Virus record (IMG/VR): IMGVR_UViG_3300017714_002439
Strand: one strand, 5' to 3'
DNA length: 64,000 nucleotides
From: a virus
The number at the start of each line of letters is the position of its first letter. Position 1 is the stretch's first letter. The notes below the pieces were generated by a model. That model did no database searches, was not told the DNA's origin, and worked only from the letters and a program-made list of their open reading frames with translations. The translations under genes were made by a program, and so were the position numbers. This document shows, one piece after another, positions 1 through 64,000 of this stretch.

Positions 1-37
1 TTGCAAACAATAAGTAGGTGTTTTACGGTTATCATTG

Positions 38-44
38 ATAAATA
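38..44 (+). promoter_or_regulatory. T4-like late promoter motif (ATAAATA)
   Basis: Same motif recurs just upstream of many genes in the window; here it precedes the hairpin-rich leader. Confidence 0.5.
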
Positions 45-57
45 AAAGTGTATTAGA

Positions 58-265
58 AATAACACACCGTTGTGTTATTATTTACATATACAACGTAGTA
101 TAGAGCGACCTCGGCTCAGAAAAAAAGAGCGGCAGTTAGTGCCACGCTAACTGACTCTGGGAAAGACCAGGGCATAACCCATGCCTTACAAGCGATACAT
201 TATGAGGTATCGTGGTAGCGGCCAGGAGAGACTGGCAAACAACGGATGCTTTCCCAAAAACATCC
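58..265 (+). ncRNA. Candidate structured RNA / 5' leader with about 8 consecutive hairpins
   Basis: Stems AATAACAC/GTGTTATT (58-79), GAGC/GCTC (103-117), CAGTTAG/CTAACTG (133-153), CTCTGG/CCAGGG (155-172), GGCAT/ATGCC (171-185), GCGATAC/GTATCGT (192-213), GCCAG/CTGGC (221-236), GGATG/CATCC (244-265); locally GC-richer than flanks. Confidence 0.55.
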
Positions 266-292
266 CATATATAACTTATTAAGGAGAATCCA

Positions 293-481
293 ATGACCAA
301 TTTTTTTGGTGCATGGGCAGAGCTCTTCAACGGCACACGTAGAACTCGTGTGAAATATGAGGCTGATCTGCTTACCTATGCAAAAACAGAATATACAAAA
401 GACTGGCAGTATGCATACCAGTATATGTTAACACACGATGGCAAAGGGCCACACCAATATAGAGGTGACTACAGCAAATGA
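293..481 (+). CDS. Small hypothetical protein (62 aa)
   Basis: AAGGAGA SD at 281-287; ATGA overlap with next ORF. Confidence 0.75.
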   Translation: MTNFFGAWAELFNGTRRTRVKYEADLLTYAKTEYTKDWQYAYQYMLTHDGKGPHQYRGDYSK

Positions 482-648
482 TTAAAAGATTACTTAAGAT
501 GGCAAGATTGTCAACACTAACAAAAGAAGAAAAATACTTAGCTAGTTCATGTGACTTAGTTGAGCTTGAAAGACGTCAAAGAGAATTGCAAAAAGGGTCT
601 GCTCCATGGCAGGCAGTTGCAAACAAGAATTTAAGAGGATGGGTATAA
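478..648 (+). CDS. DUF3563-like small protein (56 aa; not in supplied ORF track)
   Basis: Translates MIKRLLKMARLSTLTKEEKYLASSCDLVELERRQRELQKGSAPWQAVANKNLRGWV; E-x-YL-x-x-S-x-DL-x-x-LERRQR pattern; coupled by ATGA and TAATG overlaps. Confidence 0.7.
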   Translation: MIKRLLKMARLSTLTKEEKYLASSCDLVELERRQRELQKGSAPWQAVANKNLRGWV

Positions 649-854
649 TGACTACATTAACACACAAAACATGGGACCTAACATGTGGAGTATGTGTAGC
701 AATCCGTAATGTATTAATTGCATTTTGGGTTGGTTGCATCGCAATGGGCGAATCAGCCGGTAGAGCAAGAGCCGCCGCTGAATTACACAGACAAGGTTAC
801 ACAAAAGAAGCAAAAAAATTAATGACTGGGAGATATATAGATGAAGATTATTAG
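648..854 (+). CDS. Small hypothetical protein (start revised to 648)
   Basis: TAATG overlap with upstream stop; MTTLTHKTWD...ARAAAELHRQGY. Confidence 0.7.
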   Translation: MTTLTHKTWDLTCGVCVAIRNVLIAFWVGCIAMGESAGRARAAAELHRQGYTKEAKKLMTGRYIDEDY

Positions 855-1023
855 AGCATTTAAAAATTTCCTAAGAACAGATGAAACAGTTTGTATGAAA
901 ACATACAATCAGTTACATAACATGACAGACCGTGATTTACAAGATATAGGAATATGCAGAGGAGATATCAAACGAGTGGCCAGCTCAAAACCTGATACTT
1001 TTGAACGTAGATCTAGATTTTAG
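841..1023 (+). CDS. DUF1127 (YjiS-like) small protein
   Basis: QLHNMTDRDLQDIGICRGDI matches the L-x-x-L/M-S/T-D-x-x-L-x-DIG-x-x-R-x-D/E-I DUF1127 signature. Confidence 0.8.
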   Translation: MKIIRAFKNFLRTDETVCMKTYNQLHNMTDRDLQDIGICRGDIKRVASSKPDTFERRSRF

Positions 1024-1159
1024 ATAATTACAAACATGGAATGCTTATAGTATTCCTGCAAAACCGCTTACAAGCATTCGTTGGAGCCGATATTTACTGT
1101 GCCCAAGTTGTTTGAAGCGGTTTTTTATTATATGTAGTTTTAATTGGCTAAATACTATT

Positions 1160-2128
1160 ATGAGTAAAGTCAATCTAATACCACAGTTAATTTCAAAACT
1201 ATCTGAAGCAACTTCGCAAGAACAAAAGTATAAGATAGTAAAGAAGTATGAAAAAGAAACACTTTTTAAGCGTATTCTTTTATTTTCATACAATCCTTGG
1301 ATAAATTTTAAATTACAACACTTTGTTCCAAAACATATGGGTAAAAAGTTTGGTATGGGTATGAGTAGATTTATGCATATGTTTGAAGAAATTATTGCTG
1401 GAAAACTAGATCCCAAAGATGCAGAGTTTGGATTTAATATGGCATTTTTACATGTTAATACAGAAGAAGCACCTATTTTGTTAGGTATAATCAATCAATC
1501 ATTAGATGTTGGATTAGAAATAGAAACAATTAATAGAGTTTGGCCAAACTCTATATCAGACTATCCATTACGAACAGCTAAAGCAGGAAAACATAAAGAC
1601 TTTACTAACTTTCCAGCATCTATACAAACAGTAAGTAAAGGTTTACGAGTTAATATTATTGTTACAGATAACACAGTTCAATATAGACAAAAAGATGGAA
1701 CTGTAATAGAAGGTTGGGATTGTTGGAATGAACAATTTCTTAATTTAGCACAAGGGCAAGGAACCGTGTTTGACGGGCATGCCGTAATTGCAGAAAACAA
1801 TAAAATAGCAGAAACAGACAATACTAAAGTATTAGAATCTGATGCAGAAAATATTAGATTTATATTTTGGGATGTAATACGTTATGATGGATTTATTTCC
1901 GGAAAAGATACTCGTATAGGTTATAACTGGCGTTACAATGGACTTGAGCATATGATGATGTTAGCATATGCTAAAAACCCAAAACCATGTTATGATATAT
2001 TAAAAGCAGAATTAGTAGGATCACAAGAACAGCTAGATACAGCAATAAAGAATTACAGCAAGGCAGTTATTAGATCTTTAGATGATACATGGAGTAATGG
2101 TGAAAGTGATGGTGAAATTATTTGCTAG
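1160..2128 (+). CDS. Catalytically degenerate T4-type ATP-dependent DNA ligase homolog (start revised to 1160)
   Basis: FPASIQTVSKGLR aligns with ligase motif I (T4 FPAFAQLKADGAR) but lacks K and D; FDGHAV and FIFWDVI match motifs III/IIIa; ends before OB domain. Confidence 0.65.
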   Translation: MSKVNLIPQLISKLSEATSQEQKYKIVKKYEKETLFKRILLFSYNPWINFKLQHFVPKHMGKKFGMGMSRFMHMFEEIIAGKLDPKDAEFGFNMAFLHVNTEEAPILLGIINQSLDVGLEIETINRVWPNSISDYPLRTAKAGKHKDFTNFPASIQTVSKGLRVNIIVTDNTVQYRQKDGTVIEGWDCWNEQFLNLAQGQGTVFDGHAVIAENNKIAETDNTKVLESDAENIRFIFWDVIRYDGFISGKDTRIGYNWRYNGLEHMMMLAYAKNPKPCYDILKAELVGSQEQLDTAIKNYSKAVIRSLDDTWSNGESDGEIIC

Positions 2129-2444
2129 AAGTAGGTGGGCTTATAATTTGTTCTAGTCTATGGTTTTGTATTTTAGTATTTTTAATATAACGCCATACTT
2201 TACCACGACCATTGTCAATTTCAAATGTAGTTTCTGAATAGCCTATACTAATAATAGTAGCACGTTCTCCATCTAAGTATACTACATCACCTGGCTCAAA
2301 TCCAGGTTTCATTTTCCAGCGTATACTAGCTACTAAATCTCCTACAAGTTCTTTGAACCATAGAGCAATTACACCTGATATAAGCAATGCTAATGCAGGT
2401 GTTAGGTATGTTGTAATGCTTTGTTCTACTATAGCGGTATCCAT
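2118..2444 (-). CDS. Small MscS-like membrane protein
   Basis: N-terminal TM helix then GDLVASI..KPGFEPGDVVYLDGERATIISIG, resembling the MscS TM3/beta domain. Confidence 0.55.
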   Translation of the reverse strand: MDTAIVEQSITTYLTPALALLISGVIALWFKELVGDLVASIRWKMKPGFEPGDVVYLDGERATIISIGYSETTFEIDNGRGKVWRYIKNTKIQNHRLEQIISPPTSSK

Positions 2445-2462
2445 ATTACTATTTATGCAATG

Positions 2463-2470
2463 TATAAATA
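2463..2470 (+). promoter_or_regulatory. T4-like late promoter TATAAATA
   Basis: Exact T4 late consensus 25 nt before ORF 2496. Confidence 0.55.
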
Positions 2471-2495
2471 TATATGTAGTTAACTAGGAAATAAA

Positions 2496-3296
2496 ATGAG
2501 AATAGCACTTTGTATAGCAGGAGAAACTAGAGATTATAATGATCACTTTGGACCTGATACAATCATAACACACTTAATGGAAAATGGACACACTGTTGAT
2601 GTATATGGACACACATGGAGCCATTGTGAAAAACCAGTTCAAGATGTTTTTAAATTTAAAAGATTACTTATAGAAGATCAGCTTAAGATAGTAGGAGATT
2701 GGGTTAATGTAAATCCACAACAACGACAATTTTCATATTGGGATAATGAGAATAATTGCGAAGGACCATTAGAAGATATAGATGTTACAAGAGCAAAAAT
2801 AGGACAGCATATTAGTGGATTAAGATGTTTACAAATGCCAGAAACAAATGATTATGATGCGTTTATTAGATGGCGATGGGATTTAAAACTAGAATGGGAC
2901 CAACATTGGATCAACCGAAAATTAGCAAATATCTATAGTCAAGATGATAAAAATAAAGTGGTAAAACTCATGTTTGATCAATGGATAGATTATCTAGAAA
3001 CTAAAAATGACCTACCAGTAGTCCTTACGGATGGATATGGATGGGTTGGACAATATAATTGGACAATTCAAGATACCCATTTTTATTTAAATAAAGTAGC
3101 ACATAGAAATATAAAAAATCTTAATTGGGAAACAGCAATTGAAAAAGTATGGAATGAAACATGTAAATGTTCTTATCATATGCTATGGAATCATTTATTA
3201 ATAAGAGCAGCAAAATGCATGATAAGACAACCAATGCCCAACGTGACAGTATTCACAAAGACGGAAAGACATAAACAAAATGAGTTACATAGATAA
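2496..3296 (+). CDS. Hypothetical protein, glycosyltransferase-like phage family
   Basis: MRIALCIAGETR start and YDAFIRWRWD motif. Confidence 0.5.
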   Translation: MRIALCIAGETRDYNDHFGPDTIITHLMENGHTVDVYGHTWSHCEKPVQDVFKFKRLLIEDQLKIVGDWVNVNPQQRQFSYWDNENNCEGPLEDIDVTRAKIGQHISGLRCLQMPETNDYDAFIRWRWDLKLEWDQHWINRKLANIYSQDDKNKVVKLMFDQWIDYLETKNDLPVVLTDGYGWVGQYNWTIQDTHFYLNKVAHRNIKNLNWETAIEKVWNETCKCSYHMLWNHLLIRAAKCMIRQPMPNVTVFTKTERHKQNELHR

Positions 3297-4089
3297 TTGT
3301 AAAAAATATAGGCAAGATATTATAGACAGATTTGAACCTGCATATGTCATAGAAAAGTTTTTCTCAGAAGATGAAATACAAACTTTAATGGATTATCAGT
3401 TTCAAAATGCAAAGCGTGTAAAAGCAAGACCTACAAGTTGTAATATACAAAGTGTTGTTAGTATGCAACGTTTGTTTAGAGATAATCCTTGGTTAACAGA
3501 TAAATTTACAGAGGCAATAGGCGAGTTTGATGATAATTCACAAACCGGTAACTATTATATTACAAACCAATTACATGATGCACACGTAGATTTAATAAGC
3601 GAAGAAGAAGTTAAAAATGATGAGTATTGGACAATACACTCACATGATGAACACATACCAGTTACAAATAATATTATACCTTGGAAAAGTGTAGTGTTTC
3701 CATTGTTCTTATCATACGAAGCAGATTGTTATACAGCTTATATGGATCAACGTAGAATAGGATATGCAACAACGTTTGACAGAGATTATTTAACTGAACA
3801 AGCAGATAGTAGTTATACATTAGCCAGAAATTACGAAGGCTTTATAGATATAAATGGTAATCCATTACCAAGCACAAATGACAGCCCAGGCTGGACAGAA
3901 GAAAAGTATCCATTAATAAGTAAAAGAAACTTTAGTGGATTTAGTGAAGAAGCAATATTTAGACAAGTAACAGGTGATGTTATGGTGTTTGATGCATGCC
4001 AAATTCACGCTAGTTGTCAACTTCCAAACACAGAAGATCGTTGGATGAAAAATGGCATGAATATTCAATTTTACAAGTCGGTTGAATAA
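3280..4089 (+). CDS. 2OG-Fe(II) oxygenase-like protein
   Basis: HVD (HxD) motif and distal GDVMVFDACQIHAS His. Confidence 0.55.
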   Translation: MSYIDNCKKYRQDIIDRFEPAYVIEKFFSEDEIQTLMDYQFQNAKRVKARPTSCNIQSVVSMQRLFRDNPWLTDKFTEAIGEFDDNSQTGNYYITNQLHDAHVDLISEEEVKNDEYWTIHSHDEHIPVTNNIIPWKSVVFPLFLSYEADCYTAYMDQRRIGYATTFDRDYLTEQADSSYTLARNYEGFIDINGNPLPSTNDSPGWTEEKYPLISKRNFSGFSEEAIFRQVTGDVMVFDACQIHASCQLPNTEDRWMKNGMNIQFYKSVE

Positions 4090-4137
4090 ATACATTTGTA
4101 GATATAATCTACCAGTAAACCACAAAGGAGAACTAAT

Positions 4138-4500
4138 ATGTATCACACAGAATCAATGATCCAAATGATGGAAGATATGCAACGTCAAGCAGCTGAAATG
4201 GAAAAGAATGTTAAAGACATGATGGAAATGGAAGGCAGAGCATGGGGCATAGAACTAGATAAGCGTAAAAATGCACGTGACCTAATGCATGAATTAATGG
4301 AAGCACAACAATCAGCACAAAATCCAACTGATATGACATGGGCATATGTGCCACATGACATAGTAGAATATGATTGTGAGCCACAAGAATGGGGCAATGA
4401 TATGCACTCACCATGGAACGGATTAGACGGACAAATGCTAACAGAGTCTGATTTATGGCACGAAGGTGGCGACATGGATGGCCACGAAGACCACGAGTAA
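4138..4500 (+). CDS. Acidic hypothetical protein
   Basis: AAAGGAG SD; followed by terminator. Confidence 0.75.
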   Translation: MYHTESMIQMMEDMQRQAAEMEKNVKDMMEMEGRAWGIELDKRKNARDLMHELMEAQQSAQNPTDMTWAYVPHDIVEYDCEPQEWGNDMHSPWNGLDGQMLTESDLWHEGGDMDGHEDHE

Positions 4501-4512
4501 ATTATTAAATAG

Positions 4513-4535
4513 AAAGGTGCTTCAGGCACCTTTTT
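4513..4535 (+). terminator. Rho-independent terminator
   Basis: AAAGGTGC-ttcag-GCACC followed by T tract. Confidence 0.75.
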
Positions 4536-4553
4536 AAGTGGAAGGAAAGTCCA

Positions 4554-4754
4554 ATGACCAAGTTCACAGAACTAAGTGACCAAGATCTATACTATATAGA
4601 AAAACTATTGGGACAAGAATTGGGTAAAGAAATTGAAGCTCGAAAAACATGGAATGATCCAATTAAAGAAGGTAAACCAAGTCAAATAAGAACATGCATA
4701 AATGCAGTTCGCAGTCTAAGAACTACAAATAAATTAAAATCTGAAAAATGGTAA
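4554..4754 (+). CDS. Hypothetical protein
   Basis: 66 aa ORF converging on the radical SAM gene. Confidence 0.65.
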   Translation: MTKFTELSDQDLYYIEKLLGQELGKEIEARKTWNDPIKEGKPSQIRTCINAVRSLRTTNKLKSEKW

Positions 4755-4755
4755 A

Positions 4756-5826
4756 TTAGACATCAAGGCACTCTTTCCAATCTATTTTTCTAATAGCAGA
4801 AAGAGTGTCATAATAGTTAATCATTTTCTCTCTCAAATCATTATAATCATCTTGTGTGCTATTAAATTCAAGTAACTTGTTCAGTTTCTTGTTATTTAAA
4901 CTTCTTGCCTTTTCAATAATATGTGGTTGTGCTAAAAATGGTTGTAAGTGTTCGGGCTTATAAACACTATTAACCGACCATTCTATATCACGAACTTTAC
5001 ACCATTCTATAAGTTGAGGTATACTATCAATTCCACCTGCCTGTAAACTAGTTTCTACATATACCCATACATTATTATACTGTAACATTTTATCAACATT
5101 ACGTTCAATTTTATTCCATGTAAGAGGCCAACGAATAAAGTCATTAGCCTTACCATATGCATCTATACTAACATGTATAGAAACATGCACAAACTTTTTT
5201 AGTGTTTCCTGTAAGCGTTTACTAAAGCTACTACCATTAGATGTTATTTGAATATAGATATTAGGATTTAATTCTACAAGTTGATGTAGAAATTCATCTA
5301 GTAATCCTCTTACTGTTGGTTCACCACCTGTAAATCTAATACGTTTGGCCTTTGATGCAAATTGAACAATCTCTTTAAATTTTTCGTTATTTTCGAACCA
5401 ACTTATATTAGCAGGATCAGTAAAATATCTAAACTCTTTTAATTTTGGATTTGCTTTGTTTTCAGCATCTAGTAGACTACTATTATATGCACTACACATA
5501 ATACAACCAGCATTACATATATTACCAAACTTAATTTCCATGTCATGTAGATTAAATTCTTCTTGGTCAGGGTATCGTCTATTTCCATTATAAACCATCC
5601 CCTCAATTCCAGCTTGTTCATCTAATATACACTCTGTGCAACCAACAGCAAACCTATCTGCCTTCATATCAGTCATTAGGTTATTATAGAATTCACTGTT
5701 TAAGTAATCGTCTATACTATTAGTTGCAATATCTACTTGGTTGTCTTGTTCTTCCCATGCACAACAGGGTCTGTATTTGCCTGTAGAGCTTATGCTTACA
5801 TGGTTAGATGGCCATTTACACTTCAT
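4756..5826 (-). CDS. Radical SAM protein with N-terminal SPASM/twitch-like Cys cluster (start revised to 5826)
   Basis: CNAGCIMC (CxxxCxxC), FTGGEP, N-terminal C..RPCC..CTEC; minus-strand TAAATA just upstream. Confidence 0.85.
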   Translation of the reverse strand: MKCKWPSNHVSISSTGKYRPCCAWEEQDNQVDIATNSIDDYLNSEFYNNLMTDMKADRFAVGCTECILDEQAGIEGMVYNGNRRYPDQEEFNLHDMEIKFGNICNAGCIMCSAYNSSLLDAENKANPKLKEFRYFTDPANISWFENNEKFKEIVQFASKAKRIRFTGGEPTVRGLLDEFLHQLVELNPNIYIQITSNGSSFSKRLQETLKKFVHVSIHVSIDAYGKANDFIRWPLTWNKIERNVDKMLQYNNVWVYVETSLQAGGIDSIPQLIEWCKVRDIEWSVNSVYKPEHLQPFLAQPHIIEKARSLNNKKLNKLLEFNSTQDDYNDLREKMINYYDTLSAIRKIDWKECLDV

Positions 5827-5906
5827 GTTAGTATTTATGGTAAATACAAGTGGTTGCATAATATGTAACATGTAGTATAATTATAACTATTTTATAGGAA
5901 ATTATT

Positions 5907-6314
5907 ATGGCATATAGCGAAAAAGTGCTAGACCATTACAACAATCCAAGAAATGTAGGTAAGTTTGATCCCAACGAAGAGAATATCGGAACTGGTATGG
6001 TAGGTGCACCTGCGTGTGGAGATGTAATGCGTTTACAAATAAAAGTAACAGAAGATGGCATTATTGAAGATGCAAAGTTTAAAACATATGGGTGTGGAAG
6101 TGCAATTGCTAGTTCAAGTATGGTAACAACTATGCTTAAAGGAATGACACTAGATGAAGCACAAGAAATTAAAAATACAACAATCGTTGAAGAACTAGCA
6201 TTACCGCCAGTTAAGATTCACTGTAGCGTATTGGCAGAAGATGCCATTAAGGCAGCAGTAAGAGATTACGGCGATAAAAAGCAAAAAATAAACGCAAAGC
6301 CTGTAGAGATATAA
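5907..6314 (+). CDS. iscU: Fe-S cluster scaffold protein IscU
   Basis: MAYSEKVLDHYNNPRNVG, APACGDVM, GCGSAIASSS, LPPVKIHCSVLAEDAI; all three Cys retained. Confidence 0.97.
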   Translation: MAYSEKVLDHYNNPRNVGKFDPNEENIGTGMVGAPACGDVMRLQIKVTEDGIIEDAKFKTYGCGSAIASSSMVTTMLKGMTLDEAQEIKNTTIVEELALPPVKIHCSVLAEDAIKAAVRDYGDKKQKINAKPVEI

Positions 6315-6397
6315 GAAATAATATTGGTTAATTCATACCCAATGAAAAATAAATACTGATAAGTTAAAAATAACTTTAGCATTTAGGAGAAGATTTA

Positions 6398-7984
6398 ATG
6401 GCACAAAAAGCATTCATGGCTGATGCAGGAATTCGTTTAGGCGATTGGAGCATTGTAGAATTAGGAAACGGTGATATGCAAGTATCTAATACGCATGTTA
6501 TATCGGGTTCACAAAAAGCATTTAGAGTAGATAAAGGATTACGTATCGGCGACTGGAGAATGACAGTAAACAACGACGGAGATATGTTATTATCTGAAAC
6601 AGCAATAGTAGGCTCTCAAAGACCTTTCATAGCAGATGCTGGAGTTAAGGTTGGAGCATGGACACTTCATCCAACAGTTGATGGTGATTTATATGCAGAG
6701 AAAAATGCAGTAATGGTAAATTATACATTATCATGTAATTACTCAGCAGTCAACGAAGGTGGATCAGTTATAATATCTTTGGCAACAACAGGCGTAGCAG
6801 CTGGAACTAGTGTGCCATATACAATAACTGGAGTTACTAGTGCTGACATCAATGGTGCCAGTCTTACAGGAAACTTTGTAACAGGAACAACAGATTCAGT
6901 AACTTTAAATATTACAGCTGATTCTTCTACAGAAGGAACAGAAACTTTACAACTAGCATTGGATAACGGTAACTCAAGTAAGAGTGTTACAATAAATGAT
7001 ACAAGCACAATTGATTTATCACAATATAATTATACAGTTGCTATTACTGACTCAAATGGTAATGCAGTAACTAGTGTTAATGAAGGTGAAAATTATAATA
7101 TCACTACTACAACAAATGCACCAAACGGAACTTATCTATGGGTTCATTTAGTAGAAAACAACGAAAATGAACAAGTAGGTGATCCAGCTTGGATTGACTG
7201 GTTAATGGATGATACACAATCAATTGCAAGACAACCAGTGGTAACAAATGGTGGAACTACTACAACACTTTCTATGACAGCTGATCAAACTACTGAAACT
7301 GGATATGAGAAATTCACAGTTAAAATTTCAATAGCAGACGAATGGGCAGATGTTGCAGATCATTATGTAACACAGACAGCTGAAATTACAATTAATGATA
7401 CATCACAAACATCAAGCTCTGGAACACCAGCACAAGCACGTGACCGTTACTTACGTATTGCAGCCTCTAGTTATAATACTAATATATCATCTTATATAGC
7501 AGACCATGTTGACATGGATAGTGACCACCCTGATTGGACTTCAACTGGTATGACTACGGATGTAACACTTGTTAAGGTAGTGCATGCTCCATCAAGCACA
7601 ACACTAGAATTAGGCGATACAATACCGTCTAGTGTGTTTACCTTATCAGGTAACAGTGCATATCACACTTGGGGATTAGATGATACTGCATACTCAACTA
7701 GCCTTCATGCACCAAATGGATATCATATATCAGGATTTACAAAAGATCCAGGTAACGGAAATTATACAAGATGGAACATTGATTATGACGGTTCACAATT
7801 CGGTGCCAGAGAAGGGGTCATTGACCAATTGTTTGAAGGACAAGTAATTTCAAATTATGAAAATACTCCATGGATTACTTTTTACGATGCTGATGGCTAT
7901 AAATATGAGTTTTCTCATCATAGAAGATCCACAAATGGTTACGCTGACCAGTTCGAATATAACAGCACAACACAAGTATATTAA
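6398..7984 (+). CDS. Probable virion/tail-associated protein with Calx-beta/Ig-like repeats
   Basis: ATAAATA at 6349-6355, strong SD; three N-terminal repeats and two NEG...TITINDTS modules; Thr/Ser/Gly-rich. Confidence 0.6.
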   Translation: MAQKAFMADAGIRLGDWSIVELGNGDMQVSNTHVISGSQKAFRVDKGLRIGDWRMTVNNDGDMLLSETAIVGSQRPFIADAGVKVGAWTLHPTVDGDLYAEKNAVMVNYTLSCNYSAVNEGGSVIISLATTGVAAGTSVPYTITGVTSADINGASLTGNFVTGTTDSVTLNITADSSTEGTETLQLALDNGNSSKSVTINDTSTIDLSQYNYTVAITDSNGNAVTSVNEGENYNITTTTNAPNGTYLWVHLVENNENEQVGDPAWIDWLMDDTQSIARQPVVTNGGTTTTLSMTADQTTETGYEKFTVKISIADEWADVADHYVTQTAEITINDTSQTSSSGTPAQARDRYLRIAASSYNTNISSYIADHVDMDSDHPDWTSTGMTTDVTLVKVVHAPSSTTLELGDTIPSSVFTLSGNSAYHTWGLDDTAYSTSLHAPNGYHISGFTKDPGNGNYTRWNIDYDGSQFGAREGVIDQLFEGQVISNYENTPWITFYDADGYKYEFSHHRRSTNGYADQFEYNSTTQVY

Positions 7985-8007
7985 TAATTTTCAACTTATC
8001 TAAAATT

Positions 8008-8031
8008 AAAAGGGAGCTTAGGCTCCCTTTT
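8008..8031. terminator. Bidirectional terminator
   Basis: AAAAGGGAGC-ttag-GCTCCCTTTT between convergent genes. Confidence 0.85.
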
Positions 8032-8482
8032 ATGATATATTACACCAATACTGTTCCATACCAGGTTTAAGAGAATCACAACCTCGTATAAGCAATTCCA
8101 ACATTTCAGAAAGGTCTCCAGCTACACCTGTAATAATTGCTATCAGACAAAACAATATAAAAAGAGTTATAGGACTTGTAAGAATAAGTAACCAATAAGT
8201 TCTAAATATTCCGTGTCCATGTTCTTTACGATATTCTCTTTTACGAGCAAACCAACGAGCAATGCCTTTTATTAATCGTTTTATTCCACCAGTAAACCAA
8301 TCACCTATTAAATGTCTAATAACTCTAACAACAATAAGAATAGGACTTGAAATTACTTCCCATACTAAAAGCAATGCGTCAACAATAAGATCAACTACAT
8401 GATCTATTGTCCACCAATCTTTAAATCTTTGCCATCTGCTTTTTTGTTCCATGTTACTATTTATAAAAAGGTTGACAAGCAA
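8030..8482 (-). CDS. Hypothetical membrane protein
   Basis: Two hydrophobic segments; real start probably the second Met (MEQKSRW). Confidence 0.65.
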   Translation of the reverse strand: MLVNLFINSNMEQKSRWQRFKDWWTIDHVVDLIVDALLLVWEVISSPILIVVRVIRHLIGDWFTGGIKRLIKGIARWFARKREYRKEHGHGIFRTYWLLILTSPITLFILFCLIAIITGVAGDLSEMLELLIRGCDSLKPGMEQYWCNIS

Positions 8483-8500
8483 GATATCTTACAGTATGCT
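8472..8500 (+). promoter_or_regulatory. sigma70-type early promoter with palindromic spacer
   Basis: TTGACA-AGCAAGATATCTTACAG-TATGCT (17 nt spacer). Confidence 0.75.
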
Positions 8501-8526
8501 AAACATAGTTAACAAAAGGAACTAAT

Positions 8527-8844
8527 ATGTCTATCAAAGATATAGTAATGATTGCCTTAGCTGGTTCTATATACATATCAGCTACAGGTATTGCAAAAGC
8601 AGATAATACTATTATAAGAGATTGTCAAGTAAAACATAATTACAACGGTCTCAATGAAACAAAAACATGGAGCAATATTGCTACATGTATTGTAACAGAG
8701 AAAAATAAAATACGATTTGCAGAAGAAGATCGATTATGGGCATTCGTAAAAGCTAATCCACACTATCGTTATCCTGGTTCAGCATTGCCTAATGGTAAAA
8801 TTTTACCTTTGGATCCTGGTCATTTTTCTTCAAAAAAATGGTAA
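8527..8844 (+). CDS. Hypothetical exported protein
   Basis: Signal-peptide-like N-terminus; two Cys. Confidence 0.7.
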   Translation: MSIKDIVMIALAGSIYISATGIAKADNTIIRDCQVKHNYNGLNETKTWSNIATCIVTEKNKIRFAEEDRLWAFVKANPHYRYPGSALPNGKILPLDPGHFSSKKW

Positions 8845-8861
8845 TTTCTAAAGAAAAAAGG

Positions 8862-8890
8862 TTGACAACCAAGACATCTTACTATATACT
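8862..8890 (+). promoter_or_regulatory. sigma70-type early promoter with palindromic spacer
   Basis: TTGACA-ACCAAGACATCTTACTA-TATACT. Confidence 0.85.
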
Positions 8891-8921
8891 ATAAGTATAG
8901 TTAATAAAAAAAGGAACTAAT

Positions 8922-9278
8922 ATGTTTGTAGGATATCAAGAAGAAATGTTTAAAAGTGAATGGGGTGTTAATCCTGGATTTAAGCATCTAGCAGATCAAC
9001 TATGTGACATGCTTCCACTACAAGGTAGTGTTGAAAACCCACGTAGCACTAACAAACAATTAGAAAAATTCCGTAAAGCACAAAACGTTATATACGATTT
9101 ATTTAACAATGGATTGTGTAATAGACGAACTGAATACCGTAACATGTTTGGTGAAGTTCCTATTCCAGGTTACGGACATGAAATTAGTAACATTCGTTGG
9201 AGTCAAGTAGAAGATGAAGTTGAAGCAAACTTTACTCCTATTATTTTAGCAGCGGCAAAAGAACAAGGATTGTCATAA
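8922..9278 (+). CDS. Early hypothetical protein
   Basis: Downstream of early promoter, AAGGAA SD. Confidence 0.8.
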   Translation: MFVGYQEEMFKSEWGVNPGFKHLADQLCDMLPLQGSVENPRSTNKQLEKFRKAQNVIYDLFNNGLCNRRTEYRNMFGEVPIPGYGHEISNIRWSQVEDEVEANFTPIILAAAKEQGLS

Positions 9279-9466
9279 TGATACGTATTTTTAATTCATC
9301 AGTACCAGGCGAACGTTGGATCTCACTAGACGAAGTTAATGTTGTAACACAGAAGATTTGTCCTGTTCAAAGTTCACCTTATATACTATTTGAACACAAT
9401 GATTATCCATTAGGTGCTTTACGTGCCGAATATAATGGAGAACATTGGTCATGCGATTTAGATTGA
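9278..9466 (+). CDS. Hypothetical protein
   Basis: TAATG coupling. Confidence 0.7.
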   Translation: MIRIFNSSVPGERWISLDEVNVVTQKICPVQSSPYILFEHNDYPLGALRAEYNGEHWSCDLD

Positions 9467-9474
9467 GAGGCAAC

Positions 9475-9573
9475 ATGCAACATCCTAATACCATAATATT
9501 AACTAAAAGTAGTATTTTTGGCCTAGCACTAACAGGTCTAATGATTTGTCTAAATATTTACTTTTTCTTTTAA
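9475..9573 (+). CDS. Possible 32-aa single-pass membrane peptide
   Basis: GAGAGG SD; MQHPNTIILTKSSIFGLALTGLMICLNIYFFF. Confidence 0.4.
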   Translation: MQHPNTIILTKSSIFGLALTGLMICLNIYFFF

Positions 9574-9617
9574 ACATAGGTTGACTTTTATACATTTTCG
9601 TGTATAAATAATATTGT

Positions 9618-9871
9618 TAACGTTGAAGCAACGTGGACACATACTGGACCTCGGGGCAGTACCGAGCAGCTCCACCATAAACACATTGCACAGTTAGTGT
9701 GCTTATGATGGGGCTGAAATAGGATCGACGGGTGTGAGAAGTGAAGTGGAGTTAACCGGTTGAGTGCGTTATTGCTCAAAATTCATAATTGCAAACGATA
9801 ATTATGCGCCAGAGATGGCATTAGCGGCGTAAAGCCACTATGAGGTAGCTATACCTTATCACCCAAAATAG
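9618..9871 (+). ncRNA. ssrA: Two-piece (circularly permuted) tmRNA; 5' and 3' limits approximate
   Basis: Acceptor piece CTCGG-GGCAGTA-CCGAG-CAGCTCC-A-CCA ends 9677 and precedes the coding piece starting GGGGCTGAAATAGGATCGAC at 9710; GGGGCTG/CAGCTCC gives G3-U70; tag frame 9791-9832 = ANDNYAPEMALAA-stop. Confidence 0.95.
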
Positions 9872-9880
9872 TATGGAAAA

Positions 9881-9905
9881 AGGTCGCCTAGTGCGGCCTT
9901 TTTTT
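9881..9905 (+). terminator. Terminator after tmRNA
   Basis: AGGTCGC-ctagt-GCGGCCT followed by T tract. Confidence 0.8.
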
Positions 9906-9910
9906 GTGAC

Positions 9911-9918
9911 TATAAATA
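9911..9918 (+). promoter_or_regulatory. T4-like late promoter TATAAATA
   Basis: Exact consensus immediately before ATG 9924. Confidence 0.6.
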
Positions 9919-9923
9919 CTAGC

Positions 9924-10967
9924 ATGATATACTCAAAGAATCCTGTAATTTTACAACTAGAACTTAGTAGTATGTGTAACGCATTATGTTTAGGTTGTCA
10001 ACGTGTTGATCCAAACACATATAATACAGTGCATCCAGATATCCCAAAAAAAGAAATGATATCAGTTGATACAATATACAAACTGATTAGTAGTCCACGA
10101 ATGTCTACAGTAGAAGAAATACAATTTTGTGGAACCATAGACGAACCGTTAATGCATCCGCAATTTATGGATATTATAGATGCAATGTATAAAACGAATC
10201 CTGAACTTGAGATGGAAATACACACAAACGGAAGTTTACGTTCTACTGATTACTGGAAAGACTTAGCAGTTAAACTATCTAAGTTTAGAAAACATAAAGT
10301 ATTATTTGGCATAGATGGGTTAACCGATACACATAGTATATACAGGCAACAAACAGATTTTGAAACTATTATAAAAAATGCATCACACTTTATACAATCA
10401 GGTGGAAATGCACAGTGGCAATATCTTATATTTCCATGGAACAAACATCAAGTTGAAGAAGCACGTAATATGAGTAAACAGTTAGGATTTAAACAGTTTA
10501 AAACACGCAATGATAGAAGTGGAGTAAGCGAAGAAGGATTAAAACGAGTAAAAGAAATACAAAAACACCCAGTAACGTCTATTATGGGATCTGACGCAAG
10601 TGTATACAATGGATATAAAATAAAGTGTATGAATCACGAAGAAGATATGTATCATGTTTCATATGATGGCAGGCTTTGGCCATGTTGTTATTTTGGTAAT
10701 GTCAGATACATGGGTCCAAAATTATATAATGAATTTAAACAAAGAATATTTGGAGTATATGGTGAAGATTTTAATTTGCTTACTAAACACACAGTAGAAG
10801 AAATATTAGATTCAGAGTTATATACAAATGACCTAATCGAGTCTTGGAATAATCCAGTAGGTTGCGGTAGCAAAGATAAAGTAAATCGTTGTGCAATGTC
10901 ATGTAGCGTTAAAGCACTTGAAACAAGACCAATAGCAACTGCACACGAAGTAACAACATTTGATTAA
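9924..10967 (+). CDS. Radical SAM protein with C-terminal SPASM-like domain (start revised to 9924)
   Basis: CNALCLGC, CGTIDEP, HTNGS, GIDG, DGRLWPCC. Confidence 0.85.
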   Translation: MIYSKNPVILQLELSSMCNALCLGCQRVDPNTYNTVHPDIPKKEMISVDTIYKLISSPRMSTVEEIQFCGTIDEPLMHPQFMDIIDAMYKTNPELEMEIHTNGSLRSTDYWKDLAVKLSKFRKHKVLFGIDGLTDTHSIYRQQTDFETIIKNASHFIQSGGNAQWQYLIFPWNKHQVEEARNMSKQLGFKQFKTRNDRSGVSEEGLKRVKEIQKHPVTSIMGSDASVYNGYKIKCMNHEEDMYHVSYDGRLWPCCYFGNVRYMGPKLYNEFKQRIFGVYGEDFNLLTKHTVEEILDSELYTNDLIESWNNPVGCGSKDKVNRCAMSCSVKALETRPIATAHEVTTFD

Positions 10968-10975
10968 ATAACACT

Positions 10976-11611
10976 ATGAGATATAATGCATATGACATTT
11001 CAATAACTACATATTGCCAGTTATTCTGTGCTGGATGTCAACGCAATGATGAAGATAATAATCTATCAAAAGAACTAGTGCAAGAGCATATGTCGTATGA
11101 GACATTTTGTATGATTATGAATCAGATTGATACAATGCCAGTTTCTCATATACAACTATGTGGTGAACTAGGTGATCCTATGATGCATCCAGATATAGAT
11201 AGAATATTAGAACGTATTTTAAAATCAAATTATACAATTATGATTAATACAAATGGTGCATTGCGTAGCCCAAGTTGGTATACAAAATGGGCAAGTAACC
11301 CTAATATTAAAATTTATTGGGGAATTGATGGATTAGATCACGTAACAAATGATAAGTATCGACGAGGAGCAAACTTTAAAAAAGCATGGGATAATATGTC
11401 TGCATGGTTTAAAAATAAAGGAAAAGGTGAATGGCATTTTATATTGTTTAGTTGGAATCTACATCAAGTTCCAGAGGTTGCGAGAATTGGAAGAGAAGAA
11501 CTTAATTGTAAAGTTCTTTACAAACTGACGCCAAGTAATACAGGTAAAGATGGATTAACTAATGAATATTGGGATCAAGCAAAACAACTGGTAGATAGAT
11601 ATGCAACATGA
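10976..11611 (+). CDS. Radical SAM core domain
   Basis: CQLFCAGC, CGELGDPMMHP, NTNGA, GIDG; paralog of 9924. Confidence 0.85.
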   Translation: MRYNAYDISITTYCQLFCAGCQRNDEDNNLSKELVQEHMSYETFCMIMNQIDTMPVSHIQLCGELGDPMMHPDIDRILERILKSNYTIMINTNGALRSPSWYTKWASNPNIKIYWGIDGLDHVTNDKYRRGANFKKAWDNMSAWFKNKGKGEWHFILFSWNLHQVPEVARIGREELNCKVLYKLTPSNTGKDGLTNEYWDQAKQLVDRYAT

Positions 11612-11990
11612 TATAAAATGTATGTCATGGGGCGAAGCTGACCAACCTGGAGCAAAGTCTGAAAGACAATGGGAAATTAATATAGATGGCAAAGTATGGC
11701 CATGTTGTATATTTGTTATTGATGCATATCCATATATGTCGCATGAATTACTTAAAACTCCAGAGTTCATGGAACTATATGAAAAAGATCCTAACTGGAA
11801 TAGTTTACATCACCATAGTTTAGAAAAAATACAATCACATCCATTTTATACAGAGGTTGTGCATCCAAAAGGTTGGGAAAGTGATAACCCTCCTAACATG
11901 TGTGCAAAGTATTGTGGCAAGTGCAGAACCAAAGAGCTTGATAGGACATCAGCAGGTCAACAACAAGATTCAAATACTATTAATAAATAG
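11601..11990 (+). CDS. Stand-alone SPASM-like domain
   Basis: KC...INIDGKVWPCC...CAKYCGKC, homologous to the C-terminus of the 9924 ORF. Confidence 0.7.
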   Translation: MQHDIKCMSWGEADQPGAKSERQWEINIDGKVWPCCIFVIDAYPYMSHELLKTPEFMELYEKDPNWNSLHHHSLEKIQSHPFYTEVVHPKGWESDNPPNMCAKYCGKCRTKELDRTSAGQQQDSNTINK

Positions 11991-12036
11991 GTTGACATTC
12001 ATTACATATCAGTGTTAGTATGATTGCAAGTTGTTA

Positions 12037-12111
12037 ATGGGTGTGGTGCTAATGGTAACATAGCGGTCTCCAAAACCGAAGACGAGGGTTCGATTCCTTC
12101 CACCTATGCCA
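12037..12111 (+). tRNA. tRNA-Trp (CCA)
   Basis: Acceptor ATGGGTG/CACCTAT, anticodon arm GCGGT-CTCCAAA-ACCGA, GGTTCGATTCC T-arm, encoded CCA. Confidence 0.93.
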
Positions 12112-12155
12112 ACTTAGATAAATAGATCTAAAAAACTATTTAACCAAGGAGGGTT

Positions 12156-12299
12156 ATGAAATTATATAAAAATTTTATAGCACACGAAACACAACCAAAG
12201 AAAACAAGCATAGGAAACACTCACTCTAGAACAAAATTTAGCTCAATGAACAAAAGTAAAAAACGTTCATATAAGAAGTATAAAGGACAGGGTAAGTAA
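12156..12299 (+). CDS. 47-aa highly basic peptide (not in supplied ORF track)
   Basis: AAGGAGG SD; MKLYKNFIAHETQPKKTSIGNTHSRTKFSSMNKSKKRSYKKYKGQGK. Confidence 0.7.
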   Translation: MKLYKNFIAHETQPKKTSIGNTHSRTKFSSMNKSKKRSYKKYKGQGK

Positions 12300-12301
12300 T
12301 T

Positions 12302-12511
12302 ATGGGATTTAAAGCAGCAACAACTAAACCTAAGTCTGTAAACTGGAAACGTTATATAGATGGAGTTGAAATTAAACCATCTATGTATGTAGGTAAAAAT
12401 GGAAAAAGTGTTATTGGCGGATCAGTTGATGGAGAAGTAATTTTAGATAAAGATGGAAATGCTATTCCATTTGGTCAAATAAGACATACTTCAATTGCAC
12501 ATCAAAAATAA
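12302..12511 (+). CDS. Hypothetical protein
   Basis: 69 aa ORF directly after the basic peptide. Confidence 0.7.
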   Translation: MGFKAATTKPKSVNWKRYIDGVEIKPSMYVGKNGKSVIGGSVDGEVILDKDGNAIPFGQIRHTSIAHQK

Positions 12512-12548
12512 AACTTGACAAATGCTTTATAAGTAGTATAATAAAAGC

Positions 12549-13463
12549 ATGTCACAGTTAGAGAAACACCACTGGATGAATGGAATTGATGAATACCTAA
12601 CACGTATTGATCATGTTCATGCTGACAAATTTAAACAAATTCATAAAGCAATTCATCAAGGACATATTTGGTCTATCAGAAACATGATGTTAGATCTAAT
12701 AAAAGAGGGAACCAAGACTACCAGTAAAGCTAATACAAATCTTTTACTTTCCCATTACCTTCCTGACTACGAGCCAACAGAAAAGCAATTACTACGTTTT
12801 ATACATAGATATGTAGACGATGGATTCTTAATTGATATATATCGATGGCTTGAAAATCACCAACATTTAGTTAATTTAGATTTGAATGATCACTTTAGTA
12901 GAGGTCAGATCAAAAGTAAACTATGGTTAATGGAAGAACTACGTAATGTAGTTGAAGGTAACCAATTGGGAACAGTAGTATTGTATGGTGGATGGTATGC
13001 CACTATTGCACATTTCTTCTTTAAGTTTTTTAGTCCATCAAAGCTATACAGTATTGATATAGATCCTAATACAGTTGAACTAGCAGATGGTTTTAATCTA
13101 AGACAAAGCAAGTTAAACAATTGGCAGTTTAAAGCATTTGCTCAAGATGTTAACAGCATTACATACGATAACGAAGGCAAGATAACTTTGCCTCCAGATG
13201 ATAGATTAGAAAATATTCCAATAAAACCAACAGTAGTAGTAAACACAAGTTGTGAGCATATGAACGAAGATTGGTTTTATAATTTACCAGATGGACAGTT
13301 TGTAGTATTGCAAACAAACGATTATTTTGGAAATGAACAACATGTTAATTGTGTTAATGGTATCAATGAAGCACTAGCAAAATATAAATTCAGTGAGGTA
13401 TACTTTAGTGGTGAATTAGATACACAATTATACAACAGGTTTATGATTATTGGGGTGAAATAA
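12549..13463 (+). CDS. Class I SAM-dependent methyltransferase-like protein
   Basis: VLYGGWY glycine loop, SIDID acidic motif, VVNTSCEHM. Confidence 0.7.
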   Translation: MSQLEKHHWMNGIDEYLTRIDHVHADKFKQIHKAIHQGHIWSIRNMMLDLIKEGTKTTSKANTNLLLSHYLPDYEPTEKQLLRFIHRYVDDGFLIDIYRWLENHQHLVNLDLNDHFSRGQIKSKLWLMEELRNVVEGNQLGTVVLYGGWYATIAHFFFKFFSPSKLYSIDIDPNTVELADGFNLRQSKLNNWQFKAFAQDVNSITYDNEGKITLPPDDRLENIPIKPTVVVNTSCEHMNEDWFYNLPDGQFVVLQTNDYFGNEQHVNCVNGINEALAKYKFSEVYFSGELDTQLYNRFMIIGVK

Positions 13464-13557
13464 TTATAATAGTTGTTAATGCATATTTTATTAAATTAAG
13501 TATTGACAACTACCTAGAAAAGTGGTATAGTATTAATTAAATAAACAGGAGCAACTT

Positions 13558-13767
13558 ATGATTACAAGTAGACAAATTGTTGATATTATTCGCAAAGAAA
13601 AGCAAAAGACAAAGAGCACGGAAATGCAATCTGCATATGATAATATTCTTAACCGTATAGAGGTCATAGAGGATGTTGAATTGCATAATAGATATAGTTC
13701 ATTTGGCATGACAAGAGACGTAGATGAGAGAATGTCAAAAGATGAGCTCGAAAAAATATTTAAGTGA
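13558..13767 (+). CDS. Hypothetical protein
   Basis: AGGAG SD; TTGACA promoter upstream. Confidence 0.7.
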   Translation: MITSRQIVDIIRKEKQKTKSTEMQSAYDNILNRIEVIEDVELHNRYSSFGMTRDVDERMSKDELEKIFK

Positions 13768-13999
13768 AGTTTGGCACAGAGTAATAGTCAGGCATAAAGA
13801 TAAAAAAGAAGCAGTCAAGTGGCTAGACGATATGAATATCGTAGCACACTGGCAAGACTTTAACAATGACTATTTTGATGATGAGCTAAACACCATTCAA
13901 TTTATTTTTCGAGAAAGTGAAGATTCAGACTTGACATGTGCTACATCTTTTGCTAAACTGTTTTCACTGCATAACGAGGTAAGAAGCTATGAGGTTTAA
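13742..13999 (+). CDS. Hypothetical protein
   Basis: Overlapping operon gene; start uncertain (13724 or 13742). Confidence 0.65.
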   Translation: MSSKKYLSEVWHRVIVRHKDKKEAVKWLDDMNIVAHWQDFNNDYFDDELNTIQFIFRESEDSDLTCATSFAKLFSLHNEVRSYEV

Positions 14000-14300
14000 A
14001 GATATAAAATTTAAAAAAACAACAACTCCTAAAGGTATACAAGCATTAATTCAGTTTGGTCCATATGAGCTAAGTGTTATTCAAAACGAGATGTCATATG
14101 GTGGGCAAATGGGTTTATATGAAATAGGAGTGTTTTCAGGTGAAGAACTTATTGAATTACCTGGCATCACTGAAGACGGTGATTGTGTTAGAGGCTATTT
14201 GACAGAGTCAAATGTTGATGCAATCATGCAAAAACTGTATTTAATTACCGCAAAAAATCCGGTGAATATACAAGTAAGAAATATGGAGACATCACAATGA
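13989..14300 (+). CDS. Hypothetical protein
   Basis: Operon gene with YELSVI...GLYEIGV. Confidence 0.7.
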   Translation: MRFKDIKFKKTTTPKGIQALIQFGPYELSVIQNEMSYGGQMGLYEIGVFSGEELIELPGITEDGDCVRGYLTESNVDAIMQKLYLITAKNPVNIQVRNMETSQ

Positions 14301-14515
14301 AACAAGAACTTTACTTAGAATATCAAGTAGGAAATAAAACTGCCCGAGTAATGAAACGAAACGATCAATTTGAAGTTGATTTTTTTGACGGTCAGAAACA
14401 AATGGGAACTATTAACTATGCAGATAAAAGTATACACTTTGTAGAAGACGCTGCTGAAAACTGGGTAACAGGAATTATGACACAAGCTACGCTAAATACG
14501 TATAGTATAAAATAG
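14297..14515 (+). CDS. Hypothetical protein
   Basis: GGAG SD, ATGA overlap. Confidence 0.7.
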   Translation: MKQELYLEYQVGNKTARVMKRNDQFEVDFFDGQKQMGTINYADKSIHFVEDAAENWVTGIMTQATLNTYSIK

Positions 14516-14529
14516 CAAGCAGAGGTATC

Positions 14530-15276
14530 ATGTCAGACATTATTAACGATATTAAACGAACGTCACAAGTAATCAGACGTTGTCAAAGAAATTGGGATCT
14601 TTCAAAATCAATCCCACGTGAACACATTGAGTTATTGGCAGAAGTAGCCAAGAACTCGCCAGCTAAACAAGATGAAGCATATTTTGATGTATATGCTATT
14701 ACTGATAGAGGACTAGTTGAAGAACTGTATGAAGATAGTTATGGATTTACAACTGGTGTATTAGATGGAGAAAAGTTTGAAGTTTGGCCAAATTCCCAAT
14801 CAAGAGCTAATCTTATATTTTGTTGGGTAGCAAAACAACCAAAAACAATGCGTAATTATTATCAAGATAATGTAGATAACGATCATTTTATTGCAAGTGA
14901 ATATGATGTAGAAGATGCTGATAAAACTCCAGGTAATCCTAAAGATCCAGGTGAGTGGAGTAGAAGCGTTGAAAATACTTATACATCAATTGGTATCTCA
15001 ACAGCATGTGTGGCAATGGCAGCAGCACGTTTGGGATATGTAACTGGTTACAATAAAAATGTAGGGTTGTTTGATGAAACAATTGAAATTGATACAAGTG
15101 ATACAGTATGGTTGAGATATTCACTGGGTATAGGATTTCCACTTGAAGACCAACCTCATCATATTGATAACGAAGGAAGAAACTTCATGTCTTATTCAAT
15201 GACTACAGAACGAGATAATGAAGTTATTGAAGTTACACGCCAAGACGGCAAAATCATTAAAACTAAAATCATTTAA
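14530..15276 (+). CDS. Nitroreductase-superfamily (FMN-binding) protein
   Basis: RRCQRNWD FMN-binding start, SPAKQD, SIGISTACVAMAAARLGYVTG, LGIGFP. Confidence 0.7.
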   Translation: MSDIINDIKRTSQVIRRCQRNWDLSKSIPREHIELLAEVAKNSPAKQDEAYFDVYAITDRGLVEELYEDSYGFTTGVLDGEKFEVWPNSQSRANLIFCWVAKQPKTMRNYYQDNVDNDHFIASEYDVEDADKTPGNPKDPGEWSRSVENTYTSIGISTACVAMAAARLGYVTGYNKNVGLFDETIEIDTSDTVWLRYSLGIGFPLEDQPHHIDNEGRNFMSYSMTTERDNEVIEVTRQDGKIIKTKII

Positions 15277-15294
15277 ATTAAAATAGTAACAATA

Positions 15295-15378
15295 GCGTCT
15301 ATGGTGGAATAGGTAGACACGACAGACTTAAAATCTGTTGCTTATGGCGTCCCGGTTCGAGTCCGGGTAGACGCACCA
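15295..15378 (+). tRNA. tRNA-Leu (TAA)
   Basis: GCGTCTA/TAGACGC acceptor, ACAGA-CTTAAAA-TCTGT anticodon arm, variable arm, GGTTCGAGTCC, encoded CCA. Confidence 0.95.
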
Positions 15379-15380
15379 AT

Positions 15381-15409
15381 AAAAGGGCAGTGTAAAAACT
15401 GCCCTTTTA
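15381..15409. terminator. Bidirectional terminator
   Basis: AAAAGGGCAG-tgtaaaaa-CTGCCCTTTT. Confidence 0.85.
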
Positions 15410-15411
15410 CT

Positions 15412-15924
15412 TTAAATCATTTGTAATGCTAGTTCAGTTGTTTCATCGACTCGACGAGTCCAACCACGTCCAAAAGTTTCAAAAGTTTTTAATCTTTCGT
15501 AATAACCTTGTCTTGCTTCTTGGAAATTTTTGATTGCATTATCTAATCCGACTTTGTCTACATATTCATTAACGCATCTTATTGTATTAGGGCCTATGCC
15601 TCCGTCTACTGTGGTTCCAACCATTTTCTGCAAATATTTTGCAGTTCGGCCAGTGCCTGCGTTAACACCAAAGTCGAATACGCATAAATCTAATCCGTCA
15701 GGTAAATCGTCACCTTTGACTCTGTCCCAATAATTTTTCTTATATATTGGAGCAACGTCTTTGACGGTTAGATCACGCATACTCTTTGTTCCGCCCCATT
15801 CTTCATAAACTCGCTTAGTTACTCCTAAGTTAGTCTCGCCTCCTGGGTCTTTTGGATGGTTTACATAACCACCCTCATGGTGTAAAATAGTTTCTAGACA
15901 TTTGTCGTAGTTTCTATGTGCCAA
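15412..15924 (-). CDS. GH108 family endolysin with peptidoglycan-binding C-terminal domain
   Basis: HEGGYVNHPKDPGGETNLGVT, FDFGVNAG, FGRGWTRRV; TTG start. Confidence 0.92.
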   Translation of the reverse strand: MAHRNYDKCLETILHHEGGYVNHPKDPGGETNLGVTKRVYEEWGGTKSMRDLTVKDVAPIYKKNYWDRVKGDDLPDGLDLCVFDFGVNAGTGRTAKYLQKMVGTTVDGGIGPNTIRCVNEYVDKVGLDNAIKNFQEARQGYYERLKTFETFGRGWTRRVDETTELALQMI

Positions 15925-15927
15925 TTT

Positions 15928-16107
15928 TTAATCCTCTTCTCTTTTCCAGATTGTCCATGCACCCCAAACAATAGCCACCCAAGCGGCAATTTTTGCTAAT
16001 GGTGTGAACATTAGAAAAACGACACCAGCGGCGACTAGCATCATGCCATCCCATGTAGTGCGTTCTTTGAAAAGTCCTGTGACTTTATTCTTTAAATAGT
16101 TAAACAT
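15928..16107 (-). CDS. 59-aa two-TM membrane protein, possible holin (not in supplied ORF track)
   Basis: MFNYLKNKVTGLFKERTTWDGMMLVAAGVVFLMFTPLAKIAAWVAIVWGAWTIWKREED; AGGAGA SD; directly upstream of endolysin. Confidence 0.65.
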   Translation of the reverse strand: MFNYLKNKVTGLFKERTTWDGMMLVAAGVVFLMFTPLAKIAAWVAIVWGAWTIWKREED

Positions 16108-16202
16108 AGTTGTTCTCCTTTTTATAACAGGTCACATTATGGCCTGTTACACGTATTTATGATAAAATTATGACTAAATACACTTAATACGAGGAGTAAA
16201 GC

Positions 16203-16580
16203 ATGGAACTAGTGCATAAGCATATTATATTAAGAATAGAAGCAAAGAAACCACCAAGTGAGCTTGAATTACAGCTATGGATGGCACAACTAGTAGAAAA
16301 GATAGATATGAAAATATTAGCCGGTCCTATATCAGCTAATATAGATTATATGCCAGGAAACAACGGGCCAACTTGTGTTGTTATTATTGAAACATCACAT
16401 TTTGCTTGCCATGTATGGACCGACTCGAACCCAGCCCTAATACAATTAGATGTTTACACTTGTGGTCCTTTTGACCCACATAAAGTGTTAGAACACATTC
16501 AAGTGTGGGAACCAACTAAAGTAGAATACAAATATCTAGATAGAGAACACGGATTAAACGAAATAAGTATTGACAAATAA
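16203..16580 (+). CDS. speD: S-adenosylmethionine decarboxylase family proenzyme (class 1b)
   Basis: HKHIIL, VIIETSHFACHVW self-cleavage region, QLDVYTCG. Confidence 0.85.
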   Translation: MELVHKHIILRIEAKKPPSELELQLWMAQLVEKIDMKILAGPISANIDYMPGNNGPTCVVIIETSHFACHVWTDSNPALIQLDVYTCGPFDPHKVLEHIQVWEPTKVEYKYLDREHGLNEISIDK

Positions 16581-16629
16581 TACAACCTGCGTTATACTAG
16601 TAGAGTATATAAAGCGTTAGGAGTATTAT

Positions 16630-17067
16630 ATGACTATGCACTTAGTTGGTCCTTACATGACCACAACTCAATACAGTCGTAAGAAAAAGAAAAAACACAT
16701 GACTGTTGAAAAACAAGAAAAGCTAAAGATACAATGGCGTAAGCATAATAAAGATTGTCGCAGACGACATATTCATTCAGCACAGTTTGAAAAATTTGAA
16801 GACTTTGTTGATTACATCAATGGAACATATACAGCACCAAAAAGAGAATATGTTGGTAAAGCATATGAACCACCCAAGCTACGTGAAACTCCAGACTATC
16901 CAAGTTTGAGCAACAACGTTGGCGGATCAGCTCCTCGTAAAGAAAGTATGAAATACACAGGTGAACGTAAATTACTAGGTATTGCTACAATGCATAAAAG
17001 TAATATGGTTCCAGTATTTGCTGATAATAAAGAAGAAGCAGTGGAGATTGCTAGAATGAGGCGCTGA
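16630..17067 (+). CDS. Basic hypothetical protein
   Basis: AGGAG SD; IATMHKSNMVPVF C-terminal motif. Confidence 0.8.
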   Translation: MTMHLVGPYMTTTQYSRKKKKKHMTVEKQEKLKIQWRKHNKDCRRRHIHSAQFEKFEDFVDYINGTYTAPKREYVGKAYEPPKLRETPDYPSLSNNVGGSAPRKESMKYTGERKLLGIATMHKSNMVPVFADNKEEAVEIARMRR

Positions 17068-17095
17068 GTTTTAGTAAATTAACTAGGATAACAGT

Positions 17096-17272
17096 ATGAA
17101 AAATCTCAAAAACTTATTTCGATATAAAGTAATGGAATGGCATATGCAGGCAAATGACGAAAGGGTAAGTTGGGGACAACGAACTATAAGTTTTGCTGAA
17201 TATGTTTCTCGTTACCGTTGGTGGTTACGAAGAAAATTTAGAAAGGAACAAGATGCAGATAGAAAGAACTGA
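17096..17272 (+). CDS. 58-aa hypothetical protein (not in supplied ORF track)
   Basis: MKNLKNLFRYKVMEWHMQ...YRWWLRRKFRKEQDADRKN fills the gap between operon genes. Confidence 0.55.
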   Translation: MKNLKNLFRYKVMEWHMQANDERVSWGQRTISFAEYVSRYRWWLRRKFRKEQDADRKN

Positions 17273-17444
17273 AGAAGAAATTTTAGAACAAGCAATAAAG
17301 GAGTGGAAACAAAAGGGTGGTAAAATCACCATATGTGAACCGGGTGCTAGATCAGAAGATATACAGATTGGGCAATGGGGAAAACGCAAGAAAAATAAAA
17401 AGATTGGCGCAATAAAAACTGATAAGTTTGGCGAAGGCAAGTAA
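17253..17444 (+). CDS. Hypothetical protein (start revised to 17253)
   Basis: AAGGA SD; AIKEWKQKGGKITICEPG. Confidence 0.65.
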   Translation: MQIERTEEEILEQAIKEWKQKGGKITICEPGARSEDIQIGQWGKRKKNKKIGAIKTDKFGEGK

Positions 17445-17884
17445 TGTATAAAGTAACAGCATACTTTAAAGACCATAAAGTTACAAGAAAATTTTATGAT
17501 TTATATGATGCAATAGATTATAGAGATAGTGCAGATGCTTACTATCCTATTAAAGTAACATTTGAAAAGGTAAAAGATATGAGAGAATGGGTATATGAAT
17601 GTTGGAATGCAGTAATGGATGATAAAAGAAATCCATTAAGTAATATTCCAGACTTCAGCACTAGGCATATGATTATGCAAGTATTAGCATGGATGTGGTG
17701 TATTACATTTGCATTTATTGTAGGTAGTATGTGGGCTGGAGTAGTTTCTATGATGATACATGTAGTATTACTAGGAGCCATTGCAGTAACAGTTGCCACA
17801 TTTGAAACAGCAAAACGTAAACCACAGTTTTTTGTAAGAGATAATCGTATTAATTCAAGAGCTCCAGGTGGCGAACACGAGTAG
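17444..17884 (+). CDS. Hypothetical membrane protein
   Basis: Two C-terminal TM helices. Confidence 0.7.
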   Translation: MYKVTAYFKDHKVTRKFYDLYDAIDYRDSADAYYPIKVTFEKVKDMREWVYECWNAVMDDKRNPLSNIPDFSTRHMIMQVLAWMWCITFAFIVGSMWAGVVSMMIHVVLLGAIAVTVATFETAKRKPQFFVRDNRINSRAPGGEHE

Positions 17885-17891
17885 AAAAAGG

Positions 17892-17920
17892 TTGACAAAA
17901 CCAAGAGTTCTTGCTATAAT
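17892..17920 (+). promoter_or_regulatory. sigma70-type early promoter with palindromic spacer
   Basis: TTGACA-AAACCAAGAGTTCTTGC-TATAAT. Confidence 0.8.
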
Positions 17921-17947
17921 ATGTGTATGTTAAATGAAAGAGAAGAT

Positions 17948-18541
17948 ATGAAAAACTACAAAATTATACTTACAGATTGCGATGGAGTGTTACTTAATTG
18001 GGAGGCAGCATTTCACCAATGGATGGAGTCGCATGGACGTAAGGTAGTAGCGTCAGGTATGTATGACATTGCACAGCAATACGGATTAACTAAACCAGAA
18101 GGTAAGACACTTATTAAAATATTCAATGAAAGTGCATGGATGGGTTATTTAAAAGCATTTCGTGATGCACGAAGTGGTGTTGCTAAATTATACGAGCATG
18201 GATATCGTTTTCATTGTATTACTAGTTTAAGTTTAGATCAAAAAGCACAACGTTTACGAGCATATAACTTAGAAAATGTTTTTGGTAAAGGAACATTTAA
18301 AGAGTTAGTTTGTTTAGATACTGGTGCAGACAAAGATGATGCACTAGCAAAGTATAAAGATAGTGGACTTTGGTGGATTGAAGACAAACCAAGTAATGCC
18401 AGGTGTGGATCTCGGTTTGGATTACGACCTATATTGATTGCACATGAACATAATGAAAGTTCAAGCCTTGATCCTACAATGACTAGGTTAATGGATTGGA
18501 ATGCTATTACTACACATATTTTAGATAACGATAATATTTAA
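17948..18541 (+). CDS. HAD-family 5'(3')-nucleotidase-like phosphatase
   Basis: ILTDCDGVLLNW motif I, ITS motif II, WIEDKPSN motif IV. Confidence 0.8.
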   Translation: MKNYKIILTDCDGVLLNWEAAFHQWMESHGRKVVASGMYDIAQQYGLTKPEGKTLIKIFNESAWMGYLKAFRDARSGVAKLYEHGYRFHCITSLSLDQKAQRLRAYNLENVFGKGTFKELVCLDTGADKDDALAKYKDSGLWWIEDKPSNARCGSRFGLRPILIAHEHNESSSLDPTMTRLMDWNAITTHILDNDNI

Positions 18542-18582
18542 CAGCTGGCAAGTTAGGGCTTTATTTTTAACTCTGTTAAATG

Positions 18583-19323
18583 TTACTTAATATTATCGTC
18601 ACCGTAAATGTCTAGAACTGCACTTACCGCCGGGTGTCTTTCAACCTCATCTTTAGTGAATTCAACTACACTAATCATTTTATTGTTGCGGGTTTTAAGC
18701 AGTCCTACAAAATCTTTCAGACCGTTATGTTCAAAACCACGGTCATGCTGGTTGAGGTCTCCTGTAACTACTATCTTTGAATTGTTGCCAATACGGGTTA
18801 ACAACATTTTCATCTGACTTGGTGTAGCGTTTTGCATTTCGTCTGCAACGATCCAAGCGTTTTTAAATGTTCTACCACGCATGTAGGCTAACGGTGCGAT
18901 TTCGATAACATTTTCTTCTATCATGTTTTCGATTTCTTTTGGACCCCAATACTCTTCCATTACGTCGAATATAGGTCTTGTCCATGGTGCCATCTTTTCA
19001 ACAAGTGTGCCGGGTAGAAAACCGTGTTGTTCATCAACTGATACAGCTGGTCTAGTAATAACAATTTTATCGCATTGTCTATTATTCATTGCGTCTATGG
19101 CAGCTAATACGCCAAGCATTGTTTTACCTGTTCCTGCTGGTCCCATAGCAAACACAATATGCTTGCTGACATCATCTAGCATTTCAAGATAGTCCTCTTG
19201 AAGTAGGTTTTTTGGGATAATTTGCACGTGTTTCTGCCTACGTCTGTAAGCACTTACTGAAATAACATCATTTGAATAACTTTGATGTTGTTGTTTTTTT
19301 GTTTTTCGAGCTCTTTTTGCCAT
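18583..19323 (-). CDS. phoH: PhoH family ATPase
   Basis: GPAGTGKT, ITRPAV, GFLPG, AYMRGRTF, DEMQN, TRIG, GDLNQHD. Confidence 0.95.
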   Translation of the reverse strand: MAKRARKTKKQQHQSYSNDVISVSAYRRRQKHVQIIPKNLLQEDYLEMLDDVSKHIVFAMGPAGTGKTMLGVLAAIDAMNNRQCDKIVITRPAVSVDEQHGFLPGTLVEKMAPWTRPIFDVMEEYWGPKEIENMIEENVIEIAPLAYMRGRTFKNAWIVADEMQNATPSQMKMLLTRIGNNSKIVVTGDLNQHDRGFEHNGLKDFVGLLKTRNNKMISVVEFTKDEVERHPAVSAVLDIYGDDNIK

Positions 19324-19450
19324 CTTAACTCCTATTATAAGGTTTTTACATTGGCCTAACTTGCCTGCTCATAAGTATTTAACAAAGAAACGCATAAGTT
19401 AACATTGTGTTTAAAGTCTAGATAAATAAACATATAAGGAAGATAAAATT

Positions 19451-19978
19451 ATGGATCAAAATTACATTATAGATACACTTAAAAACAACATTAATCGTCA
19501 AAGTGCGTTAGATACACTTATTGACTTTGAGCGTGTTTTAGATAATCAAAACATTTATACATATGCAAATTGGCTTGACGGCGAAATTGTTGAGGGACCA
19601 CACATTGAAAAATATTGGGTAACAGTTACATTAATGTATCCATATGATAAAATGCCAGACCCAGAAGGTGCAAAGCGTTTGCTAAAACATGACTGTAAAG
19701 TATATTACGCAAAAGATACTTTAATTACAGCGGCTAAACTCAAAGACCCTACTGACAGTGAACCAAGAGATGGTTCAGATGGAAAAAGACCCGGGCAACA
19801 TAGAGCTCATAAAATTGAAGAACCAATTTGGTTAGTAACATTAGAAATTCAACGTAAGTTTATGCAAGAGTTAGCAACAGCAGATTTAAGTATAGCTAAT
19901 GATACACTAGATGGTGAATCGGTGAATGCAGCTATGGACGATGGAGCAGGAGATGATGATGCAACAGCACAAATCTAA
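19451..19978 (+). CDS. Conserved phage hypothetical protein
   Basis: ATAAATA at 19422-19428; AAGGA SD. Confidence 0.8.
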   Translation: MDQNYIIDTLKNNINRQSALDTLIDFERVLDNQNIYTYANWLDGEIVEGPHIEKYWVTVTLMYPYDKMPDPEGAKRLLKHDCKVYYAKDTLITAAKLKDPTDSEPRDGSDGKRPGQHRAHKIEEPIWLVTLEIQRKFMQELATADLSIANDTLDGESVNAAMDDGAGDDDATAQI

Positions 19979-20453
19979 TATCAGCGAAAACATTAAGCAT
20001 AATGATTTAGCAGGATTAGTAAATCCAATATTCAGCGTTGATCAGTATAAGTCAAAATTAGGCGAAGATGAGAATGTAATTGTAATTGCATTTGTTGTTA
20101 TGGATTTAGAACCAGCACAAGAACTAAGTCAATTTTTAGAAACTGGACATGACGTAATTGATATAGATGTTAGCACAGGTCCAAATGAAGACGGACATTA
20201 TTCTGTATTTGTCGAAATAGATAGAGATAGCAAAGCATTTGAATGTATAGATGCAATCGTTAAAGATGTTCAACGTGCAAACACAGAACTTACAAATCCA
20301 CAATTTACTAGTTACGAAGATAAGAGTCCAAGAGATTGGAACGAAGGAAACTTTACTGCCAACGTTATTGTTAATAGTTATGATTATGTGCTAAAACATA
20401 ATCCAGAAGCTAAACAAATAAAAGAAAGAATTGACTTCCTAAGGAAGTATTAA
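19959..20453 (+). CDS. Conserved phage hypothetical protein (start revised to 19959)
   Basis: AGGAG SD; DQYKSKLGEDENVIV. Confidence 0.75.
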   Translation: MQQHKSNISENIKHNDLAGLVNPIFSVDQYKSKLGEDENVIVIAFVVMDLEPAQELSQFLETGHDVIDIDVSTGPNEDGHYSVFVEIDRDSKAFECIDAIVKDVQRANTELTNPQFTSYEDKSPRDWNEGNFTANVIVNSYDYVLKHNPEAKQIKERIDFLRKY

Positions 20454-20467
20454 TTCAGGTAAAAAAG

Positions 20468-20935
20468 ATGTTTACAAAACTCAAAGTTTATATTATAATG
20501 TTTACAGCGTTTGCAATGTTTGCCGGTGTTGCTTATTGGTATTATAAAGATACACAAAAAGCACTAGCAGTTGCAGCCGCTAACCAAGCCAAACTTGAAA
20601 CAAGTTTAAGCATACAAAAAGAAACAACAGCAAGTTTGCAAGCAGATATAAAACTAATGACAAAAACAATACAAGAACTAAATCAAGAATTTGCACTAAG
20701 TAGATTAAATGTTAAAAAAATAGAACAATTATTTACACAAAGTGAAGATGGAACATCACGTGATTTTGGTGAGCTAACAATTCAGCAACCAGATTATGTA
20801 GAAGAAAAAATCCAAAAAGGAAATGACGAAGTTTTTAGATGTATAGAATTACTAAGTGGCCAGGAGGCCAAAACAGGAGAAAAAGAAAATGCAGAATTTA
20901 TTGATTGCCTCGGCACTAATACTAACACTGACTAG
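20468..20935 (+). CDS. Probable i-spanin (Rz-like)
   Basis: N-terminal TM anchor, long coiled coil, two C-terminal Cys; overlaps a lipoprotein gene. Confidence 0.6.
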   Translation: MFTKLKVYIIMFTAFAMFAGVAYWYYKDTQKALAVAAANQAKLETSLSIQKETTASLQADIKLMTKTIQELNQEFALSRLNVKKIEQLFTQSEDGTSRDFGELTIQQPDYVEEKIQKGNDEVFRCIELLSGQEAKTGEKENAEFIDCLGTNTNTD

Positions 20936-21242
20936 TTGCTCAAGCATACCTAACATAATAGACATTAATACTTCTCCAGTAGAAAGACCTCCACTAGTGG
21001 TCCCTGATGTAGATGAATTTACTACAAGACCTATTGAATGGACAGTTGTAACACCTGAGAATCAAGAACAAGTATTCCAGGATTTAAACAATGAAGATAT
21101 AGATGTGGTACTTTACGCAATAACTGACGAAGGATATAAAAATCTTTCGTTGAATATGGCAGATATTATTAAGTTGGTAAAACAGCAAAAATCAATAATT
21201 GCCGCTTACGAAAAGTATAACAATGAAGAAGAAGCAGAGTAA
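20889..21242 (+). CDS. Probable o-spanin lipoprotein (Rz1-like; start revised to 20889)
   Basis: MQNLLIASALILTLTSC lipobox followed by Pro-rich segment. Confidence 0.6.
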   Translation: MQNLLIASALILTLTSCSSIPNIIDINTSPVERPPLVVPDVDEFTTRPIEWTVVTPENQEQVFQDLNNEDIDVVLYAITDEGYKNLSLNMADIIKLVKQQKSIIAAYEKYNNEEEAE

Positions 21243-21906
21243 TCCTTGGGATGTCCTAGGCATCCAGCCAGATTCAAATCTCAAAGAAGTTAAGCAAGCA
21301 TATAAAAATCTTTCTATGCTACATCACCCAGATAAAGGTGGTAAAGTTACAGACTGGTTAGCAATAGCAGATGCATACGAAACTATTAAGACAAACAAGT
21401 ATGTTCCCATACTACCATCAACTAGCACACAATTGTTAAATTTAACTCTTAGTTTAAAACAACAAATTTTAGGAATTGATGATCTTGTTGCAATTGATGA
21501 TGGCAATGAAGAAATATACATGCAAGTTAAAATAAGACCTGGAGCAGTTTCAGGAGATAAAATACAAGTAGTTAAAGATAAAAAGAAATACATAATAAAT
21601 ATTAAAGATAAAGCACATTCGGTCTTTACAAGACAAGGTTCTTCGCTTATAATGTATAAAAAGATATCAGTAATAAATGCATTAAAAAGAACACCAATGT
21701 TAATTGAAGGACCAACAGAAGAGTTTATTGAAGTAGAATTACCTAAAGAAATACAAACTGGAACAATCCTAACATTACCAAATCATGGATTATATGATAA
21801 AAACAAAAGAAAGCGTGGAAATTTGAAAATACATTTAAATGTTGAACTACCAACTCTCACTGATGATAATATTAACGATTTTATAAAAAGGTTAAAAGAT
21901 GACTGA
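21223..21906 (+). CDS. DnaJ/CbpA-like J-domain co-chaperone
   Basis: NPWDVLGI..KQAYKNLSMLHHPDKGG (HPD); C-terminal DnaJ_C-like region with RGNLKI; no Zn finger. Confidence 0.85.
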   Translation: MKKKQSNPWDVLGIQPDSNLKEVKQAYKNLSMLHHPDKGGKVTDWLAIADAYETIKTNKYVPILPSTSTQLLNLTLSLKQQILGIDDLVAIDDGNEEIYMQVKIRPGAVSGDKIQVVKDKKKYIINIKDKAHSVFTRQGSSLIMYKKISVINALKRTPMLIEGPTEEFIEVELPKEIQTGTILTLPNHGLYDKNKRKRGNLKIHLNVELPTLTDDNINDFIKRLKDD

Positions 21907-24208
21907 TATTGAAAAAATTATTATTACTGCAATTGATTTAGCAAAACGTTTCAAGCATGAATACGTAACCATTGAGCATCTTACAGCCGTTATTTTAGAT
22001 GATGAAGAAGTTAGAAGCATGTGCTTTGATATTAATGCAGATTTTGAAGGCATTCAAGTTGCACTTATACATTACCTACAACATAGTTGTGATGAGATTA
22101 CAGGTGCAAAAGATGTAGAACCAGAGCCTAAAAAGACACAAATGTTAGAGCGTGTTTTTAATCGTGCGTTGACACAAGCATTATTTCAAGGTAAGAAAGC
22201 TATTGATCAGTTAGACTTAGTATTAAGTATACTAGGTGAAGATAAAAGCACAAGTTGTTTTTTCTCTCAAAGCCTAGGATTAACAAAATCAAAAGTATTA
22301 GCATGGATGCAAGAAAGTTATGCAGAAAACTTTAAAAGTAGTTACGATCAACAACAAGCATACGAAGAAGCATATCGTCAGCATCATAGAAAAAATCAAA
22401 TGGGACCACAAACACATATCGAAGTGTTACAACAATTTTGTAATAACTTATGTGAGAAGCATGCAGATTTTGAAGATGTAATTGGTCGTAGAGAAGAATT
22501 AAAAGATCTTGTGCAAACAATTGCACGTAAGAAAAAATCAAATGCTATTTTAGTAGGACCAAGTGGTGTTGGTAAAACAGCCATTGTTCAAGGACTAGCA
22601 AAACTTATTGTAGAAGGACATGTTCCTGAAATTATTAAAGGAACTACAGTTTGGGAACTTGATATGACCAAACTAATTGCAGGCACAAAATACAGAGGTG
22701 ATTTTGAAGAACGTATGAAACAATTAAGTGAAGCATTGCAAAAGCTAGATAACATTGTTTTATTCATTGATGAAATACACACAGTAATTGGTGCAGGTAG
22801 CACAAGTGGAAGTATGGATGCAGGTAATATGTTAAAGCCAGCACTTAGCAATGGTAAACTAAAAGTTATTGGTGCGACTACAGATGAAGAATATAGAAAA
22901 GTATTTGAAAAAGAAAGTGCATTAGCACGTAGATTTACAAAGTTAAATGTAATTGAACCAACAGTTCAAGAAGCAAAAGAAGTAGTGCGTAATACATTAG
23001 ATCATTACGAAGCATTCCATGAAGTAGATATTGATATTGCATCAGCAGATTTAGCCGTAGAGTTATCAGCACAGTATATCTTTAACAAGAAGCTCCCTGA
23101 TAAAGCGTTTGATATTATTGATAGAGCATGTGCATTTAACAGAATCCTACCAGAAGAAGAACGTGTAACAACTATTGGTATAGAAGAAATACGCAGCGAA
23201 GTAGGTAGATTAACAGGAATACCAAAAGAACATTTAGGCACAGCAGTAGAAGAACAATCAATTAAAAAACACACAGAAGTAAAATCATTTTTAGAAAATA
23301 CAGTATTTGGTCAGGCACAAGCAATAGAAAAAGTATCAAATGCAATTACAGTAAGTTTAGCAGGATTGAAAGATCCTAATAAACCTGTTGCTAGTTATTT
23401 GTTTACAGGGCCAACAGGTGTTGGGAAAACAGAACTTGCTACACGTTTAGCACAAGCAATGGGCATGAAACTGGTTCGTTATGATATGGCAGAATACCAA
23501 GAACGTCATAGTGTATCAAAACTTATCGGCTCACCTCCAGGTTATGTAGGACACGGAGATGGTAAAGCAGGCGATGGACTATTAATTACACACTTAGAAG
23601 ATAATCCAAATTGTGTATTACTACTAGACGAAGTAGAAAAAGCACACCCTGATATTATGAGTGTTATGCTAAGTTTATTAGATGAAGGTGTAATCACATC
23701 AAGCACAGGTAAAAAAGTCAGTGCAAAAAATGCCATTATTATAATGACAAGTAATCTAGGAGCAAGAGATGCCGCAATTAAGAGCATCGGATTTAACGAA
23801 GAAACATACAACGATAGTGCGGTAACAGAAGCTATTAATAACTTCTTTGCACCAGAGTTTAGAAATAGACTTGATGGTGTTATAAGATTTAATCCATTAC
23901 AGCCTGAAAATATGCAACGTATTGTTATAAAATTCTTAAGACAATTAGAAGGATATGTTGAGGGCAGACACATTAAAATTCATTGGAATAAGAACTTATT
24001 AAGCATGTTGCAAGATAAAGGATATAGTCCTACTATGGGTGCTCGTCCACTTGCACGTTTAATAAATGAAACAGTTAAATTACCATTGGCATCATATATG
24101 ATGGAAAATACAAACGTCAAAGAAATTGACATATCATATGATGCTAAAAAAGACACAGTCAATATTCTGCCAGCCAAACGGGTTATGGTAGATGAACAGC
24201 CAGCATAG
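21899..24208 (+). CDS. clpA: ClpA-like AAA+ unfoldase
   Basis: Clp N-domain, GPSGVGKT, FIDEIH, GPTGVGKT, IGSPPGYVG, LLLDEVEK, SIGF ClpP-docking loop, MGARPL; no ClpB middle domain. Confidence 0.93.
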   Translation: MTDIEKIIITAIDLAKRFKHEYVTIEHLTAVILDDEEVRSMCFDINADFEGIQVALIHYLQHSCDEITGAKDVEPEPKKTQMLERVFNRALTQALFQGKKAIDQLDLVLSILGEDKSTSCFFSQSLGLTKSKVLAWMQESYAENFKSSYDQQQAYEEAYRQHHRKNQMGPQTHIEVLQQFCNNLCEKHADFEDVIGRREELKDLVQTIARKKKSNAILVGPSGVGKTAIVQGLAKLIVEGHVPEIIKGTTVWELDMTKLIAGTKYRGDFEERMKQLSEALQKLDNIVLFIDEIHTVIGAGSTSGSMDAGNMLKPALSNGKLKVIGATTDEEYRKVFEKESALARRFTKLNVIEPTVQEAKEVVRNTLDHYEAFHEVDIDIASADLAVELSAQYIFNKKLPDKAFDIIDRACAFNRILPEEERVTTIGIEEIRSEVGRLTGIPKEHLGTAVEEQSIKKHTEVKSFLENTVFGQAQAIEKVSNAITVSLAGLKDPNKPVASYLFTGPTGVGKTELATRLAQAMGMKLVRYDMAEYQERHSVSKLIGSPPGYVGHGDGKAGDGLLITHLEDNPNCVLLLDEVEKAHPDIMSVMLSLLDEGVITSSTGKKVSAKNAIIIMTSNLGARDAAIKSIGFNEETYNDSAVTEAINNFFAPEFRNRLDGVIRFNPLQPENMQRIVIKFLRQLEGYVEGRHIKIHWNKNLLSMLQDKGYSPTMGARPLARLINETVKLPLASYMMENTNVKEIDISYDAKKDTVNILPAKRVMVDEQPA

Positions 24209-24842
24209 TCAACATCCAAAGTGGCAACCAGTCAGAAAACTATATTATAAAAAATATTATAATGTTGTTAGAACTGGCGCACATCCAACTCATCAAAAAA
24301 TAGACCTACCTAAAAAGTTTGCTAAACAATATAGGATAGTAGACAGATTTGTAGGCATACAACCTGATACTGACGGCAACAATGCGTTTACTAATATTGC
24401 TAGTGTATACACCAATAGCGAAGAATTAATACAGTATATCATAAAATATTACGAAGTTACTGGAATAGAAACGCCATATAATCAAACACATTTAGATTAT
24501 TTACAAGATACTAATAGAGAAATTATCTATAGAGATAAAGCATGGTATGATCAGTATCATCATAAAGTAAGAATATTTGAAACATGGCGTAGTAGAGGAT
24601 CTGTTAATAGGGCTAAGCCTATAGAAGTGTTAAATATGATTGACGAATTATTTAAACGCATAGATTCACGATGGAATGGACAAGGACGAGATCATTCAAA
24701 TTTATGGTCACATTCACGATATTTTTCTTATCCTACAATATATACCAACAATGAACCATCAATAATGCTACTTAAAATGTCATATAACTCAGTATTAAAC
24801 ATTAATGTGGAAACTGTAGTCACGCCAGATTTCCTAAAGTAG
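24192..24842 (+). CDS. Hypothetical protein
   Basis: 216 aa ORF overlapping the clpA end. Confidence 0.75.
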   Translation: MNSQHSQHPKWQPVRKLYYKKYYNVVRTGAHPTHQKIDLPKKFAKQYRIVDRFVGIQPDTDGNNAFTNIASVYTNSEELIQYIIKYYEVTGIETPYNQTHLDYLQDTNREIIYRDKAWYDQYHHKVRIFETWRSRGSVNRAKPIEVLNMIDELFKRIDSRWNGQGRDHSNLWSHSRYFSYPTIYTNNEPSIMLLKMSYNSVLNINVETVVTPDFLK

Positions 24843-24895
24843 ATAAATACAAGTATATATTTAGATATATAATATTGAATTAGAGAGACAAAATA

Positions 24896-25270
24896 ATGGC
24901 TAACACACAAATAGTATTAACAAATAAAGCAGAGCTTACTTATACCGGTGATAAGGTTAAAGGGGACGGCTATTATGGTTATGCAGATGGACTGCATACT
25001 ATGAGCTTTCATTTTAAGAATTTCAAAGGAAGAATTTTCTGTCAAGCAACACTGGTAGATGAACCAACCGAAGATGATTGGTTTAACATCGGGTTAGATA
25101 CAAATACAGATTACTACCAGTATACCACACAAACAAGTGGAACAGTAGGAACAACTTTCCAAGGAAATTTTGTTTGGCTTAGAGTCAAAATAGACAGAGA
25201 TTTTATTGGTGATTCAACATATGATTCAGCAACACATGGTCAATTTGATAAAGCAGTTCTTTTAATTTAG
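24896..25270 (+). CDS. Probable structural protein (beta-rich)
   Basis: ATAAATA at 24843-24849; begins structural cluster. Confidence 0.65.
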   Translation: MANTQIVLTNKAELTYTGDKVKGDGYYGYADGLHTMSFHFKNFKGRIFCQATLVDEPTEDDWFNIGLDTNTDYYQYTTQTSGTVGTTFQGNFVWLRVKIDRDFIGDSTYDSATHGQFDKAVLLI

Positions 25271-25301
25271 TATAAATATATAAAAGCAAGGAGAGTATAC
25301 A

Positions 25302-26111
25302 GTGCCAATTAAAGCGTTTAGTGGAAGTATTAGTTCATTACCATTACCAGAAGTCGTTCTTAGCGATGTGGTAGAAGATGGTGAGATTCTAGTTTATAAC
25401 AAATCTTTAAAAGTATTTGAAAATAACTTGGCAGCTGATAAGGCCACAGGTAAATTATATGTTACCGGTGCAGTTAGCACAGGTGGAAACAGCGTTGTAG
25501 ATTCTGTTGCTAATAGAGATATAAGACTAAAAGGTTTATCAGAAGGTAATATGATTACTATCGACGAAAGTGTTGATGGTAAGAGTTTAGTTATTGGAGT
25601 TAATTCAGCTATAGCAAATGCAACATCAGGTTTTACAGGTGAATTAAAAACAAGTGATCTTATAGTTGTTCCAGATAATGTAACAGTTGAGTATAAGTTT
25701 TATAAAGTTAATAACGGACAAGAGTTACAACTAAATGGAAACTTTACAATTGTATATAGAAATGGACGCAGATTAAGTCCAGATGAATATTCATTTACTG
25801 CAAATAACACTTGTATCTTTTATGAGATATTGGAAGGTGATGAATTACACATTGATACAATTACCGGTGAAACAGATAATAAACTAGTTCATAGTAAACG
25901 TGTAACAGTTCAAGCTGGTGTAAATGCATACGAATTCCAAGACCTACAAAACAATTTAATAACAATAAACAATCACTTTTTAGAAGTGTTTGTAAATAGA
26001 ATTAAAGTTCATCAACGTGACTACGCTGTTCAAGAGAACAAGGTAGTATTTGCTTCAGGAAGCATTGTTGATCAGGACGAATTAGAAATAATTACACTAG
26101 GAGACATTTAA
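25302..26111 (+). CDS. Probable baseplate/tail structural protein
   Basis: TATAAATA at 25271-25278; two VYRNGRRL / VFVNRIKV repeated modules. Confidence 0.6.
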   Translation: MPIKAFSGSISSLPLPEVVLSDVVEDGEILVYNKSLKVFENNLAADKATGKLYVTGAVSTGGNSVVDSVANRDIRLKGLSEGNMITIDESVDGKSLVIGVNSAIANATSGFTGELKTSDLIVVPDNVTVEYKFYKVNNGQELQLNGNFTIVYRNGRRLSPDEYSFTANNTCIFYEILEGDELHIDTITGETDNKLVHSKRVTVQAGVNAYEFQDLQNNLITINNHFLEVFVNRIKVHQRDYAVQENKVVFASGSIVDQDELEIITLGDI

Positions 26112-26890
26112 TGCCAAACACAAGAGTGACACATATAAAATCAGGCGCAGACGCTGATTTTAAATTAGAATACGATACAATTTATGTATACGATGAAGTA
26201 AACAATCAACTTACAACAGTAGCTGATCTTAGCTCTGTTCAAGCAAACCAATACGTATTTTTTGGAACAAAAAGCGACAGAAGAATTGACGCAGCTGAAA
26301 AGAATTTAAGTCTCCTAATTCATAAGCTAGAGTCACTTACTACTGACGATATTCCACAAGGTTCAAACAACACATATTTGTTAAACAATGGTTCAACAAG
26401 TCAAGCAGTGGCAACAGATGCTGTTAACTTAGATGTAAGTGGATCAAAAATATTCAAGCAGTTTGCAAGTGATAGATTAGAATTTAAAACTGTAAAAGCA
26501 GATACAGGTATTACATTAACAGAAGACGCAACAAGCGTTACAGTTGGATTAGACGGAAATGCAAATGCAAACAGCTCAAGCTGGAGTGCAAAAATTAACT
26601 TTGATGCAAATGGTGATCCAAGCACAGTAGAAAATTTACCAAGTGGTGTTACAGCTTCTGTAACAGGAACAGATATTACATTTACACATGGTTATGCAAG
26701 AAGTGTTAAAAGTGTTGTATACATGGGATACGATCAGGCTACAGACGAATATCGTATGAGATTCCCTACAGCAACGTATATTGTTAAAACAACGCCAGCT
26801 ACATTAACAACATCATTTACTATCAGTGTAAATACTGCGGCAACTGGTGCTGATGCAAGTGGACATGCGTTGATGAATGTGGTAATGTAA
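26111..26890 (+). CDS. Probable tail structural protein
   Basis: LTTDDIPQGSNNTYL repeat unit and LEFKTVKA..GITLT fiber-type motif. Confidence 0.6.
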   Translation: MPNTRVTHIKSGADADFKLEYDTIYVYDEVNNQLTTVADLSSVQANQYVFFGTKSDRRIDAAEKNLSLLIHKLESLTTDDIPQGSNNTYLLNNGSTSQAVATDAVNLDVSGSKIFKQFASDRLEFKTVKADTGITLTEDATSVTVGLDGNANANSSSWSAKINFDANGDPSTVENLPSGVTASVTGTDITFTHGYARSVKSVVYMGYDQATDEYRMRFPTATYIVKTTPATLTTSFTISVNTAATGADASGHALMNVVM

Positions 26891-26891
26891 C

Positions 26892-29534
26892 ATGGCAATT
26901 GTTATCGATGCGCCGAAGTTACTGCCCATAAGGATAACAACGTTAACGTCGAAAGATGTTAAAAATGGTTACGTTTATACCTATAATGCAGAAATTGATG
27001 TAACAGCTCAGTTACACAGCGGAACCACAGGTTTCGTTACAAAGCAATATGACGGTAGAGATGTAAGAGTAGGCGATTATGTTGCTACTACTTCTTCAGG
27101 TAAAATATTAAAAATTATATCCATTACTAACACAGGACCAACACGTGTTGTATGTGTGTTAATGGACGAAGACCAAATGAATGCTGCTGTAGATCCTACA
27201 CAGTTTGGTGAAAGCTCAATAGATAAAGATAATGGTATATTGTTTGCTGTCAAAGAAGGCAAACCATTTATATTTCCATTACCAGATGTATTGCCCGGCG
27301 GGTTAACAAACGAATTTGCAATACAAATATTCTCACGTTTTAACTACGTATCAAAAGAAAGAAACATTAATGTTGAACAACAACCACATACATTTGAGGT
27401 TGGTGAAACAGTATTACTAACAGACACAGGATGGATTCCAGCCACAACTAATCCAACTGGTGTTGTTGTAAAAACAGATGATGACAGTTTTGGTGTAAGA
27501 CTATTTGGTGACAAAACAACAGTTCAACTTCCAGGTGACGTAGGTGACGTTTACTATTGGGATGAAGTTGACAGAATGTTAACTAAGACACCAACTAGTC
27601 CAAACGCAGTAAAATTATTTCAAAAGATAGATTCAAACGAAGCATTACTATTAGGTGGTGTTGGTGGTGGAAGTGGCGGCGGTGGTGCAGGCAACTTTAG
27701 TGGCGCCTTTAATGACCTTACAAATTTACCAAGCACACTTGCAGGTTATGGAATTACAGATGCAGTTATTAGTCCAGCAGATTATGGACAATTAACAAAT
27801 AAGCCTAACATACCAACTGATGTCAGTGACTTAGCAGATAGCACTAACTTGTTAGGTAGTGGAACACCTTTTAGCGGTGATTACAATGACCTAACAAACA
27901 AGCCAACAATATTCAGTGGAAACTGGAGTGATATTACAGGCACACCAGCTCTATTCAGCGGTAATTACAACGATCTTTACAATAGGCCTACTATACCACA
28001 GGACCTTGGAGATCTCACAAATAACGCAGGATATTTAAAGACTATAACAAGTTCTGATGTTACTACAGCATTAGGCTACACACCACAGAATGCCGCAACA
28101 GCATTTGGTGGAAGTTATACAGACTTAACAAACAAACCAACTATACCAGCAGACGTAAGTGACCTTACTGACAGCAATGGATTATTAGGTGGCGGCGGCG
28201 GAGCAACTACTATTGATGCACTCACTGACGTAGATGTATCAGGTGCTAGTGCAGGACAAGTATTAAAGTATGATGGTAGTAAATGGGTTCCTGCAGCAGA
28301 CGTAACAACAGGCGGTGGTGGAACAGATGCCGATACATTAGATGGACAAGATAGCACATATTTCTTAGATTGGAATAACTTTACAAACAAGCCTACATTA
28401 TTTGATGGACAATATTCAAGTCTAACAGGTTTACCAACATTGTATACAAATGCAGATGTTGATGCACATCTAAATCAAACTAACCCAACAAGTGGATATG
28501 TTCTTTCTTGGAACGGTTCAGATTATGCTTGGGTGGCACAATCAGGCGGCGGCGGTGGAGGTGGTGCTACAGCATTAGGCGGACTAACTGACGTAGTAAA
28601 CACAGCACCTACAAACGGCCAAGTTCTTAAATGGGATAGTGCAAACAGCACATGGGCACCAGCAGATGATGCCACAGCAGGTATTGGTGGTAGTAGCTAT
28701 GCAACTGAAGCCTATGTAGATCAAAAATTAGTAGAACGTGGTCCACACTTTAGTGGTGATTATAATGACTTAACTAATACACCAACATTGTTTAGTGGAA
28801 ACTTTGCAGACTTAAATGGCAAGCCAACTACAATTGCAGGTTATGGAATCACAGACGTTCCAGCAAGTTTAGTAGATCTTGCTATTGCAGATGGTAATGC
28901 AGGGCAAGTATTAACAACAGACGGTAATGGCAACTTTACATTTACAAGTGCAGGTGCCTTTAATGGCGACTATAATGCATTAATTAATAAGCCTAATTTG
29001 TTTAGCGGTGATTATAACGACCTAGCAAATAGACCATATATTCCAAGTATTGCAGGTTTGGCTTCTACTAACTATGTAGACCAAAAAGCAGATTATGGTG
29101 GCAATAAAAACTTCTTAAACAACGTAGAGTTTAGAGATAAAATTAAACAAAAAGCCAGCACAGCAAATACTACAGGCGAACGTGAAAGCCTTGTAATGGC
29201 AATAGAAACAACAGACGATGTTGAAACAGAAGTGCTATTTTCAGACAATACTAAGATAGAAATAGCAGATGGAACTACAGCAATGGTAGAAATGCACATT
29301 GTTGGTTCAAGTTCTATAGGACAATATGGTGTAAAACTACAAGCAATTGTGCATAGAGCAGGAACAAACGTGTTTATTATTGGAAGTCCAGCCAGAGAAA
29401 CATTAGCAGAATACAGCACATGGACAGCTGATTTAGACGTAAATACTACCAGTTTAAAGGTAACAGTAACAGGATCTGCGGCTACAACCGTGGATTGGAC
29501 CGTGTTTACCAACATTTTTTCAGTAATTAGATAA
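26892..29534 (+). CDS. Tail fiber-like protein with about 12 F-S-G-x-Y-N-D-L-x-N-K-P repeats
   Basis: Repeats, poly-Gly hinges and L-x-D-V...GQVLKYDG..W fiber modules. Confidence 0.75.
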   Translation: MAIVIDAPKLLPIRITTLTSKDVKNGYVYTYNAEIDVTAQLHSGTTGFVTKQYDGRDVRVGDYVATTSSGKILKIISITNTGPTRVVCVLMDEDQMNAAVDPTQFGESSIDKDNGILFAVKEGKPFIFPLPDVLPGGLTNEFAIQIFSRFNYVSKERNINVEQQPHTFEVGETVLLTDTGWIPATTNPTGVVVKTDDDSFGVRLFGDKTTVQLPGDVGDVYYWDEVDRMLTKTPTSPNAVKLFQKIDSNEALLLGGVGGGSGGGGAGNFSGAFNDLTNLPSTLAGYGITDAVISPADYGQLTNKPNIPTDVSDLADSTNLLGSGTPFSGDYNDLTNKPTIFSGNWSDITGTPALFSGNYNDLYNRPTIPQDLGDLTNNAGYLKTITSSDVTTALGYTPQNAATAFGGSYTDLTNKPTIPADVSDLTDSNGLLGGGGGATTIDALTDVDVSGASAGQVLKYDGSKWVPAADVTTGGGGTDADTLDGQDSTYFLDWNNFTNKPTLFDGQYSSLTGLPTLYTNADVDAHLNQTNPTSGYVLSWNGSDYAWVAQSGGGGGGGATALGGLTDVVNTAPTNGQVLKWDSANSTWAPADDATAGIGGSSYATEAYVDQKLVERGPHFSGDYNDLTNTPTLFSGNFADLNGKPTTIAGYGITDVPASLVDLAIADGNAGQVLTTDGNGNFTFTSAGAFNGDYNALINKPNLFSGDYNDLANRPYIPSIAGLASTNYVDQKADYGGNKNFLNNVEFRDKIKQKASTANTTGERESLVMAIETTDDVETEVLFSDNTKIEIADGTTAMVEMHIVGSSSIGQYGVKLQAIVHRAGTNVFIIGSPARETLAEYSTWTADLDVNTTSLKVTVTGSAATTVDWTVFTNIFSVIR

Positions 29535-29587
29535 ATACATTTAGCACATTAAAGTGCAGAAAATATACATTTTTAGGAGAAATTAAA

Positions 29588-29890
29588 ATGGCAACAAGAA
29601 ACCCAGCAAACGTAATTGAATTCGGTAAATTCAACTATGGCGCAACAATGACATCATGGACTATCACAGCAGACGCTGATATCTCAGGTGAAGTAAACCC
29701 AGGCGAAGAAATGGAAAAAGTAATGGAAACATTAACTCAACACGGAACTTTCGTTGGTTTATCTGATCACGCAACAGGCGGAACAGTATTCACAGTAGTA
29801 TTAGAAAACAGCTCATGGGCAGACGCAGCGGCAGTTCAAGCAGCTCTTAGAGCACTTGGCGGTAACTTTTCTACTTCAACAGTAGCGTAA
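29588..29890 (+). CDS. Probable abundant late/virion protein
   Basis: ATAAATA at 29531-29537, AGGAGA SD, own terminator. Confidence 0.7.
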   Translation: MATRNPANVIEFGKFNYGATMTSWTITADADISGEVNPGEEMEKVMETLTQHGTFVGLSDHATGGTVFTVVLENSSWADAAAVQAALRALGGNFSTSTVA

Positions 29891-29916
29891 GTAACACGAG
29901 TTTATTATTATAAAGA

Positions 29917-29943
29917 AAACCCAGTTCTCGGACTGGGTTTTTT
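29917..29943 (+). terminator. Rho-independent terminator
   Basis: AAACCCAGT-tctcgg-ACTGGGTTT followed by T tract. Confidence 0.85.
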
Positions 29944-29996
29944 TATGACTAATCTATTAGATAGATAAATACATATAATAGAAACAGGAGTTAAAG

Positions 29997-30320
29997 ATGG
30001 CAACAAAACGTAAATATAATAATCCATTACACGATATTAATAACGATGGTAAATTAAGCAAATGGGAAATATTTCCATATTGGTTCGATAAGTTGCGTGT
30101 ATTCCCACGTGCATTTATCAGTATATACATTTATATGTTTTATAACGTTGTAGAATGGTTTATGGCATTACCAGAACCAAACAATGCACAAGCAGGTCTT
30201 GTAAGTATTGTTGTTGGTGCAGGTGCGGCATGGTTTGGACTTTATGTAAATAGTGGAAGTAAGACTGTGGTGAAGCCATCAATGAGTTCAAAACATTATG
30301 AAGATGACGAGGATCTCTAA
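29997..30320 (+). CDS. Two-TM membrane protein
   Basis: WFDKLRVFPR followed by two hydrophobic helices. Confidence 0.75.
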   Translation: MATKRKYNNPLHDINNDGKLSKWEIFPYWFDKLRVFPRAFISIYIYMFYNVVEWFMALPEPNNAQAGLVSIVVGAGAAWFGLYVNSGSKTVVKPSMSSKHYEDDEDL

Positions 30321-30321
30321 T

Positions 30322-30519
30322 ATGATTAAGAATTTAAAAGATTTAATAATTGTTGTATTAGTTGCAGGCGTGTTAGCACTACTAGGATTAATAATTGTAG
30401 GTGACTACTATGTAGCATTACAAGAAAACAGACCAGTAGACGAAAGTGTTATTACATTAATGAAAATGGCACTTACAGGACTAATAGGTATTATTGCAGG
30501 ATACATAGGAAGTAAATAA
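30322..30519 (+). CDS. Small two-TM membrane protein (start revised to 30322)
   Basis: Two hydrophobic segments. Confidence 0.7.
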   Translation: MIKNLKDLIIVVLVAGVLALLGLIIVGDYYVALQENRPVDESVITLMKMALTGLIGIIAGYIGSK

Positions 30520-31061
30520 TGTTTCAACATCACATCATATTAGCAACACCAGAAATGTTACAATCAGAACTTGTTCACAAGTGGTATGAATTTGTAAAAG
30601 ATTATGGACCAGAAGGAATTGTATCTCCGTATACAACTGTTGACGGTGATGTTGCAATAGAATATGGAATACGTGAAAGCGAAATGCCACATTGTTATAT
30701 TATTCCATTATATCGAGATTTAACTACAGATGAAACACAATTTATTGTGGCAACATGGGAACATGTATACCCAGGAGATTTTGATATTGAAATCTCAAAT
30801 ATGTATGATGTTAATAGAGATTACGAATATGATATTAACGAAGAATTTGAAGAACGTGCAAGACACGATATGAAAAAATGGCATCACAACCGTTGGGTTG
30901 TAGAAATGTCAAACACTGGATGGAATTGGGGAACTTCATTTAGTGAATCAAAGAAAACACACCCAGCATTGCGTGATTGGGATAGCCTTCCAGAATCACA
31001 TAGACGCAGTCCAAATTTCAATCAAAAAGAAATTACTGAATGGCTACGCAACCTAATTTAG
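30519..31061 (+). CDS. RyR-domain-containing protein
   Basis: WHHNRWVVEMSNTGWNWG...KKTHPALRDWDSLPE matches the RyR repeat pattern H-x-x-W...GW-x-x-G...HP-x-L. Confidence 0.7.
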   Translation: MFQHHIILATPEMLQSELVHKWYEFVKDYGPEGIVSPYTTVDGDVAIEYGIRESEMPHCYIIPLYRDLTTDETQFIVATWEHVYPGDFDIEISNMYDVNRDYEYDINEEFEERARHDMKKWHHNRWVVEMSNTGWNWGTSFSESKKTHPALRDWDSLPESHRRSPNFNQKEITEWLRNLI

Positions 31062-31119
31062 GTTGACACCTTACCCACATTATTATATAATAAAGACTAT
31101 TAACCTATAGGAGACTCTG

Positions 31120-32463
31120 ATGAGCAAAGCATTAATACTTCTTTCTAGCAATAAGAATGAAGTTAAAAAATTAGGCCTGGCAAAACATGTCGCACTAATT
31201 GACAAAGACGTAGATGTTGCATTTGCAAACAAAGACTACGATTACATTACACTAATTAATAAAGCACCAACAACACCACAAGAAGCACGTGATATTGGTG
31301 GAAATATGTTTAAGAAGTATAAATCAAAAGCAACAGAAATTGTTTTTAATCTTCCTAGATTGAATGATGTTAAAGAAGGTGCAGCATTGGCATCATATGA
31401 GTTTACCAAATATAAAACAAAGCCTGAAGAAAACACACTACAAGTAGAAGATGCAGGCATTAGTGCAAGTGTTCATTTTGCACGTGATTTAGTTACAGAA
31501 CCAGGTAATGCATTATATCCTGAAAAATATGCAGATCTTATTAATGAAACACTTACACCACATGGTGTCAAAGTTCGTGTAATTTATCAACGTGAATTAG
31601 AACGTATTGGTATGGATATGTTACTAAGTGTAGGACAAGGTAGTGAGAATAACAGTGCGGTTGTTGTAATGGAATGGATGCATGGGTCAAAAGACGAACC
31701 ACCAATTGCATTAGTAGGTAAAGGCGTTACATTTGACACAGGTGGTATTAGTTTAAAGCCAGGGCGTAACATGGGTGATATGAAATACGACATGGGCGGT
31801 AGTGCCGCAGTTGTAGGAGCCATGCATGCTATTGCTGATAAGAAACTAAAGAAAAACGTAGTTGGTATTGTAGGTTTAGTAGAGAATATGCCAGACGGTA
31901 AAGCAATTAAACCAGGTGACGTTGTTAGATCACTAAGTGGACAATATGTTGAAAACCTAAACACAGATGCAGAAGGTAGACTTGTGCTAGGTGATATTCT
32001 AACATATGTGCAAAGTGAATACAAGCCGGGTGCTATTATTGATCTTGCTACACTAACAGGAGCCATTGTTGCAACACTAGGTAACGAAATGGCAGGACTG
32101 TTTACCAACAGTGGTGCTTTAGAACAAGCAATTATTACCAATGGCGAACTAGGTGGAGAAGGTTTTTATCGTATGCCAATGGGCAAAAACTGGGCTAAGA
32201 TGATTGACAGTGAAATTGCAGACTTTCAAAACATTGGTGGACCATATGGAGGTTCAACTACTGCCGCTGAATTCTTATACAAGTTTGTAGACAAGAAAAC
32301 AGCATGGGCTCATTTAGACATTGCAGGTATGTGTTGGTCTAAAAGTGGAAATGCAACAACACCAAAAGGTGCAGTTGGGTTTGGCGTAAAAACATTATTC
32401 AACATTGTAGAAAACACAGATAGTTTTCAGTGGTTTGCAATAGAAGAAAAAATGTCATATTAA
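31120..32463 (+). CDS. pepA: M17 leucyl aminopeptidase
   Basis: VGKGVTFDTGGISLK, MKYDMGG, NTDAEGRL, DLATLTGA, HLDIAG. Confidence 0.96.
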   Translation: MSKALILLSSNKNEVKKLGLAKHVALIDKDVDVAFANKDYDYITLINKAPTTPQEARDIGGNMFKKYKSKATEIVFNLPRLNDVKEGAALASYEFTKYKTKPEENTLQVEDAGISASVHFARDLVTEPGNALYPEKYADLINETLTPHGVKVRVIYQRELERIGMDMLLSVGQGSENNSAVVVMEWMHGSKDEPPIALVGKGVTFDTGGISLKPGRNMGDMKYDMGGSAAVVGAMHAIADKKLKKNVVGIVGLVENMPDGKAIKPGDVVRSLSGQYVENLNTDAEGRLVLGDILTYVQSEYKPGAIIDLATLTGAIVATLGNEMAGLFTNSGALEQAIITNGELGGEGFYRMPMGKNWAKMIDSEIADFQNIGGPYGGSTTAAEFLYKFVDKKTAWAHLDIAGMCWSKSGNATTPKGAVGFGVKTLFNIVENTDSFQWFAIEEKMSY

Positions 32464-32465
32464 GG

Positions 32466-32494
32466 TTGACAACCAAGATATCTTAGTGTATATT
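32466..32494 (+). promoter_or_regulatory. sigma70-type early promoter with palindromic spacer
   Basis: TTGACA-ACCAAGATATCTTAGTG-TATATT; ATG at 32501 with no SD (possibly leaderless). Confidence 0.75.
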
Positions 32495-32500
32495 TAATTT

Positions 32501-32746
32501 ATGAAAATAAGATACTATCAAAAAATAGACGGCTGGCGTTGGATAGGATTTATACTAGCAATGGTAGGTGCGTTTATTCTTAGTAGCGGTGACCCAGATA
32601 GACAATGGATGGGTTGGGCAGTAGCTATATTTTCATGTAGTATTTGGATATACATGGGTATAAAAGATAAAGATATACCACGAGCTTTAATGGAACTTAT
32701 GTATATGTTATTGGCAATACGTGGTATTTGGAATTGGTTACAATGA
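32501..32746 (+). CDS. Small three-TM membrane protein
   Basis: Three hydrophobic helices. Confidence 0.75.
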   Translation: MKIRYYQKIDGWRWIGFILAMVGAFILSSGDPDRQWMGWAVAIFSCSIWIYMGIKDKDIPRALMELMYMLLAIRGIWNWLQ

Positions 32747-33192
32747 AAATTGAATATGATAAAAACTATGAGTTCAACACTAAAGTAACATTTGGAAATC
32801 TTCCTGCTTCAGTATGTGAAGAAGTTCTCAAAGATGGGCGTTTAGCAAGTCACTTTTTAGAACGTCAATTAGAAGTATGGTTTCCAGACCTTACATTTGT
32901 AAATGCAAGGGGATATGATCATATTCGTAAAGGTTCTGATATTTTGTATGATCAAAAGTGTTTCACAAAAACATCAGGGTTAAAATTTGCTCCTAGTAAA
33001 ATGTTAGGTGGTGGACGCAAGATAGATATTAAAGAAGCACATGCACATGCAAATACTATTGATTATATTGCATGTGATATTGTTGATTTTCCTAAGGTAG
33101 TTGTTCGCTTTGTAAAAGGAAGTAATCTAGTTAAAAAATACCCAAGTTGTCTAGTTAAAGTTAAGCAGCGAGCAGAATTCTTCGATTATTAA
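32743..33192 (+). CDS. Hypothetical protein, possible PD-(D/E)XK nuclease (start revised to 32743)
   Basis: GYDHI...ILYDQKCF pattern. Confidence 0.45.
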   Translation: MKIEYDKNYEFNTKVTFGNLPASVCEEVLKDGRLASHFLERQLEVWFPDLTFVNARGYDHIRKGSDILYDQKCFTKTSGLKFAPSKMLGGGRKIDIKEAHAHANTIDYIACDIVDFPKVVVRFVKGSNLVKKYPSCLVKVKQRAEFFDY

Positions 33193-33216
33193 CCAAAAAA
33201 AAATTAAAAAAGATAC

Positions 33217-33245
33217 AAAACCCTTGTTTTACAAGGGTTTTTTTA
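33217..33245 (+). terminator. Terminator, part of a duplicated intergenic cassette
   Basis: AAAACCCTTG-tttta-CAAGGGTTTT followed by T tract. Confidence 0.8.
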
Positions 33246-33268
33246 TGAACTTTTTTTGCACAAAAGGT

Positions 33269-33297
33269 TGACAACCAAGACATCTTACTGTATACTG
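33269..33297 (+). promoter_or_regulatory. sigma70-type early promoter with palindromic spacer
   Basis: TTGACA-ACCAAGACATCTTACTG-TATACT. Confidence 0.85.
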
Positions 33298-33331
33298 TAA
33301 GTATAGTTAATAAAAAAAGGAGTTAACAAAG

Positions 33332-33751
33332 ATGGCATATATTAAAACAAACGAAGTAGCAGAAATTAGAAAAGCACTAAAAGAGAAGTTTGGTAAATCA
33401 CTAAAATTTAGTGTAAGACGACAGCACTATTCAAGTGTTGATGTTTCAATTGTATCCGGTGATGTTGACTTTTATGATGGAAGTATGGATAGCACAGACA
33501 AATATAATGGCAAGGTTTATAAGTTTGATGGGCATTCACAAATTAATGAATACCATACTCATTTTTATGGTAAACACGAACAGTTATTTACAGACATTGT
33601 TAAAATTATGAAGACTGCTCCTGCTTTAGCAGAAGGTGGTAGAGCTTGGTATGATAATTCAGATGCAATGACTGACTATTTTGATACTGCTTATTACACT
33701 CATGTTAGTGTTGGTAAGTGGAATAAACCTTATAGTTACACAGGAGCGTAA
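33332..33751 (+). CDS. Early protein, LPD29-like
   Basis: IRKALKEKFG..LKFSVR..YSSVDVSI. Confidence 0.55.
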   Translation: MAYIKTNEVAEIRKALKEKFGKSLKFSVRRQHYSSVDVSIVSGDVDFYDGSMDSTDKYNGKVYKFDGHSQINEYHTHFYGKHEQLFTDIVKIMKTAPALAEGGRAWYDNSDAMTDYFDTAYYTHVSVGKWNKPYSYTGA

Positions 33752-33759
33752 ATAAAAGG

Positions 33760-33788
33760 TTGACAACCAAGACATCTTACTATATACT
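33760..33788 (+). promoter_or_regulatory. sigma70-type early promoter with palindromic spacer
   Basis: TTGACA-ACCAAGACATCTTACTA-TATACT, identical to 8862-8890. Confidence 0.85.
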
Positions 33789-33819
33789 GTAAGTATAAGT
33801 TAACAAAAAGGAGCATAAA

Positions 33820-34209
33820 ATGACACAGTTTGATAAAACAAAATTTAGTTACCACGGTGGATATTTAATGTATAATGGCACATATGAAGGTCAACCTACA
33901 TATGAAGAAGTATATGGTAAGGATAAAATTCATCCTTCACGTATTGGTATGCCAGTAGAACTTTTTATTGCTAGGTTTAAGTATGTGTTCTTTCAAGGTG
34001 CTTTTAAGAACTTTCTAGTTAAAAACTTTACAGTTGAAGAATTTGCTGAAGGTTACAAAGCTGGTAAGTCACCTTTAGGTATGTTAGAGGAAAAAGGTTT
34101 TATGACTCCTCAAGCAAAGAAATTGTGTAAACAAAACGGTATGAAGCCTACACAAGAAAATTATAAAATTTGTATTCATGCCCTAGCAGAAGCAAGGATG
34201 GCAGCTTAA
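33820..34209 (+). CDS. Early hypothetical protein
   Basis: AAGGAG SD. Confidence 0.8.
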   Translation: MTQFDKTKFSYHGGYLMYNGTYEGQPTYEEVYGKDKIHPSRIGMPVELFIARFKYVFFQGAFKNFLVKNFTVEEFAEGYKAGKSPLGMLEEKGFMTPQAKKLCKQNGMKPTQENYKICIHALAEARMAA

Positions 34210-34706
34210 TGAAAGAACTACTCACAGAAATTAAATCACGTAACATTAAAGCCAAAGCCTGGATGGAAGAAAATCCAGGTAGCTGGTCAGGTATGTATCC
34301 TGAAGATGAGGCTTATTGGATTGAACGTGGTATTACTAATCTTGTAGAGCTTGAACGTGATGAGTTAGCAACTTATATTTACGAAGGTCATAAAGATGCT
34401 TATGGCACTAAAGGTCGTCATTATAATTTTGAAGCAATGACTACACAAGATCTTAAAGATGAAGCTGATAGGATTTCTGTAGCAGTTAAAGAACAAATGG
34501 AATTAGAAGCCAAAATGGAAGCAGATGCAGTTTCTAAGTTTGAAGCTTCAGTTAAAGAATACATGAATATGGGTCAAACTCGTAAAGATGCTATTCGTTG
34601 GATATTGCAAGCCGAAGAGCTTGACAATGAAAAAGATGCAGGCTATATTTGTTATAGTCTGGGATTACCATATAGTATGGAAACTGAATTTAAGGAGATA
34701 GCATAA
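34209..34706 (+). CDS. Early hypothetical protein (start revised to 34209)
   Basis: TAATG coupling on both sides. Confidence 0.75.
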   Translation: MKELLTEIKSRNIKAKAWMEENPGSWSGMYPEDEAYWIERGITNLVELERDELATYIYEGHKDAYGTKGRHYNFEAMTTQDLKDEADRISVAVKEQMELEAKMEADAVSKFEASVKEYMNMGQTRKDAIRWILQAEELDNEKDAGYICYSLGLPYSMETEFKEIA

Positions 34707-35815
34707 TGGAAAACATAGTATCGTTACCAACACTTTATAAACGTGACACAAAAGGCAAAGTTCGTGAATGGACAGTGCAATACAGTTTAGATGAAACAGC
34801 TGGTGTTAGAGCTATCAGTGGATTAGTTGATGGACAAAAAGTAACCAGTGAATGGAATATTAGTGAGGCTAAAAATATAGGTAGGGCAAATGCTACTACT
34901 TCTCAGTCACAAGCTAAGAGTGAAGCTGAGTCACTTTGGGCTATTAAGGCAGAAAAAGAATATTTTGAAGATGTTACTAAGATTGATAGTTATGAAAAGT
35001 TTAAGCCAATGCTTGCACATGATTACACTAAGCGTCCACAAGACTCAGGTTACAGTCAACCTAAACTAGATGGTATTCGTTGTGTTGCAGACGCTAACGG
35101 ATTATGGACACGTAGTGGTAAAGCTATTACAAGTTGTCCACATATTTGGGATGCTATTGAACCATTTATTAAAGCACACCCAGGTATCGTTGTTGACGGT
35201 GAACTTTACAATCATGAACTAAAAGCAGACTTTAATAAAATTACAAGTCTTGTTCGTAAAGTAAAAAGCACAGAAGAAGATATAAAAGAATCTGCAAGTC
35301 TTGTGCAATATCATGTTTACGATTGCTATATCAAAGACGCAGTATTTACAGAACGTAATGCACGATTAAAAGCATTAGGTGCCGTATCGTCAGGTTACTT
35401 GCAATATGTTGATACACAGTATTGCAAAGATCAAGATGCATTAGATAGGCTATACAGTGAATATATGGAAGCAGGCTACGAAGGTCAAATGGTGCGTAAC
35501 GATACACCATATGAATGTAAACGTAGTAAGAACTTGCTAAAACGTAAAGAGTTTATCACAGAGGAATTTACAGTAATTCAAATGCTTGAAGGACAAGGAA
35601 ACTGGTCTGGACATGCAAAACGTTTTGTTTTACGTGATAAAGATGGTAAAGAGTTTGGTAGTGGAGTCAGAGGACAACAAGCACAATTAAAAGAATTGTG
35701 GGAATCTAAAAACGCACCAAATTGGGCAACATGTAGATACTTTGAACTTACACCAGATGGTGTTCCACGTTTTCCAGTAATCATTGATTACGGACACGGA
35801 TTAAGAGAAGATTAG
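34706..35815 (+). CDS. ATP-dependent DNA ligase with N-terminal WGR-like domain
   Basis: QPKLDGIRC (KxDG), VVDGELY, YHVYD, YEGQMVR, LLKRK, G.PRFP. Confidence 0.92.
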   Translation: MENIVSLPTLYKRDTKGKVREWTVQYSLDETAGVRAISGLVDGQKVTSEWNISEAKNIGRANATTSQSQAKSEAESLWAIKAEKEYFEDVTKIDSYEKFKPMLAHDYTKRPQDSGYSQPKLDGIRCVADANGLWTRSGKAITSCPHIWDAIEPFIKAHPGIVVDGELYNHELKADFNKITSLVRKVKSTEEDIKESASLVQYHVYDCYIKDAVFTERNARLKALGAVSSGYLQYVDTQYCKDQDALDRLYSEYMEAGYEGQMVRNDTPYECKRSKNLLKRKEFITEEFTVIQMLEGQGNWSGHAKRFVLRDKDGKEFGSGVRGQQAQLKELWESKNAPNWATCRYFELTPDGVPRFPVIIDYGHGLRED

Positions 35816-35886
35816 TAAATTAGACTTGACATCTTCACCTTTTTCTAGTAACATATAACTATAATTAACAAAAGGCTTTTATATCT

Positions 35887-36909
35887 ATGACAATAGGCAA
35901 GGTAGGTTTTGCATGCAAGTATTTGCATCATGATCAGACACAAAAGAAAAAATTGCTAGAAGAAATACAACGTCCTCTTACAGAAAAAAGCACAACTATT
36001 CGTTGGCTTAACAATCAGGCACGTGATGTTGCAGAGCAACGTTTGTATGATATATTGGTGCATAATACACAAGCAGTTTACAATCTTGTAGAGTATGTAG
36101 GTGGCTTACCAGAACATCAACGTATGGTTCGACTAGGTAGCAATCAGCTTCCTGCCGCAACACATCCAGATTGGAAATACTTTTGGCAAATACCAGAAAT
36201 ACGCGACTATGCTGCTAAATATTATAGTCGTGCAGGTGAGCTTGCACGTGAACTAGGTGTGCGTCTTAGTATGCACCCAGGTCAGTTTGTTGTATTAGCA
36301 AGTGATACACCAGAAATAGTAGAACGTAGTATAGAGGAGTTCGAATATCATGCGGATATCATCAGGTGGATGGGCTACGGTAAAGAGTGGCAAGACTTCA
36401 AGTGTAACGTCCACATCTCAGGCAGACAAGGTCCAGCCGGTATCAAAGCCGCACTTCAACGACTGTCTCCAGAAGCACGAAACTGTATTACTATCGAAAA
36501 CGACGAAAACTCGTGGGGCATTGATGCCTCGCTCGAACTTGAGAAGGAGGTAGCATTAGTTGTCGACATACACCATCACTGGGTTCATAGCGCCGGAGAA
36601 TATATTACTCCAGGCGACGACCGTATTAAACGTATCATTGATAGCTGGCGTGGCGTTAGGCCTGCTATGCATTACAGTGTATCTCGCGAAGACATACTTG
36701 TAGGTCATAGCACTACTGAAAAGCCAGATTACAAATCTTTGCTTGATCAGGGGCATAAGAAAGCCAAATTGCGGGCACACAGCGACTTTATGTGGAATAC
36801 TGCCGTTAATGAGTGGGCAGGTAGTTTCCGTAAAGATTTTGACATTATGGTAGAGGCTAAGATGAAGAACTTGGCTAGTATACCTTTTGAGGAGATTACA
36901 AGTGGATAA
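35887..36909 (+). CDS. uvsE: UV-damage endonuclease
   Basis: VRLGS, RLSMHPGQF, NVHISG, IENDE, VDIHHH, HYS, AHSD, IMVEAKMK. Confidence 0.92.
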   Translation: MTIGKVGFACKYLHHDQTQKKKLLEEIQRPLTEKSTTIRWLNNQARDVAEQRLYDILVHNTQAVYNLVEYVGGLPEHQRMVRLGSNQLPAATHPDWKYFWQIPEIRDYAAKYYSRAGELARELGVRLSMHPGQFVVLASDTPEIVERSIEEFEYHADIIRWMGYGKEWQDFKCNVHISGRQGPAGIKAALQRLSPEARNCITIENDENSWGIDASLELEKEVALVVDIHHHWVHSAGEYITPGDDRIKRIIDSWRGVRPAMHYSVSREDILVGHSTTEKPDYKSLLDQGHKKAKLRAHSDFMWNTAVNEWAGSFRKDFDIMVEAKMKNLASIPFEEITSG

Positions 36910-36997
36910 TTGGATGATAATACTTGGCTTAGTTGTATTTTCACTAAGCTATCTATTTTTTGTATATAAATTTTTTGAAGATAAACATGACGAATAA
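36902..36997 (+). CDS. Possible 31-aa membrane peptide
   Basis: GGAG then GTG; hydrophobic core IILGLVVFSLSYLFFV; overlaps both neighbours. Confidence 0.35.
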   Translation: MDNWMIILGLVVFSLSYLFFVYKFFEDKHDE

Positions 36998-37559
36998 TAT
37001 TTGGTTAATAAGTGATACACATTTCAATCAAGCAACTATGCTTGAATTTACTGACTGGTCAGGTAAACAAACAAGACCAGGTTTCCGTGATGTAGAACAC
37101 ATGGACGACTTAATGATAGACAACTGGAATAGTGTTGTCAAACCCGAAGATACAATATATCATTTAGGAGATTTAGTGGGTGGACCCAATCCAGAAAAGT
37201 GGATGGCACACAACTGGCATAGACTAAACGGAAACAAAGAGCTAGTAATTGGCAATCATGATGATATAGAATTTCTAAGTGTTGGTGGCTTTTTTAAAAA
37301 AATGCAATACTGGAAAGTGTTAATAGAGTTTGGCATTATAATATCACATGCACCGTTGCACAGAGATGCATTAATTCGCCCTAAAGCAGAACATGGCGAA
37401 CGTGCAGTAGATAAAAAGAATATGGATCTTTGGACAGAAACAACAAACGTGCATGGACATGTTCACAGTAATCCTAGTCCAGACGGACCTTATAGATGTG
37501 TAAGTGTAGAACAATTAAACTATACACCTATTAATATTGACGAAGTGAGAACTACATGA
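36987..37559 (+). CDS. Calcineurin-like metallophosphoesterase (start revised to 36987)
   Basis: ISDTHF, HLGD, GNHD, SHAP, HGHVH. Confidence 0.9.
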   Translation: MTNNIWLISDTHFNQATMLEFTDWSGKQTRPGFRDVEHMDDLMIDNWNSVVKPEDTIYHLGDLVGGPNPEKWMAHNWHRLNGNKELVIGNHDDIEFLSVGGFFKKMQYWKVLIEFGIIISHAPLHRDALIRPKAEHGERAVDKKNMDLWTETTNVHGHVHSNPSPDGPYRCVSVEQLNYTPINIDEVRTT

Positions 37560-37819
37560 GCGAACGACCTTTACCTACAGTAAAACAACTGGCACAGATT
37601 TCAATGGCAGCTGAAGAAGGTGATCCATTTGATTGGGATTCGTTGAATATAAGTAAACAAGCGGCATACGAATTAATGGCCTCACATGCATTAGAATTAT
37701 ATGCAACCCAAGGACCATATAGAGATATTATACTATTATCATCTCTAACAAAATCAATAGTAGAAAATTTTATACTAAACTTAAAACTGGAGCAAAATGA
37801 AAAACAATCCGAACAGTAA
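37556..37819 (+). CDS. Hypothetical protein
   Basis: ATGA overlap. Confidence 0.7.
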   Translation: MSERPLPTVKQLAQISMAAEEGDPFDWDSLNISKQAAYELMASHALELYATQGPYRDIILLSSLTKSIVENFILNLKLEQNEKQSEQ

Positions 37820-38453
37820 ATTTTTTATTAATTGGGCCAGTGGAACAGGCGGTGACTTCCTAATTGGAATATTACACCTGTTATATCCATTCCCACATAC
37901 AAGTAAAATAGAAGTAAATGAACGTAATATGTGGAGACATGAAAACCAAGCAGAAGATAGACTAAGAATGTTTGAATGTGATGATATTAATCTTATTCAG
38001 CAATCATTAAATGATATGCTTCCTGGTGAAATATTTCAATACCATCAATATTTGTCAGATCCATTAACTATTCCAAAAGATGTATTAGCTATTAATATTA
38101 CTACAAATGATATATATGAAGAAAGTTTTATAGCACATTTATATAATATTAAAGCTAGAAAACCAGAAAGTGTTGCAGAAATAAGCATAGTTAGGCAAAG
38201 CACACAAATACCAAATATAGTTAATATAGATTATAAAACATTATATGACAATCCTTCAAATGAGATAGTATTTAATATACTTAATATGTTTGGTAGAGCA
38301 GATGCATTTTCACCAGCAGTTGTAGACTGTTTAAATGCATATCATTTGCATAACATAAAATGTATTGAAGATCAACATCAAGATGAGAAGCCAAATCCCT
38401 TCCAAAAACAAATTAATACCTTCCAAGAACTATGTGATCATTTTAAAATATAA
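37797..38453 (+). CDS. Hypothetical protein, possibly sulfotransferase-like
   Basis: INWASGTGGDFL glycine loop, IDYKTLY. Confidence 0.4.
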   Translation: MKNNPNSKFFINWASGTGGDFLIGILHLLYPFPHTSKIEVNERNMWRHENQAEDRLRMFECDDINLIQQSLNDMLPGEIFQYHQYLSDPLTIPKDVLAINITTNDIYEESFIAHLYNIKARKPESVAEISIVRQSTQIPNIVNIDYKTLYDNPSNEIVFNILNMFGRADAFSPAVVDCLNAYHLHNIKCIEDQHQDEKPNPFQKQINTFQELCDHFKI

Positions 38454-38471
38454 CTCTTTTGTTCAGTAGTC

Positions 38472-38478
38472 ATAAATA
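38472..38478 (+). promoter_or_regulatory. Late promoter motif at the start of the putative head-cargo cluster
   Basis: ATAAATA 30 nt before ATG 38508. Confidence 0.6.
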
Positions 38479-38507
38479 CTACTAATAAGAAATATTGGAG
38501 TTATTAA

Positions 38508-39542
38508 ATGAGATTACACAATTTATTTGAAAATACAACACCTGAATCCTTAATTGAAGATATTATTGATATTGAGCTTACTGATGATTTTGCAATAGAA
38601 GGCAGAATAGTAGAATTCAACGAAGATGGTAGTATTACAGTAGAATTAGATGAACAAGCACAAGAATTAGTAGATCTTGATGAAGAAGTTCTTAACGAAT
38701 TTATACCATTAGCAATTGGTGCCGCGGCACTAGGTTTGACAGCCTATGATGCCTATAGAAATTACAAAGCATACAAGCGAGGTGATATCACTAAACAACA
38801 ATTAGCAAAACGTGTAGGCGTTGATGCTGCAATTGGTATTACAACTGGTGGTATTGGTAAACTTGCAAGTAAGGCATACAAAGCCGGTAAAGCCGGTGTT
38901 CAAGCATACAAGGCCAAAAAAGCGGCTAACGTAACTCCAAATAATGTAGCAAAAGTTGAACCATCTGCACTACCGGCAACAGGCGCAGCGACAGGAAATG
39001 CAGCTGGAAAAACAACTGCAAAGAAAGCCGATGATGTTAAAGCCAAAAAGAAAGCTGCACGTAAAAAAGCAGGCAAAAGACTTCGTAGAGCAGGAATGGG
39101 TGCATATGGCAGTGTAGATTATGATGATCCATTACAAAGAGCAGTAAGCAACTTTTCTTTTGAATCAGAAGATGAATTTGAACCACACATGATGTATGAT
39201 CCTGAAACAGGTGAAGGCAAAATGGCACATACAGAAGCTGATCATTTAAAAATGAAAGACATGGGTTGGACACACGATAATCCAAAAACTAAAGAAATCG
39301 AAGAAGCAGAATACCAAGGACGTAAAGTTAAACTTGGTAAGCCCATGGCAGGTGATGTTAAGAAGTTTAAAGTATACGTCAAGAATCCAAAAGGTAATGT
39401 AGTCAAAGTTAACTTTGGACAAAAGGGTGTTAAGATTAAAAAGAACAATCCTGCAAGACGCAAAAGTTTCCGAGCAAGACACAACTGTGATAATCCAGGT
39501 CCTAGACATAAGGCACGTTATTGGTCATGTAGGAAATGGTAA
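38508..39542 (+). CDS. Putative virion (internal head) modular protein
   Basis: MRLHNLFE leader; amphipathic Ala/Gly helices; basic C-terminal module RKSFRARHNC...ARYWSCRKW (DUF6321-like). Confidence 0.65.
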   Translation: MRLHNLFENTTPESLIEDIIDIELTDDFAIEGRIVEFNEDGSITVELDEQAQELVDLDEEVLNEFIPLAIGAAALGLTAYDAYRNYKAYKRGDITKQQLAKRVGVDAAIGITTGGIGKLASKAYKAGKAGVQAYKAKKAANVTPNNVAKVEPSALPATGAATGNAAGKTTAKKADDVKAKKKAARKKAGKRLRRAGMGAYGSVDYDDPLQRAVSNFSFESEDEFEPHMMYDPETGEGKMAHTEADHLKMKDMGWTHDNPKTKEIEEAEYQGRKVKLGKPMAGDVKKFKVYVKNPKGNVVKVNFGQKGVKIKKNNPARRKSFRARHNCDNPGPRHKARYWSCRKW

Positions 39543-39543
39543 A

Positions 39544-40290
39544 ATGCGTGTCAATGAAATTGTAAGCAAAACATCTATAGAATCTATATTTGAAGATTTA
39601 GATCCAAAGTCAGAAGTATATGTTGACATGGATGGAGTTCTTGCTGATTTCTTTGGCGTATGGAACCAAATGATGGGTGTTAAGCATTGGAAAGAAATCA
39701 AAGACACTGACGCTGCACTACAAAAAATCAAAGATACAAAAGACTTTTGGATTAACTTACCAATGACACGTAATGGTAAAAGTTTGCTAAATGCAATTAA
39801 AAGATTCAAAGGAAAATATAATATACTAAGTGCTCCCCTTCCAGGTGATCCTAATTCAGAACCACAAAAGCGTGAATGGATCCAAAAGCATTTAAGTATG
39901 TTCCCGCCATCAAAAATTATTATAGACCACGATAAGGCCGCATATGCCAAGCAAGCAGATGGAACTCCAAATGCATTAATTGATGATTTTGGACAAAATA
40001 TAAGCAAGTGGGAGAATGCAGGTGGTGTAGGAATACAACACAAAGATATACAAATTGGTAATACTATTTCAAGACTAGCAAAAGCATTAGATACTAAGGA
40101 AGACCCAGTAGAAGAAAACTTTGCTGATGGTAAGAAAAAAGGTAAAAGCAGACCAGGGCGTGTAAAACGTTCAGGTGCAAGTTGTAATGGTAGTGTAACA
40201 GAACTAAGAGCCAAAGCAAAAAAAGCCAGTGGAGAAAAAGCAAAAATGTATCACTGGTGTGCTAACATGAAATCAGGAAAAAAGAAATAA
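39544..40290 (+). CDS. HAD 5'(3')-deoxyribonucleotidase-like protein with N-terminal leader and basic C-terminal module (start revised to 39544)
   Basis: VYVDMDGVLADF, ILSAP, LIDD; leader MRVNEIVSKTSIESIFE. Confidence 0.85.
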   Translation: MRVNEIVSKTSIESIFEDLDPKSEVYVDMDGVLADFFGVWNQMMGVKHWKEIKDTDAALQKIKDTKDFWINLPMTRNGKSLLNAIKRFKGKYNILSAPLPGDPNSEPQKREWIQKHLSMFPPSKIIIDHDKAAYAKQADGTPNALIDDFGQNISKWENAGGVGIQHKDIQIGNTISRLAKALDTKEDPVEENFADGKKKGKSRPGRVKRSGASCNGSVTELRAKAKKASGEKAKMYHWCANMKSGKKK

Positions 40291-41066
40291 TGGATAAAGA
40301 ATTCATATTAAAAAATATGCACGAAAGTCGTAAGGCTCAACGTAATTATTCAGATAAAAAAGTAGACCAAGAAACTGTTGATTTTTTAACAGAGATTGCC
40401 GTTAATGCTCCTAGTAAACAAAACGAAGTAGATTTTACTCTTGCTATTATTACAAATGAAGATATGCTTAAAGAACATGAAGAAAGATTTACTTGGGGAT
40501 ATCACTGGAATACAACTAACAGTGCAATGCATAATACACAAGTTCACGCACCATTGATATTTGTATATGGTCAGACTTTACCAGAAGATATATATAAAGA
40601 TATATGGGCAGCTGATGAAGATGGACCTGGTGTTAATGAAATGTTTGAAGAACAGTTCAGAGATACACAAAATTTATCAATGGGTATTAGTTCAGGGCAA
40701 CTTGTTTTAGCGGCACATATGATGGGATTAAAAACTGGTTTCAGTCAAAATACAATGCACAACGGAGTAGATAGTTTTAGTTGGAAAGAATTTTTAGGTT
40801 ATGATAGAAACGAGTTTTATAGTCCAAAAATAGTAGTAGGCGTTGGATATCCAGATGAAACTTTAAAGTGGCATCAAACTAGAAACTTAGAATATGTTGT
40901 TGCACACCCAGATGAGAAAAACTTAGATACTAAGCCCTATTTAGAAATTTGCAGTGATGATATAAGACAATATCCTAACGGTGATGTATATAGCTTTGGC
41001 CATAAGAGTTCAAAAAAAGATGGCACACCAAAACCCAAAGATGTTAAAGTAAAGAGGTTCTTTTAG
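40290..41066 (+). CDS. Nitroreductase-superfamily protein
   Basis: RKAQRNY, NAPSKQNE, SMGISSGQLVLAAHMMGLKTG, VGVGYP; paralog of 14530. Confidence 0.7.
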   Translation: MDKEFILKNMHESRKAQRNYSDKKVDQETVDFLTEIAVNAPSKQNEVDFTLAIITNEDMLKEHEERFTWGYHWNTTNSAMHNTQVHAPLIFVYGQTLPEDIYKDIWAADEDGPGVNEMFEEQFRDTQNLSMGISSGQLVLAAHMMGLKTGFSQNTMHNGVDSFSWKEFLGYDRNEFYSPKIVVGVGYPDETLKWHQTRNLEYVVAHPDEKNLDTKPYLEICSDDIRQYPNGDVYSFGHKSSKKDGTPKPKDVKVKRFF

Positions 41067-41067
41067 T

Positions 41068-42231
41068 ATGTCACATCCAACAGCATGTTCAAAAAGTTGG
41101 ACAGACGTAAATATAAATTTCAAAAGAGGCAAAATGGGGCATTGCTGTAAAGCTGAATTGCATCCTTTCCCTAATGAATATACAAAAGACTTTTTTACCA
41201 ATAGTGAACTCATTCAAAAACGTAGACAAGACACTCTTAATGGTATTCAACATTCAGATTGTCAAACTTGTTGGGCTGATGTTAACAATGGAATTACTTC
41301 GTTTAAGGATTTGATGAATGAATGGAATAATTTTGATCAGCCAATAGACAAGCCACACATTGAATACATTGAAGTAGAATTAGATAATACATGCGATCTA
41401 AGTTGTTTATATTGTAATGCTGATCAAAGCAGTAAAATTGCACAAGAAGAAGGCATAATAGTTCCTGACATGACACGACAAAAAGATATTGATATTTACA
41501 AAGAGTGGCTAAAAGATATAGTTAATAATTCTCCAAGAAATATAACTTTAGCCTTTATGGGTGGAGAACCTACAGCAAGTAAATTATTTTACGAACTGAT
41601 TGAGTATATTGTAACATTAGATGCCAGTAAACTTACACTACAGGTAACAACAAATTGTAATACCAAAGATTTTCTATTTAATAAATTTTTAGATGCAATA
41701 GATAAAGTGGGCGGTGTAGAAATTAATATCAGTAATGAAAGTTTTAAAGAAGACAGTAAGCTAATTAGATATGGGTTAGATTGGGATAGATTTGAAAAAA
41801 ATGTAAAGGCTTATGCATTACACAAAAAAGTAACCTTCATTAGTTTTGATACTACTATGAATATTCTTGCACTTCCTACATATAGTAAATACATTCAATG
41901 GATTTTTGATACAATGTCAAAATATAATAAACCTTTTAGTATATCAGGCGATATGGTGGTTATTCCAAATGAGTTAGATATAGCAATACTTCCAGCATCT
42001 TTTAAAACTTATATAGACCAGGCAATACAAATAGTTAACGAAAATCAATTACCTAATTGTATATCAAAAGATAAGATTTTATCATTTATGGAATCAGGAA
42101 TAGATCGTGTTAGTTCTAATTATAAAGAAGATTATAAGAATATAGTTAGACAGTTCTTAGAACCAAAACAAAAATATAAAAATACAGATAAACTTATGAG
42201 GTTAATAGACCCACTAGGAGCAATACAATGA
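41068..42231 (+). CDS. Radical SAM protein with N-terminal SPASM/twitch-like domain
   Basis: CDLSCLYC, FMGGEP, N-terminal C..HCC..CQTC. Confidence 0.85.
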   Translation: MSHPTACSKSWTDVNINFKRGKMGHCCKAELHPFPNEYTKDFFTNSELIQKRRQDTLNGIQHSDCQTCWADVNNGITSFKDLMNEWNNFDQPIDKPHIEYIEVELDNTCDLSCLYCNADQSSKIAQEEGIIVPDMTRQKDIDIYKEWLKDIVNNSPRNITLAFMGGEPTASKLFYELIEYIVTLDASKLTLQVTTNCNTKDFLFNKFLDAIDKVGGVEINISNESFKEDSKLIRYGLDWDRFEKNVKAYALHKKVTFISFDTTMNILALPTYSKYIQWIFDTMSKYNKPFSISGDMVVIPNELDIAILPASFKTYIDQAIQIVNENQLPNCISKDKILSFMESGIDRVSSNYKEDYKNIVRQFLEPKQKYKNTDKLMRLIDPLGAIQ

Positions 42232-42455
42232 CACAAGACGACATTTACAGATTACAATATCTTGCAGGTATTATAGACAAACAAGGCACCCGTGTAAGTG
42301 GCACAGATGAATCTAACATAAGTATTGTTGGTAGTGCTAAAGGTGAATACATGCGTAAGCATAATGTTAAGCCAGGCACAGACGAATGGTTTAAACTATG
42401 GTTTAGCAGACCAAAACTAACTGGTGAAGACCCAACACCAAAGCAAGGCGGATAA
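42228..42455 (+). CDS. Small hypothetical protein
   Basis: LQYLAGI; VKPGTDEWFKLWF. Confidence 0.7.
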   Translation: MTQDDIYRLQYLAGIIDKQGTRVSGTDESNISIVGSAKGEYMRKHNVKPGTDEWFKLWFSRPKLTGEDPTPKQGG

Positions 42456-42456
42456 C

Positions 42457-43605
42457 ATGTTAATTAATGAAGTAATTATCTTGCAGGAAGAAACACTAGA
42501 TATTAACTCTATTGTAACACCTGCGATCAAATACTTGGATAAAGTATTTAAAGATAATAACTTCGAAATACGTATTGTCGGCGGCGCAGTGCGTGACATT
42601 GCACTAAACAAAGCACCCAAGGATATTGACTTTGCCTCAGATGCAACACCAGATGAAATGATTGCTATGTTTGATAAAGAAGCAATCAAATACATTCCTA
42701 CAGGTTTACAACACGGAACAATCACCGCAGTAGTAAACGGAGAAGATTTTGAAATTACAACACTAAGAGCAGACAAAGAAACAGACGGCAGACATGCTGA
42801 AGTTGAGTTTGTTCGTAGTTGGGAAGAGGATGCTAAACGCAGAGACTTAACATACAATGCCATGAGCATGGATATTGATGGCGAGCTATACGATTACCAC
42901 AATGGCATGGACGACTTACAAAACAAAGTAAGTAAATTTGTAGGCGATCCAGAACAAAGAATTACAGAAGATTATTTACGTATACTACGTTACTTCCGTT
43001 TCCAGGGCAGGTTAGCAGAACCTACTTGGGATAAAGATACATTACAAGCAATTAAAATGCATGCCAAAGGACTATCCGGTATTAGTGCCGAGAGAATATG
43101 GGCAGAAATGAGCAAAGCACTTTCAGGACAAAATGTTGCAAGTATATTATCAACTATGCATAAAACAGGTGTAGCACAAGTAATAGGATTAAACGTAAAC
43201 AATTTAGGTGCAATAAAAGATGGTGGCAACCCAATTATAGCACTAGCACAACTAGGCAACGATGTAGACATTGCAAAGCGTTGGAAAATGAAAAATACAG
43301 AAGCAGAGTTATTGGGCTTTTTAGTCAAGCACAAAAACGATACACTTGATCAAAAGAAAGTGGAAGATATGATTGCCGATGGTGTTAAGCGTGAGCTTAT
43401 TACAGCACTGGCATCAATGCAAAACAAAAACGTAAACATAGATGCAAAAGTTCCAGACTTTCCTGTAACAGGAGCAGACTTAATTGCTAAAGGCATGAAA
43501 CCAGGCCCAGACTTAGGTAAAAAATTAGCACAACTAAAGCAACAATGGAAGGCTGGTAATTTTAAAGCTAGTAAGGAAGATTTGCTAAATACTAGTAAGG
43601 AGTAA
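42457..43605 (+). CDS. cca: Class II tRNA nucleotidyltransferase (CCA-adding enzyme; start revised to 42457)
   Basis: VGGAVRD, DIDFA (DxD), EITTLR..TDGRHAEVEF, RRDLTYNAM, EDYLRILR, ERIWAE; no PAP I signature seen. Confidence 0.9.
   Translation: MLINEVIILQEETLDINSIVTPAIKYLDKVFKDNNFEIRIVGGAVRDIALNKAPKDIDFASDATPDEMIAMFDKEAIKYIPTGLQHGTITAVVNGEDFEITTLRADKETDGRHAEVEFVRSWEEDAKRRDLTYNAMSMDIDGELYDYHNGMDDLQNKVSKFVGDPEQRITEDYLRILRYFRFQGRLAEPTWDKDTLQAIKMHAKGLSGISAERIWAEMSKALSGQNVASILSTMHKTGVAQVIGLNVNNLGAIKDGGNPIIALAQLGNDVDIAKRWKMKNTEAELLGFLVKHKNDTLDQKKVEDMIADGVKRELITALASMQNKNVNIDAKVPDFPVTGADLIAKGMKPGPDLGKKLAQLKQQWKAGNFKASKEDLLNTSKE
43586..43591 (+). promoter_or_regulatory. Late promoter motif
   Basis: TAAATA before AAGGAG SD and ATG 43610. 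Confidence 0.5.
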
Positions 43606-43609
43606 CACA

Positions 43610-45451
43610 ATGAGAATTACCGAAGTAGACAACCCAGTAACACAGGCTGATATTGATCAGTTAGAAGTGTTTGCTGACCGTTTGTTTGCTAAAGTAGGCA
43701 TTGATGTAGAATTTACTCGACACTTTTTAGACAGAGTCAATGACGAACGTAATGTAAAACAAATTACAATGTCAGAGCTTACCCGACTATTCAAACAAGA
43801 ATACAAACGTTGGGGCAAGCCAATTGCACAATTAGGCCCAGATGCAGAAGCAGTAATGAAAGATATGGCAACAGATATTAACTTGCCATTTGCACTACGT
43901 TGGGACCACCAAAACAAAGAATTAGATCTAGTTGCTAAAACAGTAATGCGTAAACCAGATTTTAAAACATCTAATCCAGAATTTGCAGTAGAAGATATTA
44001 AACAAAGTGGTGCATTAAAAGTTGTTAACAATTTAGCAGCTCGTAGTGGAAATGAAGCATTTCCTATTAAATTTGATAGTGGTAAACTAATTTATGTGAA
44101 GCCAATTACTGCTCGCAAAATTTTAAGACTATTTGATATTGCTCCAAAAGATATGATAGATAAGTTTATGACTTATATTAACACAGCAAATGGATTTAGA
44201 GAATTGGCTCATTATGCAAATAAGAGTGTAAAAGGAACTGTAAAAGAAGATCCAAATGAAGGCTTAAAATCTTTATTTAAACCTAATGCTTATGCGGCCG
44301 CGGCAGCTAGACTGCACAGTGTATTACAACGTAAGAAAAAAGAAAATGACGCAGAAGGCAAGCCATTTAGACATGCACTAGGTTGGTATGCATCTAGAAT
44401 CGCAAGTGGATATCAAGCACATATTGACACAAGAGAATTAGTAGCATACTATCAAGATAATTATGATGCAGTATTAAGTGAAAGTGATTTACCTTATATC
44501 TCTGAAGAAGCCGCACCTAAACTTGATTACGATCAATTAAAAATAAAAATTCCAGCTAATGATAATGTTAAACCAAAAATGGGACAAGTTATTAGTTTAG
44601 ATGATGCACGTGCTAAAGCACAAGCACAATTAAATAGTTTATCGCCTGCAGAGAAAAAAGCTGCAAACCAATTTATTAAAAAAAATCCTAGTTTATTAAA
44701 AAGACTTGCTAACGTAGGAGCAAGGTCAACAGCAAGACATGGAGTTGTTACATTAGGTAGTGTTGCAACAGGACCCATGGCACCAGCTACTATTGTAGTA
44801 TTAAATGTTGCATTATTAGGTTGGGATATAGCAGATATGGGAGTAGAAATTTGGAAATGGTCAAGAGGTGATAAAACTGTTGATGTAGAAATGCCAAGAG
44901 GCAATGTTGATGCAGAATGGGATCCTAACTTACAACTTGAAATACCAGAATATCCTACAACTTGGCCAATGGATAGAACAGGACAAGTATTAAAAAAGAA
45001 GCAGGCAGAATGGGAAAAAGAATTTGGCAAAACACACAAACATGATGGAAAGCCTATTGAAATTCCAGCATTTAAACCATTAGAAATTCCAACCACTTCA
45101 CCAGCTCAACCAAAGAATCCAGAAAATCCGGATAATCCAGAGGTGCCGGACAGCAAACCATCTGATCAGCCAGATATTAAAATTCCACAGCCGCTTAAAG
45201 CACCTCAACAGGACATTCCATTTGTTCCACCAGCAAATGCAACTGACCAAGAAATAGCATTTAAAAAAGATGCATCTCCAGTAGCAACAACTGTAGGCGG
45301 AACTACACCACCGGGTAATGGTAATAGAAATAATAAGAATAAAAAGCGTAAAAAGAAAAAAGATTGGGGATCCGGAGGCGATGTTGATTATGATGATCCA
45401 TTACAGCGTTGGCAGAAGAAATATGGAACATGGGAACCGAGATCCCGATGA
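43610..45451 (+). CDS. Putative virion modular protein with possible RelE/BECR-like N-terminal domain and Pro-rich region
   Basis: MRITE leader; VEFTRHFLDRVNDERN; hydrophobic helices; Pro-rich linker; basic tail. Confidence 0.6.
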   Translation: MRITEVDNPVTQADIDQLEVFADRLFAKVGIDVEFTRHFLDRVNDERNVKQITMSELTRLFKQEYKRWGKPIAQLGPDAEAVMKDMATDINLPFALRWDHQNKELDLVAKTVMRKPDFKTSNPEFAVEDIKQSGALKVVNNLAARSGNEAFPIKFDSGKLIYVKPITARKILRLFDIAPKDMIDKFMTYINTANGFRELAHYANKSVKGTVKEDPNEGLKSLFKPNAYAAAAARLHSVLQRKKKENDAEGKPFRHALGWYASRIASGYQAHIDTRELVAYYQDNYDAVLSESDLPYISEEAAPKLDYDQLKIKIPANDNVKPKMGQVISLDDARAKAQAQLNSLSPAEKKAANQFIKKNPSLLKRLANVGARSTARHGVVTLGSVATGPMAPATIVVLNVALLGWDIADMGVEIWKWSRGDKTVDVEMPRGNVDAEWDPNLQLEIPEYPTTWPMDRTGQVLKKKQAEWEKEFGKTHKHDGKPIEIPAFKPLEIPTTSPAQPKNPENPDNPEVPDSKPSDQPDIKIPQPLKAPQQDIPFVPPANATDQEIAFKKDASPVATTVGGTTPPGNGNRNNKNKKRKKKKDWGSGGDVDYDDPLQRWQKKYGTWEPRSR

Positions 45452-45639
45452 AAATAAAAGACATACTAAAGTTACCCAGTATTGAAATTGGAGATGAGAT
45501 ATTAGTAGGCAAATTTAAAAACCGTAAAGCAGTAGTTACAGGGTTTGCAACAGATGAGAATAATCAGCCTGTGTTAAAGACAACCAAAGGCGATCAAAAA
45601 CTATTCAAGCCAAGAATAGTTAAATTAATGGATAAATAG
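45448..45639 (+). CDS. Small SH3/KOW-like putative virion protein (start revised to 45448)
   Basis: MKIKDILK leader; IEIGDEILVGKFKN; ATGA overlap. Confidence 0.65.
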   Translation: MKIKDILKLPSIEIGDEILVGKFKNRKAVVTGFATDENNQPVLKTTKGDQKLFKPRIVKLMDK

Positions 45640-45643
45640 TTGT

Positions 45644-46633
45644 ATGAAGATATATGATATAACAAATGAAAGCAGTGGTATTAAGAGAGTCAATACAGGT
45701 ATTGACATGAAAGCGGCCTTGGCAGCACGGCAGGCACAAATATCTTCACCAGGAACTAATTCAACTATAAGCAGTAGAACAAATAAGACAAGACATAGTA
45801 ATACAGGCACAGGTACCACACATAAAACATTTCGTAAGTATACATCTCAGATGGGAGACCTAGGTGGATCGTCAGTAAGTAAAGTAAACAATATAAAAAA
45901 ATCAGCAACTGGAGCCACAGGCACTAGCACAAAACGATATGTTAGACCAGGTGGAAGTGGAACACAAACAGTAACCGATGTTGGCACTGGTAAAACAACT
46001 AGAACTGATTTCCAACTAAAAGGTCCACAAAGTTGGGCATACGATAAACCAAAACTAAATGCTTCTAAGAAAATAAAAGAAGATGGTGTAATTGTTCCAG
46101 GTGTTAACACTACAGTAGATGTTAAGCCAGGCGAAACAGAACGTCAAGCTGCAAAATTTGGCAACGGCAAAATTAAACCACTAATGCCTAAACGAGGCAA
46201 GTCACAAACAATCAATACATTGTATAACATGGGATTAGCTGAGTCTAAAAAAGAAGAAAAGCCAGAAGATGTTGAAGGAATTGATCCTGCTACACAAATG
46301 GCAGTAAAAAAATTACAAGCAAAATATCCACATGCAGATAATGTAATGTCAGCAATGTTGGCAGCAACACAAGAAATAGACAAAATACAAGACAACGCTG
46401 ATAGAAAATTATCTGATGCTGACAATAGACATAACCGTAAGTTTCAAGAACTTGAAAGTCAAATAAAAACTTTACATAACCAACTTAGTGATAAACGTAG
46501 AGACGATCAAGATAGAAAGCAAGACGAACAAGATAGGAAACAAGTCGAGATGGATCAACTGCATAATCGTAAGTTTCAAGAACTTGAAAAGAAATTACTA
46601 GACCTTATTAAAAATAATAATCTCAAGGCATAA
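45644..46633 (+). CDS. Putative virion modular protein
   Basis: ATAAATA at 45632-45638; MKIYDITNE leader; S/T/G-rich domain; EDGVIVPGVNTT module; coiled coil with duplicated HNRKFQELE. Confidence 0.65.
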   Translation: MKIYDITNESSGIKRVNTGIDMKAALAARQAQISSPGTNSTISSRTNKTRHSNTGTGTTHKTFRKYTSQMGDLGGSSVSKVNNIKKSATGATGTSTKRYVRPGGSGTQTVTDVGTGKTTRTDFQLKGPQSWAYDKPKLNASKKIKEDGVIVPGVNTTVDVKPGETERQAAKFGNGKIKPLMPKRGKSQTINTLYNMGLAESKKEEKPEDVEGIDPATQMAVKKLQAKYPHADNVMSAMLAATQEIDKIQDNADRKLSDADNRHNRKFQELESQIKTLHNQLSDKRRDDQDRKQDEQDRKQVEMDQLHNRKFQELEKKLLDLIKNNNLKA

Positions 46634-46637
46634 CACA

Positions 46638-47867
46638 ATGTCTAATGTAAAATCATCGGTAAGTCTAACCCCCGGTGAACTATTAACAAATCAATATAAT
46701 AAATCATTCTGCATTAAACCATTTACTGAAATATCTAATTCAGCAACAGGTTCTAGAATGCTATGTTGTCGTAGTGAGCATGTAATCGACAGACACGAAG
46801 TTAACAGTAGTATCACAGAAGATTTTTTTAATCACCCAAACATGAATGAAATAAGAAGAAAAATGCTTGCTGGTGAAGAAGTGGAACAATGCTGGATATG
46901 TAGCGAGTCAGAAAAAGCAAGAGGAACATCACATAGAACATTTGTAATGAAGCAATTCGAAAGGTTAGTTCCTGGATTAGCTGATGATATATTTAAAAAT
47001 GGAACTGTAGATCTAAAATCACTTGATATACGTTTTGGAACCAAATGTAACCTAGCATGTGTAATGTGTGGTCCTGGTAGCAGTAGTTTAATTGCAAAAG
47101 AAGAACAAGACAAAGATTTTGAAGTAGTAGACTTAAATGATTTTTCATTAGATGCTATTAAAAAACATTCAGAAGGTATTGTGTTATTTAAAACAACTGG
47201 CGGCGAGCCTATGTTATTACCTGCATATAAGAAAACACTTGAGTTCTTTGTAGAAAAAGGATACGCAAAGAATATAGAGTTCACAACTATTACAAACGGC
47301 ACAATTGATTACAGCGACATGATGCCACTAATGAACGAGTTCAAACATTTTAAAATTAGCCATAGTATAGATGCTGCTGATGAATCATATAATTATGTTA
47401 GATGGCCAGGAACAATAAAAAGATTACAACGTATACATAAAAGTATATCAAAAAATGCTAAACAATATAAAAATATACAACTTCAATTTGGAGCAACTAT
47501 ACATGTATTAAATGTGCATCAAACAGTAAAGATTGCCAAGTATTTAGAAGAACTAGGAGAGTATGATAATTATAATGCAGACATGGTTTATAAACCTTAT
47601 TATATGCAACCTGGACTGGTACCAAAAGAAGTAATTGACGAGTTAGAGATAGAAGCAATAGAGTGGGCAAGTAATGATGATAGTCATAAAGAAATACTTG
47701 ACTTTGTTAACACTTTACGGTATAATCATAATGCAATAAATAGTAGTATAGAGAAAAAGCAAGAACTACTCAATCAATTAGAAGCCAAAACAATATTTTG
47801 GAAAGAAAAAAGAAAACTTGATGTTCGAGATTATGTTCCGTATTACGAGGTAATGCAATCAAAATGA
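46638..47867 (+). CDS. Radical SAM protein with N-terminal SPASM/twitch-like domain
   Basis: CNLACVMC, TGGEP, N-terminal C..LCC..CWIC. Confidence 0.87.
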   Translation: MSNVKSSVSLTPGELLTNQYNKSFCIKPFTEISNSATGSRMLCCRSEHVIDRHEVNSSITEDFFNHPNMNEIRRKMLAGEEVEQCWICSESEKARGTSHRTFVMKQFERLVPGLADDIFKNGTVDLKSLDIRFGTKCNLACVMCGPGSSSLIAKEEQDKDFEVVDLNDFSLDAIKKHSEGIVLFKTTGGEPMLLPAYKKTLEFFVEKGYAKNIEFTTITNGTIDYSDMMPLMNEFKHFKISHSIDAADESYNYVRWPGTIKRLQRIHKSISKNAKQYKNIQLQFGATIHVLNVHQTVKIAKYLEELGEYDNYNADMVYKPYYMQPGLVPKEVIDELEIEAIEWASNDDSHKEILDFVNTLRYNHNAINSSIEKKQELLNQLEAKTIFWKEKRKLDVRDYVPYYEVMQSK

Positions 47868-48280
47868 AAATACAATTAAAAAGATTAACCACTAAAGATT
47901 TATATAAATTAAGAAGTATAATTGATGAAGAAACTGCTAAATTGGCACAAATTGAATGGCCATTTGAAAGGCATATAGCAATGCAATTTATTAATGACTA
48001 TAACACATGGGGAATATGGATTAATCACGATTCATTAGTAGGCGCAGTAGAAGTAAAAGAAGATTTAGAAACAGCATACTTTATTAAAAAAGGCTGGCGT
48101 AATAATGGAATAGGCACAAAAGCAATTGAACTATGCATAGAAGAATTTGGTGATCAACAACTATGGTGTGTTATTGATCCAGATAATAAAGCAAGTCTAC
48201 GAGTAGCCCAAAAGGGTGGACTAAGAGTCAAGTTTATTGACACTGATAATAACAACGACATAATTACTGTAGTAAAATAG
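47864..48280 (+). CDS. GNAT acetyltransferase (RimJ/RimL-like)
   Basis: WRNNGIGTK acetyl-CoA loop; NKASLRVAQKGG. Confidence 0.8.
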   Translation: MKIQLKRLTTKDLYKLRSIIDEETAKLAQIEWPFERHIAMQFINDYNTWGIWINHDSLVGAVEVKEDLETAYFIKKGWRNNGIGTKAIELCIEEFGDQQLWCVIDPDNKASLRVAQKGGLRVKFIDTDNNNDIITVVK

Positions 48281-48288
48281 AGAATGAT

Positions 48289-48522
48289 ATGTCTAATAAA
48301 AAGATTACTCGCGAAGATTTAACAGCTACAGAAGGTCCTATGAACAATGTTGCTAATGAAGATGCATTGGTTTATGCTAAAGCAGACCCAAATAGGCCAC
48401 TTGATATACACAAAGAACGTCAAGTTAGAGCTAAAAAACAAAAAATAAAGAAAAGTAGTAAGAAAGCAGACCGTAGAATCAATAAAAGTTTAATTAAAAA
48501 TATTAATGAACTTCAAAAATAA
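48289..48522 (+). CDS. Basic hypothetical protein
   Basis: 77 aa ORF in operon. Confidence 0.6.
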   Translation: MSNKKITREDLTATEGPMNNVANEDALVYAKADPNRPLDIHKERQVRAKKQKIKKSSKKADRRINKSLIKNINELQK

Positions 48523-48554
48523 CAGCAAAACAAATCAAATAGATAAATACTAGT

Positions 48555-48749
48555 ATGAAAATATATGATATCATAAAGGAAGAAGCAGACGCAGGTTCTA
48601 CAATGGCAGGTAATGTTGCTAGTGTAAGTTTTCCATTATTTGGAAAAAAGAAGATGATCAGGCGTGCTGTTGATCCAAAAGGATATTTGGGTGACGGTAA
48701 GATTAAAAAGCAATCTACTGGATATAATACGGAGGTTAAGTTAAAATGA
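48555..48749 (+). CDS. Small putative virion protein
   Basis: ATAAATA at 48543-48549; MKIYDIIKEE leader; STMAGNVASV. Confidence 0.65.
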   Translation: MKIYDIIKEEADAGSTMAGNVASVSFPLFGKKKMIRRAVDPKGYLGDGKIKKQSTGYNTEVKLK

Positions 48750-49045
48750 AGATTAACGAAATCCACGAATCAATATACAGTATGAATCCTGAAGAACCTA
48801 TGAATCCTGAAGTATTAATACAAGGTTATGGTAGATTAAATTTAAAACAGTTAGAAGATAAAGTAGGCAAAATGTTCGATGAACTTGCCGAAAGAGCTAG
48901 ACAGGGAGATTGGGAAGGTGTGCAATACAACCTAAACAAAGGACTTGTTCAAGAATTTATTAAAACCATCAATGTAGCATATGATGAGTTAGAACAAAAA
49001 CGAAGACGCGGCGGCAAGAGTAGTCGTGGCATTGAAAAGAGGTAA
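48746..49045 (+). CDS. Small putative virion protein
   Basis: MKINEIHE leader; GGAGG SD. Confidence 0.65.
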   Translation: MKINEIHESIYSMNPEEPMNPEVLIQGYGRLNLKQLEDKVGKMFDELAERARQGDWEGVQYNLNKGLVQEFIKTINVAYDELEQKRRRGGKSSRGIEKR

Positions 49046-49050
49046 CGACT

Positions 49051-50409
49051 ATGAGCAAAGAGCAAAAAATCGACAATACTTTTAACAGAGTAATGGACGA
49101 TATAAACAGACTACAAAAGGCATTTCAGCCAGGCAAGAATTTAGAAAAGGCTATCGCAGAGGTAGGCGGAGATATTTCTTGGTTAAAAGAGATTAACGAA
49201 TCATTTGATAAACTATACGATATGCTTGAAGAAGGGCATATGGGTGCAGTAGCACATTTACAAATGGACGAAGAATTAAGTAAGAAGAAAAAAATTAAAC
49301 CAAACACACCAGTTGGTATGGTAGCAGAAGGCGTATTAGACAGTGATGATGATGACGGGTTTATGGCTCGTAGTCAACTATACTTCTTAGCCAGAGATGC
49401 AATTAAATTGCACAGCGTTATAGATGACAGAGATGACTTGGAACCGTGGGTTGGAAGTAAGATTGCTCAAGCTAGTAAGGATATGGATTCAGTTCGTCGT
49501 TACACTGAATACAATGCCATGAAAGCTGAAGTCGAGCCAGAAGGACAACCAGATGCAGAATTAATGGCTGGTGCATATGAATCACTAGAAGAAGATCCAG
49601 AGCCACGTAAAATGCAAGTAACTAATGCAGATAAAAATGCAAACACAGAAGCATGGAAACGTTTTAAAGCAGGCGATCCTAGATATGAATACAAAGAACC
49701 AGTAAAAGAAGATCCAAGCAAGCCAAAATTTCCACAAGGCGTTCCATTAGCAGGTGATAGTATTTGGTTAAACAGAGATGAAATGCAATATGATGACAAT
49801 GTTGTAACAGTAACTGATCTCAAAACATCTGAAGAAGATGGTATGATTGAAGTATGGGTATACCATACTGCTCCTTGGGAAATTTATACAGACTCAGGTT
49901 TTGCTAAAGCAATTAGTGATATGCTGGGTATTGAAGTTGACTGGAGTGAACAAGGCATGCAAGCACAAGGTGTAGCACACTTAGAAGGTGAACTTGGGTT
50001 AGATGAAGCTATTCGTCCAGTAAGAAGTGCAGCTTCTAAACTAAACCAAATTGGACAAGGCGTTCGTAATAAAACAAATGACGAAACACCAGCAAGTGTT
50101 GGCGAAGGCAAATACGGTAAGAAGAAAAAGAAATACGAAGCTGTAAAAGAAGAAGTAGTTAAGATAAGAGCAGTAAAAGATAAAGAACATTTAAAATTAC
50201 CTACTACTGGCATCAATAGAAAATTTGATGGACCAGATGCAAAAGAGCATGCCGCTACAGCAAAGAAACAATTTGAAAAAGATGGTTATCATGTTGTTTA
50301 CGAAGAGACAAAGTTTGATGATAAGCCGGAACACAGTGAATTAAAAACAGTTGCACAGGACATGTTTAAGCATGCACTAGCACAAGCTAAGAAAAAAGCA
50401 AGGAAGTAA
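49051..50409 (+). CDS. Modular acidic putative virion polyprotein
   Basis: Modules MARSQLY..AIKLH..LEPWV.SKI and IYTDSGF..SEQGMQ separated by acidic linkers. Confidence 0.6.
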   Translation: MSKEQKIDNTFNRVMDDINRLQKAFQPGKNLEKAIAEVGGDISWLKEINESFDKLYDMLEEGHMGAVAHLQMDEELSKKKKIKPNTPVGMVAEGVLDSDDDDGFMARSQLYFLARDAIKLHSVIDDRDDLEPWVGSKIAQASKDMDSVRRYTEYNAMKAEVEPEGQPDAELMAGAYESLEEDPEPRKMQVTNADKNANTEAWKRFKAGDPRYEYKEPVKEDPSKPKFPQGVPLAGDSIWLNRDEMQYDDNVVTVTDLKTSEEDGMIEVWVYHTAPWEIYTDSGFAKAISDMLGIEVDWSEQGMQAQGVAHLEGELGLDEAIRPVRSAASKLNQIGQGVRNKTNDETPASVGEGKYGKKKKKYEAVKEEVVKIRAVKDKEHLKLPTTGINRKFDGPDAKEHAATAKKQFEKDGYHVVYEETKFDDKPEHSELKTVAQDMFKHALAQAKKKARK

Positions 50410-50411
50410 CT

Positions 50412-51113
50412 ATGGCAATAGACCAGTCTTTAGTAATGACTTTTCCAAATAGTCAAGGTGATGTAGAAATCTACATGCCTGAAAATACTAGAGTATTGGT
50501 AAAATGTAGTGGTGGAGCAGATTCGAGTATACTTTTGTATATGTTAGCAAAATACAGACATGAGTATAATCCTACTGTTAGTTTTATAATTGCTACTTCA
50601 GTTAATCAGCAATTGCCATATCAATATATACATGCTAAAAAAGTAGCTGACTATGTTAACGAAATATACCCAATGGGTGACTACGAACATCATCAAAATG
50701 AGAATAGAGGTGGAGAATTTTATCCAAGCGATCAAGATTTTCTTACAGAACCATTAATGAAAAAGTCAGATAAACTATATATGGGTTTAACACTTAATCC
50801 ACCCATTGAAGAAATGAAAGCACATAACATGTATGATGATTTAAGAATGGAAGACCGAGACCCAGACAGTGAAAACATTTGGGAAGTAGGTGAAAATGAA
50901 TTATCAGAAAACAACTGGAGACATAACCGTCCTTTTGTAAGACATGACAAGCGTGGAATTGCAGAGTTTTATGATTTGCTAGGAGTAAGAGATACATTAT
51001 ATCCATTAACTAGAAGTTGCGAAGAAAAAACTACAGACTTTTCTAAACATTGCGGAACATGTTGGTTTTGTTTAGAACGTGAATGGGGTTTTGGGGAATT
51101 AGAAGGAAAATAA
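50412..51113 (+). CDS. QueC-like PP-loop protein
   Basis: CSGGADSS PP-loop; TRSC...HCGTCWFCLER zinc site. Confidence 0.7.
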   Translation: MAIDQSLVMTFPNSQGDVEIYMPENTRVLVKCSGGADSSILLYMLAKYRHEYNPTVSFIIATSVNQQLPYQYIHAKKVADYVNEIYPMGDYEHHQNENRGGEFYPSDQDFLTEPLMKKSDKLYMGLTLNPPIEEMKAHNMYDDLRMEDRDPDSENIWEVGENELSENNWRHNRPFVRHDKRGIAEFYDLLGVRDTLYPLTRSCEEKTTDFSKHCGTCWFCLEREWGFGELEGK

Positions 51114-51114
51114 A

Positions 51115-52893
51115 ATGAAAGCTAAACAATTAAACGAATTTAACAAAGTAGATTGGGAAGAAAACGAATCAGTGAATCTTCACAGTGAAAATGCATTAGA
51201 GCTTGCTAAAGAATTTGGAACCCCAGAAGAAGTAGAAGCAATGCAAAGAATTATGGATCAGCACATGCGTAGAGGACACATTCTACCACATGAAATTGAA
51301 GAGCGTAATGCATTAACATCAAAATATTACAGCATGTTAGAGCATTCAGTTAACCCAACGTTTAGATCAACATTAGAAGGCTACAAAGTTATGCCTACAA
51401 TGGATCCTAAGTATATAGCACGTGATGGACTGGAAGGTCCATTTAGCACATTAAGTGGTAAGGTTGTTTATTATGATCCTAAAGAAGGTTCATACTACGA
51501 TCCAGACACAGACATGTATATGTCATATGATGAATTTCAAAAGTATGATAACGATTACAGTGATATGAAAGAAGAATCAGACCAAGGCTTTAGTGGAAAA
51601 GAGAGAAACTTTATACATGACTTGTGCATGATGCACGATGGTGTTAAAAGAGATCCAGCAGGATTAAAATATCTTGGAACATCTGAAACATGGGATGAAG
51701 GTAATTGTTTAAGTGACAAAGGTAAATTAACTACTCTAATGCTTTGGGCTAACAAAAACAAAGACGCTGTTGAAAAACGTTTTTCACGTATGTTTAATAA
51801 CTATAGCAACAAAGATGAAAATGGAAAAGTAACAGCATCAGATGGTAATCAACTGCTTAATGACATTACTAGTAAGATTGGTAGCATTGGTGAACAAACT
51901 GTAAAAGGCCCAAGAGGACATTTACGTTCTATTGTTGCTGACGACCTTAACGAAATAGATTGTTGGGATGGTTACAAAAAAGACGGAACTAAGCCTGGCA
52001 CAGGTAAAAACAAAGGCAAGCGTGTAAACAATTGCGTTAAAGAAGAAGATGTTACAGTAGATAATGCAGGTAACATCGCAGGCTACTTAGCTACAATAGA
52101 TGAGTATGTAGAAATGTTAGCAGATGCCAATTCTCACTATGATAGAGATGAAGCAATGGATTCACATACAGTTAAAGAAATAGCATATAGAATTCAAAAC
52201 GCTGTAGACGACATTAGAATGAGAGAACTTGGATTAAAGCCAAGCAATATTAGATCTAAATTTAATGAAGACGAAGTAAATGAAGAACACGATATAGGTT
52301 TACTTAAAGCAGTTGCAAGACAAATGGAAGCAGATGCACACAAAGGTGACTATACTGCTATAGAAGAATTATTACAAAATATCTCAACAGAAGAATTAAA
52401 AGCATTCCTTTCTGATCACAGAGATATAGATTTTAGTGAAGAAGAATTGAATGAACTTGGATTTTCTGCACCAGTTGGAGCTGCTGGCAAGACCAGTGGA
52501 TATGCTCCTCCATCTACACACACTATATCAAGTAGATCAAGTTTATCTGCTAAACAAAAAAGAGATGGTAGTCAATCAGAAATCTTTACACAGTATGCTG
52601 ATGATTTTCAACACGATGGTGCCGACAGAGGAAGAAGCACTATGTCAGATGTATCAATACAAAAATATGATGCAGATGGAAAGATGACTAAAAATGATTC
52701 ATACAACAGATTTGTAATGCCAGGCGGTGCGGGTATTGATACAACAAATGGTGTAACAAAAAATATACAAATGAAAGGTCCACAAAGCTGGGCATATGAT
52801 AAACCAAAATTACCAAGAATAAAAAGAGAAGGCAAATACGTTAGCGATGCACAACGCAAAGCGGTTCATGCCTCAAAAGCGGAGAAAAAATAA
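51115..52893 (+). CDS. Modular putative virion polyprotein
   Basis: MKAKQLNE leader; modules LEGPF..YYDPKEGSYYDP, CWDGYKKDG..NNCVKEE, KYVSDAQRKAVHASK. Confidence 0.65.
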   Translation: MKAKQLNEFNKVDWEENESVNLHSENALELAKEFGTPEEVEAMQRIMDQHMRRGHILPHEIEERNALTSKYYSMLEHSVNPTFRSTLEGYKVMPTMDPKYIARDGLEGPFSTLSGKVVYYDPKEGSYYDPDTDMYMSYDEFQKYDNDYSDMKEESDQGFSGKERNFIHDLCMMHDGVKRDPAGLKYLGTSETWDEGNCLSDKGKLTTLMLWANKNKDAVEKRFSRMFNNYSNKDENGKVTASDGNQLLNDITSKIGSIGEQTVKGPRGHLRSIVADDLNEIDCWDGYKKDGTKPGTGKNKGKRVNNCVKEEDVTVDNAGNIAGYLATIDEYVEMLADANSHYDRDEAMDSHTVKEIAYRIQNAVDDIRMRELGLKPSNIRSKFNEDEVNEEHDIGLLKAVARQMEADAHKGDYTAIEELLQNISTEELKAFLSDHRDIDFSEEELNELGFSAPVGAAGKTSGYAPPSTHTISSRSSLSAKQKRDGSQSEIFTQYADDFQHDGADRGRSTMSDVSIQKYDADGKMTKNDSYNRFVMPGGAGIDTTNGVTKNIQMKGPQSWAYDKPKLPRIKREGKYVSDAQRKAVHASKAEKK

Positions 52894-53171
52894 TGGGTAT
52901 ATTAAGCGATACAGTAAACGAATCTAAGAAAAATTGTGGATGTGGCAAAGACCCATGTGAAACATACGGTAAGAAAACAGACGAATCATATTCTCCAGGT
53001 GATGAAATGGAAGATGGCATGGTAAGTAATTGCTGTGGCGCTCCAATCATGGACGTTTATGACGGACACGGTAGATGTAGTGATTGTAAAGAAATGGCAA
53101 GTGCTGAAAAAGAAGAAGCATACTATGAAACTGCCGAAATACAAAGATTAAAAGATCTAATTAGGTATTAA
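52893..53171 (+). CDS. Small Cys-rich (zinc-binding) protein
   Basis: CGCGKDPC and NCCGAP..CSDC. Confidence 0.7.
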   Translation: MGILSDTVNESKKNCGCGKDPCETYGKKTDESYSPGDEMEDGMVSNCCGAPIMDVYDGHGRCSDCKEMASAEKEEAYYETAEIQRLKDLIRY

Positions 53172-53182
53172 GGAATAACAAG

Positions 53183-54217
53183 ATGAGATTACACCATTTA
53201 TTTGAAGACGAGAATGTCAAAAAAGAAATCATTGCAAAAGTAAGTGGACTAGTTGCTGACAATGAAGAAGATGCAAAACTGTTAGATAAAATATACAGAA
53301 CTTTGCACAATACAGACATTTCAGGTAAGGTTGCACAAGCATTTGCAGTTCCTACTTCAGATGATAATATTAATCTTGAACCATTACTTAAACAACTAAC
53401 ACAAATTATTTTCCACGCAGGTGTTGATTATAAAAGCCTTGACGCATTCCTTAACAGATTAGCAAAAGGTAACGTTGTAGACGTGCCTGTTCTTACTACT
53501 CCTGGAGTAGGAAGTGTAAGAGCGTTCTTTGGCGGTGATGAAACTACTACAAAAATATTTCAAGCAATGGCAACACTAGGCGCAGGTAAAAAGCAAAAAG
53601 GCCCAGGTGAATATGCACTTGCAATGTTATCAAATCAAATTAAATTAAAACATGATGGTGGCGATCTTGATGTTGCAGGCAAAGGTATAGAAGTAAAAGC
53701 AGAAACTACAACAGGTGGTGGACGTCTTGGAGAAGGTGGACCTACTAACGCAGTTGCAAAAGAATATTGGAGCCAAGTTCCAAGTATAGCAAATCACTTT
53801 AATCAAGGTTCAAAAGGACTTGGTATTAAAAACTTTGTTCAAGCATTAGCATTAGACTTACCGTTAAATGATCCAGAAAAGAAAAAACAAAGACAAGATT
53901 TACTTACAAAATGGTATAGTCAGTTGTTTCCAAATGCAGCACCATTTGTTCAAGCATTTATGCAAGACGATGGAGTAGTTGCAGAAAAAATGTATGGTAA
54001 AGCAAACTTTGAATCTTACAAAAACAACTATGGATGGGACGGATTATTAAGTATTAACTTCCCTTCACTAAAATACGTAATGGTCAACACAGGTGATGAC
54101 TTTGTTAGAATGAAAGAAGCAGGACATTTTGGTAGCTTCTCAATTAGTGTTGTGCCAAGCAGTGCAAGACCATCAGAAGTATATTGTCAATTAAGTTTAA
54201 CTAAAGCAAAAGCATAA
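53183..54217 (+). CDS. Putative PD-(D/E)XK nuclease-like protein with leader
   Basis: MRLHHLFE leader; GPGEYAL..GGDLDV..GIEVKAE. Confidence 0.55.
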   Translation: MRLHHLFEDENVKKEIIAKVSGLVADNEEDAKLLDKIYRTLHNTDISGKVAQAFAVPTSDDNINLEPLLKQLTQIIFHAGVDYKSLDAFLNRLAKGNVVDVPVLTTPGVGSVRAFFGGDETTTKIFQAMATLGAGKKQKGPGEYALAMLSNQIKLKHDGGDLDVAGKGIEVKAETTTGGGRLGEGGPTNAVAKEYWSQVPSIANHFNQGSKGLGIKNFVQALALDLPLNDPEKKKQRQDLLTKWYSQLFPNAAPFVQAFMQDDGVVAEKMYGKANFESYKNNYGWDGLLSINFPSLKYVMVNTGDDFVRMKEAGHFGSFSISVVPSSARPSEVYCQLSLTKAKA

Positions 54218-54501
54218 TGTGGGATATTATTACACAAATGGCAACTGAAAGGTTGTGGATTTACACAGCATTAGCAGGAAGTATATTTGGTGCATTATTC
54301 ATTTACTGGATAAGAGACACATACATTGCCTTTTGGGCAATAAATAAATGGGAAGCAATACTAGACTTCCTAGTCAACCGTTGGGGCTGGAGCTGGTTTA
54401 AACATAATCCAGATGCATGGAAGGCCGCTAACCCAAAACTTACAAAAAAGATAGAACAACTAGAAGCTCGTATTAAAAAATTAGAATCAAAGAAGAAGTA
54501 A
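54217..54501 (+). CDS. Small membrane protein with C-terminal coiled coil
   Basis: TM helix LWIYTALAGSIFGALFIYW. Confidence 0.75.
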   Translation: MWDIITQMATERLWIYTALAGSIFGALFIYWIRDTYIAFWAINKWEAILDFLVNRWGWSWFKHNPDAWKAANPKLTKKIEQLEARIKKLESKKK

Positions 54502-54507
54502 TCTTAT

Positions 54508-55383
54508 ATGAAAGAGATATATCTTGTATGCACTCGTAGTGCAATCACGGCCAGTGCATTAACATATGTAATCAACTCAAGCCCAGACTTTTATAACATG
54601 TCACACAATAATTTGTGGCTGGAAGAACACAGTGAGTGGTTCGGTAAAGCACATATTATAAATGATTGGTGGAATCTGCATGATTCCTTTAATGTATATA
54701 ACTATGATATTAGAAATAATATTGTATTATCTGAACAAAATTTAATTGCATTAGCAGAAGCTTGGCGAACATTTCCAACTACAAAAAATATATGTTTGTT
54801 TACACATGCCCGTAATACAGGAGATATCATGATGTATGCAAAAAGAAATAACTTACCAGTTAAAGTAATCACAACAATAATGGGTAAGGATTCACATCAT
54901 TTTGTTAATGCATTTTTACGTAGAGAATACAATGATGAAATGAATGATTTAGAGAGTAATCATAGAGTATGGGAATACATGTATAACCAATTAATAACAC
55001 AAGACAGTATATGGCAACAACACTATGATTATTGTTTTCAAATGTCAGATTGGTTACATAAGCCACAAAGTGTGTATACTAAACTGAACGTAGAAGCATG
55101 TCCAGATATTGGTCAATGGGTAGAACAGTATCTAAGATGGAATGATAGTAATGATTTTGTTACACCAGTTAATGCTAAACGTAATGATCTCATAGCAAGA
55201 CGCATGGAATTTTTATCATGGGCATACAACAACGGGTCTGTAAACCTACACAGAACTGAACAACAAGTGGCTTTTGCAGAACTCCTGTTTAAAATGTATG
55301 AAGAAAATCAAATATATTCACCTATTGAATTTATCAACACAGCTCAAAAAACGTTGGGTATTGACTTGACAAATAACGTTTAA
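54508..55383 (+). CDS. Hypothetical protein, possibly sulfotransferase-like
   Basis: YLVCTRSAITASAL N-terminal loop. Confidence 0.45.
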   Translation: MKEIYLVCTRSAITASALTYVINSSPDFYNMSHNNLWLEEHSEWFGKAHIINDWWNLHDSFNVYNYDIRNNIVLSEQNLIALAEAWRTFPTTKNICLFTHARNTGDIMMYAKRNNLPVKVITTIMGKDSHHFVNAFLRREYNDEMNDLESNHRVWEYMYNQLITQDSIWQQHYDYCFQMSDWLHKPQSVYTKLNVEACPDIGQWVEQYLRWNDSNDFVTPVNAKRNDLIARRMEFLSWAYNNGSVNLHRTEQQVAFAELLFKMYEENQIYSPIEFINTAQKTLGIDLTNNV

Positions 55384-55427
55384 TACGTTATTATATATAC
55401 TAATTCAACGATTAACGGAGGTCTAGC

Positions 55428-55682
55428 ATGACAACATTTTCTGAAGCAGACGTAAATAAATTGAAGCATCTTATTAAAGAAGGTATTCAAGTAACACAAG
55501 AAGTAGAAACCTTGCGAGAAGGACTTCGCGATACTGTAAAAGCAATTGCAGAAGAAATGGATATTAAACCATCTATTCTTAATAAAGCAGTGCGTGTAGC
55601 ATATAAGGCAGAATTTGCCAAAACACGTGATGAGTTCGATGAACTTGAAACAATTCTAACAACAGTAGGCCGCGATAGTTAA
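55428..55682 (+). CDS. T4 DsbA-like double-stranded DNA-binding protein
   Basis: LRDTVKAIAEEMDIKPSILNKAVRVAYK; directly upstream of PolB. Confidence 0.65.
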   Translation: MTTFSEADVNKLKHLIKEGIQVTQEVETLREGLRDTVKAIAEEMDIKPSILNKAVRVAYKAEFAKTRDEFDELETILTTVGRDS

Positions 55683-58375
55683 TGAGTTATGTAGACGGTT
55701 ATTTTAACAGAGAAAAAGATTGTCTACACGTAGTAGAACGTGTTAACGGCGAGCGAGTATACAAAGACTTTCCAGCACGTTATCAGTTCTACTATAAAGA
55801 CTCTAGAGGCAAATATACAAGTATATTTGGCGATAAACTTGAGCGTGTTGTATGTAACACAAGTAAAAAGTTTAATACAGAAAAGAAGATTCACGGACAT
55901 AAAAAGTTATTCGAAAGTGATATTAATCCACTTTTTAGATGCTTTTCTGAGAATTATGATCCTACAGAAACTCCAATACTACAAACAGCATTTTTTGATA
56001 TTGAGGTAGACTTTGATCCAGAGAAAGGATTTGCTCCACCTGAAGATCCATTCAATGAAGTAACAGCCATTAGTGTGCATTTAAGTTGGCTTAAAAGAAC
56101 TATTTGTTTAACTATCAAGCCTAACTCATTAGATAAAGAACAAGCACAAGCTGTATGTGATAAGTTTGAAGACACAATGCTATTTGATACTGAAAAAGAG
56201 CTACTTGAAGCATTTCTCACATTAATTGATGATGCAGATATCTTAACTGGCTGGAACAGTGAAGGTTTTGATATTCCGTATATGGTTAATAGAGTTGCAC
56301 GAGTTTTAAGCAAAAGTCATACAAGGCAGTTTTGTTTATGGGGACAATATCCTAAGCGTAGAACATTTGAACGTTTTGGTGCAGAAAACGAAACATTTGA
56401 TTTACTAGGCAGAGTGCATTTAGATTATATGCAATTGTATCGTAAGTATACATATCATGAAATGCACAGTTATAGTTTAGATGCAATTGGCGAGTATGAA
56501 CTTTCAGAACGTAAAGTTGACTATGAAGGAACACTAGATCAATTATACAACAATGACTACGAAACATTTATTGCATATTCAAGGCAAGATGTTGACTTGC
56601 TAGTAAGACTAGATGAGAAGTTACAGTTTATTGACTTGGCAAATGTGCTTGCACATTCTAATACTGTTTTACTACAGACAACAATGGGTGCGGTTGCACA
56701 AACAGACCAAGCTATTGTAAACGAAGCACATCAGCAAGGCTTTATTGTTCCTGATAAAAAGTTTGATAAAGATACAACACAAGCCGCTGGCGCCTACGTT
56801 GCAGATCCTAAACGTGGAATGCACAAATGGATTGGCAGTATGGACTTAAACAGTCTATATCCTAGTATTATTCGTGCTTGTAATATGAGCACCGAGACTA
56901 TTGTTGGACAAGTTAGGCATACGTTTACACGTGACTTACTTGATAGAGCAAAAACAGTTCCAGAAGCATGGGAGGGTCGTTTTGCAACACCCGAGTATGA
57001 ACTTGTTATGGACAAAGATACAACAGAATTAATGCATATTGACTTTGAAAGTGGTGAGAGTATAGAAGCCACTGGTGCAGAGATATATGAAATTGTGTTT
57101 AACAGTGGACAACCTTGGATTATTAGTGCTAATGGCACAGTATTTACATATGAGAAAAAAGGTATTATTCCTGGATTGCTAGAGCGTTGGTATGCAGAAC
57201 GTAAAGAAATACAAGCAAAGGCAGTAGCGGCACGTGAAGAAGGTGGCGATAAGTTTGCGTTTTGGGATAAGCGACAATTGGTTAAAAAGATTAACTTGAA
57301 TAGTTTGTATGGTGCGTTACTTAATCCTGGCAGTAGATTCTTTGACAGTAGACTAGGTCAATCAACAACACTAACAGGACGTAGTATTGCAAAGCACATG
57401 GCATCTAAATGCAACGAAATTATGGCAGGCAAATATGATCACGTAGGAGAAAGTATTGTATATGGTGATACTGACTCTACATACTTTAGTGCATATCCTA
57501 TTCTCAAACCTGAAATTGACAAAGGCGAAATACAATGGGATAAAGATACTATTACAAGTTACTATGAAGCAGTGTGCGATGAAGTAAACAAAACGTTTCC
57601 TAACTTTATGAATAAAGCGTTCCACACAACTGTTGACCTAGGTGCAATTATTGCCGCAGGTAGAGAAATATCAGCACAGTCAGGTCTCTTTATTACTAAG
57701 AAACGTTATGCGGCATTAGTATATGATAATGAAGGCAAACGTGAAGATAAAGATGGCAAGCCAGGCAAGGTAAAAGCTATGGGCTTAGACCTAAAACGTA
57801 GTGATACACCAGCATTTATGCAAGACTTTCTAAGTGAACTACTAATGATGACACTTACTGATGCAGGTGAAGAAGCAGTTATCAAACGTATTATTGAATT
57901 CCGTAAAGAGTTTCGTAGCATGGACAGTTGGAAGAAAGGCACGCCAAAACGTGTTAACAATCTAACAAAGTTTCGTGGTATAGTTGCAAATTATGACAAA
58001 GCAAAGAACAAAGCTATTAGAGATGGACGCAGTGCCAAAGACATTAAGAAGCCTGCATTACCAGGTCACGTAAGAGCGGCACTAAACTGGAATCAGTTAT
58101 GCAAAATAAATGATGACAAATATAGTATTGAGATTACAGATGGAATGAAAACTGTTGTTTGTAAACTTAAAGATAATCCATTAGGCTTTACAAGTGTAGG
58201 CTATCCTACAGATGAAACACGTCTTCCACAGTGGTTTCAAGAACTTCCGTTTGATGACGATCTTATGGAACACACTATTATTACTAAAAAACTAGATAAC
58301 TTATTGGGTGTGTTAAATTGGGATTTAGATGCAGGGTCGGCACATAATACATTTGCAGATTTGTTTGACTTCTAA
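55682..58375 (+). CDS. Family B DNA polymerase
   Basis: Exo I FFDIEVD, Exo II WNSEGFD, Exo III YSRQDV, DLNSLYPS, KINLNSLYG, YGDTDS. Confidence 0.97.
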   Translation: MSYVDGYFNREKDCLHVVERVNGERVYKDFPARYQFYYKDSRGKYTSIFGDKLERVVCNTSKKFNTEKKIHGHKKLFESDINPLFRCFSENYDPTETPILQTAFFDIEVDFDPEKGFAPPEDPFNEVTAISVHLSWLKRTICLTIKPNSLDKEQAQAVCDKFEDTMLFDTEKELLEAFLTLIDDADILTGWNSEGFDIPYMVNRVARVLSKSHTRQFCLWGQYPKRRTFERFGAENETFDLLGRVHLDYMQLYRKYTYHEMHSYSLDAIGEYELSERKVDYEGTLDQLYNNDYETFIAYSRQDVDLLVRLDEKLQFIDLANVLAHSNTVLLQTTMGAVAQTDQAIVNEAHQQGFIVPDKKFDKDTTQAAGAYVADPKRGMHKWIGSMDLNSLYPSIIRACNMSTETIVGQVRHTFTRDLLDRAKTVPEAWEGRFATPEYELVMDKDTTELMHIDFESGESIEATGAEIYEIVFNSGQPWIISANGTVFTYEKKGIIPGLLERWYAERKEIQAKAVAAREEGGDKFAFWDKRQLVKKINLNSLYGALLNPGSRFFDSRLGQSTTLTGRSIAKHMASKCNEIMAGKYDHVGESIVYGDTDSTYFSAYPILKPEIDKGEIQWDKDTITSYYEAVCDEVNKTFPNFMNKAFHTTVDLGAIIAAGREISAQSGLFITKKRYAALVYDNEGKREDKDGKPGKVKAMGLDLKRSDTPAFMQDFLSELLMMTLTDAGEEAVIKRIIEFRKEFRSMDSWKKGTPKRVNNLTKFRGIVANYDKAKNKAIRDGRSAKDIKKPALPGHVRAALNWNQLCKINDDKYSIEITDGMKTVVCKLKDNPLGFTSVGYPTDETRLPQWFQELPFDDDLMEHTIITKKLDNLLGVLNWDLDAGSAHNTFADLFDF

Positions 58376-59190
58376 TGAATATTTTAGTTATTGGAACTTC
58401 GCATAGTGTTTCTAGTTGTAAACGATACCCACATTTCCACCCCTTAGACCATGGCAATAAAGATATTATGCTAGAAGGTAGATGGCATGATTTGTTAGGT
58501 AAACATTATGGAGCAGATGTATTTAATCTTTCTCGCAGTGGGTGTTCAATTGAAGATCAAATAGACAAGGTATATGCATACAATCAAGTAAATCCAAAAA
58601 AACAATACGATTTAGCTATAGTAGAAGGTAGAAGAATGCAAAGTAGTATAGGAATCAATGAAAAAGGCTTTTCGTCGCCAATTGACTTTCCATGCGAAGA
58701 AACATACTTAAATTGGACAGATGGATTTAGAAAACTTCATGGAGATACCGGAAATAAACTTGATCAGATATCTAGTGCTTATTCAACCCATATTCAGAAT
58801 CATAAGCAACTGAAACAATATGGCCCATGGTTTGTTGATTATGTAGATAGTTACTTACAAGCGGTTCAAGTCTGGTCAATGAATTTAGCATTATGTTCGT
58901 TATTAGAAACTTTTTGTGATAAAGTGCTATGGTATACGTTTAATGGAAATAACGTTTCTAAATTTGGAGAACATGCACCATTAAACACCATGGGTTATCA
59001 AATGCTTAAAAAGTATGCATTGTTTACAGAGGATACATATTTTAATGGAGTAACCTTATTTGATGCATTTGCTAACGATACAGATAATAAACTTCATTGT
59101 CATTGTCATCACTTAAATGAATTAGGGCATCATATGTTGTTTAATGATATACTAAAGCCTAGACTAGACGAATTAAAAATATTCAAATAA
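58375..59190 (+). CDS. SGNH/GDSL-like protein
   Basis: VIGTSHS block I, NLSRSG block II, HLNELGH block V-like. Confidence 0.55.
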   Translation: MNILVIGTSHSVSSCKRYPHFHPLDHGNKDIMLEGRWHDLLGKHYGADVFNLSRSGCSIEDQIDKVYAYNQVNPKKQYDLAIVEGRRMQSSIGINEKGFSSPIDFPCEETYLNWTDGFRKLHGDTGNKLDQISSAYSTHIQNHKQLKQYGPWFVDYVDSYLQAVQVWSMNLALCSLLETFCDKVLWYTFNGNNVSKFGEHAPLNTMGYQMLKKYALFTEDTYFNGVTLFDAFANDTDNKLHCHCHHLNELGHHMLFNDILKPRLDELKIFK

Positions 59191-59201
59191 ATACTGTTAT
59201 A

Positions 59202-60245
59202 ATGCAGTGTTCTTTATTCAATAATGGTTTATCTATACGCCCAGATGGCAGGGTCTCACCCTGTTGTCAGTGGATTCATAATGAAAGAATGATTAAATTA
59301 GATGACGATTGGGAAACATACATAGATGACAAACGAGAACAATTTAAAAAAGGTTGGATTCCAGAATGTAATCAATGTAAAAATGACGAAGCGATTACCG
59401 GAACAAGTGAGAGAATTGAACAAAATAATTTTTTACGTGAATATGCACGGTTAGATAGTAAAAAATTTTATTGGGATTTAAAATTACATAACACTTGCAA
59501 CTTAACTTGTAGAATGTGTGGTCCACATGATTCAAGTAGTTGGTTAAAACTAATCAACGAAAATAAAAAAGAAGAATGGGATGCAGAAAATATTTTAGGA
59601 ATCGATGATGTCAAGTTTGGTTGGCGAGAAAATATTCCTTTACTTTTAAAAAATCATATTAACGAGTTAAAAGTCTTAAAATTTACCGGCGGCGAGCCTT
59701 TTATGATACCACAAGTAAAACAACTAATGAAAGCTGTTATTAAAAAAGGTAAAGCCGACGATGTTCATATTAAAATGACTACAAATTCTACATTTGAATT
59801 AACCAACGAATGGATTGATATTCTCAAACAGTTTAAACGTGTTAGTTTTAGTCTTAGTATTAATGGAATAAAATCAAGATATGAGTATATCAGGCAAAAC
59901 GCTGATTGGGAAACAGTGTATACAAATGTTATGAAGGTGAAAGATCTTAAATTTATTGATTATAGAGTAAATGACTTATATCAAATACTTGTTTATGATA
60001 TAGTTGACGAGATTAATAACTTTTGGAAATCAAAAGATGTTGATGTAGCGTGGGCACACTTAACAGCACCAAAATATCACTCACTACATGCGTTACCTAC
60101 ACATCTTTTAAAAAAATACAATCACTGGAACGGCTATAAATTTAATCAAGCATTATTTGATGAGTTTTTAAAACAAACTTCCATACATGATCGTATATAT
60201 GGAAAAGATATACATAAACAAATTCCAGAGTTATTTTCTAAATAA
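59202..60245 (+). CDS. Radical SAM protein with N-terminal SPASM/twitch-like domain
   Basis: CNLTCRMC, FTGGEP, N-terminal C..DGRVSPCC..CNQC. Confidence 0.87.
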   Translation: MQCSLFNNGLSIRPDGRVSPCCQWIHNERMIKLDDDWETYIDDKREQFKKGWIPECNQCKNDEAITGTSERIEQNNFLREYARLDSKKFYWDLKLHNTCNLTCRMCGPHDSSSWLKLINENKKEEWDAENILGIDDVKFGWRENIPLLLKNHINELKVLKFTGGEPFMIPQVKQLMKAVIKKGKADDVHIKMTTNSTFELTNEWIDILKQFKRVSFSLSINGIKSRYEYIRQNADWETVYTNVMKVKDLKFIDYRVNDLYQILVYDIVDEINNFWKSKDVDVAWAHLTAPKYHSLHALPTHLLKKYNHWNGYKFNQALFDEFLKQTSIHDRIYGKDIHKQIPELFSK

Positions 60246-60253
60246 ATACTATT

Positions 60254-60463
60254 ATGGAAATAATTGGTATAACAACAACTGTAGTATTTTTATCTATTGT
60301 ATGGTTCTGCATAGTTTTATTAATAGCAAAGAAGCTTAAAATTAAGAAAGATGCACCGTTTCATAAGATAATAACATGCTTATTAGTAATGGGCCCTATT
60401 GGTTGGAGCATTATATTGGTTATTATTGCATACGATCTAGTAGATAAACTCACCAAAAAGTAA
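60254..60463 (+). CDS. Small two-TM membrane protein
   Basis: Two hydrophobic segments. Confidence 0.7.
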   Translation: MEIIGITTTVVFLSIVWFCIVLLIAKKLKIKKDAPFHKIITCLLVMGPIGWSIILVIIAYDLVDKLTKK

Positions 60464-60484
60464 AAAAATAGTTAAAAAAGTTAT

Positions 60485-60511
60485 AAACCCTTGAAATACA
60501 AGGGTTTTTTT
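60485..60511 (+). terminator. Terminator, part of a duplicated intergenic cassette
   Basis: AAACCCTTG-aaata-CAAGGGTTT followed by T tract. Confidence 0.8.
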
Positions 60512-60524
60512 ATGGCCTTAAAGG

Positions 60525-60553
60525 TTGACAACCAAGAGCTCTTAGTGTATTAT
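60525..60553 (+). promoter_or_regulatory. sigma70-type early promoter with palindromic spacer
   Basis: TTGACA-ACCAAGAGCTCTTAGTG-TATTAT. Confidence 0.8.
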
Positions 60554-60583
60554 AGTATATGTAAGTTAGAAAAAGGAGTATAA

Positions 60584-60730
60584 ATGAGTCATCCAATAAA
60601 CGATATGATACTAGAAAATGCTTTTGATGAGGGTTTAGAACTAGCAGAAGCAAAAGGTTTAAAAGGCGAAGAAGCAGAAGTATTTGCTGAGAAATTTGCC
60701 CATGAAAAATTGGAAGAGTTAAGTATATGA
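60584..60730 (+). CDS. 48-aa acidic early peptide (not in supplied ORF track)
   Basis: AAGGAG SD; MSHPINDMILENAFDEGLELAEAKGLKGEEAEVFAEKFAHEKLEELSI; ATGA overlap. Confidence 0.75.
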   Translation: MSHPINDMILENAFDEGLELAEAKGLKGEEAEVFAEKFAHEKLEELSI

Positions 60731-61200
60731 CCGTTACTGTTAACTTAAAAGGTGGAACAAGAACACAGAAGAAATATGCCAAATCAATGGTAGAATTTTG
60801 TGCAAAAATGCTTATGCCTAGAGTATCAAATTTAGAAGTTAACTTACATCTTTACAAATTTAAGAAAGACGATTCATATGGATATGCATTAGCAACAGAT
60901 GATGCTGATGCTGATAGGCCTAGAGAGTTTAATGTGGAAATTAACACTGATACACGACTACGTAGAATACTTGAAACAATAGCACACGAAATGGTGCATG
61001 TAAAACAGTTTGCACGTGGTGAATTATATCAGAGTTCAAAAACAGCAAAGCACCGCTGGCAAGGTATTTGGATGCGAAGCGAAAAAGAATATTGGGATTT
61101 GCCTTGGGAAATAGAAGCACATGGTAGAGAATGTGGTCTATTTGTAAGATGGGCAGAAGACATGGGTTTTGGTAACAAAGCCTGGACAAAAGACGACTAA
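60727..61200 (+). CDS. Zincin-like metallopeptidase
   Basis: IAHEMVHVKQF (HExxH), PWEIEA. Confidence 0.8.
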   Translation: MTVTVNLKGGTRTQKKYAKSMVEFCAKMLMPRVSNLEVNLHLYKFKKDDSYGYALATDDADADRPREFNVEINTDTRLRRILETIAHEMVHVKQFARGELYQSSKTAKHRWQGIWMRSEKEYWDLPWEIEAHGRECGLFVRWAEDMGFGNKAWTKDD

Positions 61201-61228
61201 TAGAAACTTAACGAGAGCAGGTGATAAA

Positions 61229-61777
61229 ATGACTAAACTTAATTTCTTCGGTGGTATGTTCAATACTTTTACTATGATGATACTAATAATTGGATTAGCA
61301 TCAACAACTCAAGCAGATAGCAAAACATATCGTTTTGGTGCAGATGAATTTCCAGAAGTGCATTGTCTAGCACTAAATATTTACTACGAGTCACGTGGAA
61401 GTAATTTTGCAGATCAAGTAGCAGTAGCAGATGTTGTATTAAATCGTGTGCAAGACTCACGTTATCCTGATACAGTATGTGATGTTGTTCACCAAGGTAA
61501 ACAAAAACCAAGTTGGAAAGACAAAAGTGTTATGGTAATGGTTCGTAACAAGTGTCAGTTCAGTTGGTATTGTGATGGGAAAGCAGACGAACCTCATCAA
61601 GGAGATGCATGGGTTAATGCACAAACAGTTGCATGGAGAATTATGCAGTTTTCAGAATACAGAGGCATTACAGAAGGTGCAACACATTATCATGCAACCT
61701 ACGTTGAACCAAATTGGGCAGGATCTTTACAACTAATAGGAACAATAGGTAAACATGTTTTCTACAGATGGAACTAA
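61229..61777 (+). CDS. SleB-like cell wall hydrolase (Hydrolase_2; start revised to 61229)
   Basis: CLALNIYYESRG, VLNRV, CQFSWYCDG, GATHYHATYV, IGKHVFY. Confidence 0.9.
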   Translation: MTKLNFFGGMFNTFTMMILIIGLASTTQADSKTYRFGADEFPEVHCLALNIYYESRGSNFADQVAVADVVLNRVQDSRYPDTVCDVVHQGKQKPSWKDKSVMVMVRNKCQFSWYCDGKADEPHQGDAWVNAQTVAWRIMQFSEYRGITEGATHYHATYVEPNWAGSLQLIGTIGKHVFYRWN

Positions 61778-62042
61778 AAAAGTCTGGAACATAGTTATTG
61801 ATAAAAAAATTGATTGCGTTATAATGACTGATGCAGAAGCTATGCAAGTCAAGATGAAATTCATGCCAGATATAGAAATGACTGACATGACAACACTTCA
61901 TAATATAAACCCTGAAATGTTTCATAAAGAAGAAAGAGAAAAAGAATTAGCCAAACAGGAACCCAGAGCTTATTTGTTGTTTGATGCGGTTCCAGTTCAA
62001 TACAAAACAACATGGACATTTGAGTCCTTAATGGAGATGTAA
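61755..62042 (+). CDS. Hypothetical protein
   Basis: Operon gene. Confidence 0.65.
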   Translation: MFSTDGTKKVWNIVIDKKIDCVIMTDAEAMQVKMKFMPDIEMTDMTTLHNINPEMFHKEEREKELAKQEPRAYLLFDAVPVQYKTTWTFESLMEM

Positions 62043-62043
62043 T

Positions 62044-62721
62044 ATGAACCCACAAGACTTTAAAGAGGCACGATATTTAAAAGACAATTGGTTTAATGAG
62101 TTTACATTAGGAAATGATGATCCTGGATACTGTGATTGGATAGATAAACAAGAAGAAAAAATAGGATGTGCTCCAGGTTATACTAAACACAGTATTGAAT
62201 ACTTTATTAATGATTGGAGATATAGAGGACAACTAGTTCCAGAAATGGGAGCACCAGCGGCATTTGGTTGTAGTTATACATTTGGTTATGGAAGTAACCT
62301 TCATTGGCCAGGAATGTTAGGTGTTGCTAATCTTGGACAAAATGGTGCAAGTAATGATCAAATAACAAGACTAGCTATTACATATTGTAAAACATTTAAA
62401 CCAAAAGAGATATATGTAATGTGGACATTTCCAAACAGGCGAGAATGGATAGACGATACTGGTAACGTATTACGTTTTAAAGCTGATGAAGTTAAAAATA
62501 AATGGGAACAGGCTCATATTGAATTATACAACGAGTATTGGGATAATTATAATTTTAATAAAAACAAGATATTATTAAATAGCTGGTGCGAGAGTAACGA
62601 TATTAAAATACACTACAAAGATCAAAATTATTTTAACAAAGATGATTATCCATTAGCTAGAGATAATATGCATCCAGGAGCAGATTGGCATTTAAATGTT
62701 AGTGCATCATTCGAAACTTAA
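62044..62721 (+). CDS. SGNH/GDSL-like protein
   Basis: AFGCSYTFG, NLGQNGASN, DNMHPG. Confidence 0.65.
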   Translation: MNPQDFKEARYLKDNWFNEFTLGNDDPGYCDWIDKQEEKIGCAPGYTKHSIEYFINDWRYRGQLVPEMGAPAAFGCSYTFGYGSNLHWPGMLGVANLGQNGASNDQITRLAITYCKTFKPKEIYVMWTFPNRREWIDDTGNVLRFKADEVKNKWEQAHIELYNEYWDNYNFNKNKILLNSWCESNDIKIHYKDQNYFNKDDYPLARDNMHPGADWHLNVSASFET

Positions 62722-63499
62722 AAATTGGTTTAATAACCACACAGAACTTGGTGGGTATGTTGCCAGTTGTTATGTTGATTGGAACATAGTAGCCAGTCCT
62801 ATGCATGAATTTGTAAAGCTATTAGAGGCCTACAAGAAGATTGAATATCTTGACATAGAAGCATTTGCACAATCTGAGGTAATGGATAATACTATGCCTG
62901 ATAGATGGATTATGGAAGATATTAGTAAGATTAAATATCTTACAGAAGAAATACTAGCAGAGCAACTATTATTTCATCCACAAATTATACACGAACCTTG
63001 GTTTGATAGATATAGAGTTCATCCAGGCAGTGGCAGAGCAATAGCATTATGGTTATGTGGTTTTCAACAATTTAAAACAATATACACACACTTCAATGAA
63101 ACAACATTCAAAGCACCAGGACACACTATAAGGTTAGATAGTTGGAAACAATTAGCAAATGAAATTATAGTTCATGGACCATCTAATACTTTTCGAAGTG
63201 CATATGATGTGGAAACATTTAGAGCATTTCCTACTTTACATAAAGATATAAAACACACAGAAGATAAAGATATTGAATGGGCTCCGAATTTTACTAGCAG
63301 TAAACCTTGGGAGTTTTTAGTATATAGTGAAGGTAAGCAATTCTTAAACTTTAAAAAAGAATGGCGATCACACAGTTATGATATGTATACGGATTTACAG
63401 CATAGCATTACACAAATTGGTAGAACTATTTTTGAATTTAAAAAGGATAAAGTAGTTAAGGTAGTTAGAGGCGATGAGGTATATAATATTGTTGACTAA
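62696..63499 (+). CDS. Hypothetical protein
   Basis: 267 aa ORF; YRVHPGSGR. Confidence 0.75.
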   Translation: MLVHHSKLKNWFNNHTELGGYVASCYVDWNIVASPMHEFVKLLEAYKKIEYLDIEAFAQSEVMDNTMPDRWIMEDISKIKYLTEEILAEQLLFHPQIIHEPWFDRYRVHPGSGRAIALWLCGFQQFKTIYTHFNETTFKAPGHTIRLDSWKQLANEIIVHGPSNTFRSAYDVETFRAFPTLHKDIKHTEDKDIEWAPNFTSSKPWEFLVYSEGKQFLNFKKEWRSHSYDMYTDLQHSITQIGRTIFEFKKDKVVKVVRGDEVYNIVD

Positions 63500-63540
63500 T
63501 TTTACCTTTTCGTGTATAATAATTTTAATTAATATAAATA
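63492..63540 (+). promoter_or_regulatory. Tandem early and late promoters for queD
   Basis: TTGACT-17nt-TATAAT (63492-63520) and TATAAATA (63533-63540). Confidence 0.7.
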
Positions 63541-63610
63541 CTATGAGGACTTAAAATGGATCGACCCTCCCTAAATACTCCGCTCCTAAGACATATAAAA
63601 GGAGAAGAAG

Positions 63611-64000
63611 ATGCCTAATTATTTTAGCACAAAAAGATATGGACATAACATTGGACTTAGTGCAGTGTTCCGTCAACCAAATGCAGATCATTCGCATTGC
63701 CATTTGTTGCATGGTTACAGTTTAGCATTTAAATTTACATTTGCTTGCGATGAACTTGATAACAAAAACTGGGCAGTAGACTTTGGTGGATTGAAGCCAC
63801 TAAAGAAATGGTTAGAAGATAACTTTGATCATAAGACAGTTATTGACAGAGAAGATCCATACTTATATAAGTTTGCAGAACTTGAAAACATGGGATTGGC
63901 AGAAATCACAGTAATGGATGGAGTAGGCGCAGAAAAGTTTGCCGAGCATGCCTGGAAATTTGCTAATGATCTTGTTAAAGAAATGAGCGATGGACGTTGC
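63611..64000 (+). CDS. queD: 6-carboxy-tetrahydropterin synthase (QueD/PTPS family), truncated by window end
   Basis: Manual translation MPNYFSTKRYGHNIGLSAVFRQPNADHSHCHLLHGYS...WAVDFGGL...FDHK; AAGGAG SD. Confidence 0.85.
   Translation, partial: MPNYFSTKRYGHNIGLSAVFRQPNADHSHCHLLHGYSLAFKFTFACDELDNKNWAVDFGGLKPLKKWLEDNFDHKTVIDREDPYLYKFAELENMGLAEITVMDGVGAEKFAEHAWKFANDLVKEMSDGRC

Follow-up and report, generated by a model that had tools for sequence, protein, structure and literature searches.

The diverse internal proteins of phage T4 share nothing but a capsid-targeting sequence (CTS) (PMC3012670), in which targeting depends on residues 4 and 7 and processing on residues 8 and 10 (PMC9026906). 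The T4 protease gp21 also cuts the propeptides of gp24 (MAKINELLRE) and Alt (MELITELFDE), the first a head protein and the second an enzyme that is packaged and injected. In the phiKZ-like giant phages SPN3US and 201phi2-1, many inner-head proteins are cut after Glu by a gp21-like protease, with paralogues that have conserved N-termini (PMC5694885). The polyvalent proteins of phages and conjugative elements are a further class predicted to be virion-packaged (Iyer et al. 2017, PMC5512222).

The stretch analysed here, called the window, is 64 kb of DNA from an uncultured giant (jumbo) marine phage of the T4 superfamily, and contains a cluster of genes at positions 38508 to 54217 in which ten protein products begin with a common short leader. 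Like the gp24 and Alt propeptides, the leader occupies the extreme N-terminus, covers about ten residues, and has a hydrophobic-x-Glu-hydrophobic core followed shortly afterwards, within a few residues, by another x-x-Glu. Unlike the leader, the two T4 propeptides have an additional residue after Met and no Lys or Arg at position 2; moreover, T4 has the motif on few proteins, whereas this phage and its relatives have 10 to 14 tagged genes per genome grouped at one locus. Cleavage and packaging have been demonstrated in T4; in the present phage they are predicted. The resemblance to the T4 internal proteins lies in the arrangement, as these are also unrelated, mostly basic proteins with a common N-terminal address of about ten residues ending in a gp21 site, encoded in plastic loci distant from the head genes (PMC3012670, PMC9026906); however, the sequences are dissimilar, and the tagged proteins are larger, with enzymes and internally jointed multi-module mosaics among them. 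Polyvalent proteins are likewise multi-module, predicted to be packaged and injected, and heavily shuffled (PMC5512222), but built-in metallopeptidase domains process them, whereas at this locus small modules meet at Glu sites suited to a prohead protease. The phiKZ-like ejection proteins share the short motif cut after Glu by a gp21-like protease, but belong to another phage lineage, have propeptides mostly longer than 100 residues with the motif A/S/G-x-E, and form no compact tagged locus. A literature search found no paper on such leaders in marine or RaK2-type giant phages.

An N-terminal leader concentrated at one locus

The ten N-termini from which the initial annotation proposed a shared leader are all present at their starts (Table 1), and the interleaved nitroreductase-like, N-terminal-twitch radical SAM, GNAT and QueC/PP-loop-like enzymes lack it, as had been claimed for the last three. 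Three of the starts (39544, 42457 and 45448) are ATG codons within longer TTG or GTG open reading frames; each coincides with the stop of the gene before it or is 1-4 nt away, and the same Met begins the orthologues in relatives.

Table 1. Genes and late-promoter-like boxes of the tagged cluster. A slash marks a joint; aa, amino acids.
Feature	Coordinates	Strand	Start	Remarks
ATAAATA late-promoter-like box	38472..38478	+		ends 29 nt before ATG 38508
Tagged 344-aa protein	38508..39542	+	MRLHNLFE	pI 9.4; acidic stretch, hydrophobic segment, Lys-rich stretch, VDYDDPLQR motif, C-terminal DUF5754/phrog_7595 domain
Tagged NT5C 5'-nucleotidase, 248 aa	39544..40290	+	MRVNEIVSKTSIESIFE	PF06941 4e-7, phrog_2643 1.5e-26; enzyme domain from ~residue 25; basic, Cys-containing C-terminal tail
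Untagged nitroreductase-like enzyme	40290..41066	+		window-specific insert
Untagged N-terminal-twitch radical SAM protein	41068..42231	+		NF033640 6e-57
75-aa protein	42228..42455	+	MTQDDIY	degenerate start; G006 orthologue starts MKIDEIY
Tagged class II CCA-adding tRNA nucleotidyltransferase, 382 aa	42457..43605	+	MLINEVIILQEE	PF01743 1.7e-34, phrog_2244 2e-65; head domain from residue 38
TAAATA box	43586..43591	+		ends 19 nt before ATG 43610; then AAGGAG
Tagged mosaic protein, 613 aa	43610..45451	+	MRITEVDNP	residues 10-128 a strongly conserved domain of unknown fold, ending ..EFAVE; after residue 128 variable modules, hydrophobic segment, Pro-rich and Lys-rich stretch, VDYDDPLQR
Tagged basic protein, 63 aa	45448..45639	+	MKIKDILK	conserved in 7/7 contigs
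ATAAATA	45632..45638	+		exactly 5 nt before ATG 45644; leaderless late layout
Tagged mosaic protein, 329 aa	45644..46633	+	MKIYDITNE	KGPQSWAYDKPKL motif and GVIVPGVNTTVDV module
Untagged N-terminal-twitch radical SAM protein	46638..47867	+		NF033640 3.6e-74; paralogue at same position in every relative
Untagged GNAT acetyltransferase	47864..48280	+		kept in cluster of six contigs
Untagged 77-aa protein	48289..48522	+		very basic (pI 10.2)
ATAAATA	48543..48549	+		exactly 5 nt before ATG 48555
Tagged 64-aa protein	48555..48749	+	MKIYDIIKEE	fused to next module in G007
Tagged 99-aa protein	48746..49045	+	MKINEIHE/SIY...	
Untagged charged protein, 452 aa	49051..50409	+		conserved across all relatives
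Untagged PP-loop/QueC-like enzyme	50412..51113	+		window-specific
Tagged mosaic protein, 592 aa	51115..52893	+	MKAKQLNE	internal joint ..DDLNE/IDCWDGY at residue 278
Untagged Cys-rich protein, 92 aa	52893..53171	+		
Tagged 344-aa protein	53183..54217	+	MRLHHLFE	

The window-derived motif M-[KR/L]-[ILVA]-x-[DENQH]-[ILVF], searched as ^M[KRL][ILVA].[DENQH][ILVF], is matched by 10 of the ~22 cluster genes and none of the ~75 others in the window (p = 5e-8), and in a set of seven contigs comprising the window, G001 and G006 to G010 (~1.05 Mb) by 63 of 164 cluster genes against 11 of 1341 elsewhere (odds ratio 75, p = 1.6e-54), p-values that overstate independence because the expression was taken from the window and the relatives share phylogeny. 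The enrichment that the initial annotation proposed to check is present in the window and its relatives, and leave-one-genome-out matrices separate the cluster genes cleanly. Many tagged genes of the relatives are non-orthologues of the ten in the window, and across the seven contigs the leader stands before ~35 different first modules, including the NT5C nucleotidase and the CCA-adding enzyme. It is a short segment on otherwise unrelated proteins, with enzyme domains beginning only after it, at residues 25 and 38. A basic composition marks the tagged proteins, whose median pI is 9.06 vs 5.73 (p = 2.7e-12).

The consensus leader reads M-[KR]-I-N-[ED]-[ILV]-[IFL]-x-E, with I-N-E/D at positions 3-5 and Glu frequent at positions 8-9. 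Residue classes are held while the codons vary (AGA, AAA, AAG, CGT and TTA at position 2; GAA, GAC, GAT, CAA and GAG at position 5; TTA, ATA, GTA, ATT and ATC at position 6), so the leader is under selection at the protein level. Orthologous CCA enzymes, for example, start MLINEVIILQEE, MRIGELLIYEE or MKIFEVTEVKD. For the 63-aa family the tag may belong to the fold itself.

The cluster is syntenic among the relatives and adjoins the DNA polymerase gene; it thus neighbours replication genes rather than head genes, which counts against a packaging role. Four tagged genes had been placed directly behind TAAATA late motifs; this is exact for the genes at 45644 and 48555, but only approximate for those at 43610 and 38508 (distances in Table 1). 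Across the seven contigs, ATAAATA is found within 45 nt upstream of 20 of the 63 leader genes and 126 of 1442 others (p = 5.5e-7). TAAATA is present within 6 nt of the ATG in 54 untagged genes.

Likeness to T4 propeptides and Glu-ended joints

A scoring matrix built from the 63 leaders and run against 278 T4 ORFs ranks gp24 first, Alt second, gp2 third and gp68 ninth, and the known gp21 substrates outscore the remaining T4 ORFs (p = 2e-4). IPII and IPIII, with the IP-type CTS, rank only 46-47 and IPI 74 on the same matrix. The T4 analogy of the initial annotation consequently holds for the gp24/Alt type of gp21-substrate propeptide, but not for the CTS it had cited (MKTYQEFIAE). Among head modules from 80 relatives, the small protein following the portal gene is recognisable in 21, and in 15 of these it starts M[KR]xx[DE][ILVF], compared with 1.4% of the background (p = 1.4e-21); the MCP, scaffold and protease starts in these modules carry ..NLFEN, ..TLFEN and ..LREHL. 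The leader core [ILV]-x-Glu fits, at the sequence level, the cutting rule of T4-type (S77) prohead proteases, Leu/Ile-x-Glu with cleavage after Glu. The pattern [ILV]-x-E is short, and common in Glu-rich and Ile-rich proteins. No prohead protease or head genes are found within the 64-kb window, nor in G001 or G002, all of which are fragments. A T4-type head module is seen in G007 (74% DNA polymerase identity to the window), with an S77 protease (PF03420, 6e-26) adjoined by Gp23 (1e-83) and a scaffold-like gene.

Modules that follow the leader in one genome sit behind an internal x-[ILV]-x-Glu joint in another. The internal joint of the 51115 protein corresponds to the start MKINE/IDCWDGY of separate genes in G006 and G010, and the module of the 48746 protein is internal in G007, G008 and G009, behind ..SVNE, ..EQNE and ..PATE (joints PATE/S, EQNE/S and SVNE/K). 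A further joint, [IV]xED/GVIVPGV, is present in five genomes. In G006, NT5C is fused behind the CCA enzyme via an internal ..SILED joint, which SIFED matches. LPD23, a polyvalent-protein domain, is located on one tagged protein of G006; among the window's own proteins no Pfam match to an LPD, PBECR or other signature polyvalent-protein domain was found.

Alternative roles for the leader

The leader could instead be a docking or recognition peptide for a non-capsid partner, such as a phage chaperone, an enzyme complex or a membrane site, with the tagged proteins acting unpackaged in the infected cell. Selection at the protein level is as expected for such a peptide, the locus adjoins replication genes, and the tagged proteins include the intracellular enzymes NT5C and CCA enzyme, a zeta-toxin-like kinase and a cytidylyltransferase-like protein. 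We nevertheless regard docking as unlikely, as it leaves unexplained the gp24/Alt match, the start of the small head-module protein, the Glu-ended joints and the basic composition.

Less probable again is a RiPP-like role, in which the leader would be a recognition or modification site for the interleaved radical SAM and GNAT enzymes, one maturase serving many substrates. Two N-terminal-twitch radical SAM genes and a GNAT gene are present within the cluster, and one radical SAM and the GNAT are retained there in relatives. However, the radical SAM family has multiplied greatly, with 12 or more copies in G001 and nine in G007, and most copies lie outside the cluster and away from tagged genes rather than in tight linkage of one maturase to short precursor substrates; the in-cluster copies of different relatives share ~25% identity, a level equal to that with copies elsewhere. 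Unlike short precursor peptides, the tagged proteins span 63 to 1085 aa and some are folded enzymes; the leader has none of the Cys, Ser and Thr typical of such targets, and T4 has no such radical SAM, yet gp24 and Alt bear the motif.

A degron read by the phage's own Clp machinery, timing the destruction of the tagged proteins, ranks lower still and appears very unlikely. Met-basic-hydrophobic starts occur among known ClpXP N-terminal signals, a point in its favour; the window also has genes for a double AAA+ unfoldase of ClpA/B type (21899-24208) and an M17 aminopeptidase, and in relatives the N-terminus of one ORF was judged by eye to be ClpP-like. A degron gives no reason for the Glu joints, the likeness to T4 head propeptides, the head-module occurrence or the basic tails, and the destruction of late proteins has no obvious use. 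Least probable of all is a constraint on the mRNA or on translation initiation (late or leaderless messages favouring A/T-rich early codons, or a translational regulator site), which is in keeping with the A/T-rich preferred codons (AGA, AAA, ATA, AAT, GAA) and the identical leaderless layouts of two genes, but is opposed by the 54 untagged genes with TAAATA within 6 nt of the ATG, the high synonymous and conservative codon variety at motif positions, and the recurrence of the motif at internal protein joints, where initiation plays no part.

Predicted loading into the head and its consequences

The reading we favour, and consider probable as a whole, is that the cluster is a hypervariable cargo locus and that its leader is a T4-type propeptide (address, cleavage site, or both) marking head-packaged cargo; the leader may serve cleavage rather than targeting. 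The tag resembles the head-protease propeptides of two T4 head proteins and stands on about ten unrelated proteins; therefore, loading into the capsid and delivery with the DNA are probable. If T4 gp24, Alt and the internal proteins are a guide, the tagged proteins would be made late, brought into the prohead core by the leader N-terminus, and trimmed after Glu by the prohead protease, with the long mosaic proteins cut at equivalent internal joints. Lys/Arg-rich stretches would then keep the products on the DNA, and these would enter the host together with the genome. The initial annotation's description of a programmable loading tag on unrelated enzymes and polyproteins agrees with the T4-propeptide likeness, the head-module protein start, the Glu joints, the basic proteins, the late-promoter-like boxes and the S77 protease of a close relative, though late expression, targeting, cleavage, packaging and delivery are what we infer from these.

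Among the candidate cargo are the 5'-nucleotidase and the CCA-adding enzyme, several mosaic proteins without an assigned function, and a probable PD-(D/E)xK nuclease. This last is the 53183..54217 protein, in which alignment shows E143, D161 and E170-x-K172 to be invariant, suggesting a PD-(D/E)xK core; its model has a pLDDT of 73 and weak VIA matches to MspI and HinP1I (Z 4.3-4.5). It counts against packaging that several of the tagged proteins, namely the nucleotidase, the CCA enzyme and the kinase, are ordinary enzymes that are not known to need it.

A broader proposal is tentative and held with less confidence: the hydrophobic-x-Glu N-terminal code, from T4 gp24 and Alt to marine jumbo phages, might be a plug-in address and cut site, with some ten codons sufficing for capsid loading. 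Virions might thus deliver an enzyme kit (CCA-adding tRNA repair enzyme, nucleotidase, nuclease, kinase and NMNAT-like enzyme) before phage gene expression, the kit being reshuffled between relatives at protease joints.

The consensus tag and its protease could be put to a direct test and could serve in protein packaging. If the favoured reading is true, short-tag capsid loading would not be limited to T-even phages, but would serve the T4 superfamily as a general, evolvable device, employed at far larger scale in abundant marine giant phages. A large block of 'hypothetical' genes would gain a role as cargo delivered with the DNA, and tRNA-repair and nucleotide enzymes would be predicted to work at the very onset of infection, probably countering host defences.

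The N-terminal leader of a putatively late gene cluster

The sizeable ORFs of the window are all oriented on the positive strand (GC ~35%), and its 897-aa DNA polymerase shares 42-50% identity with those of Phosso, Atu_ph07, GAP32 and RaK2, giant phages of the T4 superfamily. Searches of cultured phages identified no DNA-level match to the region by megablast and no match by tblastn to a 63-aa protein or to the 53183 protein (genes are named by their start). Genome-wide counts were made on the window and related IMG/VR contigs, including the mosaic 126.7 kb relative G001, with 86-95% nucleotide identity to the window, and G006 to G010, relatives of 109-222 kb with DNA polymerases 72-93% identical. 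CheckV completeness of these contigs is 30-60%, which implies genomes of ~350 kb. Among the window's other products are a double AAA+ unfoldase of ClpA/B type, an M17 leucyl aminopeptidase, a UvdE UV endonuclease and an ATP-dependent DNA ligase; in relatives, an ORF whose N-terminus looks ClpP-like was recognised by eye.

The initial annotation had described ten cluster proteins that share an N-terminal leader, and all ten N-termini are as it gave them; three of the starts fall within longer ORFs that begin with TTG or GTG, and each of these adjoins the stop of the gene before it and is also the start in orthologues. Searched as ^M[KRL][ILVA].[DENQH][ILVF], the leader matches 10 of ~22 cluster genes in the window and 0 of ~75 others. 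The enrichment that the annotation proposed to look for across the genome and relatives is concentrated in the syntenic cluster next to the polymerase gene, where 63/164 genes match in the seven contigs (~1.05 Mb) versus 11/1341 elsewhere (odds ratio 75, p = 1.6e-54), statistics that are to be read with the shortness of the motif and the mutual relatedness of the contigs in mind. Cluster genes still rank on top with matrices trained without the test genome, and the consensus is M-[KR]-I-N-[ED]-[ILV]-[IFL]-x-E. The interleaved enzymes do lack the leader, as had been noted: a nitroreductase-like protein, two N-terminal-twitch radical SAM proteins, a GNAT protein and a QueC/PP-loop-like protein.

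Another 54 genes have TAAATA no more than 6 nt from their ATG and carry no leader; the leader is therefore not a by-product of a leaderless late layout. ATAAATA within 45 nt upstream was found for 20/63 tagged genes versus 2/110 untagged cluster genes and 126/1442 of all other genes. At the motif positions the codons vary but the class of residue does not, one enzyme has different leaders in different orthologues, all of the same pattern, and ~35 different first modules stand behind the leader. From these sequences, the leader is best described as a signal at the protein level, carried by unrelated candidate cargo. Chance from composition, nucleotide-level conservation and simple paralogy were each considered as its origin and set aside.

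Likeness to T4 propeptides and the polyprotein joints

As a control, 278 predicted T4 ORFs were scored with a matrix built on the 63 marine leaders, in which one additional residue was permitted behind the Met. The top three were gp24 (MAKINELLRE), the vertex protein cleaved by the prohead protease gp21; Alt (MELITELFDE), which is packaged and injected; and gp2, the packaged DNA-end protector. Alt.-1 and gp68 ranked 7 and 9, and known gp21 substrates outscored the remaining ORFs (p = 2e-4). The internal-protein sequence MKTYQEFIAE (PMC8442874), confirmed in ipII and ipIII and used as the comparison in the initial annotation, ranked only 46-47; the proposed likeness to T4 propeptides therefore stands for the gp24/Alt type and not for the internal-protein type.

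The head genes were seen in a relative, G007, and not in the window. Its T4-type head module comprises the portal, a 64-aa protein, a 306-aa protein, an S77 protease (PF03420, 6e-26), a scaffold-like gene and Gp23 (1e-83); a prohead protease and Gp23 were not found in G001, G002, G004-G006 and G008-G010, all of which are fragments. The small post-portal protein was found in 21 of the 80 head modules fetched from relatives and starts with M[KR]xx[DE][ILVF] in 15 of these 21, versus 1.4% of other genes (p = 1.4e-21). Among the other head proteins, the major capsid protein starts with ..NLFEN or SELLES, the scaffold with ..TLFEN and the protease with ..LREHL. Pairing the protease of G007 with a tagged protein of 99 aa in a complex prediction gave a score of 0.01, which weighs neither for nor against.

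The modules of the long tagged proteins, which are mosaics, turn up again in different combinations; when a module that stands behind the leader in one genome is internal in another, a site of the same type lies just before the internal copy. With a slash marking the joint, MKINE/IDCWDGY (G006 and G010) corresponds to ..DDLNE/IDCWDGY at residue 278 of the 51115 protein; MKINEIHE/SIY of the 48746 protein to internal ..PATE/S, ..EQNE/S and ..SVNE/K; MKVNEIVTEQ/GVIV to [IV]-x-E-D/GVIVPGVNTT in five genomes; and ..SIFED/L of the window nucleotidase to ..SILED/V inside a CCA-nucleotidase fusion. The cutting rule of T4-type prohead proteases is a P1 Glu, with Ile, Leu or Val frequent at P3 (PMC9026906, PMC5694885).

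Taken as a whole, the mechanism in which the leader is a T4-type propeptide marking head-packaged cargo is probably correct, given the sequence patterns and the analogy with T4. A docking signal for a partner other than the capsid is a less likely reading of the same leader. Recognition by the radical SAM enzymes is weakened: most of the family's copies lie in stretches without tagged genes, and T4 has the motif yet, like Melnitz, no N-terminal-twitch radical SAM protein (NF033640). A degron read by the phage ClpA-like unfoldase was set aside, as it accounts for neither the joints, the head-module protein nor the T4 match, and an mRNA-level cause is contradicted by the codon variety and the internal joints.

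Tagged candidate cargo and neighbouring enzymes

The tagged proteins are basic (median pI 9.06 vs 5.73, p = 2.7e-12). T4 internal proteins are likewise basic (PMC9026906), and their lysines touch DNA (PMC3012670). Behind the leader, the domain starts at residue 25 in the NT5C nucleotidase and at residue 38 in a CCA-adding enzyme, and a relatives' protein carries the polyvalent-protein domain LPD23. Tagged genes outside the cluster encode a zeta-toxin-like P-loop kinase, a cytidylyltransferase-like enzyme and a DUF6267 protein.

Residues 10-128 of the 43610 protein form the best-conserved cargo domain, with >2,000 metagenomic homologues. This domain gave a poor structure model (pLDDT 52.6), and an Atlas search matched unnamed viral clusters only. 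The 53183 model (pLDDT 73) had no Foldseek match and weak rows only in VIA, with MspI and HinP1I at Z 4.3-4.5; mainly from the invariant E..D..ExK residues, together with these structural rows, the protein is a candidate nuclease.

Short conserved motifs flanked by variable stretches were also observed, VDYDDPLQR in the 38508 and 43610 proteins, near their C-terminal parts, and KGPQSWAYDKPKL in the 45644 and 51115 proteins. The last 80 aa of the 38508 protein are a DUF5754/phrog_7595 domain, an unusually conserved, mobile small domain found at up to 95% identity in >600 IMG/VR contigs and also in pelagiphages (podoviruses, siphoviruses and myoviruses), in roseophages and in Nitrosopumilaceae spindle-shaped viruses. 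The basic, Cys-containing tail of the NT5C protein (..GKSRPGRVKR.GASC.GSV..LRAKAKKASGEKAKMYHWCANMK.GKKK) recurs nearly unchanged behind an unrelated 43610-type domain in the metagenomic protein P0062 and appears to be a portable C-terminal module. Only the cluster of the window includes a PP-loop ATPase (SGGADSS) that has a QueC-like Cys cluster at its C-terminus; the top NCBIfam rows for this protein, QueC and the TilS N-domain, both fall far below their cut-offs.

This phage lineage has a much enlarged family of N-terminal-twitch radical SAM proteins, with at least 12 copies above cut-off in G001 (127 kb) and 9 in G007, many of them in arrays. In every relative such a gene adjoins one for a protein with a GVIVPGVNTTVDV.PGETERQAAKF module, an adjacency that may point to a specific pair of enzyme and substrate within the candidate cargo locus.

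Positions of features in the window, related contigs and Melnitz
Feature	Contig	Position
ClpA/B-type unfoldase	window	21899-24208
M17 leucyl aminopeptidase	window	31120-32463
ATP-dependent DNA ligase	window	34706-35815
UvdE UV endonuclease	window	35887-36909
VDYDDPLQR	window	39130-39160, 45400-45430
DUF5754/phrog_7595 domain	window	39300-39542
NT5C C-terminal tail	window	40130-40290
Radical SAM	window	41068-42231
Radical SAM with GVIVPGVNTTVDV module protein	window	46638-47867 with 45644-46633
Radical SAM with GVIVPGVNTTVDV module protein	G006	67027
Radical SAM with GVIVPGVNTTVDV module protein	G007	193759
Radical SAM with GVIVPGVNTTVDV module protein	G008	126939
Radical SAM with GVIVPGVNTTVDV module protein	G009	132686
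Radical SAM arrays	G001	51-75 kb
S77 protease	G007	52867-53505
PP-loop ATPase	window	50412-51113
DNA polymerase	window	55682-58375
Leader-like starts	Melnitz	3984-8363

Known systems and a cultured relative

The principle that diverse internal proteins have only a capsid-targeting propeptide in common is established for T4 (PMC3012670, PMC9026906), and no paper was found in the literature on this principle in marine or RaK2-type giant phages; the phiM9 paper makes no mention of a homologue. New here are the distinct consensus, the 10-14 tagged genes in one plastic locus and their predicted enzyme cargo; new too are the joints, of apparent protease type, at shuffled module boundaries. Leader-like starts also occur in the cultured Methylophilales phage Melnitz (MZ577097, L102; Kyanoviridae), where the NT5C homologue starts MKSIVEVTSINEEE, a 131-aa protein starts MKNFKNHIAEE and the homologue of the 43610 domain has an annotated TTG start followed by KTFLQFEQ. 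Melnitz may provide a culturable test system.
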